Part shown: piece after piece, positions 1 to 64,000 of the stretch
How the letters are laid out: each line of letters begins with the position of its first letter
Position numbering within the stretch: position 1 is the stretch's first letter
Assembly (NCBI GenBank): GCA_963662625.1
Contig: OY759726.1
Coordinates: 960,001-1,024,000, forward strand
Reading direction: 5' to 3'
DNA from: Nitrosopumilus sp.
GTDB lineage: Archaea; Thermoproteota; Nitrososphaeria; Nitrososphaerales; Nitrosopumilaceae
DNA: 64,000 bases
Program-made: the position numbers and the translations under genes
Notes under the pieces: model-generated
What the model saw: the letters and a program-made list of their open reading frames with translations, nothing else
What the model was told of the DNA's origin: nothing
Database searches by the model: none

Positions 1-2
1 AC

Positions 3-221
3 GGCCTGTTCGACGAGCTGTACATCGCGGTGTCGCCTTTCATAGTCGGAGGTGCCAGGGCGGTGCCACTGGTCGGGGGAAGGGGGTTCGGGACGGTCGC
101 GGGCTCTGCCAGGCTCTCCCTGGTCTCCGCTGCCAGGCTGGGGGACCACGTCGTCCTGCACTACAAGAGGGCGCCCCCCGCCGGTCCGCGGGCCGCGCCT
201 ACCCGTGCCGGAGCATTCTGA
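3..221 (+). CDS. RibD C-terminal-like pyrimidine reductase (5' truncated by window edge)
   Basis: Frame reads GLFDELYIAVSPFIVGG...LGDHVVLHY, typical C-terminus of the RibD/DHFR-like reductase. Confidence 0.75.
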   Translation, partial: GLFDELYIAVSPFIVGGARAVPLVGGRGFGTVAGSARLSLVSAARLGDHVVLHYKRAPPAGPRAAPTRAGAF

Positions 222-231
222 GGCCGGGCCT

Positions 232-753
232 CTAGAAGACCTGCTGCATGTCTTTTTTTATCTCGTCTATCTTCCTGGCATACGCCTTCTTTGACCGGTC
301 GTTCTTCTTCAAGTTCAGGACGTTCCCGCACGACGGGCACTTGAACATCTCCTCCAGCGCCTCCTCGAACGTGACCCTAGGGCAGTCGTCGTTCTTGCAG
401 TGGTAAAAGTCAGACGCGTTCTCGTAGTCCAGCCTCTGCTGCAGCCTCTCTGCGATCTTCTTCTTCTGGTTCTCGATAAAGTTTTCAACCTCCTCCCGCC
501 TGGTCCTCCACCTGTACACGAACCAGCCCTTCCTCTCGTCCTTGACCCTTATCCCGGTGATCAGGGACTTTCCGAACAGGTCGTACAGCACCTTTCTAAC
601 CATGTTTATCCTCAGCCCCGTGGAGCTGGCAATCTCCTCGTCCGTGGCGTCGTCCGCCTTCAGGAGGGATCTGGCCACCTTGAGGTACTCGTCCCCCCCG
701 ATCATCGCGGCGATCCTGACAAACGGATCCTCGTACTTGTCCACCAAGCGCAT
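232..753 (-). CDS. tfe: Transcription factor E (TFE alpha)
   Basis: Winged helix (TDEEIA...VRKVLYDL...GWFVYRW) plus Zn ribbon FKCPSCG. Confidence 0.93.
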   Translation of the reverse strand: MRLVDKYEDPFVRIAAMIGGDEYLKVARSLLKADDATDEEIASSTGLRINMVRKVLYDLFGKSLITGIRVKDERKGWFVYRWRTRREEVENFIENQKKKIAERLQQRLDYENASDFYHCKNDDCPRVTFEEALEEMFKCPSCGNVLNLKKNDRSKKAYARKIDEIKKDMQQVF

Positions 754-773
754 TCCCTCCCGGCCCCCCGTTA

Positions 774-1304
774 TTAATCCCTTGTCTCCCTCACCACGAC
801 GTTCTTGCCTTTTTTTACGGGCACTATCTGCCGCCTTGCCCCCGCAAACCCCCCCGCGAACTGGCCCCCGCCTTGGACGCGGTCCAGGAATATGGCCAGG
901 GCGCTGATCTCGGAGTGGGGCTGGGTCCCTATCGACACGTTAAAGTCGGCAAGCTCGTATGCCTCCCTCGGAACCTTTTCTGCCCCCACGACCACCAGCA
1001 TGTCCTTCTCCGCCCGCAGTTCCGCCTGGACGTCGTTGATCGGTTCGCCGTACATGGTAAGGTGGACTATCTTGAAGGCCCCCTTCTTTTCCCTCACCAC
1101 GCGCCTCCAGCCGTCGATGAATTCGATCTCGAAGCTGCCCCCCCAGGTTGCGTTGACCTTGCTTATCGTGTCCTTGATCTCGGGATTCACCTCGGTCATG
1201 AAGATCCTTCTGGCGCCAAAGGCCCTTGCGACCAGCGCCACGTGCGTGGTCACCCTGTCGTCCCTGACCGGCCTCTGCCCGATCCGCACCACCTCAATTG
1301 CCAT
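774..1304 (-). CDS. trm56: tRNA (cytidine56-2'-O)-methyltransferase, SPOUT family
   Basis: [54 protein letters not shown]. Confidence 0.93.
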
Positions 1305-2409
1305 GCCCGCCCCCCGGCCCCGGCTGCCCGCCGTCCGGCCGCGGTGCCCCCTGCCCCCTGACGACGCCGGCTATCATGCCCTTCAGCCCGGAGATGTTCT
1401 GGCCAGTGGCTGCCGATACCGGCACGTGCCTTTCGTCGTTCAGCTTCAGCCCGTCTATCTTCCCCCGCATCTCCCCCGGCCCGAGGAGGTCCGCCTTGTT
1501 CAGCGCGAACACGATCCTGTCCTTCTCCACCCCGAGCTCGCCCAGCGTCCCCATGCAGCTCCTGAACTTCTTCTTCATGTCGCCCCCGGGATCGCTGGCG
1601 TCCACTACGACGACGACCACGTCCGTGTGGACCAGCTCCTCCAGCGTCGACTTGAAGGCGTCGATCATGTATGCCGGCAGCTTGCTGATGAAGCCCACAG
1701 TGTCGGAGATCAGGAACGGCTCCCGGCCGATGGCCGTCCTCCTCGTCGTGGTGGACAGGGTGGTGAACAGCTCGTCGCCCTCCGCGCGCGCCTCCCCCGT
1801 CATCCTGTTGAACAGCGTCGTCTTGCCCGCGGACGTGTACCCTGCCAGGGACGCCGTCTTGAACCCGAGCCTCTTCCTTCCTTGGCGGTGCAGCTCCCTC
1901 TGCTTGCCGGCCTTTTCCAGCTTGGCCATGACCGACTGCATCCTGTGTTTGATGTCGTTGTAGTAGACGTCGACCCCGAACTTCCCGATGCCCATGAACC
2001 CGGGCTGCTCCCCCATGCTGGCCAGGCGAACCCTTTCCTTTGCCCTTGCCATCTCGTACCGCAGCTGTGCAAGCTTTACCTGCAGTTTCGATTCCGCGCT
2101 AGACGCCCTCTTCTCGAAAATCTTGAGAATCAGGGTCTCCCTGTCAAGTATCTCCTTGCGCAGGGCGGACGCGAGGTTGTAGTTCTGCACCGGCTTCAGT
2201 ATCTCGTCATACACGATCACGTCGGGCCTGATCGCCTGGGACGTCTCCTTGAGGCCGTCAAGGGCCTCCTTGCTGATCCCGTACTTGGGCCGCTTCAGGA
2301 AGTCCTGCCTCACCGTGTGGATGATCTCGTAGCCGGCCGCATCGCACAGGCCCTCGGCCTCGTTGAGCGCGTCGTCCACGTCATACGTGATCAGAACCGC
2401 AGAATCCAC
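1294..2409 (-). CDS. hflX: GTPase HflX
   Basis: [52 protein letters not shown]. Confidence 0.93.
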
Positions 2410-2491
2410 ACCGACAGTCGCCGCCCCCGTAAGTTAAACATTCCATCCGTGCCCCCGAGCCTTTCCCCGCCGGCCCGGAGCGCGTCCGGGC

Positions 2492-3534
2492 CCGCAGGAT
2501 CCCCGCGCCCGGCCGCGACGCGGGGCGTGCCCCGGAACCGATCTCCCGACAGAGGGGCCGGCCGCGCGGGACGCCGGGTCCGGAACCGCGCCCAAAGGCG
2601 CAGCCGCGACCTGAATAATCGATAAATACCTTCCGTGCGTTATATACCGGTAGGATGGGCATAGACGTCTTTGACAACTCCCTGGTGGAGCCGATAGGAA
2701 TCAGGATGATCAGGCCGTCCCAATCCCCGGTAAGGTATGCGGATCCGGCTGACTCGGCCGAACTGGCCAACCTTAAATCGAGCATAAAGGAGCACGGCCT
2801 GCTCCAACCCATAGTGGTGCGCCCCCTGGAGCACGGGTTTGAGATCGTCGCGGGCCACAGGCGGTTTGCGGCCTGCAAATCCCTCCGGTGGAGGTTCATC
2901 CCATGCAAGATATGCGAGTTCTCAGACAAGCAGGCCTATGAAATCCAGCTCACTGAAAACCTGCAGCGAAAGACGATGGATCCGATAGAGGAGGCGGAGG
3001 CCTACCAAAAATACGTCGTCGACTTTGGCTGGGGAGGGGTAAGCGAACTGGGAAGGAAGATCGGCAAGAGCGAGGAGTACGTCTCGCACAGGATGCAGCT
3101 CCTAAAGCTTCCCGAGGACGTCCGCGTGAAGGTCGCCGGCAACGCCATCGGCATAAGCCAGGCCTTGGAGATCACAACCGCCGATCCCTCGATCAAGGAG
3201 GAACTGGCAAACGACATCGCGTGCAACAAACTGACAGTCAGGCAAATCAGGCAGATAAAACACAGGCTGGCCAAATCCCGGAAAAATGACTTTGACGCGT
3301 ACGCAAAGTCCAAGGGGGATCAGGTCATCCGAAAAAGCAGCCTGGCCCTGAGGATCGCGCTGTCCAGGATCGACGACCTGGTGGAGGACGCGCACCGGGC
3401 AAACGCAAAGGAGCGAACCGAGCTGGTCCAGTTTCTGCTGGGACTCCGCAGGAGGGTCCATTCCATGATCGACGACACGCTCAAGTACAAAAAAGAGCGG
3501 TCAAAAAACCGGTAGGCGCGCGGGGATCCTGCGG
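2492..3534. repeat. 17-bp perfect inverted repeat flanking the ParB-like gene (2492-2508 and 3518-3534)
   Basis: CCGCAGGATCCCCGCGC and its reverse complement GCGCGGGGATCCTGCGG. Confidence 0.7.
2655..3515 (+). CDS. ParB/Spo0J family protein
   Basis: SIKEHGLLQPIVVR, EIVAGHRRFAA, ENLQR, HTH segment ELGRKIGKSEEYVSH. Confidence 0.9.
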   Translation: MGIDVFDNSLVEPIGIRMIRPSQSPVRYADPADSAELANLKSSIKEHGLLQPIVVRPLEHGFEIVAGHRRFAACKSLRWRFIPCKICEFSDKQAYEIQLTENLQRKTMDPIEEAEAYQKYVVDFGWGGVSELGRKIGKSEEYVSHRMQLLKLPEDVRVKVAGNAIGISQALEITTADPSIKEELANDIACNKLTVRQIRQIKHRLAKSRKNDFDAYAKSKGDQVIRKSSLALRIALSRIDDLVEDAHRANAKERTELVQFLLGLRRRVHSMIDDTLKYKKERSKNR

Positions 3535-3547
3535 CCTGGCGCCCGGC

Positions 3548-4087
3548 TCACTTTCCGATAAACGGGGGAAACCATTCCTTGAGGAACCTCTCGTATTCGA
3601 ATTTGGTGTACGTCAGGGCATAAAGCGAGGCGTTGGTCTGCGGGATGAAATCATACACCTCGTATGTCTGCAATATGTCCCCGAACAGGTTCCTGTAGAT
3701 GTCGTTTTCCTCGTCTGCCATCTCCGACGTCAAAAAAGATTTTATCGTAATCCAGTCGTACCCGCCCCTAGTCTTGCCTGAAAAGACAACGAACGGGGCG
3801 TCCTTGAGGTACTTCTTCAGGCCCTCGAGCCTCTTCGGCAGGGCCTGGGACGTCCTGAACGTCACCAGATCCACCCGGATGACCCTCCCCGGCAGTTTCC
3901 TCGAATCCACCGTAATGGTATAGTTTTTGATGACCCCCTCGTCCTCCAGCATCTGCGTCCTTGCCTCGATCTCCTCCTCCGAGATGTTGTAGCCCGAACC
4001 CCTCAAAAAGTCCCAAATCTCGAACGCCCCCTGCTTGGAGTTCTGGCTGAGGGCCGCGATGATCAGCTCGTCTATCTTGTCTACCAT
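3548..4087 (-). CDS. Lrp/AsnC-like transcriptional regulator
   Basis: DKIDELIIAALSQNSK...LEDEGVIKNYTI N-terminus and RAM-like C-terminal domain; divergent from the urea transporter. Confidence 0.7.
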   Translation of the reverse strand: MVDKIDELIIAALSQNSKQGAFEIWDFLRGSGYNISEEEIEARTQMLEDEGVIKNYTITVDSRKLPGRVIRVDLVTFRTSQALPKRLEGLKKYLKDAPFVVFSGKTRGGYDWITIKSFLTSEMADEENDIYRNLFGDILQTYEVYDFIPQTNASLYALTYTKFEYERFLKEWFPPFIGK

Positions 4088-4200
4088 TTACCCACATTCG
4101 TCCTTCCCATATTTAACAGATTTACCGGGGTGCGCGGGGCCGCGCGCCGCGGGACGGAGCCATTGTTTTAATACCGCAAGCGCCCACCTTTTACCTTACG

Positions 4201-6504
4201 ATGTCTGCAATCCTGTCCGAGAACCTGGGGTACCTCGTACTCATCGGCGTCGGCCTGATAATGTCAATCGCCGTGACCCTCATGGTAAAGGTCGAAACGA
4301 AGTGGCTCGGCACCCGAAAGACCTCGGAGTGGTTCTACACCGCGGGAAGGACGATCAAGACGGGGCTGATCGCGTCGTCCATAGTCTCCGCATGGACGTG
4401 GGCGGCCACGCTGCTGCAGTCGTCCACGGTGACCTTCGAGTTTGGCATAGCCGGGGCCTTCTGGTACGCCGCGGGCGCGAGCATCCAGGTAATCCTGTTC
4501 TCGATACTTGCAATAGAGCTCAAGCGCAAGGCGCCCATGACGCACACGTTTCCGGAGATGCTCTACGTCCGCTACGGGAGGCACTCCCACAAGGTGTTCC
4601 TGTTCTTCGCGCTGATGACGAACACCATAGTCACCGCAATGCTCGTGCTGGGCGGCGCGGCCGTAGTCAACTCGCTCACGGGCGTCAACATAACGCTCGC
4701 GGCGTTTTTGCTCCCCATCGGGATCATCATATACACGATTTTCGGCGGGCTGAAGGCGACCTTCTTTGCAGAATACCTCAACGCCGGGTTCATCTTCGTG
4801 GTGGTCCTAATCTTCGTGACCGTGATCTATTTCGCCAGCCCCAACATCGGGGGGTTCTCCGGGATGTATGACAAACTCAGCGACGCCTCCGTGCTGCAGC
4901 CTGTCGAGGGCAACGTCATGGGGAGCTTTCTGACCCTCGCGTCCATAGGGGCGCTGATCTTCGGCATAATCAACATAGTGGGAAACTTTGGGACCGTGTT
5001 CGTGGACCAGTCGTACTGGCAGAGGGCCATCGCCGCAAGGCCGAAGGCGGCCACGGGCGGGTTCATCATAGGCGGCCTCGCGTGGTTCGCAATCCCGTTT
5101 ACCCTGGCGACCACGCTGGGCCTGGCCGCCGTGGCAACGGGCGTGACGCTGACCCAGGACGAGATCGGCCAAGGGCTGGTGGCGCCCACCGCAGCGGTGG
5201 ACCTGATGGGGGACCTGGGGGCAATACTGATCCTCGCCATAATCTTTACCGCGGTCACCGCCGCGGGTTCCTCCCAGCTCGTCAGCGTGTCGTCGCTGAT
5301 AACCTACGACGTCTTCCGGACATACCTCAAGCCGTCGGCCACGGGGAGGGAGCTTATCCGGATTTCCAGGTTTACCATACTGACCTTTGGCATAGGGATG
5401 GGGATTCTGGCATCCATACTGTTCCAGTTCGGCGTCAGCCTGCAGTACGTCTACCTGATGATGGGGATACTCATCGGCTCGGCCGTAGCCCCTATATCCC
5501 TTGGGATCCTGTGGAAGAAGACAAACCGGTACGCCGCCACGACCGCCGCAATAGCCGGGCTGGCGTGCGGAGTCCTGGCGTGGATCGTCTCGGCAAGCCT
5601 GATGTTTGGCGAAATCTCGATCGAGTCTACCGGCAACATCATCGCCCTCCTGACCGGGAACACAGTATCGATCGCCGTCAGCCTGACAATCACCGTAGTC
5701 GGGAGCATGCTCATTCCGGAGAAGTTTGACTTCCGCGCGCTCAGGCAGAAGATCCTCCTGGTCGACGACAAGGTACGCTCCATGATAAAGCACGACACCG
5801 ACGAAAAACTGCTCCAGAAGGCATCGACGCTTTGCAAGAGGGTGGGCTTCGGGATCGCGGCATTCCTCGTGATCGTCTGGCCGGTGACGTTCTACGCAAC
5901 CGAATACGTCTTCACCGTGGAGTCGTTCACCGCCTGGATCGTCCTGGCGCTGGTCTGGGCGTTCGGCGCCGCCGCCGTGGTTCTGCTTTTGCCCGTAATA
6001 GAGGCCAGGCACAGCATAATGGAAATCCTCACGCGTGCAAGGTCAACCCGCCCGTTTGAGGACAACCTGGACGCGGACGACTCGTCTGACGCGACCGTGA
6101 TGAAGATCCTCGTGCCGGTCGACGGCTCGGTAAAGTCCCTCAAGGCCCTCAACAACGCGAATTACCTGTTCAGGGGATCTGCGAAAGTGAAGATTTACCT
6201 GCTGCACGTGATCGAGTGGCCCGACGAGGACGACGAGAACATGGACGAGGAACTCAGCTCCCAGATGCATGAGGAGGGCAGGATGATGCTGCGCAGCGTT
6301 GTGGTGCCGCAGCAGGTCGGCGACTACAAACGGATAGTAAAGCTCGGGGATCCCCCGGCCAAGATCGTGGAGGTGGCAGACAAGCTCGGCGTCGACCTCA
6401 TCGCCATGGGGCAGAAGGGGCTGGGCAGGTCGGAGGACGACCTCGGCCACGTCACGCGGAGGGTCCTGAAGATCACGCACAAACCCGTGATCCTGCTGAA
6501 CTGA
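4201..6504 (+). CDS. Dur3-type urea:sodium symporter (SSS family) fused to a C-terminal universal stress protein domain
   Basis: SAWTWAATLLQSS, GNFGTVFVDQSYWQRAIAA; C-terminus KILVPVDGS...GDP...DLIAMGQKG...LGHVTRRVLKITHKPVILL. Confidence 0.9.
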   Translation: MSAILSENLGYLVLIGVGLIMSIAVTLMVKVETKWLGTRKTSEWFYTAGRTIKTGLIASSIVSAWTWAATLLQSSTVTFEFGIAGAFWYAAGASIQVILFSILAIELKRKAPMTHTFPEMLYVRYGRHSHKVFLFFALMTNTIVTAMLVLGGAAVVNSLTGVNITLAAFLLPIGIIIYTIFGGLKATFFAEYLNAGFIFVVVLIFVTVIYFASPNIGGFSGMYDKLSDASVLQPVEGNVMGSFLTLASIGALIFGIINIVGNFGTVFVDQSYWQRAIAARPKAATGGFIIGGLAWFAIPFTLATTLGLAAVATGVTLTQDEIGQGLVAPTAAVDLMGDLGAILILAIIFTAVTAAGSSQLVSVSSLITYDVFRTYLKPSATGRELIRISRFTILTFGIGMGILASILFQFGVSLQYVYLMMGILIGSAVAPISLGILWKKTNRYAATTAAIAGLACGVLAWIVSASLMFGEISIESTGNIIALLTGNTVSIAVSLTITVVGSMLIPEKFDFRALRQKILLVDDKVRSMIKHDTDEKLLQKASTLCKRVGFGIAAFLVIVWPVTFYATEYVFTVESFTAWIVLALVWAFGAAAVVLLLPVIEARHSIMEILTRARSTRPFEDNLDADDSSDATVMKILVPVDGSVKSLKALNNANYLFRGSAKVKIYLLHVIEWPDEDDENMDEELSSQMHEEGRMMLRSVVVPQQVGDYKRIVKLGDPPAKIVEVADKLGVDLIAMGQKGLGRSEDDLGHVTRRVLKITHKPVILLN

Positions 6505-6528
6505 AGCGGCGCGGGCCCCGCCCCCGGG

Positions 6529-7452
6529 CTAGCTCTTCCTGATTCCAGAAAACGGGGCCCCGATGCAAGCCTGCCTCACGTGCCCGACAACCCCGAGGAC
6601 CGCGTCCTTCACGTCTTCCGTCCGGCTTCCGAGGATCCTGACCAGCAGCCCGTTGCCGTCCCTCATGACGCTTGCCCCGCCGGAGACCCCGCCTCCCGAA
6701 ACCACGCCCCTGATCCTGCCGTGCAGATCCCGGACGTTCTTCCCTTCGGTCAGGATGTAGACGGATCCGGCCACGGAACTGTCCCCTAGAACTCCGAACG
6801 ACGCCAGTCTCTGTTTCTTCGGCTCCAGGTTCGCGGCGTCGGTAAACCTCAGGATTTTCTCCTGGTTGGTGGCCCTGGTCTTGACGTAGCACGCGTCGTA
6901 CTCGAACGCCTCCCCCATGGCCACCCTGCCCGGCGTGATGATCTCCGAATAAACCATGGTGGCCGAGTCATGCACGCTGAGGTTCGTCTCCTGGTAGAAC
7001 CTAGATCCCCCGTAAGGAATGATCTGGTCCGGGACGAATTCCAGGTACGCCCCCTCCTCCAGCGTCACGTTGACCGCCTGCACCGCGCTGTTGGAGTCCA
7101 TGCCGTAGATCCTGGTGGCCCCCTGCGTCGTGACATGCGCCATCGAGCCCCTCTTCATCGTGATGTCGATCCTGTACCTGTCCCCCTGCAAGATTCCCCC
7201 CGACGCGGAGACGATGTAGAGGTGGGCCATGCCAGGACAGCGCTCGTCGCAGTACAGCGCCCTCTGCGCATGCAGCGGCACCTCCGAAAACTGCTCCCCT
7301 ATGAAGGTCTTCCCGCCCCCGTCTCTCTGAAAAACCAGCCGGAGCGCGCCCTTCTTCCCGGCCTTTCCCACGGCAAGCTGCCTCACGTCAGAGTCAAAGG
7401 CCCTGATGCCCTCTGGAATGCGGGCGGACGCGGAAAAATCCCCGCCGGTCAT
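6529..7452 (-). CDS. ureD: Urease accessory protein UreD
   Basis: SGGILQGDRY, TTQGATRIY, LEFVPDQIIPY, TPGRVAMGEAF. Confidence 0.92.
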   Translation of the reverse strand: MTGGDFSASARIPEGIRAFDSDVRQLAVGKAGKKGALRLVFQRDGGGKTFIGEQFSEVPLHAQRALYCDERCPGMAHLYIVSASGGILQGDRYRIDITMKRGSMAHVTTQGATRIYGMDSNSAVQAVNVTLEEGAYLEFVPDQIIPYGGSRFYQETNLSVHDSATMVYSEIITPGRVAMGEAFEYDACYVKTRATNQEKILRFTDAANLEPKKQRLASFGVLGDSSVAGSVYILTEGKNVRDLHGRIRGVVSGGGVSGGASVMRDGNGLLVRILGSRTEDVKDAVLGVVGHVRQACIGAPFSGIRKS

Positions 7453-8108
7453 GTCTTTGCGCCTGGCAAGGCCGCCTTGGGCGGCGCGTCAAACAGCACG
7501 TCACGGATGATGTGCCGCGCCACCTCGTCGATTCCCTCGCCGGTCATGCAATTTATGAACAGGAACGGCCTGTCCTTCCTCAGCCGCACGGCGTCGTTTT
7601 TCATGACTTCCAGGTCCGCCCCCACGAGCGGGGCCAGGTCGATCTTGTTTATGACCAGGAGGTCGCAGCTTTCGATGCCCAGCCCGCCCTTCCTTGGGTA
7701 CTTGTCCCCGCCCGCGACGTCGATGATGTACACGAAATAGTCGGCAAGGAGCGGGCTGAACGTGGTCGTGATGTTGTCCCCGCCGCTCTCTATGACTATG
7801 AGGTCCAGCTCGGGGTGCCCCCCCTCCATCTCCTCTATCACGGCCATGTTCATCGACGGATCCTCCCTTATGGCGGTATGGGGGCAGCCGCCCGTGGCGA
7901 GGCCCACCACCAGATCCTCGGGCAGCAGCCCGCGGTCCGTGGCCAGGTTCTGCCTCATCCTGTCCGCGTCCTCCTTGGAGATCACGTCGTTTGATATGAT
8001 GCTGACGGCGTACCTTTTTTTTGCGAGGGCCGGGACCACCCGCTCTATCAGCATGCTCTTACCCGATCCCACCGGACCGCCAATGCCCACCCTTGGAATC
8101 CTGGCCAT
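7449..8108 (-). CDS. ureG: Urease accessory GTPase UreG
   Basis: ATG 8108 MARIPRVGIGGPVGSGKS, TGGCPHTAIRED, ESGGDN, INKIDL; the longer ORF start in the track overlaps ureF. Confidence 0.95.
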   Translation of the reverse strand: MARIPRVGIGGPVGSGKSMLIERVVPALAKKRYAVSIISNDVISKEDADRMRQNLATDRGLLPEDLVVGLATGGCPHTAIREDPSMNMAVIEEMEGGHPELDLIVIESGGDNITTTFSPLLADYFVYIIDVAGGDKYPRKGGLGIESCDLLVINKIDLAPLVGADLEVMKNDAVRLRKDRPFLFINCMTGEGIDEVARHIIRDVLFDAPPKAALPGAKT

Positions 8109-8113
8109 CCCTC

Positions 8114-8815
8114 TCACGTAATGAACATCTTGGAGTCCATCTCCTCGTGCTGCATCTGGCTGATCTCTATCTGCGGCGAAAACTGCCACATGTCCTCGAC
8201 CGACTTCGCGGCGCTTTCCCTGGCAATCCTCAGCATAAGCGGCTTCAGGCCGTGAATCACCCCCTGGCCCTCGAAATGCTGGATCATCCCAAGGCGCAGC
8301 GCCGCGCCCACGGTGCTCACGACAAAGCCGTACATCAGCATGAGCAGGGATCTCTCCCCGGTGATCCCCAGCGCGTTGCAGCACGCTGCGAGAGACACCG
8401 GGTAGACTCCCGTGACGCCCCCCTCCTGCATCTCGCCGTAGTACCAGTTCAGGACCCTGTCCCCCCCGTGAAACTCCCTGACGCACCTTGCCATCTGGAT
8501 TCCTGACCTGGAGGACGCATCCCTGGCCTCCCTGACCGCCCTGGTGGAGCTGCACGCCGCATCTACCTCCCTGATCTTCTCCAAGTCCCCCGACACGCAG
8601 TGCGCGTGCGCGTTTGCCAGCGCCACGCAGTCGCAGGGGCCGAGCTGTTGCTCCAGGCAAACCCTGTTGAACTCGGCCAGTTCGGGCGCCGTGGTGACCT
8701 TCCCGTCCATGAACAGGCTCTCCAGGCCGCTGGACGTCGCAAACAGCCCGGTCGGAAAAAACGAGTCGGACAGCTGCATCATGTCCAGTTCCCACCCGGG
8801 GCTACCCGTGCCCAT
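8114..8815 (-). CDS. ureF: Urease accessory protein UreF
   Basis: QLSDSFFPTGLFATSSGLE, AALRLG, QMQHEEMDSKMFIT; start placed at ATG 8815. Confidence 0.92.
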   Translation of the reverse strand: MGTGSPGWELDMMQLSDSFFPTGLFATSSGLESLFMDGKVTTAPELAEFNRVCLEQQLGPCDCVALANAHAHCVSGDLEKIREVDAACSSTRAVREARDASSRSGIQMARCVREFHGGDRVLNWYYGEMQEGGVTGVYPVSLAACCNALGITGERSLLMLMYGFVVSTVGAALRLGMIQHFEGQGVIHGLKPLMLRIARESAAKSVEDMWQFSPQIEISQMQHEEMDSKMFIT

Positions 8816-9287
8816 GCACATCCGCTCCCGCATGCGGGGTGAAAACCACCTCCTCCGTGGACAGCTCCACGTGGCCGGCAATCTCTGAGAACAGCCTGCC
8901 AAAAACCTCCAGCTCGGTTCTCGCCTGGATCGGAAAGGACACCACGTCGCCCCTTGCCGAAAACGGCCTGTGCCTGTTCCCGATGACGTGCCCGACCAGC
9001 ACCATGTGGGACGCCTCGCTGGTCTTCAGTCTGACCGAAATGACCTTCTCCGGGAGCTGCTCTACCACTATGGTCCTCCCGCCGCCCGACAGCACGTCGC
9101 CGTGGCGCAGGGACTGGCCCGCCTCCAGGGCGAGGGCCACGTCGGTCCCCCTGTCGGTCCGCCGCCGCATCCTCTTCTTCCCAAGATCCGACCTGGGCAC
9201 CCGGAGCCGCTCGTAGTCCCCCTCCTCGGGGGGAGCGTACCCCTTGTCATGGAAAACGTTTCCGGAAATCGACGTGACTGTCAGCAC
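8802..9287 (-). CDS. ureE: Urease accessory nickel chaperone UreE
   Basis: [30 protein letters not shown], short His tail [10 protein letters not shown]; GTG start at 9287 inferred. Confidence 0.9.
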
Positions 9288-9369
9288 GGTAACCGGTGCA
9301 CCGATCTGGGTTATATCTTGTTGGTCTTTCCCTTTAATTATTAAATACGTCGCCTGGGTAACAGATCCA
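9288..9369. promoter_or_regulatory. Divergent promoter region between ureEFGD and ureABC
   Basis: AT-rich TATA-like boxes on both strands (TTATATC near 9311; TTTAATTATTAAATA near 9333-9347). Confidence 0.55.
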
Positions 9370-9672
9370 ATGATGCTTACCCCGCGGGAGATGGACAAGC
9401 TGCACATTTTTCTGGCCGCGCAGCTTGCCCGGCGGAGGATGGGCCGGGGGCTGAAGCTGAACCACCCGGAGGCGGTGGCGATAATCGCGGACTACATTCT
9501 GGAGGGCGCGCGGGACGGAAGGTCGGTGCCCGACCTCATGAGCTCGGGAAAGCGGGTCCTGACAAAGGACGACGTGCTGCCCGAGGTGCCGGAACTGATC
9601 CACTCGATACAGGTAGAGGCCACGTTCGACGATGGGACGAAGCTCGTGACCGTGCACGACCCCATAGTGTGA
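9370..9672 (+). CDS. ureA: Urease gamma subunit
   Basis: [40 protein letters not shown]. Confidence 0.96.
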
Positions 9673-9677
9673 GGCGC

Positions 9678-10046
9678 ATGAAGCCGGGCGAATACATGAT
9701 ATCCGAAGGCGAGATCATCGCCCACCGGGGCAAGGCGACGGTCTCGCTGCAGGTGACCAACACGGGCGACAGGCCGGTGCAGGTCGGATCCCACACGCAT
9801 TTCTTCGAGGTGAACAAGGCGCTTTCCTTCCAGAGGGAGAGGGCATACGGGTACCACCTCAACATCCCGGCAGGCACCTCGGTGAGGTTCGAGCCTGGAG
9901 ATTCCCGGGGAGTGGAGCTGACAGAATACGGCGGGCGGAGGGCCGTCTTTGGCTTCAGCGGCCTGGTCAACGGGAGCCTGGACGAGAAAAGGGGCGACGC
10001 GATCTGCAAGGCCAGGGAGAGGGGATTCAAGGGGGTCTCTGAGTGA
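9678..10046 (+). CDS. ureB: Urease beta subunit
   Basis: [38 protein letters not shown]. Confidence 0.96.
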
Positions 10047-11755
10047 CGCTGGCCATCCCTAGGAGCAGGTACGTGGATCTCTTCGGCCCGACCGCGGGCG
10101 ACCGGGTGAGGCTCGGAGACACAGACCTGATCGTCGAGGTAGAAAGGGACCTGATCAAGTACGGCGACGAGACCGTCTTCGGCGGCGGAAAGAGCGCCCG
10201 GGACGGCATGGGCCAGGCAAGCGGCGTCACCAGGGAGGGATCGCTGGATCTGGTGATAACAAACGCGATAATCATGGATCCCGTGCTGGGGATAGTAAAG
10301 GGCGACATCGGGATCAAGGACGGAAGGATAGCCGGGATCGGCAATTCGGGCAACCCCAACATCATGGACGGCGTCGACCTGGTCATCTCGTCCAACACCG
10401 AGATCATCGCGGGGGAGCACACCATCTGCACCCCGGGGACCATAGACACCCACATCCATTTCATCTCCCCGCAGCAGGCCGTCGAGGCGATCTGCAACGG
10501 GACGACCACCATGATCGGGGGCGGCACCGGGCCGGCCGACGGGACAAACGCGACGACCTGCACGCCCGGGGCCTGGAACATCCACAGGATGATCGAGGCG
10601 GCCGAGGAGTTCCCCCTCAACTTTGGCTTCCTGTGCAAGGGAAACGATTCCCTGGAACCGGCCCTGCTGGAACAGGTCGAGGCGGGCGCATGCGGCCTGA
10701 AACTGCACGAGGACTGGGGATCCACCCCCGCGGCGATCGACTCTGCCCTGCGCGTGGCCGAAAAGACCGACACCCAGGTGGCAATCCACACCGACACGCT
10801 GAACGAGTGCGGCTTTGTAGACGACACGATCGAGGCGATCGCCGGCAGGACCATACACACCTACCACACGGAGGGCGCGGGCGGCGGGCACGCGCCGGAC
10901 ATCATGAAGGTGGTCGCAGAGAGCAACGTGCTCCCGTCCTCCACGAACCCCACCAGGCCGTTCACGGTAAACACCCTGGCAGAGCACCTTGACATGATGA
11001 TGGTGTGCCACCACCTCAACCCTTCGGTGCCCGAGGACGTATCGTTTGCCGAATCGAGGATCCGGGGCGAAACCATAGCGGCAGAGGACGTCCTGCATGA
11101 CATCGGCGCCATAAGCATGATGTCCTCTGACAGCCAGGCCATGGGGCGCGTGGGCGAGGTCACGACCAGAAACTGGCAGACTGCCGACAAAATGAAGAAG
11201 ATGACCGGGGCTCTGCCCGGGGAGGCCGGCAGCAACGACAACCTGAGGGTCAAGCGGTACCTGGCAAAAATCACCATAAACCCGGCGATAACCCACGGGA
11301 TATCGGAGTATGTCGGGTCCATGGAGCCCGGAAAACTTGCGGACATCGTGGTCTGGACCCCGCAGTTCTTCGGCATAAGGCCCAAGCTCGTCATCAAGGG
11401 CGGGCTCATCGCGTATTCCCTGATGGGCGATCCAAACGCGTCTATACCCACCACGGAGCCCGTATACTACAGGCCGATGTTTGGCGCGATGGGAAACGCA
11501 AAACACTCCACCTCCCTGACGTTTACCTCGGGGCTGGCACTCGAGAAGGGCCTGGAGTCCGCGCTGAACGTAAGGAAGAGGCTGGTCCCGGTCAAGGGCT
11601 GCCGCACCATAGGCAAGAAGGACATGGTGCACAACGACCTGATGCCAAACGTGGAGATCAACCCCGAGACGTACGAGGTGCGGGTCGACGGAAACACGGC
11701 AACCGTAAACCCGTCAGACAGGCTTTCGCTCTCCAGGCTCTACAGCCTGTACTGA
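10043..11755 (+). CDS. ureC: Urease alpha (catalytic) subunit
   Basis: [54 protein letters not shown]. Confidence 0.98.
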
Positions 11756-11853
11756 CCGCCTCTAGTCGACATCGACTATTCCGCGGCCGGCGCCTGGTAT
11801 ATAAAGAAAATAACACCTTGAACTGCTAAGTAATCCGGGCCCAGCTTACCTTC

Positions 11854-13842
11854 GTGAATCGCGGATTCGTCGCCATCATCCCGATCTTGGTCATTGTTGC
11901 CGTTGCCGGTTCTCCCCAGGCCGTCTTCGGCGCCGGCGCCATCTCAGAAGGCTTTACCATAGGTGATGTGCTTGACGAGCAGTGGGGCTGGTTCATAGTA
12001 GTCGGACTCGGAGCCGTCTTTGCCATCGTAATCACCCTTGAGACCAAGGTTGAGGAGAAATATCTGGGCGTCTCCCAAACTTCCGAGTGGTTCAACACCG
12101 CAGGAAGGGTCATCAAGACGGGCCTGACTGCCGCGGCAATCGTCTCGGCATGGACGTGGGCCGCAACCCTGCTGCAGTCCTCCACCGTGGCGTACCAGTA
12201 CGGGATAAGCGGACCGTTCTGGTACGCGGCTGGAGCGTCCATCCAGGTGCTGCTGTTCGGGATACTGGCCATAGAGCTCAAGAGAAAGGCCCCAAACGCG
12301 CACACGTTCCTAGAAATCATACGAGCAAGATACGGTGACGGCGCCCACCGCGTCTTCTTGGTTTTTGCGCTGATGACCAACATGATCGTGACTGCCATGC
12401 TCCTCCTGGGAGGGGCGGCGGTTGTCAACGGGCTGACCGGAATGGACATCTCCCTTGCGGCGTTCCTCATACCGATAGGCGTGATGATATACACCCTCGT
12501 CGGGGGGCTGAAGGCCACGTTCGTCGCCGACTATATGCACACCATAATAATCTTCATAGTGATCCTGACGTTCGTGGCCACGGTCTACTTTGTAAGCCCG
12601 GTCACGGGGGGGATCGAGGGGATGTTTGACAAGCTCACGGAGGCCGCCAGGCTCAACCCCGTCGAAGGAAACGCGATGGGCGCGTACCTGACCATGGCCT
12701 CCCTCGGAGGCCTCATATTCGGCATAATCAACATCGTCGGGAACTTTGGAACGGTGTTCGTAGACCAGGCGTACTGGCAGAGGGCCATAGCGGCCCAGCC
12801 CACCTCCACCGTCAAAGGCTTCCTGCTGGGCGGCGCGTGCTGGTTCGCGATCCCCTTCACGCTGGCCACCACCATGGGGCTCACCGCGGTGGCGCTTGGC
12901 GTTGACCTGACCCCGGAGCAGGTCCAGCTGGGGCTGACCGTGCCGGCGGCGGCGTCGGTCCTCATGGGCGAGGTGGGCGCGGTGATGGTGCTTACCATGC
13001 TTTTCATGGCGGTGACTTCTGCAGGATCGGCCGAACTGATCGCGGTGTCGTCGCTTATAACGTATGACGTGTACCGGACGTACAAGAACCCGCAGGCGTC
13101 AGGCAAGAAGCTGCTGAAGGTCTCCAGGGCGACCATCGTAGGGTTTGGAATAGGGATGGGCGGCCTGGCCGTGGTGCTGTTGAGCATGGGGCTGAGCCTG
13201 GGATTCGTCTACCTGGCGATGGGGGTCCTCATCGGATCGGCGGTAATCCCCATAGCCCTGACCATAACGTGGAAGCGGACCAACAAGTACGCCGCCACGA
13301 TCGGCGCCATAGCCGGGCTGTTCGTCGCGCTGGGAACGTGGGTGGGAGTCGCCGCCTCCCTGCCCGAGCACGGCGGGGTGGTCTCCCTTGCGAGCCTCGG
13401 GAACAACTATTCCATGCTGTTTGGCAACATCGCAGGAATCCTCACGGGCGGCGCCATAGCCGGACTGGGAAGCCTGGCTACGAGGACCAAGTTTGACTGG
13501 GAGGAGATGAAACAAAAGATCAAGCTCGTCGACCTGAGCGAGGAGGACGCGCGCAAGCTCGACGCCGACGAGGCCACCCTCAAGAAGGCCTTCAGGTTCA
13601 GCCTCAAGGGCGGCGGCCTGATGACGCTCGTCCTGATAATAGCGTGGCCCATGCCGCTGTTCTTTGCAGGATACGTGTTTGACATCAACTTCTACTCGCT
13701 GTGGGTGGGGATATCCATAGTGTGGGTGAGCGCCGCGACGTTCTTCATCGTGGGCCTGCCGATAATCGAGGCAAGGCACGGGATTGCCAAAGTCGTGCGG
13801 GGCAACGCGCCGGAGCAGGATTCCGGAGGGGACGCCAAATGA
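11854..13842 (+). CDS. Second Dur3-type urea:sodium symporter (SSS family)
   Basis: Same Dur3 motifs SAWTWAATLLQSS and GNFGTVFVDQAYWQRAIAA; extra hydrophobic N-terminus; start codon uncertain. Confidence 0.9.
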   Translation: MNRGFVAIIPILVIVAVAGSPQAVFGAGAISEGFTIGDVLDEQWGWFIVVGLGAVFAIVITLETKVEEKYLGVSQTSEWFNTAGRVIKTGLTAAAIVSAWTWAATLLQSSTVAYQYGISGPFWYAAGASIQVLLFGILAIELKRKAPNAHTFLEIIRARYGDGAHRVFLVFALMTNMIVTAMLLLGGAAVVNGLTGMDISLAAFLIPIGVMIYTLVGGLKATFVADYMHTIIIFIVILTFVATVYFVSPVTGGIEGMFDKLTEAARLNPVEGNAMGAYLTMASLGGLIFGIINIVGNFGTVFVDQAYWQRAIAAQPTSTVKGFLLGGACWFAIPFTLATTMGLTAVALGVDLTPEQVQLGLTVPAAASVLMGEVGAVMVLTMLFMAVTSAGSAELIAVSSLITYDVYRTYKNPQASGKKLLKVSRATIVGFGIGMGGLAVVLLSMGLSLGFVYLAMGVLIGSAVIPIALTITWKRTNKYAATIGAIAGLFVALGTWVGVAASLPEHGGVVSLASLGNNYSMLFGNIAGILTGGAIAGLGSLATRTKFDWEEMKQKIKLVDLSEEDARKLDADEATLKKAFRFSLKGGGLMTLVLIIAWPMPLFFAGYVFDINFYSLWVGISIVWVSAATFFIVGLPIIEARHGIAKVVRGNAPEQDSGGDAK

Positions 13843-14360
13843 CCCACTGCAGCGGGTGCGGAATAACGCTGGGCTGGAAAAAGTACAAGTTCCAGAGGAT
13901 GTGGCGCATTCCGGGGTACTACTGCAAGCCGTGCATGCTGGATCTCGGACAGGACTTTGACAAGTACGGGAGAATCACGTTGCCCACTAGAAAGTGCGAC
14001 CTCTGCGACGTCGACTATTACTTCCTAAAGCCGTACAACAGGGGCCCCAAACACCGCAACTACTGCCACGTGTGCCACGAGGCCGCAACCAACGGCGTCA
14101 TACCAACCTCCAAGGACCTGCCGCAGCCGCCCAAGAAACTCCCGCTCGTCATGATGATCTTCGCCGGCCTCGGGGGCTTCATGATGCTCGCGGGGCTGGC
14201 ATTCACGATGATGTCCACGGGGAGCGACGCCAGCATCACGAACATCCTGTTTGGCGCGATAACCACGGCCCTCGGGTTCGTCCTGATCAGAAAGACGCTG
14301 AAATCCCGCTCCATGCTGCTGGGAAAAAAAAACGTGGCGCCGACTGAAGCCGCGAGGTAG
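13839..14360 (+). CDS. Double Zn-finger membrane protein (4 CxxC pairs, 2 C-terminal TM helices)
   Basis: ATG 13839 overlaps transporter stop (ATGA); CSGC, CKPC, CDLC, CHVC, then two hydrophobic stretches. Confidence 0.75.
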   Translation: MTHCSGCGITLGWKKYKFQRMWRIPGYYCKPCMLDLGQDFDKYGRITLPTRKCDLCDVDYYFLKPYNRGPKHRNYCHVCHEAATNGVIPTSKDLPQPPKKLPLVMMIFAGLGGFMMLAGLAFTMMSTGSDASITNILFGAITTALGFVLIRKTLKSRSMLLGKKNVAPTEAAR

Positions 14361-14373
14361 CCGGGGGGCCCGG

Positions 14374-15129
14374 TCACCGCCCGCCGCCGTGATCCTGCCG
14401 GCCCGCGCCATCTGCGGGCGGGTTCAGGTACTTTACGCCCTGCCCGCCATCGATCTGGTAGCCTGCCCCCCGCCAGAAGCCCTCGTTCTGGACGTCCCTG
14501 ACCCACAGCTTGACAAACCCGTTGCGCCCCAGCTCCCCCTCCATGTGCCCCAGGAGAATCCCTGCTCTCCCCTGCCCCTCCCTTGAAACCTGTATGGAGA
14601 CCACGGTGGGCTCGTACTCGCCCATCTCCGGGTTGAAGTAGTCCACCAGCGCCCTTCCTATGAGGGACTCGCCCTCGTACAGCAAAAAAACCGAGAGGGG
14701 GACCCCCCGGTCCGGCGACTCCACGATCCCGGACGCCGTCCTCACGGACACCCGCCCGGACACGACCTCCTCCTTCTCGACGTGCGGCACCCTGCCGACA
14801 ATGTGTCGAAAGTACCCGAAACTGTCCCTTAAAATCCCGGCAATGTCGTCGCACAGCTGCAGGGACGCGTTTGCCACCAGCCACACGTAGTGCGAGTCTA
14901 TGGTGCCAGCCCTCCGCCCCCCGCTGAAGATCATCGCGCTCAGCACCGTCCCGTCCTTGAGCGAGGACCTGACGGCGTACCCCCTCTCCTTGAGCGACTC
15001 TGCCAGCGAGTTTAGCACCTGGTCGGAGTACTGCGAGTGCACCGAAAATATCATGGTTGCCACCCCGGGGTCGACCAGCATCTCGTCGCGCGAAAAGACT
15101 CTCCCGTCCACCAGGAACCTCGGCTCCAC
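14374..15129 (-). CDS. Hypothetical protein with C-terminal GNAT-like acetyltransferase domain
   Basis: IQVSREGQGRAGILL (motif A-like) and NEGFWRGAGY (motif B-like). Confidence 0.55.
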   Translation of the reverse strand: MEPRFLVDGRVFSRDEMLVDPGVATMIFSVHSQYSDQVLNSLAESLKERGYAVRSSLKDGTVLSAMIFSGGRRAGTIDSHYVWLVANASLQLCDDIAGILRDSFGYFRHIVGRVPHVEKEEVVSGRVSVRTASGIVESPDRGVPLSVFLLYEGESLIGRALVDYFNPEMGEYEPTVVSIQVSREGQGRAGILLGHMEGELGRNGFVKLWVRDVQNEGFWRGAGYQIDGGQGVKYLNPPADGAGRQDHGGGR

Positions 15130-15169
15130 AGCACGGCTGTGGGCCGGGCGGCATAAAACGGTATTGGGC

Positions 15170-15919
15170 TCACAGGAAGCCGGGGAAGCCGGGAACGACG
15201 ATGCCGGCGATTACGTCCAGCCCTATGGCCCCGGTGACGGCGCCGGCCAGAACCCGCACCCACTTCCCCATCCCCGCAAACCTGCCCGAAATGAGGAACG
15301 TGGAGGACAGCGCCCCGGCCACCGCCATCATGCCGATCACCGAGCCCAGCCCGAACACCAGGACGAACGCCAGCACCTCCGAGATGTCGCTCAGCGCCAC
15401 CACGCCCACCGCGATCAGGCTCCCGCTCCCGGCCAGGCCGTTGAGGCACCCTATTAGGTAGGACTTGTGGGTGTGCGAGTGGCCCCTGCCGTGCTCGTGC
15501 GGGTGCGTGTGGACGATGCCGCCCTCGTGCGCGTGGGGATGCTCGTGTCGCACCCGGAATGCCTTCCTTCTGCCGCACATGGATATTCCCAGGGCGACCA
15601 GCACCGCCCCGACCGCAATCTCAAGCCCGTCAAACGCCATGGCCGGGATGCCCAGCGCAAACACGAACACCAGGGCGCTGACGAGGAGGATCGTGGACAT
15701 GTGGCCAAACCCCCAGAACGCGCCCAAGAGGGAGTTCCTGAGGGCCGCCGCCCAGGTTCCCCCGAAGGGCCCGGCCGGATCTTTCTTCCCGCCGCCCCGC
15801 ACCTGCGTCAGCATGGCAGCCACGTGATCCGGCTCGAAGGCATGCAGCAAGCCCACCAAAAACCCCGCAGACAGCAGCAGGCCGCCTCCCAGCTGCGCGA
15901 GCGACTCCCCCACTACCAT
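15170..15919 (-). CDS. UreH/NiCoT-type nickel transporter
   Basis: GLLHAFEPDHVAA, WGFGH, His-rich loop HEHPHAHEGGIVHTHPHEHGRGHSHTH, GLAGSG; ATG 15919. Confidence 0.85.
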   Translation of the reverse strand: MVVGESLAQLGGGLLLSAGFLVGLLHAFEPDHVAAMLTQVRGGGKKDPAGPFGGTWAAALRNSLLGAFWGFGHMSTILLVSALVFVFALGIPAMAFDGLEIAVGAVLVALGISMCGRRKAFRVRHEHPHAHEGGIVHTHPHEHGRGHSHTHKSYLIGCLNGLAGSGSLIAVGVVALSDISEVLAFVLVFGLGSVIGMMAVAGALSSTFLISGRFAGMGKWVRVLAGAVTGAIGLDVIAGIVVPGFPGFL

Positions 15920-16308
15920 GCGCCGCCTCCGTCCAGCGGGCTTTCGCCGTGGGTGGCAGGTATGGGGCGGCTCAGGGAGACGGTGAACCTCTCGCCTGCC
16001 ATGACAACCTCGAAGTCCAGCCCCTGCAGCATCTCCGGGACCCCGATCATGACCTGCCCGGGCGACAGGATCGACGCCGCCTCCCTCCCGATCCGCCCCC
16101 CGTCCTTTCCCTCCCTGAGCGACGAGACGACGAACGCAGAGAACAGCAGCAGCGCGTCGTTGACGTTGATCCTCTGCCGCCGGCCCAGCATGCATCCCAC
16201 CCTATCGCAGGCCGCAAGGAAGGCCGCGTCGTCGGGCCCGTCGAACTGGAAGTTCTTCGTGTACGGCATGACGTCGGGCTCGCCCCTGACGGTGATCGTG
16301 ATCCGCAT
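15913..16308 (-). CDS. Divergent urease gamma-subunit-like protein (131 aa)
   Basis: RINVNDALLLFSAFVVSSLREGK...ILSPGQVMIGVPEML...TVSLSRPI aligns by eye with Ure[24 protein letters not shown]...[15 protein letters not shown]...LVTVHDPI; ATG overlaps the upstream stop (TGATG). Confidence 0.75.
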   Translation of the reverse strand: MRITITVRGEPDVMPYTKNFQFDGPDDAAFLAACDRVGCMLGRRQRINVNDALLLFSAFVVSSLREGKDGGRIGREAASILSPGQVMIGVPEMLQGLDFEVVMAGERFTVSLSRPIPATHGESPLDGGGAW

Positions 16309-17423
16309 CAGTCTCTCTTTGGGATTTCCGCCCTCGGGCCGCCGAAACTGTACGTGTGCCCGGTGCCCCTGTAGTCGTGCGGCCTGACCGGGCTCCCGCC
16401 GTCCAGCCCCCGTTTCGTGAGGGACAGCCCCGCCAGCAGCTCCACGACGAGCCTTTGCCCCAGCCCCGACGTTATGCCCCCGTTGTACGAGCTGTTGTCG
16501 CTTACGTCGTAAGCCGGAGAAACCTCGACGAGGTCCATCGCGAACCTGTCCGGGTCGAACGACTTGGACAGCAGCCGGATCATCCTGATTCCCTCCCTGG
16601 AAGTGAGGCCGTTGGGCTCCGGCTCCCCGGTACCGGGCGCGTATGCCGGGTCGAAGGAGTCTATGTCCCAGCTCAGGTACACCGCGTCGGTGCCGTCGTT
16701 TGCCCTGTCCGCGATCTCCTTTGCGATGTAGTCGATCCCCAGCTCCTCCACGTCCAGCATGGTGAACCACTGGAAGTCCTGGTCTGCCATCCACTTGTAC
16801 AGGTCCGGCCCGGGCCAGTACCCCCTAGGCCCCACGAGGGAGTAGTTCTTCCCCTTCAGGCAGCCCATCTCCATTATCCGCCGGATGTGCGCCCCGTGGT
16901 CGTACTTGTAGCCGGTCAGGCCCTGCGGGGCGCAGTCCGCGTGGGTGTCGAAATGGATCATCCCTATGTTCTTGTATTTCTTGGCAAAAGCCCGCACGTT
17001 GGCGTACGTGATGGAGTGGTCGCCCCCCAGCATGACCGGGATCCCGTCCTGCTCGAGGACCTCCTTGACCTTCACCGTCATCCTCTTGTGCGACTCTATC
17101 ACGTCCCCGGGGGATACCTGCACGTCCCCGTAGTCCACCGTCTTGAATGTGCCAAACGGGTCTGCCCCCGTCTCTATGTTGAACCTCTCGTACGGGGGGG
17201 ACGGGATGGTGGATGCCGCCCTGATCGCGCGCGGCCCGTACCTTGCGCCGGGGCGGATCGTGGTCCCAAAGTCGAACGGCTCTCCGATTATCGCAACGTC
17301 GGGCTTGACCTCCTTGAGTTCCTCGCTAGACTTTACCCAGGGAAGGTGGAGAAAGGTGTTGATTCCGACAAATGGCGCCACGTCGGCACCCCTGTAGTCG
17401 TCGCCGTAGAACTCCATCCCCAT
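16308..17423 (-). CDS. Ureohydrolase (agmatinase/guanidinase family), substrate unknown
   Basis: RPGARYGPRAIR, GGDHS, DTHAD, DID, APGTG, VEVSP binuclear metal-site motifs. Confidence 0.92.
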   Translation of the reverse strand: MGMEFYGDDYRGADVAPFVGINTFLHLPWVKSSEELKEVKPDVAIIGEPFDFGTTIRPGARYGPRAIRAASTIPSPPYERFNIETGADPFGTFKTVDYGDVQVSPGDVIESHKRMTVKVKEVLEQDGIPVMLGGDHSITYANVRAFAKKYKNIGMIHFDTHADCAPQGLTGYKYDHGAHIRRIMEMGCLKGKNYSLVGPRGYWPGPDLYKWMADQDFQWFTMLDVEELGIDYIAKEIADRANDGTDAVYLSWDIDSFDPAYAPGTGEPEPNGLTSREGIRMIRLLSKSFDPDRFAMDLVEVSPAYDVSDNSSYNGGITSGLGQRLVVELLAGLSLTKRGLDGGSPVRPHDYRGTGHTYSFGGPRAEIPKRD

Positions 17424-17468
17424 GATGATCCAGCGTTTCTACCAGATTTCTATAAATAAACATTCTAG

Positions 17469-17481
17469 GTAAAGTACGTTT
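17469..17481 (-). promoter_or_regulatory. Putative operator AAACGTACTTTAC upstream of the ureohydrolase TATA box
   Basis: Exact 13-bp copy also at 20038-20050 upstream of the SSS transporter; TTTATA at 17456-17451. Confidence 0.55.
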
Positions 17482-17543
17482 GGGGAGGGGGCCGGCCCGG
17501 GGAGACGATCTGATTATAAGCGGAATCCCCCGCATGCTACACT

Positions 17544-18767
17544 GTGTTTTCCAAGGCCAGGAACGAGTGGAGCATGATCAACAAGGGGCTGTACTGGGAG
17601 CGCTACGGCGAGTTCGGCAGGGCGGCCCGGTGTTTCGGCAAGGCGCTGAGGATAGACCCGCACAACGTCGTGGCAAACCTGCACATGGGAACGTCCCTGT
17701 ACCGCGCAAGCAGGTTCGCCGACGCGCTGGCGTGCTTTGACCGGATCCTCGCCGACGATCCAAAAAACATCGACGCCTCGCACAACAGGGGGCTCTGCCT
17801 GGAAAAGCTGGGCAGGTACCCGGAGGCCATCTCGTCCTTCCGCCGCGCGCTCGAGGCGGATCCCGGCTGCCTCGACTCAAAGACGTACATGGCGGCATGC
17901 GAGAGCGGCCTGGGCAGGCACGGCGACGCCATCGCCCTGCTGGACGACGTGCTGGGAAAGGATCCGAGGAACTCCGCGGCCCTGTACAACAAAAGCACGG
18001 TCCTCGGGCGAATGGGCAGGCAGTCCGAGTCCATATTCCACCTGAACCTGGCGCTGGGGGAGGACTCGAGGCAGTCGGGGATCTGCCATGGCAAGGGCAG
18101 GCTGCTCGCCTCCAGGGGGCGCCACGAGGAGGCGATAAAGTGGTACTCCAAGGCCCTCGAGTACGACCCAAAGAACCTGGACGCGCTGGTCGCGAAGGGC
18201 TGGACGCTGGATCTGGCCGGGTTTTCCCCAAAGGACGTCTTTGCGTTCTTTGACAGGGCGCTCGAGATCGACCCGGAGTTCACCGAAGCCTGGCTGAACA
18301 AGGGCTTCGTCCTGGACCGGACGGGGCTGTTCAAGAAGGCAGTCGGGTGCTTCGAGAGCGTCCTGGAATACGACCCCCGGAACGTCCGGGCGCTGTACAG
18401 CAAGGGGGTGTCGCTGTTCTCCCTCAAGCAGCACAGCGCGGCGATCTTTTTCTGCGGCGAGGCCATACGGCTCGATCCGTCCAACGTCAAGGCGCTGTGC
18501 AGCATGGTGTGGGTCCTGGAACACAAAAAAAACTACGCCGACGCCCTAAAGTACTGCGACAGGGCGCTCGAGATCGACCCGGACTACGCCTACGCGGTCA
18601 GCTACAGGGGAAAGATCCTGCTGTCCATGAAAAGGTATGACGAGGCCCTGGAATGCTACGACACGGCCCTGAAGCTGGATCCCAAAAACCAGACTGCGAT
18701 CTACCACAAGGAAAAGGTGCTGGAACAGATGAGGAAGAGGGACCGGGGGAGCCCCGCCAAAACCTGA
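17544..18767 (+). CDS. Tetratricopeptide repeat protein
   Basis: About ten 34-aa units with KG..L....Y.EA...F.RAL..DP pattern. Confidence 0.9.
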   Translation: MFSKARNEWSMINKGLYWERYGEFGRAARCFGKALRIDPHNVVANLHMGTSLYRASRFADALACFDRILADDPKNIDASHNRGLCLEKLGRYPEAISSFRRALEADPGCLDSKTYMAACESGLGRHGDAIALLDDVLGKDPRNSAALYNKSTVLGRMGRQSESIFHLNLALGEDSRQSGICHGKGRLLASRGRHEEAIKWYSKALEYDPKNLDALVAKGWTLDLAGFSPKDVFAFFDRALEIDPEFTEAWLNKGFVLDRTGLFKKAVGCFESVLEYDPRNVRALYSKGVSLFSLKQHSAAIFFCGEAIRLDPSNVKALCSMVWVLEHKKNYADALKYCDRALEIDPDYAYAVSYRGKILLSMKRYDEALECYDTALKLDPKNQTAIYHKEKVLEQMRKRDRGSPAKT

Positions 18768-18859
18768 TCCCAGCGGGAAATTCGTACTGTACGCCTGGGA
18801 CGGGCGGGGCCAAAGCCATGCTGCAAAATTCTTATATCGTACGACCTTTTGTTCCATCT

Positions 18860-19111
18860 ATGGTAAGGGTCTCGACGCCTGAGGACATAAGGAGGGAATC
18901 CATGCGGGTGGTCAGCTCGCTGTACGGCGAGGTGTCGGACTTCCGCGTCAACGAAACATTCCAGATGCCCGAGAAGGGGCCGAGAGAGGCGTGGGACGTC
19001 CAGGTAAACTTCATGCTGAACGGCCTCAAGTACACGGTGGATCTTGAGATACAGGAAAGCGACGGCCAGGTGACCAACGCGCGGCTGATAGACACCATGA
19101 CCCCGCTCTAG
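18860..19111 (+). CDS. Hypothetical protein (83 aa)
   Basis: ATG 18860 about 30 nt after a TTATAT box; host-like codon usage. Confidence 0.65.
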   Translation: MVRVSTPEDIRRESMRVVSSLYGEVSDFRVNETFQMPEKGPREAWDVQVNFMLNGLKYTVDLEIQESDGQVTNARLIDTMTPL

Positions 19112-19130
19112 TCCCGGGGCCGCCGCGCTC

Positions 19131-19652
19131 CTAGACTGTCAGCAGCTCCCTTGCGGCCTTGATCTTTTGGAGCAGCTCGTTGATGTAATGGTCGGCAAAC
19201 CTCTCAAACGGCACCCGTCCCGCGCCGTTTTTCGAGCGCCGGCAGTGCTTCTGGTACTCTTTTTGGAGCCAGCCAAAATCCGACTCCTTGAGCCTGATGA
19301 CGTTTTGCTGCGAGTCAAACTTGGACTCGAAGAGGTTCGCAAGGAAGTAAGCCACGAAATGGGCAAAAGCGCTGATCCGGTACTTCGCCCTGTACTCCTC
19401 GCCCAGCCTGCGGTGGTTTTCCTCGAGCCACCCCTTCACGTCGGAACGGACGGTGAGCGTGCTGTACCTTCCGGCCAGGTCCACGGTGGTCCTGCGGGAT
19501 TCCACCGTGTATCTCCCCAGCTGCACCTCGTTCATCAGAATTATCAGCGTGCTCGGCAGGAACATGCCCGGGTAGAACGTGTCCGTCACGCTCTCCAAGC
19601 GCGCCAAGACGCTTGGCTTCAGGCCAATGGTGGAATAGCCTTTGCCGGGCAT
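19131..19652 (-). CDS. Hypothetical protein, possibly two ribbon-helix-helix-like repeats
   Basis: Internal repeat GYSTIGLK / RYSTLTVR; TATA-like box upstream. Confidence 0.65.
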   Translation of the reverse strand: MPGKGYSTIGLKPSVLARLESVTDTFYPGMFLPSTLIILMNEVQLGRYTVESRRTTVDLAGRYSTLTVRSDVKGWLEENHRRLGEEYRAKYRISAFAHFVAYFLANLFESKFDSQQNVIRLKESDFGWLQKEYQKHCRRSKNGAGRVPFERFADHYINELLQKIKAARELLTV

Positions 19653-19701
19653 GGTTTGCTAGTGCCGCTATGGGTTATATCGTTTGTGAAAGGGAGCGGG
19701 A

Positions 19702-19866
19702 TCATTTTTTCAGATCCTTGATTATCCTGAACACTATCCACACCGCCGCAATCACGATGGTGCCCACCCCCAGCCCGCTGAGAAAGGGATCGCCGCCCTG
19801 CTCCACGTGGATCAGCCCGAAACCCAAGATTATCAGGATTACCGCGAGCGCGAACTGCTTGTCCAT
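19702..19866 (-). CDS. Small two-TM membrane protein (54 aa; not in ORF track)
   Basis: MDKQFALAVILIILGFGLIHVEQGGDPFLSGLGVGTIVIAAVWIVFRIIKDLKK. Confidence 0.7.
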   Translation of the reverse strand: MDKQFALAVILIILGFGLIHVEQGGDPFLSGLGVGTIVIAAVWIVFRIIKDLKK

Positions 19867-20037
19867 GGACTCCGATCAGGAATTCAGGTTAAAAGTCTGC
19901 CAGGCGCCCCGGGTTCCGGATCGCGCCCCCCGCCGGGCCGGAGATCTGGCGGCCTTGGTGTAATGTTTTGGATTTTTGGCGGCCATTCTTGTAAAAATCC
20001 ATATAACCTGTACTATACGCATTATTTTTTATTCATA

Positions 20038-20073
20038 AAACGTACTTTACTTAAAAATTTCAATATTTAAATA
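20038..20073 (+). promoter_or_regulatory. Promoter of the SSS transporter carrying two shared motifs and a TATA box
   Basis: AAACGTACTTTAC (20038-20050), TACTTAAAAATTTCAA (20048-20063), TTTAAATA (20066-20073). Confidence 0.55.
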
Positions 20074-20094
20074 ATTTTTTGCCCAAGCTTACCT

Positions 20095-21660
20095 GTGGCC
20101 GCCTTTGGGGATTTTGGAATTGCGATAGCAGCCTTCATCGTGCTGACTCTGGTAGTCGGCATACTGACGGGCAAGCTGGTGAAGCAGAGCGGAAGGCGCC
20201 TCATCGTGGCGGGAAAGAGCCTGCCGCTTGCGATGGTCGGCACGATGCTGGCCGCCCAGGCAGTCGACGGAAACTCCACGCTCGGAAACGTGGCGCTAGT
20301 GTTCGAATTCGGGTTCTGGGCCGGGGCCGTGGTGCCAATCGGCCTGGGGGTCTGCCTGCTGATCACCGCAGCGTTCTACGCCAAACCGCTCAACAAGATG
20401 ATGATGATCACCCTGCCCGACTTTTACTTTAGGAGGTACGGGAACGGCGCCGAAGGGATCTCCGGCGTGCTGATGATAATAAGCTTCATAGTGCTGGTTG
20501 CCGGCAACCTGGCGGCCAGCGGGTTCATCCTGGAGACGGTGTTTGGGATCGACTATTTCTGGGGAATCCTGATCTCCGCGCTGGTGGTGGTGGCGTACAC
20601 CGTGGCGGGGGGGCTTTTTGCGTCTGCCTATACCAACCTGTTCCAGGTCTACCTCGCCATCGGGGCTTTCTGGGTGGGGTTCCTGTTCTTCGCGGGCGGG
20701 TTCTCCGGCGCCCCGTGGGACGTGATATACAACAGCGCCCCGCCGGAATACCTGGACCTGTCGGGCCTGTACGACATCGGCAACGGGGCGCTGATCAACT
20801 GGGGCGCGATACTTGCCCTGGGACTCGGGGACATCATTGCGCTCGACTTTATGGAAAGGGTCTTCGCGGCAAAGAACCCCAAGACCGCCAGGAGGGGGGC
20901 GTTCATGGGCGGCGCGCTGACGCTGTTCACGGTGGTCCCCACCAGCATGCTGGGAATAGTGGCCCTGTACTACCTCCCGGCAGACACGCTTCCTGACTTC
21001 GCCCTGCCCCTGCTGGCCACCGAACACCTCCCGTTCGCCATAGGCGCCGCCATACTGATGGGGGTCATAGGGGCGTCCATGTCCACCGCCAGCGGGGGCC
21101 TGCTGGCCATATCGAGCGTCGTGTCCAGAAACCTGGTCACCAGGATCATACGTAGGCGCTGGCTGGGAAAGCCAGGCACCGACGACAGGAAGCTGCTCTT
21201 CATGACGCGAGTAGTCATAGTGCCGATGATGGTGGCCGGGACGACCCTGGGCTACTTTGTTCCGGCGCCCGGCGTTTACCTGGTTTTGGCGTTTGACATC
21301 ATGTTCGCGGGGGCGTTTGCCCCCCTGACCTTCGGCCTGTTTTGGAAAAAGGCGAACATGCCGGCGGCGATAGCGTCGCTGCTGGTGGGATCGTCCCTGA
21401 GGCTGTCGTTCTTTTTCACCATGCCGGAGGAATGGGCGGGGCTGGACACGATGATCCCTCCGGTCGTCTCCTTCGTCGTATTCATTGGGGTGGCCCTCGC
21501 CACCCAGGGCAGGTACCCCGGAAAGGCGCGGCACGACGTCAGGGACTACGTCCCGCCGGAGGAGGACATCATCATCGGCGAGGACCTCAAGCACTTCAAG
21601 GGCGATTTTATGAGCTCCGGGTTCGACGTGAGCGCTGACCGGCCAGAAGGCAAGACATGA
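20095..21660 (+). CDS. Sodium:solute symporter (SSS family, non-Dur3; choline/proline-transporter-like)
   Basis: About 13 TM helices, VAGKSLP, ITLPDFYFRRYG, YTVAGGL, RVFAAK, ASMSTASG. Confidence 0.88.
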   Translation: MAAFGDFGIAIAAFIVLTLVVGILTGKLVKQSGRRLIVAGKSLPLAMVGTMLAAQAVDGNSTLGNVALVFEFGFWAGAVVPIGLGVCLLITAAFYAKPLNKMMMITLPDFYFRRYGNGAEGISGVLMIISFIVLVAGNLAASGFILETVFGIDYFWGILISALVVVAYTVAGGLFASAYTNLFQVYLAIGAFWVGFLFFAGGFSGAPWDVIYNSAPPEYLDLSGLYDIGNGALINWGAILALGLGDIIALDFMERVFAAKNPKTARRGAFMGGALTLFTVVPTSMLGIVALYYLPADTLPDFALPLLATEHLPFAIGAAILMGVIGASMSTASGGLLAISSVVSRNLVTRIIRRRWLGKPGTDDRKLLFMTRVVIVPMMVAGTTLGYFVPAPGVYLVLAFDIMFAGAFAPLTFGLFWKKANMPAAIASLLVGSSLRLSFFFTMPEEWAGLDTMIPPVVSFVVFIGVALATQGRYPGKARHDVRDYVPPEEDIIIGEDLKHFKGDFMSSGFDVSADRPEGKT

Positions 21661-21709
21661 CCCCGTCCGGGCCCCGGGCGGCACGGGTTCCGGGCGCCGC
21701 CCGTGGCAA

Positions 21710-21725
21710 TACTTAAAAATTTCAA
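21710..21725 (+). promoter_or_regulatory. Promoter motif TACTTAAAAATTTCAA upstream of the chaperonin paralog
   Basis: Exact 16-bp match to 20048-20063; TTAAAAA lies about 28 nt before the ATG. Confidence 0.5.
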
Positions 21726-21740
21726 CAAGGGAGCATCAGG

Positions 21741-23426
21741 ATGAAATACCCCGATCTGATCAACCCGGAAATCTCGCGGATCGGCGTCCAAGAGTCACAG
21801 ATGTATAACATAGTCGCCGGGCAGCTGGTGACCGAAATCGTCAAGACGTCATTTGGCCCGCGAGGAATGGAGAAGGTGTACATCGACATCCTCGGAGAGG
21901 CCACGGTCACCAAGCACGGCGGGGCCTTCCTGAGGAAGATAGACGTCGACCACCCTGCAGCAAAGACGGTGGTCGAGGCCGTCAACGCCGTGGACACGCA
22001 CGTGGGCGACGGCACCGTCACAGCGGCGGTGCTGATCGGGGCTCTGCTCAAGCGGTCCCGGGCCCTGCTGGGGATGGGGGTCCCGACGGCCGCAGTCATC
22101 CGGGGCTTTGAGGTGGGCCTGGACTTTGCACTGGAGGCCCTGGAGGGGATGAAGATCAAGTCGGACCACGCAGACAGGCGGATGATGGCGAGGGTGCTTG
22201 ACTCCTGCCTGGAAGGAAAGGCGATCTTCGACTCCCTGCACGAAGACTCGCAAATCAGCAAGATGATAATCGACGCCGTATGCAGCGTGACTGACTTTGC
22301 CAAACGGAAGACGGACGTGGACAGCATCAAGATCGAGGAAAAACAGGGCAACTCGTCAGACATCCGGCTCGTGATGGGCACCGTGGTGGACAAGACCATA
22401 GACAGCCCCGCAATGCCAGTCGCGCTGGAGAACGCCAGGATCCTCCTGCTAAACGACCCGCTTGAGACCATGCGCACGAAGACGGAGTCGGAGATAGAGG
22501 TGTCCTCCCCCGGCCAGATGGGACAATTCCTGAAGCAGGAGGGCGCCGACGTCCTCTCCCTGGCCAAGAAGATCGTGGACTCTGGCGCAAAGGTGGTCGT
22601 GTCCCGAAAGGGAATCGGCGACCTCGCGCAGGAATACCTCGCAAGGGCCGGGATAATCTCCGTCCGCAGGGCAAAATACAACGATCTCTGGTGGCTGGAA
22701 AAGTCCACCGGGGCCAAGACGTGCATGGATGTCGAGAGGATCTCCGACGGCGAGCTGGGCTTTGCCTCGTCGGTGTATGAGCAGGACGTCGGGGGGGACC
22801 GGATGCTGTTCGTTGAGGCGAGGCAGCCCAGGTCCGTGACGCTCCTGCTGCGCTCCGTCTCCAAAAGCTACCTGGACGAATTCCACCGCACCGCAAAAAA
22901 CGGGATCTTTGCGCTGAGGAACTTCATCGAGGATCCCCACATCGTCTTCGGGGGCGGCGCGTGCGAGGCGGCGTTGGCGCAGAAGGTCAGGGAGCGCTCC
23001 GGGTTCGTGGAGGGGAGGGAGCAACTTGCGGTGCGGGGGCTTGCCGACGCGCTAGAAGAGATACCGCTGACCCTGGCCAGGAACGTGGGGATGAACGCGC
23101 TGGACGTGCTGCCGCAGCTAAGGGCAAGGGCGGCAGGGGCCAGGAATGCGCGGTGGTACGGGATCGACTCGCGTGCGAGGAGGGTCGGGGACATGCGTTC
23201 CGCAGGAATAGTCGACACCGCGGCAGTCAAGGAGCAGGTGTTGAAGACCGCAGTCGAGGTGACCAACATGATCCTGAACGTGGACGACGTCTTCGTGAAG
23301 GACCTGATCGACAACACGCACTGCCACATAGACGGGACGGTCCATGCCCACAAGGATCCCGGAAGGAACCACAACCACTGGGAACAGGAGGGGCTGGAGC
23401 AGCGCCAGATGCACCACTACTACTGA
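21741..23426 (+). CDS. Divergent group II chaperonin (thermosome-like) with His/Cys-rich C-terminal tail
   Basis: FGPRGMEK, VGDGTVTA, GGGACE, ALEEIPLTLARN, ILNVDD; tail NTHCHIDGTVHAHKDPGRNHNHWEQEGLEQRQMHHYY. Confidence 0.88.
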   Translation: MKYPDLINPEISRIGVQESQMYNIVAGQLVTEIVKTSFGPRGMEKVYIDILGEATVTKHGGAFLRKIDVDHPAAKTVVEAVNAVDTHVGDGTVTAAVLIGALLKRSRALLGMGVPTAAVIRGFEVGLDFALEALEGMKIKSDHADRRMMARVLDSCLEGKAIFDSLHEDSQISKMIIDAVCSVTDFAKRKTDVDSIKIEEKQGNSSDIRLVMGTVVDKTIDSPAMPVALENARILLLNDPLETMRTKTESEIEVSSPGQMGQFLKQEGADVLSLAKKIVDSGAKVVVSRKGIGDLAQEYLARAGIISVRRAKYNDLWWLEKSTGAKTCMDVERISDGELGFASSVYEQDVGGDRMLFVEARQPRSVTLLLRSVSKSYLDEFHRTAKNGIFALRNFIEDPHIVFGGGACEAALAQKVRERSGFVEGREQLAVRGLADALEEIPLTLARNVGMNALDVLPQLRARAAGARNARWYGIDSRARRVGDMRSAGIVDTAAVKEQVLKTAVEVTNMILNVDDVFVKDLIDNTHCHIDGTVHAHKDPGRNHNHWEQEGLEQRQMHHYY

Positions 23427-23516
23427 CTGCGGGAGCCGGCCGCGGGCGATCATGCCTGCCCGGGGGCGCCGCGTTCCGTCCTGTCGCCCTCCCGCGGGAC
23501 GCGCTGCCCGCAGCGG

Positions 23517-24557
23517 CTATTTTTTCAGCGTCTTTTCGACGTTCATGTTAAGCACTATCTCCGAGATGTCGCTGGCGTACTCGGAGACGCGCCTTATGTT
23601 CTCGGTCATCCTCCTGACCCTGTACACCTCCTCGTCGTCCTTACGCGATTTCAGCGCGTCCCTTATCCTCTTCTCGAACTTTACTATCTGCTCGGTCTCC
23701 ACGATCGTCCTTTCTGCCTGGGAATAGTCCTCCTTGAACAGTGCCAGGCACGCGTCGTCGAGCATGGACAGGCAGAACCGGTTCATCTCCTCGATCTTCT
23801 CCAGGATGTCCCTCTTTATCGGCTTTTTGAACTCCAGTATGTCGCTTGCGACAAAGGCCGCGTGGTCACCCGTCCTCTCGATGTTCTTGACGATCAGCCT
23901 GTAGCCCAGGCAGTTCCTGGCGTTCCTGAACCCCATCTCCTTCAGCATGTGCTCGTTCTGGATGGCGATCTTCAGCTGCCGGATGATGTAGAACCCGAAC
24001 CTGTCCACCTCGTCGTCGGTGTTGATCACCTCCCGGGCCAGGTCCTGGTTGCCTTCCTTTACGGCCAGTATCGCGTCGCTTGCCATGGACTCTGCCAGGT
24101 GGATCATCCTCTTGAAGGCCCCGTCCACAGAGATCTCCAGCAGGTTTACGAGGACCTGTACCGTGATCCCGCCACTGGAGTCCGATATTATCTCGGAGCC
24201 CATCAGCATCCTCTTCACCGCCTCCTTGACCGTGTTCCTCTGGTTGGGGCTCAGCCTCCCCTTCTTTGGCTTTACGTTGATGGTCTTGAACCCCAGGAAG
24301 TACAGGGAGATCAGCTTCCGGATGATCGACGAGGGCTCCTCCTCCGCATTGATCTCTATGGTGGCGTCCTCCTTCTTCTGGGACCTGGCCTCGAACTTTG
24401 GCGGAAAGAGCTCCAGGGTGGAGGCCCCCTTCCTGACCATCTTCACGTGGTCCCCCTGCTTCAGGTTGAGCTCCGTAACCCACTGTTTTGGCAGCGAGAC
24501 TATATAGGAAGACTTGCCGGTAAACTGGATCTTCCTGGTCTCCTCTCTCTCTTCCAT
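23517..24557 (-). CDS. Phosphate uptake regulator (AbrB N-terminus plus PhoU domains)
   Basis: ETRKIQFTGKSSYIVSLPKQW, DDEVDRF, NIERTGDHA. Confidence 0.9.
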   Translation of the reverse strand: MEEREETRKIQFTGKSSYIVSLPKQWVTELNLKQGDHVKMVRKGASTLELFPPKFEARSQKKEDATIEINAEEEPSSIIRKLISLYFLGFKTINVKPKKGRLSPNQRNTVKEAVKRMLMGSEIISDSSGGITVQVLVNLLEISVDGAFKRMIHLAESMASDAILAVKEGNQDLAREVINTDDEVDRFGFYIIRQLKIAIQNEHMLKEMGFRNARNCLGYRLIVKNIERTGDHAAFVASDILEFKKPIKRDILEKIEEMNRFCLSMLDDACLALFKEDYSQAERTIVETEQIVKFEKRIRDALKSRKDDEEVYRVRRMTENIRRVSEYASDISEIVLNMNVEKTLKK

Positions 24558-24647
24558 GCGCTACATGGCAAACCCCAGTCTATATAGTTTGATTTTTAAA
24601 ATATATTGCTTCATTGGACTAATATTCGGACAGGCCCACACAAAGCC

Positions 24648-25121
24648 GTGGATCCAGTCCTGAAACTAAGGCACACGGTGGACGCGCTGTTCGGCGCCGG
24701 GGTATCGCGCCGCCTCCCAAGGGACGTCGAGTTTACCTTTTCCAGGAAGACGGGGAGGATAAGGACCGTGGCCCACCAGGGCAGGCTGCTCTGCACGCTG
24801 AGGATAGACGGGGGCCTGGCAATCACCCCGTACTGCGCCAGCCTGCTGCTAAAGAGCAGGAGGTTCAGGGAAAACTGCATCGAGGTGAACGACGACGCCG
24901 CCCCGTTCGTGGAGCGCGGGAGATCGGTCTTTTGCAAGCACGTGGCATGGTGCGGAAAGAACGTCCGCATCGGAGACGACGTCCCGGTGCTGTTCGACGG
25001 CAGGGTGATTGCGGTCGGCAGGGCAGTCCTGTCGTCCGAGATGGTGCGGGATTTCCAGAGGGGGGTCGCAGTGCGCGTCAGGGATAGCTTAAAAAGTTCC
25101 GGCGGTGAACCAAAGGCATGA
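24648..25121 (+). CDS. PUA-domain RNA-binding protein (archaeosine TGT C-terminal-like)
   Basis: SRKTGRIR, GRSVFCKHV, VIAVGRAVLS...GVAVRVR; GTG start inferred. Confidence 0.8.
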   Translation: MDPVLKLRHTVDALFGAGVSRRLPRDVEFTFSRKTGRIRTVAHQGRLLCTLRIDGGLAITPYCASLLLKSRRFRENCIEVNDDAAPFVERGRSVFCKHVAWCGKNVRIGDDVPVLFDGRVIAVGRAVLSSEMVRDFQRGVAVRVRDSLKSSGGEPKA

Positions 25122-25459
25122 TGCGCGGCGGGAACAGGGAGATGCGGCGGATGATGGGCAGGATGGGCCTAGAAATGAACGACGTCCCAAACGTCCAGGA
25201 GGTGGTCATCAAGACCGACAAGAAGGAGATAATCCTCTCGAAACCGTCGGTGACCGAGATGAAATCCAAGGAAAACTCGATTTTTACGGTCACAGCCGAC
25301 AGCTATGAGGAGGTCGAACTGGAGTCCCAGATCTTCTCCGAGGAGGACATCCAGCTGGTCAGCCTGCAGGCCGGCGTCAGCGCGGAGAAGGCGAGGCAGG
25401 CGCTCGAGGACGCAAAGGGCGATCTGGCACAGGCGATCATGAGCCTGACCACGGGATAG
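25118..25459 (+). CDS. nac: Nascent polypeptide-associated complex protein
   Basis: MRRMMGRMGL, VQEVVIKT, C-terminal UBA-like EEDIQLV...GDLAQAIMSL. Confidence 0.92.
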   Translation: MMRGGNREMRRMMGRMGLEMNDVPNVQEVVIKTDKKEIILSKPSVTEMKSKENSIFTVTADSYEEVELESQIFSEEDIQLVSLQAGVSAEKARQALEDAKGDLAQAIMSLTTG

Positions 25460-25569
25460 CGCCCGCGCCGCGGCAGGGAGCCGGCTTCCCGGCGCGGCCC
25501 AAAAGCTGGCAGGAGCCGCGGCGGCGACACGCAGGCGGTGGGGCCAAACCGAGGCCCGTGGGACGGCCC

Positions 25570-26906
25570 CAGTAGTTGAAAATGTACCCCCGCGGGGCAC
25601 CGGCCAGCATGTTTTGACACGATCCGTGAACGTTTTGGACAGAAAAACCAATGGATCAGGCGCCCCTGTCATCCATCGTGTACCACCAAAACGAACCACG
25701 GGGGCGCCGGCTTGAGGTGGTGGGCAAGGCGTTTAAAACGTTGCCACGGCTGCTTGGGAAGGCGGGCATCAGGTTCTCGGGCCGGCACAACGCCGCGTGC
25801 GGCATGGCCGACTTCGTGCGCGTGTTGGTACCGGTGTGCAGGGACCGCTCGTGCGCGTCGGGCGCCACCGGGGCGCTCGCCGTGCGCCACGGGCCCCGCC
25901 GCGTGCCGTCGTCGGCGTGGTTCCTGTCCAGGATAGGGGGGGCGTGCCGGGATCCCGGCACCATGGAGGGCAGGTGCAGGGACGCCCTGCGCTCCACGGT
26001 GCGCGGGGCCCGTCGCGCCGGGATCATCAGGGGGGCGTCCCACGCCGTGGCCCTGGACTATCACCTGATACCCAGGTATGACAGGAACCCCGCCACCAGG
26101 GGGGAGCAGCTGGTGCGCGCGAGGCACAGGAACGGGACGTCGCGCTTCGAGGGGTACGCCACCGCCCAGATGGTGGACGGGCCGGGGCTGAACCTGGCGT
26201 GCAGGCCCAAGAAGGGGAGCACGGGGGCCGAGACCGTGCGTGAACTGCTGCGTGACTGCGCTGGCGCGGGCGTCCGCCCGGGGCTGGTCCTGCTGGACCG
26301 GGGCTTCTTCTCGGCAGGGGTCGTCGGGGAGCTGTCCAGATCGGGCCACAGGTTCATCATGCCCGCGTCGCGGACGGCCGGCGTGAAGAGGGCCGTGGGG
26401 GAGCACGCGCGCGGGGAGAGGGATGCGGCGTCCCCGCACGTCCTGACGCCCCAGGACAGGAGCAAGAGGGAGCCGTTCACCCTGGTGATAGTCCCGAAGA
26501 AGGAGGGCGAGGACGGGTGGGACTCGGAGGACGCGCAGGAGAGGTACCTGGCGTACGCCACCAACGCCGGCGCCGGCAGGGCGGTCCGAGCCGCCGACGT
26601 CCCCGACGAGTACAGGAAGAGGTGGGGGACAGGGACGGGGCACGGGGACGCCGAGAAGGCCAGGCCCAGGACCACCGGCACGAACCCCTCAGTCAGGACG
26701 TTCATGTTCTTCATGGCGCTGGTCATGCACGACCCGTGGATGATCTCGGTGGAATGGTCCGCCGGGTGGTACGGGAGGCGCGACACCGCCCCGGTCCGGC
26801 TGGCGATCATGCTGGAGTACGTGGCGAGGCTGGCCGCGTGCGCGGCGTATGGCGGCCGGGCCTGGCCCAACCAGGCGTCTGCCGGCTAGTACATTTTCAA
26901 GTACTG
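25570..26906 (+). mobile_element. ISH3-family (IS4-like) insertion sequence, 1337 bp
   Basis: 18-bp TIRs CAGTAGTTGAAAATGTAC / GTACATTTTCAAGTACTG (1 mismatch); 5-bp target duplication GGCCC at 25565-25569 and 26907-26911. Confidence 0.9.
25651..26889 (+). CDS. ISH3-family DDE transposase, probably inactive
   Basis: VALDYHLIPRY, LLDRGFFS, YATN; YRKRWGTGTGH where YxxRWGIExxY is expected. Confidence 0.8.
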   Translation: MDQAPLSSIVYHQNEPRGRRLEVVGKAFKTLPRLLGKAGIRFSGRHNAACGMADFVRVLVPVCRDRSCASGATGALAVRHGPRRVPSSAWFLSRIGGACRDPGTMEGRCRDALRSTVRGARRAGIIRGASHAVALDYHLIPRYDRNPATRGEQLVRARHRNGTSRFEGYATAQMVDGPGLNLACRPKKGSTGAETVRELLRDCAGAGVRPGLVLLDRGFFSAGVVGELSRSGHRFIMPASRTAGVKRAVGEHARGERDAASPHVLTPQDRSKREPFTLVIVPKKEGEDGWDSEDAQERYLAYATNAGAGRAVRAADVPDEYRKRWGTGTGHGDAEKARPRTTGTNPSVRTFMFFMALVMHDPWMISVEWSAGWYGRRDTAPVRLAIMLEYVARLAACAAYGGRAWPNQASAG

Positions 26907-27073
26907 GGCCCGGGGAACCGCGGCTTTCCCGCGCTTGCGCGCACCTGCAACCCGCGCGCAGGGACTGCCGGCGCGGACGGGGGCGCCGGCATGCCGTGCA
27001 ATGGATGCGGATCCCGCGCTGGCGCGGCCGGCGGACTGAATGGTTTAAGTACGGGATTCGATCCAAGTGTTTC

Positions 27074-27409
27074 ATGAGCAGCGTCGCAGAGTCCAAGGTG
27101 TCGGGCATCATCAAGTCCCTGGGCGAATTGGAGGAGGATCTCGACTCGCTGAACGGCAAGGTCGAGGACATGAAAAGGCAGATGTACCTCAAGACGACCA
27201 GCAAGATAGACTCCATGCTTGAAAAGACGAGGGACATGGCCACAAAGGAGGCCGAGGCCATAATCGACGCCGCAAAGGAACAGGCGACTGCCGAATCGGC
27301 AAAGATAGAGGAGGAGGGCCAGTCAAAACTGGCCGAGATCCAGTCCAGCATCGACGCGAATTTTGATAAAGCGGTAAGCCACGTCGTGTTAACTGTTTTG
27401 AAGCCATAA
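27074..27409 (+). CDS. Coiled-coil protein, probable A-type ATP synthase peripheral stalk subunit H-like
   Basis: 111 aa E/K/A-rich helix (EAEAIIDAAKEQA) ending NFDKAVSHVV. Confidence 0.55.
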   Translation: MSSVAESKVSGIIKSLGELEEDLDSLNGKVEDMKRQMYLKTTSKIDSMLEKTRDMATKEAEAIIDAAKEQATAESAKIEEEGQSKLAEIQSSIDANFDKAVSHVVLTVLKP

Positions 27410-27440
27410 ACCTAAATCGTACGCCTTGCCTAGTTAACCC

Positions 27441-28094
27441 ATAGACCCGCTACGGAACATACGCATAGGAATCGCCACCACGCACGGCAGGCCCTACTAC
27501 AGGTTCTCCACCTGCCTGAAGGCGCTGAACCTGCCATTCGACGCGATACTCCCGCAGGAGATTCCGGCCTACCGCGGCCACCTGGTGCTGACCACCAGGC
27601 TCGAGGCCCACGACGAGTGCGGAAAGCCCGTGCTGTACGAGGACGTCACCGAGCACCACCCTGCCGTGACGCGCGGCATCATGATCCGGAAACTCGGCCT
27701 GGGGTGCCGCCACGAAGAGCTCCTGATAGGGATAGATCCCGGGCAGCTGACGGGGCTGTCGGCATTCTACTGCGGCCGGGAGATAGAAAGCTCCGTCTAC
27801 TCGTCGGTAGACGGACTCGTCGCCCACATAGTGCAGATCCTAGGGGGCCTGAGGGCCGGGCGCAAGATAGTCAAGATCGGCAACGGCAACATGGCAGTCG
27901 CCAGCCAGATCGCCACCACGCTTAACCTGAAGTTCTGCTCCGCGTTCGAGCTAGAATTCGTAGACGAGCGCAGGACGAGCCGCAAAACCAAGCACTTCAA
28001 CCAGAGGGGCAAGCGGGACATGCTGTCTGCAAGATACATCACCATGCGGGAGGGATTCAGGCGTTCAGTCATGCCCCTCTCCATAACCGGGTGA
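27441..28094 (+). CDS. RNase H-like fold (YqgF/RuvC-like) protein with uncertain or non-canonical start
   Basis: LIGIDPG, VKIGNG, VDERRTS, RDMLSA; frame open from 27438 with protein-like sequence well before the first GTG. Confidence 0.7.
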   Translation: MDPLRNIRIGIATTHGRPYYRFSTCLKALNLPFDAILPQEIPAYRGHLVLTTRLEAHDECGKPVLYEDVTEHHPAVTRGIMIRKLGLGCRHEELLIGIDPGQLTGLSAFYCGREIESSVYSSVDGLVAHIVQILGGLRAGRKIVKIGNGNMAVASQIATTLNLKFCSAFELEFVDERRTSRKTKHFNQRGKRDMLSARYITMREGFRRSVMPLSITG

Positions 28095-28166
28095 TCCCCG
28101 CGCACGCGCCGCCGTTCCGCCCTGCAAATCCGCGCAACCCGCCAATCCCGACCCGGGCGCCTTGAT

Positions 28167-28238
28167 CCGGCCCCCAGAGGCCCGATGCGCGGCTGACCCG
28201 GCCCCCAGAGGCCCGATGCGCGGCTGACCCGGCCCCCA
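28167..28238. repeat. 31-bp tandem repeat, about 2.3 copies, intergenic
   Basis: GGCCCCCAGAGGCCCGATGCGCGGCTGACCC at 28169 and 28200, partial third copy at 28231. Confidence 0.85.
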
Positions 28239-28303
28239 CGATCCTGCGCAAAAAGGTAGGCTTTTATTCTAGAGAGCAACGTTGCAGATCAAGTGAATAA
28301 CCA

Positions 28304-28546
28304 GTGTCGCAAACGAGCGCAAAAAGACCATTGACCGTGCTTCAAAAGAGCACCAAAAAGAAGGTCACCATACGGCTGAAAAACGAGGTCGAGTACAAGG
28401 GGAAGATGGACAACGTGGACTCTTACATGAACCTCATCATGACCGATGCCGAGGAGCTTCATGGCAGCCGGGTGATTGCCAACTACGGGCGCGTGATTGT
28501 GAGGGGCAACAACGTATTGTTCATCAAACTCGAAAATGAGCTATAA
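28304..28546 (+). CDS. Sm-like (Lsm/SmAP) RNA-binding protein
   Basis: YKGKMDNVDSYMNLIM (Sm1), GRVIVRGNNV (Sm2). Confidence 0.92.
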   Translation: MSQTSAKRPLTVLQKSTKKKVTIRLKNEVEYKGKMDNVDSYMNLIMTDAEELHGSRVIANYGRVIVRGNNVLFIKLENEL

Positions 28547-28558
28547 GGTAGTGCCTCC

Positions 28559-29725
28559 ATGACCGCCACCTTCCTGTTTACGTCAGAATCGGTGAACGAG
28601 GGGCATCCCGACAAGATATGCGACCAGATCTCCGACGCGTTCGTGGACGAGTTCCTCAGGCAGGATCCCGAATCAAGGGTGGCGGTGGAGGCGATGGTCA
28701 CCACCGACTTTGTCCTGGTGTCCGGCGAGGTGACCTCGAAGGCCGACCTGGACGAGAAGGCGCAGGAGGAATTGGTGAGGAAGACCATCCGCGAGATCGG
28801 CTACAACAACAAGGACCTCATGTTTGACACGGACACCTGCCAGGTCGTCCTGAAGCTCCACGCGCAGAGCCCGGACATCAGCATGGGGGTGACCCCAGCC
28901 GACGGGAAGGAGCAAGGCGCGGGGGACCAGGGCCTGATGTTCGGGTATGCCTCAAACGAGACGGCCGAACTCATGCCGATGCCGGTGCTGCTGGCGCACA
29001 AGCTGACGGAGAGGCTGGCCGAGGTCAGGAGGGACGGCACCCTGCCGTGGATGCGCCCCGACGGCAAGTCCCAGGTGTCGGTCAGGTACGAGGACAGCAA
29101 GCCGGCAAGCATAGAGACCGTGGTAATCTCCGCGCAGCACGACCCGGGGGTACCGCAGGACGAGATCTCAAGGGAGGTGACGGACAAGGTCATCAAGCCC
29201 GTACTGGGCCACCTGTGGAGCGGGCAGATCAAGATACACGTCAACCCCACGGGAAAATTCGTGATAGGCGGGCCCCACGGGGACACGGGAATCACCGGGA
29301 GAAAGATCATAGTGGACACCTACGGCGGCTTTGGAAGGCACGGCGGCGGGTCGTTCTCCGGGAAGGATCCCTCCAAGGTGGACAGGTCGGCGTCCTACAT
29401 GTGCAGGTACATTGCCAAGAACCTGGTGGCCGCCGGCCTGGCAGACAGGTGCGAGGTGCAGCTGGCGTACGCCATAGGGGTGGCAGATCCGGTATCGCTC
29501 TACGTGAACTCGTTTGGCACAAACAAGGTCCCCGAGGGCAGGATCGAGGAGCTGATCCGGCGTCACTTTGACATGAGGCCCTCCCAGATAATCTCCCAGC
29601 TGGACCTGAAGCGGCCGATCTACAGGAATACCGCGTCGTACGGGCATTTTGGGAGGGACCTCCCCGAGTTTACCTGGGAGAGGACGGACAGGGCCGACGC
29701 GCTAAAGAAGGACGCCGGACTGTAG
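28559..29725 (+). CDS. metK: S-adenosylmethionine synthetase (bacterial type)
   Basis: [42 protein letters not shown]. Confidence 0.97.
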
Positions 29726-30571
29726 CAGCCCAGACACCCTCTGGAACCTGACGCCCGAGGCCCTCTCGAGCCTACCAAAGTCGCCGCAAAAGTTTCCCAC
29801 CAGCAGGTTGAGATCGTCCACGTCAAAGTCGCCGCCGCGCCTGGTCACGGCCTCGCGGTAGGCCCTCTCGAGCGGGACCCTCCTGACCGTGGCGCCGGCG
29901 TTCCTGGCAAACCGCCTGGCGTAGCTCCCGTAGGTCGTCACTTCGGGCCCCACCAGGTCAAGCACCCTGTTGGAGAGCCTCCCGCCTGCCAGCGACTCCG
30001 AGATGACCCTGGCGGCGTCGCCTACGTGTATTGGCTGGATCAGGAACCTGCCGGAACCGGGAACCGTTACCAGGCCCCGCCTGGCCTGCCTCCTGAGTCG
30101 CCTGGTCAGGGGGTCGCCCCCCCCAACTATGTAGGAGGGCCGCAGGATGGTAAAGTCCAGGCCGGATCCCGCGATCTCCCTCTCCGCCCTGTATTTTGAG
30201 AGAAAGTACGCGAGCGGGCTGTCCCTCGAGGCGCCCAGGCCGCTCAGGTAGACGATCTTCCCTATCCGGGCCCGCCTGCACAGGTCGACGATCCTTCCGG
30301 TAAGCCGGAAATTCACGGCGTCAAAGCCCTCCCCCGCGGACTGGCTGCCCAGCCCCACCAGGTGGACCATGGCGTCGCATCCCCGGATCCCGGGAAGGAT
30401 GTTGCCCGGGTCGTAGCGCTCGGCGACGATCGCCTCTTCGTTCCGGAGCCTCCTGAAGCCCCTCCGGGACACCGAGCGCAGCTCCGCGCCGTTCTCGGAC
30501 AGGTGCCTCCTGACGTGCCTTGCCACAAACCCGGTAGCGCCGGTGACTGCAACCCGGAGGCCCCTTCCCAT
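29702..30571 (-). CDS. NAD-dependent epimerase/dehydratase (NDUFA9-like SDR)
   Basis: [32 protein letters not shown]; ATG 30571. Confidence 0.85.
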
Positions 30572-30680
30572 GCTACCGGTGCGGGGCCTAATTTTAAATA
30601 CGTTACAGGGAGTGGCGCAGGCCGCACTCGCCGACCAAGCGCAAAGAAGGGTTAAAACATCACGGGGGGCTACGCTGGTC

Positions 30681-31763
30681 GTGAAAGGGAGGGAAAAGCT
30701 CCGGACCGGCTTTACCACGGGCACGTCGGCCGCGGCAGCGTCAAAGGCGGCGCTGCTTGCCGCCATGGCGCAGGAGGGCGTCGGCGCGGTAAGCGTCACT
30801 CTGCCAAAGGGGGGGAGCGTGAGGATCCCTGTGGCCTCGTGCAGGTTCGGCCCGGGTTCTGCAAGGTGCTCCGTGATAAAGGACGGGGGCGACGACCCCG
30901 ACGTGACCCACGGGGCAGAGATAGTGGCGGACCTGGAGCTCAACGGCGCCGCAAGCGAGATCCAGATCGACGGCGGCGAGGGCGTGGGGACGGTCACAAA
31001 GCCCGGGCTGGGGCTCGAGATCGGCAAGCCGGCGATAAACCCAGTGCCAAGGCGGATGATCGACGAGAACCTGAGGGACGCGGCCGGGGACGCCCTGGCC
31101 AGCAGGGGGATCAGGGTGGTGATCTCGGTCCCGCGGGGGAGGGAGCTGGGCCCCAAGACGGACAACCCGAGGATCGGGATCCTCGGAGGGATCTCCATAC
31201 TGGGCACGAGCGGCATCGTGATCCCGTTCTCGACTGCGTCGTACGCGGCGTCGATCCGGCAGAACATCGACGTGGCGGCGGCCATGGGGGACCGCGTGCT
31301 GGTGCTCTCCACCGGCGGCAGGAGCGAGGATTTCGCAAGGAGGCTGGTATCCCTGCCCGACCACTGCTTCGTCCAGATGGGGGACTTTTCAGGCTATACC
31401 GTGCAGCAGTGCGCCAAAAAGTCGATCAAGAAGGCGTACGTGGTGGGGTTTATAGGCAAGCTGGCAAAGGTGGCCGCCGGGGCCAGGCAGACCCACGTCA
31501 AGGGCTCCAAGGTGGACATGGCGTTCCTTGCGGGGCTGGCCGGGAGGTGCGGCGCCGGGGAGGAGACGGCGGCCGAGATCCTGGGGGCAAACACGGCAAG
31601 GCACGTGTCTGAGATCGTCGCGCGGAGGAAGGTGGACGGGTTCTTCGAGCTGGTCTGCCGGGAGGCGCACAGGCAGCTGGGGGGGCACTCCGAGGGGAGG
31701 GTCCCGCTGGAGGTCATACTGTTCGATTTTGACGGCTGCGTCCTTGCCAGGTATGGGGAGTAA
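30681..31763 (+). CDS. cbiD: Cobalt-precorrin-5B C1-methyltransferase
   Basis: LRTGFTTGTSAAAA, KDGGDDPDVTHG, PAINPVPR, GGISILGTSGIV. Confidence 0.95.
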   Translation: MKGREKLRTGFTTGTSAAAASKAALLAAMAQEGVGAVSVTLPKGGSVRIPVASCRFGPGSARCSVIKDGGDDPDVTHGAEIVADLELNGAASEIQIDGGEGVGTVTKPGLGLEIGKPAINPVPRRMIDENLRDAAGDALASRGIRVVISVPRGRELGPKTDNPRIGILGGISILGTSGIVIPFSTASYAASIRQNIDVAAAMGDRVLVLSTGGRSEDFARRLVSLPDHCFVQMGDFSGYTVQQCAKKSIKKAYVVGFIGKLAKVAAGARQTHVKGSKVDMAFLAGLAGRCGAGEETAAEILGANTARHVSEIVARRKVDGFFELVCREAHRQLGGHSEGRVPLEVILFDFDGCVLARYGE

Positions 31764-31794
31764 GGTATTTTATTAAAACATTACAGGTTTAACT

Positions 31795-32847
31795 GTGGAC
31801 AAGGTATCGGTGGTCGCCATCACCAAAAACGGCATAGCGGTGGGAAGGGACATCCTGCGGGCCTTTCCCGACTGGACGGTCATGGCGCCTGCAAAGCTTT
31901 CGGACGGCGGCGGGGACGTGACGTGGTATGCCGAGCCGACCGCCGAAAAGGCAGTCGAGCTCTTCAAGGCCAGCGACGCGCTGGTCTGCGTCTTCTCGCT
32001 GGGAGCTGTAATGCGCCTGCTCGCGCCCCACCTGGGTGACAAGAAGACGGATCCCGCCGTGATAGTGATCGACGACAAGGCCACCTTCGTAATCAGCGCG
32101 CTGTCGGGGCACCTGGGGGGAGCGAACATGCTGGCCGAGAGGATCGCCCGCAGGCTGGACTCGGTGCCGGTAATCACGACCGCCGCCGACGTCAACAAGA
32201 CGATCGCCGTGGACCTGCTCGGGAGGGATCTGGGCTGGAGGATCGACGACGAGTCCACCGTGACGAGGGTCAGCGCGTACATGGTAAACGAGGAGAAGAT
32301 CGGGGTGTTCCAGGACGCCGGAAAGCGGGACTGGTACAGGAAACTCCCGAAGAACGTGGAGCTGTTCGACGACCTGGACGCGATGAAGAATTCCGGCGCG
32401 AAGGGCTTCCTGGTCATATCCGACAGGATCCTGGAGGGGGACTTTTTGAGGGACGCGGTGGTGTACAGGCCCCCCACCCTGGTAATGGGCGTGGGGCTCC
32501 ACTGGGACACGCCAAAGGACACCATCAAGGAGGGCATAAGGCACTGCCTCGAAAGGCACGGGCTGAGCCTAAAGTCGGTCTTCAGGCTGGCGTCGATAAA
32601 GAAGCCCCTGCCCATCCAGGGGCTGGCGGAGGCGGCCAGCGACCTGGGCCTGGATATGGAATACCTTCCCGGGGAGACGCTGGCGGAGATAGACGTACCG
32701 AACCCGTCGGACACGGTGAAGGCATTCGAGGGCACGCGCAGCGTGTCAGAGGCCGCGGCACTCAAGATCTCCGGCGGGGAGCTGGTGGTGGAAAAGCAAA
32801 AGTTCCCGCCGAACCTGACAATAGCCGTGGCGAGGAGGGCCCAATGA
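31795..32847 (+). CDS. cbiG: Cobalt-precorrin-5A hydrolase
   Basis: KKTDPAVIVID, SGHLGGAN, PVITTAAD, SVSEAAAL. Confidence 0.93.
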   Translation: MDKVSVVAITKNGIAVGRDILRAFPDWTVMAPAKLSDGGGDVTWYAEPTAEKAVELFKASDALVCVFSLGAVMRLLAPHLGDKKTDPAVIVIDDKATFVISALSGHLGGANMLAERIARRLDSVPVITTAADVNKTIAVDLLGRDLGWRIDDESTVTRVSAYMVNEEKIGVFQDAGKRDWYRKLPKNVELFDDLDAMKNSGAKGFLVISDRILEGDFLRDAVVYRPPTLVMGVGLHWDTPKDTIKEGIRHCLERHGLSLKSVFRLASIKKPLPIQGLAEAASDLGLDMEYLPGETLAEIDVPNPSDTVKAFEGTRSVSEAAALKISGGELVVEKQKFPPNLTIAVARRAQ

Positions 32848-33596
32848 AGCGGGGCCTGCTGCTGATAGACAGGGGCAGCAGGGCGAGGGAGGCGTCCGAG
32901 GAGCTGGAGGCCATATGCGCCGCGATACAGTCTAGGGCCGACTATGCCTTTGCCGACTACTGCTTCCTTGAGGTGGAGCCGCCCTACATAGAGGACGGCA
33001 TCAGGAGGTGCCTGAAAAACGGCATCGACGCGCTGACCATCGTCCCGTTCTTCCTCTACCCGGGAAAGAAGGTGAAAAACGCCGTGACCGACGCCATGAA
33101 GTTCCAGAAGGGGACCTCGGTGAAGTTCGTGGTGACAAAGCCGATGAGCATGCACAGGGCGCTGGTCGACCTCGTGGACAGCAGGATACGGGCGGCGCTG
33201 GAGGAGAACGGGGTAGGCCTGCCAAAAAGCGGGGTCGACGTGCTGATCATAGGGCACGGCAGCGTGGATCCCAACGCGCAGATGTCGATGAACTTCGTGG
33301 TCGACGGGCTGAGGAAGGACTACAGGAACGTGGACCGGTGCTGGCTGGAGATAGAGCAGCCGGACATACCGGCGGGGGTAAGCGCGTCGGCGAAGAACGG
33401 CCCCCGGGCCCTGGTGATCGTCTTTTACTTCCTGCACGAGGGCATCCACGTCAAGACCGACATAAACAACGAGCTCCTCCCCGCGCTTGAAAGGTCCGGC
33501 CTGGACAACGTGTTTGTAACGAGGCACCTGGGGGCAGACGAGAGGATAATCGACCTCATACTGGAGAGGGCCGCGGAGGTGGAGGGTGCAGACTAG
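32844..33596 (+). CDS. cbiX: Sirohydrochlorin cobaltochelatase (long CbiX)
   Basis: DRGSR, FLEVEPP, PFFL, GHGS, GIHVKTDI, HLG. Confidence 0.88.
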   Translation: MKRGLLLIDRGSRAREASEELEAICAAIQSRADYAFADYCFLEVEPPYIEDGIRRCLKNGIDALTIVPFFLYPGKKVKNAVTDAMKFQKGTSVKFVVTKPMSMHRALVDLVDSRIRAALEENGVGLPKSGVDVLIIGHGSVDPNAQMSMNFVVDGLRKDYRNVDRCWLEIEQPDIPAGVSASAKNGPRALVIVFYFLHEGIHVKTDINNELLPALERSGLDNVFVTRHLGADERIIDLILERAAEVEGAD

Positions 33597-34224
33597 GAAG
33601 GGCCAGTCCATAGAGGACGCAAGCATGCGGATCATCGAGGCCGAGGCGGGGGATCACGGGTACGGCCCGGAGGAGTGGCCGGTGGTCAGGCGCGTCATCC
33701 ACTCCACGGCTGACTTTGACTTTGCCGGAAAGAACAGGATCATATTCCACGGGGGCGCCGTCGCCGGCGGGATCCGGGCCATCCGCGGAGGGAAGAGCGT
33801 CGTGGTCGACGTCAACGGCGTGATCGGGGGGCTGAACAAGCAGAACCCGAAGGACTTTGGAAACGCGGTCGTCTGCAACATATCGGGCAAGGAGGTGGCG
33901 GCGCTGGCAAAAAAAGAGGGCAAGACGCGCTCGCAGGTGGCCATGAGGGCCGCCGCGCCCGACATGGACGGGGGGATAGTGGCAATAGGCAACGCGCCCA
34001 CGGCGCTGCTGGAGGTGGTCGAGATGGCCCGGGAAGGGGCGGTAAGGCCTGCCCTGGTCATCGGCATCCCGGTGGGCTTTATCTCCGCGGCCGAGTCAAA
34101 GGAGGAGCTTGCCAAGCTGGACGTCCCGTTCATCACCAACGTCGGCAGGAAGGGGGGGAGCCCCGCGGCGTCGGCCATACTCAACGCGCTCTACAAGCTG
34201 GCGAGGGGCCCGTCACCGCCTTGA
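33586..34224 (+). CDS. cbiC: Cobalt-precorrin-8 methylmutase
   Basis: RRVIHSTAD, IGNAPTAL, GIPVGF, GRKGGS. Confidence 0.94.
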   Translation: MQTRKGQSIEDASMRIIEAEAGDHGYGPEEWPVVRRVIHSTADFDFAGKNRIIFHGGAVAGGIRAIRGGKSVVVDVNGVIGGLNKQNPKDFGNAVVCNISGKEVAALAKKEGKTRSQVAMRAAAPDMDGGIVAIGNAPTALLEVVEMAREGAVRPALVIGIPVGFISAAESKEELAKLDVPFITNVGRKGGSPAASAILNALYKLARGPSPP

Positions 34225-35568
34225 GAATCCCTCGCAGTGGCTGACGAACCGCCGGGCGTGGTCGGACCTGTCGAAGTACAGGTGCCCGTACGACGCGAGG
34301 GTGTTCGCGAGCATCAGCCCGTCGCGGCCGCCCTCGATCCCGTCGCCGATCTCAAGCTCGTACGCGAACCTCGAGTCCTGGGGGACGGAGACCAGCTCGG
34401 AATAGTGGAACTCGTGGCCGTAAAGCACGCGGGACCCGCCCGAGATTATGCTGCCGGCGACGGCCCTTCCTCTGGTGTAGTTCAGCCTCATCCTGCCGGT
34501 CATCCTGGTCTCGGCGTCAAAGACCCCTGCCATCCTGTACCTCCTGCCGCCGTAGTCGATGGACTTGGTCAGGTACATCAGGCCCCCGCACTCGGCGTAG
34601 ACCGGCATGCCCGCGCCGGAGAGCTTCTTGATCTCCCCCATCATGCGCCGGTTTTTCTCGAGGGCCTCCCCGCGGATCTCCGGGAAGCCCCCCCCGACGT
34701 AGATCCCGTCTGACTCCGGCGGCGCGCGGTCCCGGGCCGGGCTGAAGAATTCCAGGGACGCGCCCTCCCTCCGCAGCGCGTCTAGGTTGTCGCGGTAGTA
34801 GAAGTTAAAAGAGTCGTCCAGCGCGACTGCGATCACGGCCCTCGCCTTTTTTGCCGCGGGCCCCGGGGCCCTGGGCAGCGGGGGAGGGCCCGTGAGGATC
34901 CCGACTATCCCCTCCATGTCCAGCGAGTCCGCGACCGACCTCGCGGCGGCGGCGAGCCTCTTCCGCACCCGCCCCCCCTCCGCGGCCGGGACCAGCCCGA
35001 GGTGCCGAGACTCGAGCTCGAGCGAGGCGTCCTTGTAGACCGCCCCGAGCACCGGCAGGCGGACCCGCCGCAGGGCCTGCCTGCACAGGGACTCGTGCCT
35101 TTCGGATCCGATCCTGTTGAGGATTATTCCCGAGATGCGGGAGTTCCTGTGGAACCTCTGAAAGCCGAGCGCCGTGGCCGCCACGGAACGCGACGCCTTG
35201 CTGGCGTCCAGCACCAGTACGACGGGCGACCTTGTTATGCTGGCGACGTGGTGGGTGCTGGCAAAGTCAGAGTCCCCGCGGGCGCCGTCATAAAAGCCCA
35301 TCACCCCCTCGATCACCGAGACGTCGCACGCGGAGTTGGCCGTGAAGCTCTCAAGCACGCGCCTCCTCCCCATCAGCCAGGCGTCGAGGTTGCGCGCATC
35401 GCGGCCTGAGGCGCTGGACAGGTAGCCGGGATCGATATAGTCCGGACCCACCTTGAACGGCTGCACGGAGTAGCCCAGCCCACGCAGCGCGTGGATCAGC
35501 CCGCACGATACCAGGGTCTTCCCGACCCCGCTGGTCGCGCCGGCCAGCACGATCCTGGGAATCTTCAA
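34213..35568 (-). CDS. cbiA: Cobyrinate a,c-diamide synthase
   Basis: FKVGPDYIDP, IEGVMG, SRHLGL, YAECGGLMYL, GHEFHYS. Confidence 0.94.
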   Translation of the reverse strand: MKIPRIVLAGATSGVGKTLVSCGLIHALRGLGYSVQPFKVGPDYIDPGYLSSASGRDARNLDAWLMGRRRVLESFTANSACDVSVIEGVMGFYDGARGDSDFASTHHVASITRSPVVLVLDASKASRSVAATALGFQRFHRNSRISGIILNRIGSERHESLCRQALRRVRLPVLGAVYKDASLELESRHLGLVPAAEGGRVRKRLAAAARSVADSLDMEGIVGILTGPPPLPRAPGPAAKKARAVIAVALDDSFNFYYRDNLDALRREGASLEFFSPARDRAPPESDGIYVGGGFPEIRGEALEKNRRMMGEIKKLSGAGMPVYAECGGLMYLTKSIDYGGRRYRMAGVFDAETRMTGRMRLNYTRGRAVAGSIISGGSRVLYGHEFHYSELVSVPQDSRFAYELEIGDGIEGGRDGLMLANTLASYGHLYFDRSDHARRFVSHCEGFSRR

Positions 35569-35656
35569 CTTGCATGTGTGGCGCCTGTTTTTTATTTAAA
35601 CTGATGCACCGGGCCCGCGCCTTAATCTTTTTACCGGCATCGCGCCACATACGGTC

Positions 35657-36190
35657 ATGGGAGGGGACGGCCTCGTGATAGTGTACACGGGGGGCGGGAA
35701 GGGAAAGACCACGGCCGCACTGGGACTGGCACTCAGGGCGGCCGGACACGGGAGGAGGACGTGCATGGTCCAGTTCATAAAGGGCTCGTGGCACTACGGG
35801 GAGATGGACTCCTCGAGGCGCCTGGAGCCGGAGTTTGAGATGGTGGCGGTGGGGAAGGGGTTCGTCGGGATAATCGACGACAAGACCCCAAAGGAGGACC
35901 ACGCGGCGATCGCGCGGGAGGCGGTAAAGGTGAGCAGGGAGAGGATCCTGTCTGGCAGGTACGACGTCGTGATCCTGGACGAGATAAACTATGCGGTCGA
36001 CCTGGGGCTGGTGGACGTCTCAGACGTGCTGGGCCTGGTGCGGTCCAGGCCGGCCGGCGTGGACCTTGTCCTGACGGGCAACCACGCCAGGGACGAGGTC
36101 GTCGGGGAGGCGGACCTGGTCACGGAGATGAGGGAGGTCAAGCACCCCTTCCGGCGCGGGATCAAGGCCAGGAAGGGGATCGATTTCTAG
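35657..36190 (+). CDS. cobO: Cob(I)yrinic acid a,c-diamide adenosyltransferase (CobO/BtuR)
   Basis: YTGGGKGKTTAALG, QFIKG, ILDEIN, ADLVTEM, KHPF. Confidence 0.93.
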   Translation: MGGDGLVIVYTGGGKGKTTAALGLALRAAGHGRRTCMVQFIKGSWHYGEMDSSRRLEPEFEMVAVGKGFVGIIDDKTPKEDHAAIAREAVKVSRERILSGRYDVVILDEINYAVDLGLVDVSDVLGLVRSRPAGVDLVLTGNHARDEVVGEADLVTEMREVKHPFRRGIKARKGIDF

Positions 36191-36226
36191 GCAACATTAA
36201 ATTACGCATGGCGGATTTTAGAAGAA

Positions 36227-37024
36227 ATGGCGACAGAGATGCAGGAGATGCCAGAGCGGGGGGAGATCGTGATGACCACGGTCGCCAAGGTCATGGATCA
36301 CGGGGCGTACGTGAACCTGGACGAGTACGATGACATCCAGGGCTTTCTGCACATCTCGGAGATCGCGCCGGGGTGGATACGCTCGGTCAGCCGGTTCGTC
36401 AAGCCCGGCGAGAAGAAGGTGCTGCTGGTAAAGAAGGTGAACGCGAAGAGGGGCGACATCGACCTCTCCCTGAAGCAGGTCTCCAAGGACCAGAAGAAGC
36501 AGAAGCTAAAGGAGGTCAAGAAGTTCGAGAAGGGCAAGACGCTGCTGCAGGGCGTCAAGGAGAAGGCGGGAATGTCGGACGGGGAGATCGAGAGCCTCGA
36601 GGACGGCATCTATTCCAGGTTCGACTCCGTGTACGACGCGTTCCTCGCGATCTGCAGGAACGGGATGGGCGCCGTAAAGGACGTCAAGATGACCAAAAAG
36701 ACGGCCGAGGCCGTGGAGGAGGTCTGCTCGAAGATCAAGCCCCCCTCGGTGGAGATCCGGGGGGTCATGGAGATCACGAGCAGCAGCCCCGACGGCGTCG
36801 AGATCATCAGGAAGGTCCTGCTTGACGCCGCCAAGAGCGACCCGACGATAACCGTCTCGTACCTCGGGGCCCCGAAATACAGGCTGTCCGTCACGGCGGA
36901 GGACTTTAAGACCGCCGAAAAGGCGCTAAAGCCGGTCATAACCGAGATCCAGCGCAGCGTGGAGAGGAAGAAGGGCTCCTTCAAGTTTAACAGGGAGGAG
37001 TCAAAGAAGACCAGGGAGGGATGA
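36227..37024 (+). CDS. eif2a: Translation initiation factor aIF2 alpha
   Basis: S1 domain GAYVNLDEY...LHISE, IDLSLK, GAPKY. Confidence 0.95.
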   Translation: MATEMQEMPERGEIVMTTVAKVMDHGAYVNLDEYDDIQGFLHISEIAPGWIRSVSRFVKPGEKKVLLVKKVNAKRGDIDLSLKQVSKDQKKQKLKEVKKFEKGKTLLQGVKEKAGMSDGEIESLEDGIYSRFDSVYDAFLAICRNGMGAVKDVKMTKKTAEAVEEVCSKIKPPSVEIRGVMEITSSSPDGVEIIRKVLLDAAKSDPTITVSYLGAPKYRLSVTAEDFKTAEKALKPVITEIQRSVERKKGSFKFNREESKKTREG

Positions 37025-37025
37025 C

Positions 37026-37187
37026 GTGAGGTTTCAGATGAGAAGGTGCAAGGAATGCCGCACGTACTCGCTCATGGCGGCGTGCCCCCGGTGCGAGGGC
37101 GAGACGGTATCCGCGCACCCGGCAAAATTCTCGCCGGACGACAAGTACATGAGGTACAGGCTGGCAGAAAGGTACGGCCAGGCCTGA
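37026..37187 (+). CDS. nop10: H/ACA RNP protein Nop10 (53 aa; not in ORF track)
   Basis: RRCKECRTYSL..CPRCEG...AHPAKFSPDDKYMRYR, directly after aIF2 alpha as in the conserved archaeal operon. Confidence 0.92.
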   Translation: MRFQMRRCKECRTYSLMAACPRCEGETVSAHPAKFSPDDKYMRYRLAERYGQA

Positions 37188-37257
37188 CCGCTGGGCACCG
37201 TAAAGGGGAGGCGCCAAGTTTTCCAAGGCGCGGGCTGGCAGACGGCTACGGCCAGGC

Positions 37258-37710
37258 CTACGGGGCGTACCTGCCCTCAAGCCTCGCCTCCTCCAGAACG
37301 TGGCCCCTGATGGAATCCTCCACCTGGCTCTTGCGCGAGCCGGCGGGCAGCCCCAGCTTCCTGTCCAGCGCGTACAGCTTGAAGACGTACGTGTGCTCCC
37401 TGTCGGGGGGAGCCGGGCCGCCGTAGCCTGACTGGCCAAAGTCGGTCTCGCCCTGGACCGCGCCGCCTGGAACGGAGTTTTCGGCAAAGTCCGCGGCAGC
37501 CGGGTCGATGTCCCACACCACCCAGTGCACCCAGACCTTCCCGACTGCGCCCATGGCGTCCGGATCGTCCATGATCAGGGCCAGGGACTCTGTCCCCGCC
37601 GGTATCCCGGAGACGCCCAAGGGGGGGCTTGCGTTGCCGTTCTTGTACCCGTGCCTCCGCGGAATCTCCTGCCCGTGCCCGAATGCCTCGCTCTGCAGGG
37701 TCAGCGCCAT
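37258..37710 (-). CDS. YbhB/YbcL (PEBP) family protein
   Basis: SPPL, IMDDPDA, WVHWVVW, YGGPAPP, HTYVFKLYALD. Confidence 0.92.
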   Translation of the reverse strand: MALTLQSEAFGHGQEIPRRHGYKNGNASPPLGVSGIPAGTESLALIMDDPDAMGAVGKVWVHWVVWDIDPAAADFAENSVPGGAVQGETDFGQSGYGGPAPPDREHTYVFKLYALDRKLGLPAGSRKSQVEDSIRGHVLEEARLEGRYAP

Positions 37711-37742
37711 GGCCTATGAACGGGGCCCCCGCAAGTTAAATT

Positions 37743-38111
37743 TTACGGCTCGAGGACGATCCTGTCGTTCGCGAACGACAGGACGGAGCCGCCGTTGGCC
37801 TTGACCTGCCTCTTCAGCCCTCGGTCCATCGTGCCCACTATGCAGCGGTTCTCCCTGGCATAGCCGGCCAGCGCGGGATCCGCGAACGTCCCCGGGATCG
37901 GGACGGTCTTGAAGTTCTTGACCAGGTCCAGCGTGGCGGCCGCCTCTGCGGCCTTTGCCTTGCCCACCCTCAGCCTTTCCAGCTCGGCCCTTACCACCTG
38001 CGGCACGACGAACTCCAGCTGCCCTATGTCGGCGGGCAGGCTGTCCAGGTTCCTGATCCTCGCGGTCGCCATGTGGATCAGGAAGCTCGTGTCGCAGATG
38101 ACGTCAACCAA
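37743..38111 (-). CDS. PIN-domain protein (Fcf1/Utp24-like)
   Basis: VICDTSFL, VRAEL, ADP, TMDRGLK; follows aIF2 gamma. Confidence 0.85.
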   Translation of the reverse strand: MVDVICDTSFLIHMATARIRNLDSLPADIGQLEFVVPQVVRAELERLRVGKAKAAEAAATLDLVKNFKTVPIPGTFADPALAGYARENRCIVGTMDRGLKRQVKANGGSVLSFANDRIVLEP

Positions 38112-39366
38112 CCGTTCCCGCCCCGATCAGCCGCCACCTGTCGGCGATCCTGCGGCTTATGGCCACGTTCCCGCCCTCGAATATGCAGGCGGGCCTCCGG
38201 AGCTCGATCTCGACGGAGCCGGCCTTGGCCTTGGAGACCTGGCCCAGGATCGGCGCCGTGCCTATGTTCAGCCGGAGGAGCTCGCCTGCCTGGATTGGGG
38301 CCACCTTGGTGTCCTCCACGGCCCCGACTGCGGAGTCGAACAGGCTCACGCCAAGCTCCACCCGTACCGAGTTGTCCGGCAGGGTCCCCGGCCTGCCTAT
38401 CACGGACCCGATAAACGAGTCGCTCCTGGTCATCGCCGGATCCAGCCTCGTGCCTATCGCCACCAGCCCGCCGGGCTTCACGGAATCCACGATTCCCGCG
38501 GCAGTGCCAAGCGATGTTATCTCGGTGTGCAGGGGCTCGTACCCCTTGTTTTTTTCGTTGACTATCCCGGGCTTGATCTCTATCTCGTCGCCCACGTTGA
38601 ACGCGCCCTGCGTCAGGCTGCCGCCTATCACGCCGCCCTTCATGTCCCCTATCCCCGTGCCGGGCTTGTTGATGTCAAAGGACCGGAGCACGTGCATGAT
38701 GGACTCCTTGGACTCGTCGAGTTCGGGGGTCTTTATCGTGCCCTCTATGGCCCCGATCAACGCGTCGACGTTCAGGCTTGACTGCGCCGAGACGGGCACG
38801 ATGGGCGACTTTGCGGCATTCGTGCCCCTCACGAACTTTGCAATGTCCTGGTAGTTTGCCATGGCCTCCTTGTACGTGAGCAGGTCGACCTTGTTCTGTA
38901 CCACGACGATCTGCTGCATTCCCAGGGTCTCGAGGGCCAGCAGGTGTTCCTTGGTCTGGGGCCGAGGGACCTTCTCGTTTGCGGCCACCACCAGCAGCGC
39001 GCCGTCCATCAGCGCGGAGCCCGAGAGCATGTTCGCCATGAGGCTTTCGTGCCCGGGGCTGTCGACGAAGCTCACCACCCTGGACAGCTCGCTCTCCCCC
39101 CCGCAGTTGCCGCACTTTGGGGCGGTGGAGTAGCACAGGGGATCCTCGCACGCCTTGCACTTGTAGAACGCCGCATCCGAATAGCCGACGCGAATGGTGA
39201 TCCCCCTCTTGAGCTCCTGGCTGTGGACGCTCGTCCAGGAGCCGGTCAGCGCCTGGATCAGCGTGGTCTTGCCGTGGTCCACGTGGCCCGCCGTGCCTAT
39301 GTTGACGCACGGCTGGTAGCCGTATTTCTTCACGTACCAGTCCGGAAGCGTCTCTCTCCAGTGCAT
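38104..39366 (-). CDS. eif2g: Translation initiation factor aIF2 gamma
   Basis: GHVDHGKTT, RGITIRVGY, DSPGHE, NKVD, WRLIGAG. Confidence 0.96.
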   Translation of the reverse strand: MHWRETLPDWYVKKYGYQPCVNIGTAGHVDHGKTTLIQALTGSWTSVHSQELKRGITIRVGYSDAAFYKCKACEDPLCYSTAPKCGNCGGESELSRVVSFVDSPGHESLMANMLSGSALMDGALLVVAANEKVPRPQTKEHLLALETLGMQQIVVVQNKVDLLTYKEAMANYQDIAKFVRGTNAAKSPIVPVSAQSSLNVDALIGAIEGTIKTPELDESKESIMHVLRSFDINKPGTGIGDMKGGVIGGSLTQGAFNVGDEIEIKPGIVNEKNKGYEPLHTEITSLGTAAGIVDSVKPGGLVAIGTRLDPAMTRSDSFIGSVIGRPGTLPDNSVRVELGVSLFDSAVGAVEDTKVAPIQAGELLRLNIGTAPILGQVSKAKAGSVEIELRRPACIFEGGNVAISRRIADRWRLIGAGTVG

Positions 39367-39397
39367 GGATCAAGGGGAAGGCGCGGCATATGTTAAG

Positions 39398-39793
39398 TTA
39401 TTCTTTTTTCTCTTCCCCGCCTTCGGCGGGCGCCGGCCGTTCCTGGGCTGGCAGCTCCCCGTCGAGCCTGCAGTTTACCTGGTAGATCTCCTCGGATATG
39501 GTGTTTCCCCGCATGAGCTTTCTCACCCTCTGGCCGGTCTGCGCCGCCCGCAGCCCCACGCCCTTGGAAAGCAGGACGTGTTTTCTCGCGGCCGTGTGGA
39601 TGTCGCCCCGCATCGGGACGCCGGACTTGTCGCTGCCTCCGGTCACCCTCAGCTTGCCATCGAGGCCCACGATTCCGGCGTCGGCCTCCTGGCCGATCTC
39701 AAGGCCCAGCAGCGGGACCGCGTCGGCCTCCTTCAGTTCTTTCGTGATGGATCTTCCCTTGGTGTCTGACACTGTAAGCTTGAAGTTCGCCAA
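39398..39793 (-). CDS. rps6e: 30S ribosomal protein S6e
   Basis: TGGSDKSGVPMR, GQRVRKLMRGN; TTG start inferred. Confidence 0.93.
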   Translation of the reverse strand: MANFKLTVSDTKGRSITKELKEADAVPLLGLEIGQEADAGIVGLDGKLRVTGGSDKSGVPMRGDIHTAARKHVLLSKGVGLRAAQTGQRVRKLMRGNTISEEIYQVNCRLDGELPAQERPAPAEGGEEKKE

Positions 39794-39935
39794 GTGTTCC
39801 AGAGACAAGCCGTGCTACTAATTAACCTTTGGTCATTGCCGGCGCAAACCCGGGGCCCCCTCCGGCCCGCGCCCGGTTGGGGAACGCGCGCCGGCCTTGT
39901 GCCGCCGCGCCTGCGCAGTTTCGCCCAACCCGGGT

Positions 39936-40109
39936 TTAAAACCCGGGCCTTTTGGGGATATAGTCTGCGGCCATGTTGATCGCCTGATCCTTCATGATCT
40001 CCAGGTAGGCGTCATAGCCTGCCTCGAAGTTGCAGTGGGGGCACTTTACCCTAGTGATCTCGTCGTCCAGAACCGCCACCCGCTCGCATTCGGGGCATTT
40101 TGCGTCCAT
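39936..40109 (-). CDS. Small Zn-ribbon protein (57 aa; not in ORF track)
   Basis: MDAKCPECERVAVLDDEITRVKCPHCNFEAGYDAYLEIMK...; TATA-like box upstream. Confidence 0.8.
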   Translation of the reverse strand: MDAKCPECERVAVLDDEITRVKCPHCNFEAGYDAYLEIMKDQAINMAADYIPKRPGF

Positions 40110-40160
40110 GCCGCTATTATGCGGTCAAGGTATTTAATCATAGTTGACATATGGGAATTG

Positions 40161-40237
40161 GCGGAGTTAGTCTAGATCGGTATGACGTCAGCTTCCCAAG
40201 CTGAAGGCCGCGGGTTCAAATCCCGCACTCCGCACCA
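40161..40237 (+). tRNA. tRNA-Gly(CCC) with encoded CCA
   Basis: Acceptor GCGGAGT/ACTCCGC, anticodon arm TCAGC-TTCCCAA-GCTGA, T arm GGTTCAAATCC. Confidence 0.95.
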
Positions 40238-40904
40238 CATGTAGGGCCGGCCTTCCCGGCAGTGCCGCGAGGATCCGACGCCGCCCCACGTATTTGGCTG
40301 CGGGGCGTTGCCAGTCCCCCCACCGCCGGCGCATTAGCGAGGGATTTCTGGGAAGACTGGGGGTCGCATTTCCAGTGGGGGAAAGCGGCCCAACCCGCAA
40401 CAGGATCAGGCACGGCACGTCCAACGTCCTGCACGACAGCACGGGGGAGATGCAGGAGCCGGTACGTGCCATGCTCGGCAACGGGGAGGTCAAGACCGTC
40501 AAGATGGTCCAATATTTAACACCGTAACTACGGCCAGCCGCCCGGCTCCCACGGGGCGCGCCTGATCGCGGACGGGGCGTGCGCGTCGCGGGACAACGTG
40601 CGGAGGTGCCGCGGCATGGGCGTGGGGCCGACCGTCCCGGCCAGGGTAGCGCCCGCCGCCAGGTGCAAGGGCGCCGGCGGCGCGTGGGGCGGGGCGGCGT
40701 CTGGCCGCCGGGGCCGCCTTTCCAACGATTCCCTACCGTGGGATCCCCGGGCTGTGCACATGCCGCCCCACGCACTGGACTCCTGACGTGCCCGACGATG
40801 TTCTGGGACGGCCTGCGCCCGCGGTTTCCGGCGTCTTCACGCCCAAAAGGCATGCCGCAAACCGATATAAATTGCCATATAACGGGGGCGCGTAACCCCT
40901 TCCA

Positions 40905-41894
40905 ATGACTGGAAAAAACGCGAAAACGATGTTGTTTGCCACTTTGATCGCTGCGATGAGTCTGCCGTTTGCTGCAATGCCAGTTTCTTCAGCAGAGTCT
41001 ACAACACCAAATACGGATGTGCTAATAGAGCGGGAATGGGCTACTAGTGAAAAAGAGCGAAACGCACATGATGCTTTTATTGCGTATGTTAAGCACGACA
41101 TGCCCGATAATGGTTGGAATAAAGATATTCTAAAACAAAATATCAAACTCTACAACTTGGAGACAGAGATAGGACGTGATGTTGATGGGTATGAACTAGT
41201 GGCATTAGTTGCTCAGAAAAATAAGATTTTTGGTTCTTACTTCCCGACTCATGCCGAGAAAAAACTCCATGATTGGGCGCTATCGCAGTATAAGATTCCA
41301 ACAACTCTGGAAGGAATTCAAGAACGATTCAGAGAGATTGTAGGAAATGGTAACGAAGACAGATCCCTCGCCATAGTGAACATTCTTAACCATATGGCGA
41401 ATCATGGAAATGTAGGCGGTGTGGTTCATGCATCAGATCCTAAATTCTGGAGCAATGTGGGGGTCACGTCATTATGTAATTACATAACTGTCTGTGGGGA
41501 TATGATAAGCGACGAAGTAAATCCAAGTGGACAGTTACGATTAGTAAATTCTGCCCACAAACATACAGCAACTGCTTATGTCGTATACGACCCATGCGAG
41601 ACCACCAACGATACATGTACTGTATTTACATACAATCATGGCAGTGGCCCACAAGAACAAACTTTCAATTCCCCCGATCATGTACAAGATGAGGCAGTAT
41701 ACGCTTCACTGACAAACTATTCCAATACGGCCAATAGCGTCATTGTTGAAACTAAAATCGTTGCCCCGTTGGCTGGAGGCTCGGTGGCTGGATTCGATAA
41801 TGATGGGTATGTGATTAAGACTGGCAACATGAACAACCCAAATGCATATGCAGAAAGTTACATCGAGATTAAATTTACTAGCAATGCTTGGTAA
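40905..41894 (+). CDS. Exported hypothetical protein (AT-rich)
   Basis: Signal peptide KTMLFATLIAAMSLPFAAM; 329 aa open frame. Confidence 0.75.
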   Translation: MTGKNAKTMLFATLIAAMSLPFAAMPVSSAESTTPNTDVLIEREWATSEKERNAHDAFIAYVKHDMPDNGWNKDILKQNIKLYNLETEIGRDVDGYELVALVAQKNKIFGSYFPTHAEKKLHDWALSQYKIPTTLEGIQERFREIVGNGNEDRSLAIVNILNHMANHGNVGGVVHASDPKFWSNVGVTSLCNYITVCGDMISDEVNPSGQLRLVNSAHKHTATAYVVYDPCETTNDTCTVFTYNHGSGPQEQTFNSPDHVQDEAVYASLTNYSNTANSVIVETKIVAPLAGGSVAGFDNDGYVIKTGNMNNPNAYAESYIEIKFTSNAW

Positions 41895-42060
41895 AGTCCA
41901 CATCTTTTTTTTGGTCATAATGCTATAGGAGCGGTGTCCTATCTTCTCCCATGCATGCATCCATCCATCGCCCAAGCAGGATGCGCTAGAATATATGGCA
42001 CCCGTTATCCTGTTTCAGTACTTGCGAACACATATTTTGATATGTAACTAGTGTAATGCC

Positions 42061-42450
42061 ATGATATTTTCCTTTAACAAAAAAAACGCCGTGGCCCTCG
42101 GGACGATATTGCTTTCAACATGCCTTGTCCTTGCATATGCATCTTACATACAACCTGCAACCGAGCCAAACATGCGAATTACTCCCGGCGCCAAAGCCCT
42201 TTCGTATGAAGAGGTACGCACATTTCTAATGACAGATCCAGGATCACAGCTAATAGTGCTGCCCCCCAACAATCCCGACTCTCTTGTGGTGCAGTCAAGC
42301 GGCCACTCTGCGGATTCCGGTTACGTCCTCAAGTCATATCAAAACGGAACAAGAGTATACATCGAGAAATCCCACGATGGGACCATACTAAAAGAGCTCA
42401 AATTCCATGACAAGCAAAGCAAGGAGGTCATAGTCTTCATAAAAGAGTAG
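42061..42450 (+). CDS. Membrane-anchored hypothetical protein (AT-rich)
   Basis: N-terminal TM AVALGTILLSTCLVLAYA. Confidence 0.7.
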   Translation: MIFSFNKKNAVALGTILLSTCLVLAYASYIQPATEPNMRITPGAKALSYEEVRTFLMTDPGSQLIVLPPNNPDSLVVQSSGHSADSGYVLKSYQNGTRVYIEKSHDGTILKELKFHDKQSKEVIVFIKE

Positions 42451-42516
42451 AGCCTCGATTCCAAGTCACTGCAATTTGCGTTACGCTGTAAGTCATGTTG
42501 GCTTTCTTTTTTTAGT

Positions 42517-43200
42517 TTGAAAATTCTTGTTCAAGTACGCGTGCAATTAGTTAGGGGCAAAACAACCCTCATCGTATTTTTGTCCGCAATCATAATATTT
42601 GGGACGTCGTCTCAAATCACTCTTGCTGAAATAAGCCAAGGCCGCGGCGGCTTTCATTCGTTAAAAGAAATTTCAGACAACATAGAGCGGGGGGATCCCA
42701 TCACTTTCCCTAATCCACAACATGTACTTGCTTTGCGACCAAACTCTAACTGGGTCTGCGTTTATTTTGAAACAGCAAGCCATCTGAACTGGGACATGGT
42801 ATTGTATTCAGAACCAGACTCGCCACAAATCACCACTTCTATTTTTTATGGGAACAAGCATCACTACGTCACATACCAGACAAACAAGGAGGCAGTTGGC
42901 TCTGTTAAGCGTAATTCAGACGCAGGTCATGACAGTGACGGCTACATTTTGGAAATATCAATGGTGCCAACGGCACAAGGTGATTTGACAGTGACGGTTC
43001 CCTCCATCGAGTCTGGCATGTTTGAAGATTACTGCGTAAAATTCAATAAAATACCAAACTCTCATTTCTTTATGTATTTGGCTGATGGCCACGAAACGCC
43101 ACATAAAGAAATGAACGTAAACCCAGTTTTCACCACCGTAAAATTACATTACGATCCGGGTACAGAATTAGTTGGGATGGCTCTTGCTTGTCGGATTTAA
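42517..43200 (+). CDS. Exported hypothetical protein with thaumarchaeal surface-protein-like segments
   Basis: N-terminal TM; SLKE...HVLALRPN..VCV...TA motif and LTVTVP...YLADG segment resemble Nitrosopumilaceae exported proteins; start uncertain. Confidence 0.6.
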   Translation: MKILVQVRVQLVRGKTTLIVFLSAIIIFGTSSQITLAEISQGRGGFHSLKEISDNIERGDPITFPNPQHVLALRPNSNWVCVYFETASHLNWDMVLYSEPDSPQITTSIFYGNKHHYVTYQTNKEAVGSVKRNSDAGHDSDGYILEISMVPTAQGDLTVTVPSIESGMFEDYCVKFNKIPNSHFFMYLADGHETPHKEMNVNPVFTTVKLHYDPGTELVGMALACRI

Positions 43201-43453
43201 AGCGCAAGCAACAGTACCCTAAAGTTTGGCGGCGCTTGGAGTGATTCCATTGGGATTGCGTGCGCCCCGATCAAGGAAATCAGGCGATCCAAATTTCGAA
43301 AGTACTGCAGGATCCGCAACTGCAAACAAGCAGATTGGGAGTGGCGTAACGGAAGGCAGGTTGGCAGGCAACGCGGAGCCGCAGAAGGTAGCCTTTGGGG
43401 CCGGACGTCCGCAAGAGGACGGTGAGGGTGTCCATGATGGACAGGGACGAGAT

Positions 43454-43573
43454 ACGCGGCTGGCAGAGGAGGGCAAGAAGGAAGATCTCGCGCCTGGAAG
43501 GGCAGGGTTTTGCCACCGTAATGATTGACGAGGCGGTTTGCATGCACGACCTGGCGGCCGGGAGGAAGTACCG
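43454..43573 (+). pseudogene. IS630-family transposase fragment
   Basis: GWQRRARRKISRLEGQGFATVMIDEA; near-identical inverted copy at 44275-44394. Confidence 0.65.
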
Positions 43574-43806
43574 TAGTCAACGCCCTATGAAATCGCTCAA
43601 CAATAAGCCGCCAAAACACGCATAGTGGGCGAATCCACGCCCGCCGCCGTACTCAAAAAGGAACCCGTTACGCCCAAAATGAACGGATAGATAATGCATT
43701 GACTATGGCAAACGCCGTGCTGGGACACGAGGCAGGGCGCCCGCGCGGGGGATCTTCCGGTGACCCAGCAGGACATCAAGGACCTGACGACGTTCCACAT
43801 GTTTGA

Positions 43807-44520
43807 CTATAGCAACGCTCAAAAATTCTTGAGCACCAAGGACTTCCTGCTGGTGTACCCCAGAGCGTCCAGGTTGGCGTGAGACGTCCCCAGGCATTCG
43901 GACAGGGTGCGCCCCGCCTCCCCGGACGTCCCGCAATTCCCCGGCACCGGGACGTCGCGCATTGGCCTGCGCCAGTACTCCCCCGTGGCGTCCTGCCCCG
44001 GCGTGGCGGTGGGAAGGTACGCGGCCCCCGTGCCGGGGTTGCGTGGGACGTGTTTTTTCACGGCGCCGGCGGTGCGGGGAGGCGCGCCGTCCTTCATGAC
44101 ATGCACATTCCAGAAGTGATGGCGCGGCCCCTTGGGGCACAGCAGGAACGCGTCCTTGCCGGACCTCTAGCGGGCGTGGAAGTGCCTGCGGCCGCAGCTG
44201 CCGGCGCCCCGTACGCCGCCGCCTTGCGGCGGTTCCCGTTGTATCCCGCGACGATCCGCCCGCCCCTGGGGAACCGGCACTTCCTCCCGGCCGCCCGGTC
44301 GTGCATGCAAACCGCCTCGTCAATCATTACGGTGGCAAAACCCTGCCCTTCCAGGCGCGAGATCTTCCTTCTTGCCCTCCTCTGCCAGCCGCGTGTCCCG
44401 CCCGGGCCGGCCTTGTCGGCGTGGGCGCGCTGCGGCGCCTTGGGGGACAGGCCGACGTTCCCCATGATCCGCCCGGCCGACGGGACGTGGTACGCCACGA
44501 CCCATTTGTAGAGCTCCCAC
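43807..44520 (-). pseudogene. Frameshifted IS630-family transposase remnant
   Basis: GLSPKAPQRAH, MIDEA, MKDGAPPR, YLPTATP....GEYWR: degenerate DDE motifs split across frames. Confidence 0.7.
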
Positions 44521-44700
44521 GACTTGGAGCTGCGTATGACGCCGCGGAGCCTCTCCGGGTGGCGGCGCCTCCCGCGCCGCCCGGCAGAGCAATAGGTTAC
44601 CCCCTACCCACGGGGTCAACCATTGGCGATCCGCCAGAGTAAGAGGTTGCCGCCAGACCCCCGAAGACTTAACAGGGAATGCCCGCCATCTGGTAGTCAG

Positions 44701-45360
44701 ATGATCTCCACGGGGCTGCCAAGACTCGACGAATTCCTGCGCGGCGGCATGCCCGCCGGCGCCATAACCGACATCTTCGGCCCCAACGGGACGGGCAAGA
44801 CGCAGTTCCTCTTCCAGCTGTCGCTGAACGCGGCCAAGGACGGCGGCCGGGTCCTGTACGTGGACACCTCGGGCCGGTTCAGGCCGGAGCGGATATTGGA
44901 GATCCAGGAGGGGGGCTGCCACGCCCCGGGCCCTCTCGACAGGATAACCGTGCTGAGGGTGACAAACACGTCGGAGCAGTCGGGGTCCCTGCGGGCCATC
45001 GACGGCTCCGACTTTGACCTGATCCTGGTCGACAACGTGACGGACCTGTTCTCGTACGAGTACCGGGGAGCCGAGCGGGCATACGAGCGGAACCTGCTGT
45101 TCATGAGGTACATGCACGGCCTTTCGTCGCGCGCGATCGACAGGGGGATCCCGGTCGCCGTCACCAACATGGTGCGGCGCGCCGACGACAGGGAGTTTGA
45201 GAACATGAGGACTGCCGTGGATCCATTCACCCACGTCAAGATCGGCCTGTCCCGCGGCCGCGCGGCATTCTCCGGCAGGGCGGCCTGGCTGCAGAACCGG
45301 CTGGACTTCTCGTACAGGATATCGCCGGGGGGACTGCTCGACGCAGCTGAAGTTATTTAG
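44701..45360 (+). CDS. RadB/RadA-like recombinase paralog
   Basis: ISTGLPRLDEFLRGG, GPNGTGKTQ, YVDTSGRFRPERI, ILVDN, VAVTN. Confidence 0.85.
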   Translation: MISTGLPRLDEFLRGGMPAGAITDIFGPNGTGKTQFLFQLSLNAAKDGGRVLYVDTSGRFRPERILEIQEGGCHAPGPLDRITVLRVTNTSEQSGSLRAIDGSDFDLILVDNVTDLFSYEYRGAERAYERNLLFMRYMHGLSSRAIDRGIPVAVTNMVRRADDREFENMRTAVDPFTHVKIGLSRGRAAFSGRAAWLQNRLDFSYRISPGGLLDAAEVI

Positions 45361-45381
45361 CGGCCGGCCGGAACCTCATGG

Positions 45382-45483
45382 ATGGACGGAATATTCGACT
45401 CCATACCGCTGATTACCGTCGTGCTGTTTGCGCTTGGACTCGTTGGCGTGATTGCCTATGAAAAGACAAGAAGGGCCGGGTGA
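45382..45483 (+). CDS. Putative 33-aa single-TM protein
   Basis: MDGIFDSIPLITVVLFALGLVGVIAYEKTRRAG; overlaps the start of the Lhr gene. Confidence 0.4.
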   Translation: MDGIFDSIPLITVVLFALGLVGVIAYEKTRRAG

Positions 45484-48205
45484 GGAGCAGCCCGGCGCGG
45501 CGGTGGGCAGGCTGTTCGGCAAGTTCGGGTTTGGCTCCATGACCGAGATACAGAAAAAGGCGTCCCCGGCGGTCCTGCAGAAAAAAGACTGCCTGATAAT
45601 CGCGCCTACCGGCTCCGGCAAGACCGAGTGCTCCGTGATCCCGATCTTTTTCCTGGCAAGCAAGTCGAGGCGTCCCGGGAAGATCAAGGCCCTCTACGTC
45701 ACCCCCCTGCGGGCGCTGAACCGGGACGTCTTCCGCAGGATAACTAGGTACGCCGAGCAGAGCGGCCTCGCCATAGAGATCAGGCACGGCGACACGACGC
45801 AGGCGGCGAGGCGAAGGATAACCGAGAACCCCCCGGACGTACTGATCACCACGCCGGAGACCCTGGTCATACTGCTTACCCAGCCGAAGGTCCTCGCCGC
45901 GCTGTCCGACCTGGAGTGGATAATAGTCGACGAGGTGCACGAGCTGCTCTCAAGCGAGAGGGGCGCCCAGCTGTCCCTGAGCCTAGAGCGGCTGCAGCTC
46001 AACTCGAGGTTCCCGCTGACCCGGGTGGGCCTGTCTGCCACCGTGGGGAACTTCCAGGAGGCCGGCAAGTTCGTGGCGGGGACAAAGCGCAGGTGCCAGG
46101 TGATCCGGGACACCTCCGTACGGAAGTACGACGTGGAGGTGCGGTACGTGGACGGGACGATCTCCGACGTGGCCGACAAGATAGTCGGGTACGTGTCCGA
46201 TCTGGGCCTGGAGTCGCCGATCCTGCTCTTCACGAACACCAGGGGGGAGTCGGAGTTCCTGGCGTCGGTCCTCAGGGAAAAGTCCAGCGTCCCGGTGGAA
46301 CTGCACCACGGCTCGCTGTCCAGGGAGGCGCGGGAGGAGGCCGAGGAATGCCTCCGGGAGGGCCGGCCCGGGATAGTGGTCTGCACCTCGTCGCTCGAGC
46401 TGGGGCTGGACATAGGCTCGGTGGAGCTGGTGATCCATTACGGCTCCCCCCGGCAGGTGTCAAAGCTGATCCAGCGGATAGGCAGGAGCAGGCACAACCG
46501 CGACGCGTCGGCGCGCGGCCTGATAATCACGAACAACCCCGACGACGAGTTCGAGGCGAGGGCCATCCTGGACAGGATATCCGAGGGCTCCATCGAGGAC
46601 CAGAAGATACACGACGGCTCGCTCGACGTGCTGGCGCACCACCTGGTGGGCCTGGCTATGCAGAGGGGCGAGATCCCGGTGGAGGCAGCCATGGAGACCG
46701 TCACGCAGGCGTACCCGTTCCGGGGCCTGGGGCTGGCCGACCTGGTGGGGGTGCTGGAGCTGCTCGACTCGAACTACCTCGTGTTCTTTGACAGGAAGAA
46801 CATGGCCTTCCGGAAGAAGGCCCGCTCGTTCAAGTATTACTTTGAGAACCTCTCCACGATCCCTGACATACTGAAGTTCAAGGTGTTTGACAGCGTCGGC
46901 AAGAGGATCATCGGGACCCTGGACCAGAGGTTCGTGGGGGACTTTGGGGACTCTGGCAACATCTTCGTGCTGAAGGGCTCCCAGTGGCGCATACTCAACG
47001 TGGACGAAAAGTCCCTGGCGGTGAACGTCGAGCCGTTCCGGGGCGGCGGAATCACCGTCCCGTACTGGGAGGGCGAGAGCATACCCATCGACTACCGCAC
47101 CGCGAGCAGGGTGGGGTCGTTCCGCGCCATGGTCAGGCGCGGCTCCCTGGAGCTGGCCAACAAGACCATAGAGGGGCTGGACTTTGAGCAGATCCCCGAC
47201 GGGGGGAACATCGTGGTGGAGTCGAGCCGGGTACAGGGGTCCGTGGTGGCCCATTCCTGCCTCGGCACCAGGATCAACGCCACGCTGTCCACCCTGCTCT
47301 CCTCCATGATCTCCTCCGTGCTGGGATCGGTGGTGGACACGCGCTCTGACGGCTACAGGATAGTCCTGTCCTCGCGGTCCCGCATATCCGAGCGCGTGTT
47401 CCTCGAGGTCCTGACCGACGAGTACGACCTGTCCTCCGTGGTGACGGCCTCGCTTGCGGGGACCCACAACGTGAACTGGAGGACGTGGTGCGTCGCAAAG
47501 AAGTTCGGCATCGTGGGCCGCGGCGCGGTCTACGAGAAAAAGTCGGCGCGGTTCCTGTACGAGCGGTACGTGGGGACCCCGCTGGTGGAGGAGGCGCTGA
47601 GGGAGCTGTTCCATGACAAGTACGACCTGCCCGGCACCGGCAGGATCCTGGAGAGGATCAGGGACGGCGAGATACGCGTGCGGTGGGTGGAGGTGGACAA
47701 GTTCTCGAGGCTGGCGGAGCCCGTCCTGGACCACACCGCAAAGTACTACTCGTCACCGGCAAACCTTGACCAGGGGATACTCGACCTGGTCAGGTCCAGG
47801 CTGTACAAGACCAAGCACCGCCTGGTCTGCGCGAGGTGCGGGGGATGGGAGCGGGTGGTGGAGACGCGGGAGGTGGAGGGCCCCCTGTCCTGCCCCAGGT
47901 GCAGGGCGCGCCAGATCACGGCGACCTTCTACTCGGACTACGACCTGCCGAAGATAATACGCAAGAAGGCGCAGGGGGGGAGGCTCACCGGGGAGGAGAG
48001 GCACAAGTACGACCGCGCCTGGAAGGTCTCCTCGCTGGTCGAGAACTTCGGGAAGACGGCGATAGTGGTGATGTCCGGCTACGGGGTGGGAGCCGACACC
48101 GCGGCCCGGATACTCCGCAACATGGTCGACGAGGAGCACCTCTTCAGGCAGATCTACGAGGCGGAGAGGCAGTACGTGGTGACCAGGGGGTTCTGGGACT
48201 CTTAG
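45452..48205 (+). CDS. lhr: Lhr-like SF2 DEAD/H helicase with C-terminal Zn finger
   Basis: APTGSGKT, RHGDT, TTPETL, DEVH, HHGSLS, QRIGRS, CARC...CPRC. Confidence 0.92.
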   Translation: MPMKRQEGPGEEQPGAAVGRLFGKFGFGSMTEIQKKASPAVLQKKDCLIIAPTGSGKTECSVIPIFFLASKSRRPGKIKALYVTPLRALNRDVFRRITRYAEQSGLAIEIRHGDTTQAARRRITENPPDVLITTPETLVILLTQPKVLAALSDLEWIIVDEVHELLSSERGAQLSLSLERLQLNSRFPLTRVGLSATVGNFQEAGKFVAGTKRRCQVIRDTSVRKYDVEVRYVDGTISDVADKIVGYVSDLGLESPILLFTNTRGESEFLASVLREKSSVPVELHHGSLSREAREEAEECLREGRPGIVVCTSSLELGLDIGSVELVIHYGSPRQVSKLIQRIGRSRHNRDASARGLIITNNPDDEFEARAILDRISEGSIEDQKIHDGSLDVLAHHLVGLAMQRGEIPVEAAMETVTQAYPFRGLGLADLVGVLELLDSNYLVFFDRKNMAFRKKARSFKYYFENLSTIPDILKFKVFDSVGKRIIGTLDQRFVGDFGDSGNIFVLKGSQWRILNVDEKSLAVNVEPFRGGGITVPYWEGESIPIDYRTASRVGSFRAMVRRGSLELANKTIEGLDFEQIPDGGNIVVESSRVQGSVVAHSCLGTRINATLSTLLSSMISSVLGSVVDTRSDGYRIVLSSRSRISERVFLEVLTDEYDLSSVVTASLAGTHNVNWRTWCVAKKFGIVGRGAVYEKKSARFLYERYVGTPLVEEALRELFHDKYDLPGTGRILERIRDGEIRVRWVEVDKFSRLAEPVLDHTAKYYSSPANLDQGILDLVRSRLYKTKHRLVCARCGGWERVVETREVEGPLSCPRCRARQITATFYSDYDLPKIIRKKAQGGRLTGEERHKYDRAWKVSSLVENFGKTAIVVMSGYGVGADTAARILRNMVDEEHLFRQIYEAERQYVVTRGFWDS

Positions 48206-49599
48206 CTCTTCTTCGCGACCTTTGAGAACGGGGTGACGAACAGCTCGGTCCTTCCCTCCAGGCCCGGCTTTGCCGCCAGCCCGGTGATCGAGACCACGTC
48301 CCCCAGCTGGCAGCCGTCGATCACCCTGCCCTGGTTCCGCCACCCCTTTACCCATATCTGGCCCGTGTCGTCCTCGACGAACACCTCCGAGAGCGCCACC
48401 GACTCCCCTGCCTTCGTCTGCACGTCCCGCCTGTCCGGGCCCTTGAGGACTATCGCCTCGATGCAGTAGCTGCCGTCCGGCTTTACGTCGTTGATCTTCG
48501 TCCGGATGCCGGGCAGGTCGGGTATGGAGCCGTCCTCGTCAAGCTTCCTTACAAACGAGTCGCCGCCCAGCGTGACCCGCTGCCCGTAAACCTTTGAAGG
48601 CATGCACTCCACGATGTCCCCCTCCCCGCACGCCGCGGTGGCGCCTGACAGGTCCGTGATGTCGTAGACGTTCTTCTTCCTGTCCACGGCCTGGACGAGC
48701 CTCTTGCCGTCCCCGGCGTCGGAGGCGGATATGATCCTGCCTATGATCGGCTCCGTCACCTTGCTCCCCTCGATCTCGATTATGGTGCCCTCGTTGCCGT
48801 GGATCTCGATCCCCTGGTTGCCCTGCCTCACGCTGGCGCCGAGCAGCCTGATCTTGGCCCCCTGGTAGACCACGGTCGGGATGTCCGACTCGTCCTTTCC
48901 CCAGATCACGACCCGGATCGACGTGCCGTCCTTGCCCCTTATGCCGGTCCTGATCGCGGTCCCCGGCGACCCGTCCTTGCGCGAGAACTGCATGCAGCTG
49001 ATCCCGCCGTCGACGGTGCCCGAGACTGCGAAGTTCTTGTCCCCCTCCCTGACCTCGCCGGCGTCCTTCGTTATGGAGTCTATGCCAGGTATGTCGCTCT
49101 GGCCGTCCGACGACTCGATGCTGGAGCCCGAACCCACGTTGATGGTGGGCGTGCCGGTAAGGTCCGACTTTACGTACGCCTTGATGATCTTGATCAGGTC
49201 CCCGGGCTTGAGGCCCTCCAGGGACGGCAGGTTGGCCTTCTCGTCCCAGAGCTTGACGCTGGCGGTGGACTTTGAGTCATACACCGTCATGGTCCTCAGG
49301 AAGAACGGCGACCCGTCCTTGCGAGAGAACTGCCTCGGCTGGGAGATGCTGAGCACCCTCGACTCCAGGGAGACCTCCCTTGCCCCCGAATAGATGTCCT
49401 CCAGGCTCATCCCGGTCTTGATCGGCTCCGATATGCTGACCCCCATGTCAGAGGCGATCAGGAACAGCGCGCCCTGGTCCGTCAGGTAGCCGGCGCCTAT
49501 CTTCTCCTTCTTCTGCCTGACCTGCTCCTCTATGCCCTCCCTGGTGAGCCCGGGCTTTTGCTCCAGCAGCTTTCCCAGCAGGTCTTCGTATTCCTGCAA
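48202..49599 (-). CDS. Multi-OB-fold single-stranded DNA-binding protein (RPA-like)
   Basis: GAGYLTDQGALFLIA, repeated FSRKDG, VKLWD, DDTGQI. Confidence 0.85.
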   Translation of the reverse strand: MQEYEDLLGKLLEQKPGLTREGIEEQVRQKKEKIGAGYLTDQGALFLIASDMGVSISEPIKTGMSLEDIYSGAREVSLESRVLSISQPRQFSRKDGSPFFLRTMTVYDSKSTASVKLWDEKANLPSLEGLKPGDLIKIIKAYVKSDLTGTPTINVGSGSSIESSDGQSDIPGIDSITKDAGEVREGDKNFAVSGTVDGGISCMQFSRKDGSPGTAIRTGIRGKDGTSIRVVIWGKDESDIPTVVYQGAKIRLLGASVRQGNQGIEIHGNEGTIIEIEGSKVTEPIIGRIISASDAGDGKRLVQAVDRKKNVYDITDLSGATAACGEGDIVECMPSKVYGQRVTLGGDSFVRKLDEDGSIPDLPGIRTKINDVKPDGSYCIEAIVLKGPDRRDVQTKAGESVALSEVFVEDDTGQIWVKGWRNQGRVIDGCQLGDVVSITGLAAKPGLEGRTELFVTPFSKVAKKS

Positions 49600-49741
49600 T
49601 CCAACGACCCTATGCCGGCTGTATTAATAAGAATTTCACCGAGGCCCGGCGGCCGCGGCGATCGGGGGCGCCCGGCCGCGGCGGATCGCGGGATTCCATG
49701 CAAACAGTCTAATTGACTGCCCGGCAAGATCGCACAGACCC

Positions 49742-50680
49742 ATGTCCTGCATCAGCGCGGCAAACCTCGCAAAGTCGTACGGCGACCTCAGGGCGGTGGA
49801 CGGCATGGATCTGTCCGTGAGGCCCGGCAGGGTCTTTGGCTTCCTGGGCCCGAACGGGGCGGGAAAGTCCACCACCATCAAGCTCCTGACCACGCTGGTG
49901 CCGCCGTCCGCGGGCTCCCTGACCGTCCTGGGGGTGGACGCGCTGGCAGACCCGCTCCGGGTCCGCCACCGGATCGGCGTCGTGCTCCAGCAGCCAAGCT
50001 ACGAGCCCACGCTCTCCGTCGAGAAGTCCCTTGACAAGTACGGCATGATGTGGGACGTGCCGAGGGCGGAGCGGCGGAGGCGCCTGGAGGGGCTGCTCGT
50101 GGACTTTGACCTGGCAGAGATCAGGAAGAAGAGGAACGAGGACCTCTCCATCGGGCAGAGGAGGCGCGTCCAGGTGGCCCGTGAATTCATGCACGACATG
50201 GACCTGCTGTTCCTCGACGAGCCCACGGTGGGGCTGGACCCTGCCGCCAGGCGGAGGCTGCTGGACTACCTGAAGGCCAGGGTGAGGACCGGGCTGACGA
50301 TCTTCTACACCACCCACATACTGACCGAGGCGGAGTACCTCTGCGACGAGATCGCGATCATCGACAGGGGGAGGATACTCACGGTCGACACCCCGGACGG
50401 GCTGAAGAGGAGGTTCGGGAAGGAAAAGACCATAAGGATATCCCTGCTCGGAAGGCACCCGCGGGCGGGCCCCCTCCTGTCGGGGACCGAGGGCTGCAGG
50501 GTAGGCGACGGCGACTGCACGGACATCACGATCCGCTCCGAGCGGTCGGAGCTCGTGCTGCAGAGGGTCCTGCGGATCCTGGGCGACGCCGGGATCGGGA
50601 TCGAGGGAATCTCCGCGGTCCCCACGAACCTCGAGGACATATTTCTCAAGATGGTGAGGGACAATGCACCCGATAATTAG
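49742..50680 (+). CDS. ABC transporter ATP-binding protein (DrrA-like)
   Basis: GPNGAGKST, LSIGQ, LDEPTVGLDP, TTH. Confidence 0.93.
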   Translation: MSCISAANLAKSYGDLRAVDGMDLSVRPGRVFGFLGPNGAGKSTTIKLLTTLVPPSAGSLTVLGVDALADPLRVRHRIGVVLQQPSYEPTLSVEKSLDKYGMMWDVPRAERRRRLEGLLVDFDLAEIRKKRNEDLSIGQRRRVQVAREFMHDMDLLFLDEPTVGLDPAARRRLLDYLKARVRTGLTIFYTTHILTEAEYLCDEIAIIDRGRILTVDTPDGLKRRFGKEKTIRISLLGRHPRAGPLLSGTEGCRVGDGDCTDITIRSERSELVLQRVLRILGDAGIGIEGISAVPTNLEDIFLKMVRDNAPDN

Positions 50681-51425
50681 GCTCGTAAACAGGAACATAA
50701 CGATATCGCTCAACCCCGGGTTCCTGATATGGCAGGTGATCTTCCCGCTGATCTACATCTTCGTGGCCGGGTTCGCATACACCTCGCTGATCCAGAACGT
50801 CCCCTTCGGGGGCAAGGATCTGGACTACCCGGCGTTCCTGGCGTCTGGGATGATCGGGTTCAACATCATGAACAGCACCCTCGTCTCCGGGATAATAATC
50901 TGGAACGACAGGCGGCACGGCATGTTCGAGCAGATCATGTCGGGGCCGTTCACCCGGGCGCACTACGTCCTGAGCAACATCTGCACCATCGGGATCGTGG
51001 GGATGGTCAGCGCGTCGCTGATCGTGCTCGTGGGGTACCCGGTGTTCTTCGAGTCGGCCGAGTTCTCGCTGGTAACCGTCCCGCTGATCGTCTTTGCGGC
51101 AATCACGGGATCTGTCCTGTTCGGCTCCATCGCCTCGATAATATCCACGCGCCTGCGCTCAAGCGAGGGGTTCAACGTGATCATCAACACCGTGTTCCTC
51201 TTCTTTGCATTTGTCAGCACAGCGTTCTACCCTGCCGAGGGAGCGCCCGAGCCGCTGCGGACGGCGTTCTTCCTCAACCCGCTGACCTACCTGGTCGACG
51301 TGATCCGCGCGGGGGTGTTCGGGGCCGTCACGGGGTTCGTGGTGGTCGAGATGCTGGTGCTCGCGGCGCTTGCCGCCGTGCTGTTCGTGGTGGCGACCCG
51401 GCTCCTGACGAGGCTGGACTTTTGA
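50664..51425 (+). CDS. ABC-2 type permease
   Basis: About six TM helices, STAFYP, NPLTYLVDVIR. Confidence 0.9.
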   Translation: MHPIIRLVNRNITISLNPGFLIWQVIFPLIYIFVAGFAYTSLIQNVPFGGKDLDYPAFLASGMIGFNIMNSTLVSGIIIWNDRRHGMFEQIMSGPFTRAHYVLSNICTIGIVGMVSASLIVLVGYPVFFESAEFSLVTVPLIVFAAITGSVLFGSIASIISTRLRSSEGFNVIINTVFLFFAFVSTAFYPAEGAPEPLRTAFFLNPLTYLVDVIRAGVFGAVTGFVVVEMLVLAALAAVLFVVATRLLTRLDF

Positions 51426-51426
51426 G

Positions 51427-51499
51427 TAGCCCGGCCCAGACTCGAACTGGGGTCAAGGGCTCCAAAGGCCCCCATGCTTGGCCGCTACACTACCGGGCT
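51427..51499 (-). tRNA. tRNA-Gln(TTG)
   Basis: AGCCCGG/CCGGGCT acceptor, anticodon arm GGGGC-CTTTGGA-GCCCT, GTTCGAG T loop. Confidence 0.95.
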
Positions 51500-51576
51500 A
51501 CACAGACGGGAACTCCGCCTTCCTTAATGACGATTGCTATTGCCTGGGGGCCCCCGGGCGAAACGGCGCCGGCCGG

Positions 51577-52599
51577 TCACCCCATGGCCTTCTGCAGGAC
51601 GGGGAACGGGTCCCGCATCGCGCCAAGCAGTTTTTTCGCGCGCCTCGCCTGCGCCGCGTTTCCGGCTGCGGCGAGCCGCTCCACCACCGCGGGGATCCTC
51701 GCGGGATCCCGCTCCTCGACGACCAGCCCCTTCCCCTTCAGGAACGCGTCGACCTCGTAGTCCCGGCGGCCGTTGTATGATATCGTGGGGATGCCCAGGA
51801 ACGCGGCCTCGGCAGTCATCGTGCCGCCGGAGCCGACGAACACGTCGGCGTGCCTGAGTACGTCCATGCCGTCGGCCACCCCCCGCAAGACCCTGACCCT
51901 CCCGCCAAACCGCCCCTTGAGGAACCTTATCTGGTCCTCGTACCTTGCCATGACCACCACAGCGCACCCCGGCAGGCGCCTCAGGATCTGCCCTATGATC
52001 GCGGCCATCCCGGAGTCTGGAAACTCGTTGTAGCTTGCGTGCGCCTCGGCCGTCCTTATCACGACGGTCAGGCGCCCCCTTCGCAGCCTGAGCCGCCTCG
52101 AGAAGCTGCGCTGGGATGTCAGCCCCGCGTCTATCGCCCTGTACTTCAGGATGTCCCCCTCCGGGATCCCGTACCTCGCAAAGTCGCCCTTCTTCATTAT
52201 CCACGGGATCAGCAGCTTGTCCAGGTACGGGACGGTCAGCTTCATGACGGCCGTGGCGTGGGCAGAGTCGGAAAAGCCCACGTGCCTGATCCCCATCCCG
52301 AACGCGACCCTGGCGGCCTCGGGCGACTGGAACGATATGGCGAGATCCGGCCCGAACCCGTGGACAGTCCTGGCCAGCCCCTCGACGCGCCTTGCGCTGC
52401 AGACCAGCTTTGACAGGCTCCCAGCCCCCCCGTGCCTTCCCACCCGCACCGTCTTGATCCCACGGATCCTGGCCAGCCCGTCCAGCTCCCTGTAGCGCCT
52501 TGACGTGCACAGGACGGCGTTCTCCCCCCCCAGCTTCCTGATTATCGGCTCGGCGAAGAGGAGCTGCTTTCCAGTAAGAACGTCCAGCCATATCCTCAA
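51577..52599 (-). CDS. DUF354 family GT-B glycosyltransferase-like protein
   Basis: RIWLDVLTGKQ, SPEAARVAFG, GSGGTMTAEAAFLGIPTI; TTG start inferred. Confidence 0.85.
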   Translation of the reverse strand: MRIWLDVLTGKQLLFAEPIIRKLGGENAVLCTSRRYRELDGLARIRGIKTVRVGRHGGAGSLSKLVCSARRVEGLARTVHGFGPDLAISFQSPEAARVAFGMGIRHVGFSDSAHATAVMKLTVPYLDKLLIPWIMKKGDFARYGIPEGDILKYRAIDAGLTSQRSFSRRLRLRRGRLTVVIRTAEAHASYNEFPDSGMAAIIGQILRRLPGCAVVVMARYEDQIRFLKGRFGGRVRVLRGVADGMDVLRHADVFVGSGGTMTAEAAFLGIPTISYNGRRDYEVDAFLKGKGLVVEERDPARIPAVVERLAAAGNAAQARRAKKLLGAMRDPFPVLQKAMG

Positions 52600-52658
52600 G
52601 CGTTTCTCGTGGGCCTGCGAGTTCAATAAGTTTTTAGTCCGATTTACTAAATAGTTGT

Positions 52659-53792
52659 ATGGCAAAACCAAGGGTGGCGGTATACGGCCTGAGCACCGAG
52701 GGGTACGCGGTGGCGACCCGGATGGCCATAAAGGGCGCCGACGTCCACATAATAGACGAGTCCACCCCGTCCGCAATCTCCCTGAAGGCGGAGATCGCCA
52801 AGACCTACCCCAACGTGTCCTCGCTGCGGGAGGACGAGCCGCTGCTTGCCATGGAACCCATAGACGTGGCAATCTCCAGGGCCAGGTACCTCTTCTTCAC
52901 CCCCAGGATCCACAAGACCGGGCAGGACATCAAGATCGAGATCAACTCGAAGTTCAAGGACGCCGTCGCGCCGCTCAAGAAGAACAGCTCGGTGGTGAAC
53001 GCGCTTCCCTCGGGGTTCGGGGGCAACAACGAGACGATATCGCTGCTGGAGTACGTGACCGGGCTGGAGGTGGGAAAGCAGATCTCGTACTTTTACTACC
53101 CCCTGACCGCCACCCGGGAGCCCAGGATAATAGGCTCCTTCAACGGGAAGGAGGACCAGGACCTGCTCGGCCTCCTGGCCGGCAAAAAAGAGAAAAGATT
53201 CGTGACCGTGTCGTCCTCCGAGCACTTTCACGCGATCAGCGTGCTGTCGAACTTCTCCAGCCTGTGCAGCACGCTCGAGGTCTGCAAGCTTGCCAGGGAC
53301 GAGGTCACCAAGGCCGACCTCGCCTCGGACGACCTGCGGGACCTCTTCCTGGACAACATGGTGAGCGGCCTGTTCGACCTAAAGTCCCTGGGCTCGTCGT
53401 TCGAGGGCGCGAACACCATGATGTACCTCATCAACGGCGGCATAAAGGGGATCGACGGCTACGTCAAGAGGCTGATCGACGTGGTCCGCACGCTGCTGAA
53501 GAAGAACAACCTCAAGGCCAGCAGGACGAAGATCGCCATATCGTGGACGCTCGACCAGCACGAGATGCGGAGCGACAAGAGCGAGGCGCGGAAGAACCTG
53601 ATGTCCAGGCTGCACGACTACCTGGGGAACGTGGAGTCGTTTGAGGATCCCAACTTCGACCTGTTCCACAGCGACAAGACGACCGTGGTCGTGGCCTGCT
53701 CAAAGCCGGACTTTGACAGGATCATAAAATCCAGGCACGACCCAAGCCTGCTCATAGTGAAGGCCAACCCGCTGTGCGAGATCATCCAATAA
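52659..53792 (+). CDS. Degenerate nucleotide-sugar dehydrogenase-like protein
   Basis: Rossmann-like start RVAVYGLSTEG, REPRIIG, overall UDP-sugar dehydrogenase layout without canonical motifs. Confidence 0.5.
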   Translation: MAKPRVAVYGLSTEGYAVATRMAIKGADVHIIDESTPSAISLKAEIAKTYPNVSSLREDEPLLAMEPIDVAISRARYLFFTPRIHKTGQDIKIEINSKFKDAVAPLKKNSSVVNALPSGFGGNNETISLLEYVTGLEVGKQISYFYYPLTATREPRIIGSFNGKEDQDLLGLLAGKKEKRFVTVSSSEHFHAISVLSNFSSLCSTLEVCKLARDEVTKADLASDDLRDLFLDNMVSGLFDLKSLGSSFEGANTMMYLINGGIKGIDGYVKRLIDVVRTLLKKNNLKASRTKIAISWTLDQHEMRSDKSEARKNLMSRLHDYLGNVESFEDPNFDLFHSDKTTVVVACSKPDFDRIIKSRHDPSLLIVKANPLCEIIQ

Positions 53793-53827
53793 GAGTATAA
53801 ATTAGCTAGCCGGCTACCCCAGATAAA

Positions 53828-54379
53828 TTGCCTGACGGAGAGCCAGACGAGGCCCGGGCCGAGATACCTGGGGATGCCGGGGATGAGCCGCCGGCCCCGG
53901 GGGGCCGGGACGACGCGGCGCTGCAGGAACTGCTGGAAAGGGAGAGGCAGAACGCCCTTGACTGCCAGGACAAGCTCAAGCACGCCATGGCGGATTTCCA
54001 GAACCTGTCCAGAAAGACGCAGTCCGACATCGAAAACGGCATAAACGCCAGGATCGACGAGCTCATGCTGGAGTTCTTGGGGATCCGCGACGACTTCGAG
54101 AGGGCGAGGCAGGCGTTCCCCGAGGGCGGCGCGGCGGCCGGCGGGATGGACTCCATACTGAAAAACATGGACTCCCTGCTTGCGGGGCACGGCGTCAGGC
54201 CCATCGACGCGCTGGGGGAAATATTCGACCCGAACATGCACGAGGCCATCTCCATCGTGCAGGACCTGGACCTGGACGAGGACACGATCACCAAGGAGAT
54301 TAGGAAAGGATATATTTCTCATGATCGGATAATCAGACCTACGCTGGTAGAAATATCCAAGAAAACAAAGGTGAACTAA
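53828..54379 (+). CDS. grpE: Nucleotide exchange factor GrpE
   Basis: [23 protein letters not shown]...IIRPTLVEI. Confidence 0.93.
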
Positions 54380-54380
54380 A

Positions 54381-56342
54381 ATGAGCAAGGTGATTGGCAT
54401 CGATCTGGGAACGAGCAACTCTGCGGCGGCCGTGGTCATGGGCGGAAAGCCGACCATCATCCCGGCGGCCGAGGGCGCCACCGTGGGGGGCAAGGCGTTC
54501 CCGTCGGTGGTGGCATTCACGAAGGACGGCGAGCTCTTGGTGGGCGAGCCGGCGCGCAGGCAGGCGGTGACCAACCCGGACGGCACGATAGTCGCCGCGA
54601 AGCGGAAGATGGGATCCGACCACGCCTTCAAGGTGCAGGACAAGGACTACAAGCCGCAGCAGATCTCCGCGTTCATACTGCAAAAGATCAAGAAGGACGC
54701 AGAGGCATTCGTCGGCGAGCCGGTCGAAAAGGCGGTCATAACCGTCCCGGCGTACTTTGACGACAACCAGCGCCAGGCGACCAAGGACGCCGGGACCATA
54801 GCGGGGCTGGACGTGGTGCGCATCATCAACGAGCCTACCGCGGCGTCACTGGCGTTCGGGCTGGACAAGTCCAAGGAGGACATGAAGATCCTGGTGTTCG
54901 ACTTCGGCGGCGGCACCCTGGACGTGACGATCATGGAGATGGGCGGCGGCGTGTTTGAGGTCATGAGCACCTCGGGCGACACGCAGCTGGGAGGCACCGA
55001 CATGGACCAGGTGATAATCGAATACGTCCTGGACGAGTTCAAGAAGAAGGAGGGGGTGGATCTCTCCCAGGACAACACCGCCCTGACCAGGATCAGGGAG
55101 GCCGCAGAAAAGGCAAAGATCGAGCTCTCGACGGTGATGGAGACCGACATCAACCTCCCGTTCATAGCGCACGACCCGTCTTCGGGAGCAAAGAACCTCG
55201 AGCTGCGCATAACCCGGGCCAAGCTGGACGAGCTGATCGGGGCCATAATCGAGCGGTGCAGGCCGTCGATAGAGAAGGCGCTGGAAGACGCAAAGCTGTC
55301 AAAAAGCGACATAAGCAGGATCGTGATGGTCGGCGGCCCCACCAGGATCCCGCTGGTGAAGAAGTTCGTGGGTGAGGTGATAGGAAAGGAGCCCGAATCC
55401 GGCGTGGATCCAATGGAGGCGGTGGCGATGGGGGCGGCCATCCAGGCGGGAATCATAGCCGGAGACGTGTCAAGCGACATAGTCCTGCTGGACGTCACGC
55501 CGCTGACGCTGGGAATCGAGACCCTGGGGGGCGTGCGGGAGCCGCTGATAGAGCGCAACACCACGATCCCCACATCGAAGAGCAAGGTCTTCACCACCGC
55601 CGCAGACAACCAGACGGCAGTAACGATCCACGTCGTGCAGGGCGAGAGGCCCATGGCCTCGGACAACGTCTCGCTTGGGAGCTTCAACCTCATGGATCTG
55701 CCCCCCGCGCCCAGGGGGATCCCGCAGATAGAGGTAAAGTTCGACATAGACGCGAACGGGATCATCAACGTGACTGCCAAGGACCTGGGGACCCAGAAGG
55801 AGGCCAAGATCACAATCGAGTCGTCGTCCAAGCTCTCCAAGGACGAGATCGAGAAACTAAAGGAGGACGCGGAAAAATTCTCCGACGAGGACGCGAAGAA
55901 GAAGGAGAAGATCGACCTGAAAAACGAGGCTGAGAGCTACATCTACAGCACCGAAAAGCTGGTAAACCATGACCTTAAGGACAAGATTTCGCAGGAGCAG
56001 GGGATCAAGATCACCGACGCCGCCGCCGGAGTGAAGGAGTCGCTTGACAAGGAGCCCGAGGAACTAAAGCCGAAGCTTGACGCGCTAAAGGCGATCGTCA
56101 ACGAGGTCACGACGGAGCTCTACCGCAACATGACGCCCCCGCCGGGCCCTGACCAGCAGGGAGCGGGATCTACGGACCAGCAGGGAGCGGGATCTACGGA
56201 CCAGCAGGGAGCGGGATCTACGGACCAGCAGGGAGCGGGATCTACGGACCAGCAGGGAGCGGGATCTACGGACCAGCAGGGAGCGGGATCTACGGACCAG
56301 CAGGGAGCGGATTCATCTACCAATGAGACCAGAGGCAGCTAA
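54381..56342 (+). CDS. dnaK: Chaperone DnaK
   Basis: [37 protein letters not shown]. Confidence 0.98.
56151..56318 (+). repeat. 24-bp coding tandem repeat (DQQGAGST x6 plus one variant) in the DnaK tail
   Basis: GACCAGCAGGGAGCGGGATCTACG, six identical copies and one diverged copy. Confidence 0.95.
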
Positions 56343-56390
56343 ACCGGGAAATCTTAGCCTTCATGCAGCAAAAACCATCCTGTGATGCTT

Positions 56391-57467
56391 ATGGCGGCAA
56401 AGCGCGACTATTATGAAGTCCTCGGAGTGTCAAAAACAAGCTCCGACGACGAGATCAAGTCACAGTACAGGAAGCTGGCGCTGAAATTCCACCCCGACAG
56501 AAACAAGTCCGCCGAGGCGGGGGAGCACTTCAAGGAGATCACCGAGGCGTACGCCGTGCTCTCGGATTCTGAGAAGAGGCAGGTATACGACCAGCAGGGC
56601 CACGCAGGCGTGGACGGGCGGTACAGCCCCGACGACATCTTCAAGGGGGCCAGGGGGGACTTTAGCGACATGTTCGGGCAGGGGGGCTTCGAGTCCATCT
56701 TCGAGTCCATCTTCGGGGGCGGCGGGGGGTTCGGGAACCGGCGGCAGCGCGGTTCCGACATCCTCCGCGAGGTGGATGTCACCCTGGAAGACGTCCTGCA
56801 CGGAAAGAGGATGGAGATCGGCCTGCGAAAGGAGATCCGGTGCAGCGCGTGCTCCGGCACGGGCTGCAGCCCGGGTACCAGCATGAACACATGCAAGTCG
56901 TGCAACGGGCACGGCAAGGTCCGCAAGGCCAAGAGCATGGGGTTTGCGTCCTTTGTCACGGTAGAGCCGTGTTCCGCGTGCCGGGGCAACGGCTCGATCA
57001 TAGATACCCCGTGCAGGGAGTGCAGGGGCAAGGGATCCAGGAATGGAGAGACGAGCGCCTCGTTTGATATACCCCCTGGCGTGGAGAGCGGGGACTATAA
57101 CGTTCCCGGGCAGGGCAACGAGATGCCCCGTGGGGTCAACGGGGACCTGATCGTCAGGCTCAGGGTCCTTCCGCACAAGTTTTTCAAGAGGGACGGGACG
57201 GACATATTCTATGATCACGACGTGTCAATGGTCAACGCGGCGCTGGGATGCGACATCCTGGTCCCCACCCTGGAGGGGACGGAAAAGGTCAAGGTCGATT
57301 CCGGAAGCCAGCCCAACACGATAATAAAGCTCCGGGGCAAGGGCGTCCCGCACATCAGCTCCCGCGGCCGGGGCGACCAGTACGTGCGCATAGTAGTCAA
57401 CATACCAAAAAAGCTCAGCAAGCGCCAAAAACAGATCCTCGATGACTTTCAACGCTCCTTTGACTGA
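56391..57467 (+). CDS. dnaJ: Chaperone DnaJ
   Basis: [12 protein letters not shown], four CxxCxGxG repeats. Confidence 0.97.
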
Positions 57468-57470
57468 ACG

Positions 57471-58007
57471 ATGAAGATCGCCTTGGACGTAGACGGAGTG
57501 CTGGCAGACGTGATCGAGCCGTGGCTGGCCTACAACAACACGGTAAGGAAGCCTCTCGAGAAGGCGGACGTCACGGACTGGGACTTTTGGCGGCGGCTCG
57601 GGATCGACCGGCTCCTCTTCTACGAGGAGCTCTCGTTGTGCTGGAAGGACTGGGCCTCGATCCCCCCCACGGAGCGGGACCTGGCCCGGGCCACCGAGGA
57701 CCTCTCGGCCCTCGGCCAGGTAGACATCCTCACTGCCCGTGAAAAGTCAACCGACCACTTCGTAAAGGAATGGCTGAAACTGCACGGGATATCCTACGGC
57801 AGCTATGTCTCGGTCGACTATGGGCCCAAGAAGGCGGAGTTCGACTACGACGTGTTCATCGACGACTCGCCGCTGAACGCGTCACGCTTCATGCAGGGGG
57901 GCAAGGCCGTCCTGCTGTATTGCCAGCCGTGGAACCGCGGGGTCTCCGGCCCCGGCATGCGCAGGATCTCTAGCCTGCACGACGCGGTCAAACTCTTGAA
58001 ACCCTGA
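57471..58007 (+). CDS. HAD-family 5'(3')-nucleotidase-like protein
   Basis: IALDVDGVLAD, LTAR, FIDDSP, QPWN. Confidence 0.88.
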   Translation: MKIALDVDGVLADVIEPWLAYNNTVRKPLEKADVTDWDFWRRLGIDRLLFYEELSLCWKDWASIPPTERDLARATEDLSALGQVDILTAREKSTDHFVKEWLKLHGISYGSYVSVDYGPKKAEFDYDVFIDDSPLNASRFMQGGKAVLLYCQPWNRGVSGPGMRRISSLHDAVKLLKP

Positions 58008-58173
58008 CCCCCGCGCTGTCGTAGAACCTTATCTTGACGTGGTGGCCGTCCCGCACGTGCTCTGCGTGGTTGGTCTTTAGCAGGTCCTTTATCTTGTCCT
58101 CGTTGTAGAACTCCACGTTGTACCTGCCGAGGACCTTCCTACAGTTGTCGCAGTAGATCTCCCTGAACTTCAT
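57988..58173 (-). CDS. Small putative Zn-binding protein
   Basis: CDNC...HAEHVRDGHH. Confidence 0.7.
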   Translation of the reverse strand: MKFREIYCDNCRKVLGRYNVEFYNEDKIKDLLKTNHAEHVRDGHHVKIRFYDSAGVRVSRV

Positions 58174-58247
58174 TCCCGCCTGGCACCTTAAACCCTATGG
58201 CCGCGAAGATAATAAAGACACTTATTCTCGTTTAAAAAACCCCCATT

Positions 58248-58332
58248 GCGGGAATCGCCCAGCCTGGTCAACGGCGTAAGGTTCAGGTCCTTATCTTCTA
58301 GGAGTTCGTGGGTTCGAATCCCACTTCCCGCA
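58248..58332 (+). tRNA. tRNA-Leu(CAG)
   Basis: GCGGGAA/TTCCCGC acceptor, TAAGG-TTCAGGT-CCTTA anticodon arm, long variable arm, GGTTCGAATCC. Confidence 0.95.
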
Positions 58333-58337
58333 CTACA

Positions 58338-58370
58338 TGTAGGGCGGAAATCCTTTATGCCCGCCCTACA
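58338..58370. other. Hairpin immediately downstream of tRNA-Leu
   Basis: TGTAGGGCGG ... CCGCCCTACA 10-bp perfect stem. Confidence 0.7.
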
Positions 58371-58375
58371 ATACC

Positions 58376-58697
58376 ATGTGCACGGGCCAGGGCGACCTTC
58401 CGGAACGCGAGTCCGCCCGACAGTTCCTCAGGGGCTTCCGCACGGAGGCGACCCGGGAGTCGTACCGCAAGAAGCTTGCGCAGTTCGTGCGGCTTGCCGG
58501 GACCACCCCGACGCGCTGCTCGAGGAGGCGCATGCCAAGCCCAAGTCTGTCCAGAACATGATAATCGACCACATCGAGGAGCGCAAAAAAGAGGTGAGCG
58601 GCTCCACCATACACCAGACTGTCACGGCGATGAAGCATTTTTTTGAGATGAACGACGCGGAGGAAGCCATATCGTGGTCTAAGATAGCAAGATCTGC
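58376..58697 (+). pseudogene. Tyrosine recombinase/integrase N-terminal fragment (frameshifted, truncated)
   Basis: FLRGFRTEATRESYRKKLAQF then, after a frameshift, PDALLEEA...SGSTIHQTVTAMKHFFEMND...SWSKI; no catalytic domain. Confidence 0.65.
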
Positions 58698-58906
58698 ACC
58701 TCTGTTAGATGTCATGATTGGTGTCGAATCCATTGATAAAAAGCACATCTTCCAAAAACAGACATAAAAAACATAAGCTACCATAATGAAAACGGATGGT
58801 CGTACTGGACTACGTGTGATAATGTAAATGAGACTAATAATGGGTTTGTCATACAGTGCGATCCGCCATATCGAACTATTAAGGCAGGAATTGGAGGATA
58901 CAAGGA

Positions 58907-59515
58907 TTGTTAAGCAAAATCTTGGTTCTAGGCACAGTTGTAGCGATGGGCATAACAGCACTCCTGTACTTGGATTCCCAAACCACACATGAGCTCCCAT
59001 ACGTTGGAAAATATTCGGAATCCCTGGAAGGCCAAAAACGCAGCACGCCATTTCCAAACCTTGAAACCATGTATGGCACCCAGATCGAAGGTGTCAGTAA
59101 ATTGAGTGACGCGTCTGATTCGGTCGTGAAAATATCGACCAGCCTGCCCAAAGGAGCAGAGTTTAAGCTGCTGTTCGATTTTATAGTGCAGACTGTCATT
59201 TACGGGCCGGCATCCGTTGACTACGACACGCGTAGCGACAACATCGATACCGTGCTGGATAACCATGGAATCATGGTGTTGTACAGCGATCTTCCCGATG
59301 GACTTGGCATTGTTCAATGGCAGAAGGCCTACCTGGAAGACAGCCCGCGCGCGGAGCTTATCCGTGCCAACGGTGTTGACGCCACAGGCCTGAGCGGAGA
59401 TCCTGAATTGGGGGAAATGTCCAAACCCATCTTCAATAAAGGAAGGACACTGGTTGAGGTGTTTTCAGTGGTGTATGCCCTTACCGACCTGATCAAGATG
59501 GCAGAAAATATCTGA
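58907..59515 (+). CDS. Membrane-anchored hypothetical protein (AT-rich island cargo)
   Basis: N-terminal TM ILVLGTVVAMGITALLYL; C-terminus DLIKMAENI. Confidence 0.65.
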   Translation: MLSKILVLGTVVAMGITALLYLDSQTTHELPYVGKYSESLEGQKRSTPFPNLETMYGTQIEGVSKLSDASDSVVKISTSLPKGAEFKLLFDFIVQTVIYGPASVDYDTRSDNIDTVLDNHGIMVLYSDLPDGLGIVQWQKAYLEDSPRAELIRANGVDATGLSGDPELGEMSKPIFNKGRTLVEVFSVVYALTDLIKMAENI

Positions 59516-59739
59516 ACAGCCTTCTCCCAAGACTGTAACGCCTGCATGTTTTGTGTGTTGTGGAACATGCAGTTGAGCGAAATGTGTCGGATCCCGCCTC
59601 CTCATGGCGGGGACTTGGGCTCCGTGCCCGGGCAGGGCAGGAACGTGAACAGGTGGGGGGGGGGGTGGCCCGCTCAGGCATCGCGCCGAACCGGCACCAC
59701 GCCCGCGAGTACTCCACGGCGATCCGGGACGCCTCCCCC

Positions 59740-60400
59740 GCTATGCCGTCGTGTCACTTCCTGCCTCCCGGGTCCGATTCCGGGGCCTTGGCCCTGCAGT
59801 ACATTTCCTTGAGGTGCACGCACGGGCCGTGCAGCAGGTGGTCCCCCCGCACGGGCGCCTGGCCTCCCGCAGCACGTGCGCCAGCGCCCTTGCAGCACCG
59901 CGAACCCGGGCCTGTACGGCGCGTACCCGTCCACCGTGACCGGGATCTTCCCGTAGAGAAAGTGGCAGTCGATCACGGCACCGCCGCCTCGCCGCCATGT
60001 GGTGCCGGTGCGGGCGGGGCCCGGGGCCGACGGGGCCCGCGAGCAAGCTGGTCGGCGACTTTGACGCTTCCATGCGCATGGTGACTGAACAGCCTCTGTG
60101 ACAGGTGCACCTGCCCGCGCTGGTCGGCGACTTTGACGCTTCCATGCGCATGGTGACGGCGTGCGCGGTAATACGCAGGGCATCTTGCGGCGGCTGCGGG
60201 ACGGTCGCGTGCGCCGAATCGCCGTTCCCGGAGGGCGCGTCGCCGGGGCCCGTGGAGCTCGGGGTGGTGCCCGCGCTGTTTGCCACGGGCTGCGCCGACG
60301 CCCGCACCGCGTGGTTCTTCCGCGCCGTGTCCGGGTTCGGGATGGCGGCCAACGCGGTGGCCGCGGCGCGCCGCGCGGTGGCCGCGCCCCTGGCGGACCC
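59740..60400 (-). pseudogene. IS66-like transposase remnant (boundaries approximate)
   Basis: PVTVDGYAPY...LQ and AHVLREA across a frameshift resemble the IS66 TnpC DGY..Y...Q.CWAH..R motif. Confidence 0.5.
60047..60157. repeat. 39-bp exact direct repeat with 33-bp spacer
   Basis: GCTGGTCGGCGACTTTGACGCTTCCATGCGCATGGTGAC at 60047 and 60119. Confidence 0.85.
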
Positions 60401-60584
60401 GATCCTTTCCATGCGGGAGGCGATACGGGCCCGGCCGTGGGCGCGGGCGGGACCATGTTCAGGAGGGGCGACGGCCACTGGGGGTGCGTCTGGGTGGCGC
60501 ATGCCGACGCCGCGGTGTGGGTGCTGTTCTCCCCCGCCAGGGCCGCCGCCGAACACCTATAAGCGATCCTCCCGCATCCAGCCC

Positions 60585-61175
60585 ATGCACAAGGGGATCG
60601 CGGCGGCGATACTCATCGCCGTGGCGCTGGCCGTCGGCGTACTCATAGGCCCGCTGTTCCACGCCACAGAAGTCGACGAGGCGCTGCCTGCCGAGCTGAA
60701 CCGGCTCCGGGAGGGGCTCACGATGGAGGAGTTCTCTAACATGGACGACCGGCCCAGGGCCGCCCTGGTCGGCGCGATGCCGGACAGGGTAAAGGAGATG
60801 ATCATGGACGAGGCCGCCGGGTCGCCGACGTCGGTCTCCGAGGGGATGGACGAGTCGGGCGGCCTGCGGGTCATCAAGACCGGCTCGTTCGTGGGGCTGG
60901 CGGGGCACCATGCCCGGGGTGACGCGAAGATCCTGCAGGCAGGCGACTCCCAGTACCTGAGGTTCGAGAACTTCGAGGTCACCAACGGCCCCGACCTGAG
61001 GGTGTACGTGACGCGGGACGGCGACGTAAAGCAGGGGATCCACCTGGACAAGCTCAAGGGGAGTAGGGGCTCGCAGAACTACGCGCTTGACGGGATCGAC
61101 ACCGCGGCGTACGGCACCGTGGTCATCTACTGCCAGCCGTTTGGGGCCTACTTTGGCGAGGCGACGCTAAGCTAG
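60585..61175 (+). CDS. DM13 domain protein, membrane-anchored
   Basis: GSFVG..GHHARG, LRFENFEVTNGPDLRVY, LKGSRGSQNY, VVIYCQPF. Confidence 0.9.
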   Translation: MHKGIAAAILIAVALAVGVLIGPLFHATEVDEALPAELNRLREGLTMEEFSNMDDRPRAALVGAMPDRVKEMIMDEAAGSPTSVSEGMDESGGLRVIKTGSFVGLAGHHARGDAKILQAGDSQYLRFENFEVTNGPDLRVYVTRDGDVKQGIHLDKLKGSRGSQNYALDGIDTAAYGTVVIYCQPFGAYFGEATLS

Positions 61176-61186
61176 GGACGCCAGGC

Positions 61187-63076
61187 CTACCCGAGCCTCT
61201 CCCTGATGGCCTTCGAGAGCGCCTTGCTGACTGCCTCGCCGGACGCCTTTCCCCTCAGCCTCTTCATGGCGATCCCCATGAGGGGCCCCATGGCCCTCTC
61301 CCCCTGCTTGCGCACCAGCCCCATGTTCTCCACGACGATCTCCCCCACCATGCCCTCCACGTCCTCCTCGCTTACGGCCTCCATCGAGGCGCCGGCCATG
61401 GCCTCCTCCACCGTGCGGGCCCTGCCCGCCATGATGCTCTCAAATATGATCCCGACCGACTCCTTCGCGATCTTCTCGTCCTCCAGCAGCACGAACGCCT
61501 TCGCGATCTCGCCGTCCCCTAGCAGCCCCGGATCCAGCCCGTCCCTCTCGAGGCTGGTGATGGTGGAGCACAGCACGGAGGCCACAAACGCCGGGTTCGA
61601 CCCTCCCGCGGCCACCTCCTCGAAGATCCCCAGGTACCGCGAGTCGAACACCTGCTCGGCAAGCTGCTGGTTGATCTTGAACCTCTCCCGCAGCTCCCTC
61701 ACCGACTCGTCCCAGGGCTTTGGGACCTTCCTGCCCGCCTCCTCCAGCTCCCAGGGGGAGACTGCGATCGGCGGGACGTCGGTCTCCGGGTACATCCGCG
61801 CCGCCCCCGGCCTGGGCCGCAGGAACCTCGTCTCCCCCGACTGGGTGGCGGCCCGGGTGTCCCTGGGGATCCCGCCGTCGCGGATCTCGGACATCCTCAG
61901 GAAGATCCTGTCTGCCACGGCGTCGGCGATCCCCGGCGGCGAGGCCAGCAGCACGAAGGCGTCGCCGTCGCCGATGCCGTGCCGCTCCCTCAGCGAGTCC
62001 GCGTCCCCCCCGGTGATCCCGTACGCGGGCAGCTCGTCGGAGTGGAAGATCCCGCCCAGCCCGAAGGACCTGGCCACCTCTGCCAGGTCCCTGCCGAGCC
62101 TGATCCCGGGGACGTGCTCCCTGCCGAACGACCCGGCCAGCCCCTCGAACACCAGCAGGCTCACGACGTGGCCCCTGCCCAGGGCCTCCATTACGACCTT
62201 CGAGCCCCACGATCCCGCCTCGCCCGTGGCGTCGATCCTTCCGGGCCTTTCGAGCTTCCTGCCCGCCAGATCCGACGAGATCTGCAGCATCCCGTACTGC
62301 CTCCTCGCCTCGAACTCCACGACGCCCTCCAGCTGCTCCAGCTGCTGCACCCCCTTCACCTCCACGACCGTGCCGCCCTCCCTGATGGACACGTTAACGT
62401 CCTGCCTGATGGATCCGATCCCCCTCCTCACCATCTTGGTGGCCCTCAGGATCCTACCCAGGGCGAGGGCTGCCGCCCTGGCCTCCCCCGGGCCGGCCTC
62501 GAACGGCTCGGTGGCGATCTCCACCAGCGGCACCCCCAGGCGCTCCAGGCTGTACTTCCTGACGCTTCCGTCGTCGCCCAGGATCTTTGCGGCGTCCTCC
62601 TCCAGGCAGACCGACTGGATCCCGATCCTCCTGCCGCCCGCCTCGTAAAAGCCCCCCCGGGAGACCAGCATGGTGCGCTGGAACCCCGCCGTGTTAGACC
62701 CGTCGACCACCGTCTTCCTCATGGGGTATATCTCGCCGAAAACGCTCGACTTGAGGGCCGCCGCGATGACCAGGGCGATCCCCTTCGCGTCCCCGTCCAG
62801 CCCGTGCGGCGGCTCCTCGTCCTGCTCCACCAGGCAGCTGCTCTCGGGGTTCCCGTAGTATTCCATCGTCATCCCCTTCGACCCCTCAAACAGCGCCGCG
62901 GGATCGTGCTCCCCGAGCTCGCCCCTCGAGGGGCGCAGCGCCCTCCGGAACGTGACGGGGTACTCGCCCGACTCGGCCGTCCCGCAGCCGCAGAACAGCT
63001 TCCTGCCGGTGTCCAGCTGCTGGTGTATCTCCAGGCCGACCATCAGCCCCACGTCGCCTGTGGAAAACCGCCGCAT
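61187..63076 (-). CDS. gatE: Glutamyl-tRNA(Gln) amidotransferase subunit E
   Basis: GLEIHQQL, DGSNTAGFQRT, LEEDAA, RQDVNVSI, RPRPGAARMYPETD. Confidence 0.96.
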   Translation of the reverse strand: MRRFSTGDVGLMVGLEIHQQLDTGRKLFCGCGTAESGEYPVTFRRALRPSRGELGEHDPAALFEGSKGMTMEYYGNPESSCLVEQDEEPPHGLDGDAKGIALVIAAALKSSVFGEIYPMRKTVVDGSNTAGFQRTMLVSRGGFYEAGGRRIGIQSVCLEEDAAKILGDDGSVRKYSLERLGVPLVEIATEPFEAGPGEARAAALALGRILRATKMVRRGIGSIRQDVNVSIREGGTVVEVKGVQQLEQLEGVVEFEARRQYGMLQISSDLAGRKLERPGRIDATGEAGSWGSKVVMEALGRGHVVSLLVFEGLAGSFGREHVPGIRLGRDLAEVARSFGLGGIFHSDELPAYGITGGDADSLRERHGIGDGDAFVLLASPPGIADAVADRIFLRMSEIRDGGIPRDTRAATQSGETRFLRPRPGAARMYPETDVPPIAVSPWELEEAGRKVPKPWDESVRELRERFKINQQLAEQVFDSRYLGIFEEVAAGGSNPAFVASVLCSTITSLERDGLDPGLLGDGEIAKAFVLLEDEKIAKESVGIIFESIMAGRARTVEEAMAGASMEAVSEEDVEGMVGEIVVENMGLVRKQGERAMGPLMGIAMKRLRGKASGEAVSKALSKAIRERLG

Positions 63077-63082
63077 TGCCCC

Positions 63083-64000
63083 TCACGACATCTCCGAGGC
63101 GACGTTCTCCAGCATGACCCTGCCCGCCTCGCCGGGGCCGTCAAAGTTTCCAAACGCCCACATCGCCTTGACCAGCGCCACCTCCGGCAGCATGTCCTCC
63201 AAGGGGACGATGCCGAGGTCTAGCAGGTCCCTGCCGCTCTCGTAGACCGTCATCCTGACCCTGCCGTCTATGCACTGCGAGGTCATCCCGAGAAAGATCC
63301 CTTTCCCCGCGGCGCCCCTTATTGACTCGTACAGCGAGTCCCCCACGTGGCCCAGCCCGGTGCCCTCGAATATCACCCCCCTGTAACCCATGCCGACCAT
63401 CCTGTCGAGGAGCGCCGGGTCGAAGCCGGGGTGGTACTTTACCAGGGCGATCCTGGGATCGACCCCGGTCCTCGGCACGAACTCCGCTTCCCCGAAGAAC
63501 TCGCCCCGGAGGTTCCTGCTGACGCCCTCTGCCACCACGAACGCCGGGTCCCCGCCGACCGTCTGGAACGCGCCCCTCCTGCTGGTGTGGTTCTTCCTCA
63601 CCCTGGTGCCGGCGTGGCACGCGACAGCGCCGTCGTTCCCGTCCAGGTGCATCGCCACGTAGACGCCGCGGGCGCCCTCCTCCACTATGAACCTCGCCGC
63701 CCCGACCAGGTTGAGCGCCGCGTCCGACGAGGCCCTGTCCGAGGATCTCTGGGATCCCACCAGGACTACCGGCGCCGGAAAGCCCGCAAGCGCAAACGAC
63801 AGGAAGGCCGACGTGTAATGCATCGTGTCCGTCCCGTGCGCCACGATTATCCCGGCGTACCCGGATCCGGCGCACGCGCCGATCTCCTCGGCCACGCGGG
63901 TCCAGTGCTCGGGACTCATGTTCTCGGAATGCTCCGACATCACCTCCCTCGCCTCGATGTCGGCGATCTCGGCGATCTCGGGCACCGACGAGACGAGATC
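63083..64000 (-). CDS. gatD: Glutamyl-tRNA(Gln) amidotransferase subunit D (5' part beyond window)
   Basis: HGTDTMHYT, GSQRSSDR, RKNHTSRR, GTGLGHV, VYESGR, DMLPEVALVK. Confidence 0.95.
   Translation of the reverse strand, partial: DLVSSVPEIAEIADIEAREVMSEHSENMSPEHWTRVAEEIGACAGSGYAGIIVAHGTDTMHYTSAFLSFALAGFPAPVVLVGSQRSSDRASSDAALNLVGAARFIVEEGARGVYVAMHLDGNDGAVACHAGTRVRKNHTSRRGAFQTVGGDPAFVVAEGVSRNLRGEFFGEAEFVPRTGVDPRIALVKYHPGFDPALLDRMVGMGYRGVIFEGTGLGHVGDSLYESIRGAAGKGIFLGMTSQCIDGRVRMTVYESGRDLLDLGIVPLEDMLPEVALVKAMWAFGNFDGPGEAGRVMLENVASEMS

Follow-up and report, generated by a model that had tools for sequence, protein, structure and literature searches.

The C-termini of group II chaperonins lie in the folding chamber, and on this ground the tails described below would line the cage. 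Helicobacter pylori HspA is a GroES protein with a His/Cys-rich, nickel-binding C-terminal domain and is linked to urease and hydrogenase. In Synechocystis, the HypA/HypB-like proteins GhaA and GhaB load nickel into the guanidinase GdmH. Nickel-loading chaperones are mentioned in the available part of PMC11410670, where the nickel-loading route of the guanidinase of comammox Nitrospira is stated to be unknown. Mycobacterial GroEL1 (Cpn60.1) is a paralog in which a His-rich tail takes the place of the Gly/Met tail, and the accessible text of PMC5904260 discusses a metal-related specialisation.

Among ammonia-oxidizing archaea, a urease-locus Hsp60 homolog has been described for the Nitrososphaerales (Abby et al. 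2018, PMC5797428) and an extra thermosome beside urease genes for a hadal MAG (Zhong et al. 2020, PMC7265257). The available portions of these two papers do not mention a His tail, the catalytic residues or a ureohydrolase. A thermosome transcript rises with the urease genes in Nitrososphaera viennensis, the available text not stating which thermosome is meant (PMC13674081). The urease-linked Hsp60 of these archaea is already in print; the literature searched gave no description of the tail, of its link to a ureohydrolase or of a link between thermosome and nickel.

The window analysed here, a stretch of 64,000 nucleotides from a Nitrosopumilus sp., encodes a chaperonin subunit with such a tail. 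Fold, domain order and lid are common to this subunit and the canonical thermosome alpha/beta subunits (Mm-cpn of Methanococcus, KS-1 of Thermococcus, Thermoplasma), and it retains the Mg-binding GDGT loop, Lys160 and two of the pocket's three glycines. It differs from them in having His59 and Asn387, a His tail in place of the Gly/Met tail, and a place in a separate, long-stemmed clade. The canonical thermosome is universal, whereas the tailed subunit is patchy and tied to one enzyme. Like HspA it is a part of a chaperonin system with a His-rich tail (nickel-binding in HspA, putatively so here) in an organism that depends on nickel enzymes, but HspA is the co-chaperonin lid and the tailed subunit belongs to the cage. 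GroEL1 belongs to group I and its His run is short, whereas the tailed subunit is of group II, has a fixed motif of 40 residues and co-occurs with a defined enzyme. The likeness to GhaA and GhaB would lie in dedicated nickel delivery to an arginase-family hydrolase, which for the tailed subunit is a proposal; the proteins come from unrelated families, and a search of the window's genome for HypA was negative. The urease-locus Hsp60 of PMC5797428, as described in the available text, lies in urease loci as do the Nitrososphaeraceae-type tailed members, and the two are equated by position alone.

Gene neighbourhood of the tailed subunit

The features of the window that are needed below are as follows.

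6529..11755, both strands: urease cluster (Pfam, ORF list, ureC match)
6529..7452, minus strand: ureD (Pfam, ORF list)
7449..8795, minus strand: ureG/ureF region (Pfam, ORF list)
8802..9407, minus strand: ureE (Pfam, ORF list)
9370..9672, plus strand: ureA (Pfam, ORF list)
9669..10046, plus strand: ureB (Pfam, ORF list)
10043..11755, plus strand: ureC (Pfam, ORF list, ureC match)
15170..15919, minus strand: NicO/NiCoT-like membrane protein, overlapping the UreA-like gene by 7 nt (tblastn with the L015 homolog, E 1e-31)
15913..16308, minus strand: small urease-gamma-like (UreA-like) gene, its ATG overlapping the ureohydrolase stop by one base (tblastn)
16308..17423, minus strand: arginase-family ureohydrolase, the proposed client (PF00491, 276 bits)
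17544..18767, plus strand: TPR-repeat protein, between the ureohydrolase operon and the chaperonin (Pfam)
20095..21660, plus strand: transporter of the sodium:solute symporter family, directly 5' of the chaperonin (PF00474)
21711..21722, plus strand: TATA-like A/T-rich box in the 80 nt between the transporter gene and the ATG, about 20-30 nt 5' of the latter (read from the sequence)
21741..23426, plus strand: tailed thermosome paralog, a group II chaperonin subunit of 561 aa, frame open (ORF, PF00118, PDB matches)
21915..21917, plus strand: codon of His59 at the first catalytic Asp position, where ITNDG reads VTKHG (alignment to solved chaperonins)
22008..22019, plus strand: codons of Asp90-Gly-Thr-Val93 in the phosphate loop GDGTVT (alignment)
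22884..22901, plus strand: codons of His382 to Asn387 (HRTAKN), Asn387 being at the second catalytic Asp position (alignment)
23295..23423, plus strand: C-terminal tail, residues 519-561 (motif alignment of tailed sequences)

The frame at 7449..8795, where the ureF position falls, gave no Pfam match to UreF. A tblastn search with the UreA-like proteins of L015 and L016 located the UreA-like gene (E 1e-21, 39% identity), and Pfam matches to Urease_gamma occur in relatives. The NicO/NiCoT-like gene is the sole NicO-like signal in the genome. Its product carries a His-rich loop and an H-x4-D-H motif, which we take to be that of NiCoT permeases; a literature search on this motif as a NiCoT feature found nothing. 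NicO Pfam matches of 66-75 bits occur in the loci L013, L016 and L018, with weak ones elsewhere. The A/T-rich box 5' of the chaperonin may be its promoter, and an Rfam scan near the module detected no riboswitch.

The transporter-chaperonin pair is retained in L004-L007 and L038, and transporter orthologs of at least 516 bits were found in 36 of 201 genomes, which is the ureohydrolase-positive set minus genome G142. TPR genes recur in the module by Pfam match (L007, L009, L011, L012, L038, L040, L042, L043). In L046 a 412-aa frame lies at the place matching the TPR gene, the correspondence being one of position alone.

Urease genes are also neighbours in several genomes. In L008, L013, L039 and L041 the chaperonin follows ureE-F-G-D on the same strand as the final gene; in L040 one small opposite-strand ORF separates it from them, and in many Nitrososphaeraceae loci it lies divergently beside ureABC. 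Nickel genes appear directly 3' of the chaperonin in L018 (NikR and NicO) and L019 (NikR alone).

Chaperonin fold and nucleotide pocket

By profile score the protein belongs to the group II chaperonins and thermosomes. It matched PF00118 (Cpn60_TCP1) with 455.5 bits over residues 30-519 (cut-off 34.3) and NCBIfam thermosome_alpha, NF041082, with 468.8 bits, above the cut-off of 450; the score of 454.9 bits against TIGR02339 (thermosome_arch) is under that model's cut-off of 671.1. PF00118 was the only Pfam family in the protein, and no homology to the urease accessory families UreD, UreE, UreF or UreG was seen. Solved group II chaperonins in the PDB are 35-37% identical to it (E 3e-107). The AF2 model (mean pLDDT 86.7, pTM 0.83) superposes on closed Methanococcus (Mm-cpn) and Thermococcus (KS-1) chains with Foldseek TM-scores, by target length, of 0.94-0.96. 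A helix at residues 257-281 of the model occupies the lid region, where the alignment to solved chaperonins is gap-free, so that the three-domain group II fold with its built-in helical lid is present. Names of homologs, the presence of archaeal amoA (389.5 bits) and cluster names assign the genome to the ammonia-oxidizing archaea, and not to a methanogen-like euryarchaeon. It has two further chaperonin genes. Their Pfam scores are 629 and 623 bits, as compared with 456 for the tailed one, and they end in a Gly/Met tail (L001) and a short Gly/Pro tail.

A preliminary description of this DNA had reported a group II chaperonin paralog with both catalytic Asp substituted, and the residue-by-residue alignment with solved chaperonins bears this out. 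VTKHG aligns with ITNDG/VTNDG and places His59 opposite Asp60 of the Methanococcus chaperonin. HRTAKNG aligns with ERAIDDA/ARAVDDA, so that, counted along the alignment, Lys386 and Asn387 stand opposite Asp385 and Asp386; D386A is a pre-hydrolysis mutant named in PDB titles. The two water-activating aspartates of Mm-cpn, Asp60 and Asp386, are thus replaced by His59 and Asn387. The reading of GDGTTT as GDGTVT was likewise correct, with the Mg-binding Asp90 retained and Thr93 replaced by Val. The rest of the nucleotide pocket is recognisable in the Mg-binding Asp of the GDGTT loop, the Lys of the sensing loop and the GGG motif: Asp90 is invariant in all 72 aligned sequences, and Gly91, Thr92, Lys160, Gly404 and Gly406 are retained while Gly405 varies in the lineage, leaving two of three pocket glycines.

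The preliminary description had taken the protein to be ATPase-impaired, and as a trait of the tailed family this does not hold, since 8 of 14 Nitrososphaeraceae-type tailed sequences keep both Asp. Position 59 is His in 118 of the best 119 database homologs (62-79% identical), the remaining one having Tyr, and in 29 of 30 Nitrosopumilaceae-type sequences, whereas it is Asp in 10 of 14 Nitrososphaeraceae-type sequences and 26 of 28 other chaperonins. Position 387 is Asn in 29/30 of the Nitrosopumilaceae type and Asp in 11/14 of the Nitrososphaeraceae type. Judged from these alignments, the double loss is lineage-specific, confined to the window's family and not a property of all tailed subunits. 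Chaperonin subunits in which none, one or both of the catalytic Asp are replaced form a natural series. In the window's lineage, with His59 and Asn387, the subunit is probably a poor ATP hydrolyser; the His at position 59 could in principle still serve as a base. The tailed clade as a whole is marked by His382, which is found in 42 of 44 tailed sequences; of 28 other sequences, 25 have Glu or Asp there.

The histidine-rich tail

In place of the Gly/Met-rich tail of a canonical thermosome subunit, the final 37 residues (23313-23423) hold 8 His and 1 Cys, as had been stated before. The characterisation of this tail as His/Cys-rich stands for the histidines: among 44 tailed sequences His527, 529, 535, 537, 544 and 558 are invariant and His546 is conserved in 93%. 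It does not stand for the Cys, at whose position the 14 Nitrososphaeraceae-type sequences have Thr (13) or Ala (1). The tail motif reads T-H-x-H-x-D-G-T-x-H-x-H ... H-[DN]-H-[FW] ... G-x-x-Q-R ... H-H-Y-Y. Conservation of the tail in orthologs, on which the first description depended, is borne out by its almost unchanged presence in 119/119 of the best database homologs (62-79% identical). Within the two families the tail is better conserved than the body (0.85 against 0.62, and 0.75 against 0.57). At 10 related loci, 198 of 376 identical tail residues are coded differently from the window, which indicates that the constraint acts on the protein; the GC content of the tail DNA ranges over 0.32-0.59 at these loci and is 0.60 in the window. 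The tail is a conserved motif and not a product of chance or low complexity.

Residues 523-530 and 534-561 have pLDDT below 50 (range 28-48) in the AF2 model. The tail is thus predicted to be disordered and the model gives no structural clue to its role. A profile of the tails finds the window protein with E 2.6e-27, and the tail alone gave 0 matches to PDB sequences at E up to 10. In one subclade (L039, L040, L041) a loop of the apical domain has in addition gained 21-44 residues rich in His and Asp.

Distribution among ammonia-oxidizing archaea

Tailed proteins form a single clade in two families of ammonia-oxidizing archaea, with 26/26 tailed rows on one side of a branch with SH-aLRT 100 and a stem length of 0.59. 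The window protein belongs to this clade by its position, by His382 and by a tail motif with the six invariant His. A tail-only search was positive in 32 of the 201 genomes of the order, with exactly one match in each. Four genomes that appeared to lack the tail had a match split by insertions and were counted as positive. Of 401 genomes sampled across the phylum, 17 had the tail, namely 16/57 of the window's family (G000 included), 1/2 of the other family and 0/342 elsewhere. Marine, soil and high-GC lineages all bear the tailed subunit. The urease-locus chaperonin of L023 (Nitrosocaldus-like) is tail-less, matches the window protein with 121 bits and falls outside the clade.

Ureohydrolase orthologs of at least 650 bits are present in 37 of the 201 genomes, the next best match scoring 146.9 bits. 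All 32 tail-positive genomes have one, and the tail is found in 0/164 genomes without it. Tail and ureohydrolase are concordant in all eight genera that contain both states. Four more tail-positive genomes from the phylum-wide sample all have the ureohydrolase, at 0.2-7 kb from the chaperonin. In G142 a ureohydrolase was detected but no tail; this assembly is in 210 contigs, the one with the enzyme being 5.8 kb long, and the tail is present in two congeneric genomes.

Strong ureC matches were found in 63 of the 201 genomes, of which 27 lack the ureohydrolase, and none of these 27, close relatives in four genera among them, has the tail. ureC is present in 31/32 tail-positive genomes. The apparent case of a tail without urease, G155, is an assembly artefact, its contig stopping just past ureEFGD and ureA. 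The distribution of tail and ureC over the genomes rejects the idea that every member of the family has the tailed paralog regardless of urease. The earlier expectation that tailed paralogs would occur only in urease/ureohydrolase-positive genomes holds in 32/32; of the two clients then offered, the ureohydrolase fits this distribution and urease does not. Given that all the genes lie within one gene island, the co-occurrence may partly reflect co-transfer.

Four genomes have the ureohydrolase, urease and canonical chaperonins only. In 4/4 of these the ureohydrolase is itself extended at the C-terminus by about 47 residues rich in His; such an extension is present in 0/11 aligned ureohydrolases from tail-bearing lineages. 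Metagenome ureohydrolase clusters of 402-438 aa carry the same extension. Searched against all frames of the loci at E up to 10, a profile of the 44 chaperonin tails did not pick up the His-rich end of these four self-tailed enzymes, so the two elements are analogous at best and no homology is claimed. The AF2 model of one self-tailed ureohydrolase had a mean pLDDT of 44.6 (alignment of 15 near-identical rows), too low to be informative.

Proposed role and rival explanations

A conserved His tail that occurs only with the ureohydrolase and a nickel-transporter-like gene suggests that the subunit is probably this enzyme's folding and metal-loading helper. We lean, if not strongly, towards a dedicated chaperonin that would fold the ureohydrolase, and not urease, and load it with metal, probably nickel. 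It retains the complete group II fold, lid and nucleotide pocket and would be a specialised third thermosome subunit. Its flexible conserved tail, with seven to eight His, would bind a divalent metal at the floor of the folding chamber, most likely Ni(II); Zn, Co or Cu are also bound by His-rich tails. The subunit would help to fold and metal-load a single client, the arginase-family ureohydrolase 4.3 kb upstream, which would be co-transcribed with the UreA-like and the nickel/cobalt-permease-like protein. In the window's lineage, where ATP is probably hydrolysed poorly, it may share rings with the two canonical subunits or act as a holder that does not cycle.

The tailed subunit might instead serve urease by stabilising UreABC or helping in its assembly, and by supplying nickel to UreE/UreG. 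Its position in an operon with urease accessory genes or beside ureABC in several genomes, together with ureC in nearly all tail-positive genomes, also fits a urease role, and stabilisation of urease has been proposed for the urease-locus Hsp60 in the available text of PMC5797428. Against this, the tail is missing from every urease-positive genome that lacks the ureohydrolase, a third chaperonin is absent from the four genomes in which urease occurs together with a self-tailed ureohydrolase, and the move of a His-rich element onto the ureohydrolase is left unexplained; we therefore regard service to urease as unlikely. An equally improbable reading, in our judgement, is that the tail buffers or stores nickel in general, in the manner of Hpn or the HspA tail, and is retained in cells that run two nickel enzymes, having no specific client and not requiring chaperonin cycling. 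Restriction of the tail to genomes having urease and ureohydrolase together would suit such a store, as would the additional His/Asp-rich insertion gained in one subclade, and the repeated, independent loss of the catalytic Asp suggests that ATP-driven folding is dispensable. However, lid, apical domain, Asp90, Lys160 and pocket glycines are still conserved, indicating that the chaperonin body is under selection, and the extension in cis on the enzyme in four genomes points to a need local to the enzyme.

Less probable again is that the tail is a protein-docking motif for the TPR protein or the UreA-like protein, or that the subunit is a general stress or pressure chaperone. The Q-R-x-x-H-H-Y-Y end and several other non-His positions are invariant and the TPR gene recurs in the module, and pressure adaptation is suggested for the extra thermosome beside urease genes in the available text of PMC7265257. 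The invariant positions are, however, chiefly His with H-x-H spacing, and the distribution tracks one enzyme and not habitat. A folding and metal-loading subunit for the ureohydrolase would be an archaeal counterpart, on the cage subunit itself, of the bacterial His-rich GroES and GroEL tails, and its conserved putative metal-binding tail offers a testable answer to nickel delivery in nitrifiers.

The ureohydrolase and a possible guanidino-compound route

Ammonia-oxidizing archaea account for much of global nitrification, and to our knowledge few substrates are known for them: ammonia, urea and cyanate. The module, which comprises the transporter, the ureohydrolase, the UreA-like and nickel-permease-like proteins and the His-tailed chaperonin, is present in 36-37 of the 201 genomes, about a sixth. 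As proposed, it would import a guanidino compound from which the ureohydrolase would free urea, and urease would then yield ammonia. If the enzyme is nickel-dependent and frees urea in this way, these archaea would have a further source of nitrogen and energy. Tentatively, and with more doubt than attaches to the choice of client, the subunit might be a metal-insertion chamber whose 8-His tails load nickel into the folding hydrolase, within a so far unrecognised route from guanidino compound to urea to ammonia. Nickel-delivery machinery of this kind would be new, as would the substrate pathway for archaeal nitrifiers.

Manganese is commonly the metal of arginase-family enzymes. The nearest solved relatives of the window's ureohydrolase are the guanidinobutyrase 3nio (179.7 bits) and the guanidinases 7esr/7oi1 (169.1 bits) and 9fek (165.7 bits), agmatinase following with 119.5 bits; the match to Synechocystis GdmH is likewise 169.1 bits. 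Nickel-dependent guanidinases and metformin hydrolase, treated in the available text of PMC11410670, are among these relatives, and the screen for guanidine-degradation genes described there found none in ammonia-oxidizing archaea. The field's annotation of the ureohydrolase is agmatinase. The enzyme is very abundant in metagenomes, where its clusters at 90% identity hold 1326 and 2951 member sequences.

The chaperonin gene and its catalytic positions

The open reading frame at 21741-23426 (+) encodes 561 residues and was assigned to the group II chaperonins (PF00118, 455.5 bits; NCBIfam thermosome_alpha, 468.8 bits with a cut-off of 450). A PDB sequence search matched the 561-residue protein to solved archaeal chaperonins at E 3e-107. 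An AF2 model made with a 72-row alignment as input was confident for the chaperonin body (mean pLDDT 86.7, pTM 0.83) and gave TM-scores of 0.94-0.96, by target length, against the closed Methanococcus and Thermococcus chaperonins. The genome is one contig of 1.86 Mb with a GC content of 0.63. Archaeal amoA is present and the organism is therefore an ammonia-oxidizing archaeon; the source names of homologs place it near Nitrosopumilus and identify the second tail-bearing family as Nitrososphaeraceae. There are three chaperonin genes, two of them canonical with Pfam-model scores of 629 and 623 bits as against 456 bits for the tailed gene. One of the canonical pair ends in a Gly/Met tail and the other in a short Gly/Pro tail.

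Pairwise alignments to solved chaperonins placed His59 opposite Asp60 and Asn387 opposite Asp386 of the Methanococcus chaperonin, so the substitution of both catalytic aspartates proposed in the preliminary description is confirmed. PDB titles describe D386A as a pre-hydrolysis mutant. In the nucleotide loop, the Mg-binding Asp90 is retained and Thr93 is replaced by Val. All 26 tailed rows fell in a single clade (SH-aLRT 100, stem length 0.59) when 73 chaperonins were placed in a quick maximum-likelihood tree, and the window's type formed a subclade of it with strong support (12 rows, SH-aLRT 100). The tailed clade is distinct from these archaea's 16 canonical chaperonins, which a branch of SH-aLRT 100 keeps together and which form a group with three unnamed representatives (support 99).

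The 72-row alignment contained 30 sequences of the window's type and 14 of the Nitrososphaeraceae type. In the former, position 59 is His in 29/30 and Tyr in one, and position 387 is Asn in 29/30 and Ser in one. Eight of the 14 Nitrososphaeraceae-type sequences retain both aspartates; among these 14, position 59 is Ser in two and Asn in one, position 387 is Ser in two, and both aspartates are gone in one. The paralog thus has a history of several losses of the catalytic pair. As judged from the sequences, the tailed family is defined by its tail and not by a dead ATPase, and the earlier suggestion of an ATPase-impaired subunit probably holds for the window's lineage but not family-wide.

In one genome, G173, the tailed chaperonin has independently lost both catalytic aspartates (Asn, Asn) and the ureohydrolase match contains an in-frame TAG (L041 and G173:C80:7367-8473). 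The ureohydrolase/chaperonin module may be decaying there.

The His-rich tail

The last 37 residues contain eight His and one Cys, as had been described. The tail is nearly unchanged in all 119 best database homologs (62-79% identical). Across 44 tailed sequences from the two families, His527, 529, 535, 537, 544 and 558, Gly551, Gln554 and Arg555 are invariant, and Thr526 (98%), Asp531 (93%), His546 (93%) and Tyr561 (91%) nearly so; conservation in orthologs, on which the preliminary description had staked its proposal, was thus found. The Cys is not kept in the second family (Thr in 13/14, Ala in 1/14). In both families conservation is higher in the tail than in the body (0.85 vs 0.62 and 0.75 vs 0.57). 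When 10 loci with a tail-DNA GC of 0.32-0.59 (0.60 in the window) were compared, 198 of 376 identical tail residues were encoded by a codon other than the window's. On this sequence evidence the tail is a conserved motif. It had no match among PDB sequences, and a search of 1.84 billion representative proteins gave, among the best 150 matches, only two full-length clusters and one fragment with an alignment extending into the tail.

The tail pLDDT of 28-48 in the AF2 model predicts that the tail is flexible in the free monomer. C-terminal tails of group II chaperonins end at the cavity floor, and a His-rich tail is known on Helicobacter HspA. One on mycobacterial GroEL1 is mentioned in a passage of PMC5904260. 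Three tailed chaperonins of one subclade (L039:6904-8667, L040:5810-7657, L041:6640-8388) carry a further 21-44 residues, rich in His and Asp, inserted into an apical-domain loop (after residue 337, numbered as in the window's protein), which brings their His total to 28-32 as against 15 in that protein.

A TPR-repeat gene, 17544-18767 (+), and a ParB-like HTH gene, 2655-3515 (+), recur beside the module in many relatives. Just as Hop clamps EEVD, the TPR protein might hold the chaperonin by its invariant C-terminal H-H-Y-Y.

The ureohydrolase operon and its nickel context

Genes of the ureohydrolase module in the window
15170-15919, minus strand, NicO/NiCoT-like membrane protein; 7-nt overlap with the UreA-like gene; the only NicO-like signal in the genome
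15913-16308, minus strand, UreA-like gene; 1-nt overlap with the ureohydrolase gene
16308-17423, minus strand, ureohydrolase of the arginase family; 371 residues as encoded
20095-21660, plus strand, sodium:solute symporter directly upstream of the chaperonin; co-occurs with the ureohydrolase

From their arrangement, the first three genes (15170-17423) are taken as one operon. The membrane protein contains a His-rich loop and H-x4-D-H, which we take to be the NiCoT signature, and its homologs in relatives score 66-75 bits against Pfam NicO. The ureohydrolase is 74-96% identical across three families. Its best relatives of solved structure are a guanidinobutyrase (179.7 bits) and two guanidinases, from Synechocystis (169.1) and Nitrospira inopinata (165.7), to which it is nearer than to agmatinase (119.5); metformin hydrolase gave 121.6 bits. 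According to a passage of PMC11410670, guanidinases are nickel enzymes and the nickel-loading route in comammox is unknown; the screen described there found no guanidine-degradation genes in ammonia-oxidizing archaea.

Among related loci, L018 has NikR and NicO downstream of the chaperonin and on its strand, and L019 has NikR alone. The series ureE-F-G-D ends with the chaperonin, all on one strand, in L008, L013, L039 and L041; in L040 the chaperonin also comes after these genes, with one small opposite-strand ORF between. It adjoins the ureohydrolase operon in L015, L017, L020-L022 and L040, and is divergent from an adjoining ureABC in many Nitrososphaeraceae loci. No HypA was found in the window's genome.

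Distribution of the tail and the ureohydrolase

An order-level sample of 201 genomes was searched, in which the unpublished G108 was negative throughout and is counted in denominators only. The 43-residue tail alone (residues 519-561) gave one match per genome in 32 genomes: 12/41 of the window's family, 20/40 of the second family and 0/120 in 18 other families. Ureohydrolase orthologs were found in 37 genomes (at least 650 bits, 74-100% identity; next best match 146.9 bits), symporter orthologs in 36, the same set minus one, and a strong ureC match in 63; the module of operon and symporter is present in 36-37/201. All 32 tail-positive genomes have the ureohydrolase, and the tail is absent from 164/164 genomes without it, 27 of which are urease-positive. 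In all eight genera with both states, tail and enzyme are concordant genome by genome. A phylum-wide sample of 401 genomes had the tail in 17 (16/57 of the window's family, including the window's own genome, 1/2 of the second family and 0/342 elsewhere), and four further tail-positive genomes from it all have the ureohydrolase, 0.2-7 kb from the chaperonin. The expectation that the tailed paralog would be limited to urease/ureohydrolase-positive genomes is borne out for the ureohydrolase; urease alone is not predictive.

In five genomes the ureohydrolase is present and the tail is not. For one of them, G142, an assembly gap is the apparent cause: it is in 210 contigs with the enzyme on a 5.8-kb contig, and the tail is present in two other genomes of its genus. 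The remaining four, from a third family, have canonical chaperonins only, and the ureohydrolase of each carries its own C-terminal extension of ~47 residues, with 11-13 His, H-x-H spacing and a basic terminus.

Self-tailed ureohydrolases of the third family, each with the conserved His-rich extension
L042:5893-7143
L043:8521-9834
L044:1-1320
L045:3927-5213

The extension is absent from 11/11 aligned ureohydrolases of the two tail-bearing families and is carried by metagenome clusters P0302-P0307 (402-438 residues). A profile of the chaperonin tails did not match it, and the two elements are therefore treated as analogous, not homologous. Counting both the trans form (on the chaperonin) and the cis form (on the enzyme), 36/37 genomes with the ureohydrolase have a His-rich element to go with it.

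Proposed role of the tailed subunit

The gene encodes a real, conserved, specialised chaperonin subunit: its body is intact, its flexible eight-His tail is conserved, it is strictly tied to a single enzyme module, and nickel genes lie close by. Comparative genomics gives good grounds for reading it as a candidate metal-loading chaperonin for the ureohydrolase, itself probably nickel-dependent. Tails at the cavity floor would bind nickel, and the tailed subunit would help to fold and metal-load the enzyme, which at 371 residues should fit the chamber; urea released by the ureohydrolase could then pass to urease. For the window's lineage, the tailed subunit probably hydrolyses ATP only weakly and would then act either as part of mixed rings or as a holder. 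A rival reading as a urease helper explains neither the absence of the tail from 27 urease-positive genomes nor the self-tailing of four ureohydrolases. Other rival readings are a general nickel store, a docking motif in the tail, or a stress chaperone.

A passage of PMC5797428 describes an Hsp60 homolog in urease loci of Nitrosocaldus and Nitrososphaerales, absent from Nitrosopumilales, and suggests urease stabilisation; the tailed gene, in contrast, is present in 12/41 genomes of the window's family. The Nitrosocaldus-like urease locus L023 has a very divergent chaperonin (6626-8176, minus strand) between ureABC and ureEFGD. Unlike the tailed gene it is a separate, tail-less lineage (121 bits to the chaperonin of the window, both catalytic aspartates retained) and falls outside the tailed clade; urease loci may thus have recruited chaperonins on two occasions. 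Elsewhere, one hadal MAG is noted to have an extra thermosome beside a symporter and urease genes (PMC7265257), and a symporter is noted to cluster with 'agmatinase' (PMC11131427). A literature search found no description of the His tail, the catalytic substitutions or the ureohydrolase link, though supplements may hold more.

Other features of the window

At 40000-44500 the GC content falls to 0.50-0.53 from ~0.63, starting at a tRNA gene (40161-40234). The ORFs of this stretch had no Pfam match, and it may be an integrated element. An Rfam 5_ureB_sRNA match at 10196-10488 (-), 42.2 bits with a gathering score of 40, lies antisense within ureC and is most likely due to the conserved coding sequence of urease and not to an sRNA gene.
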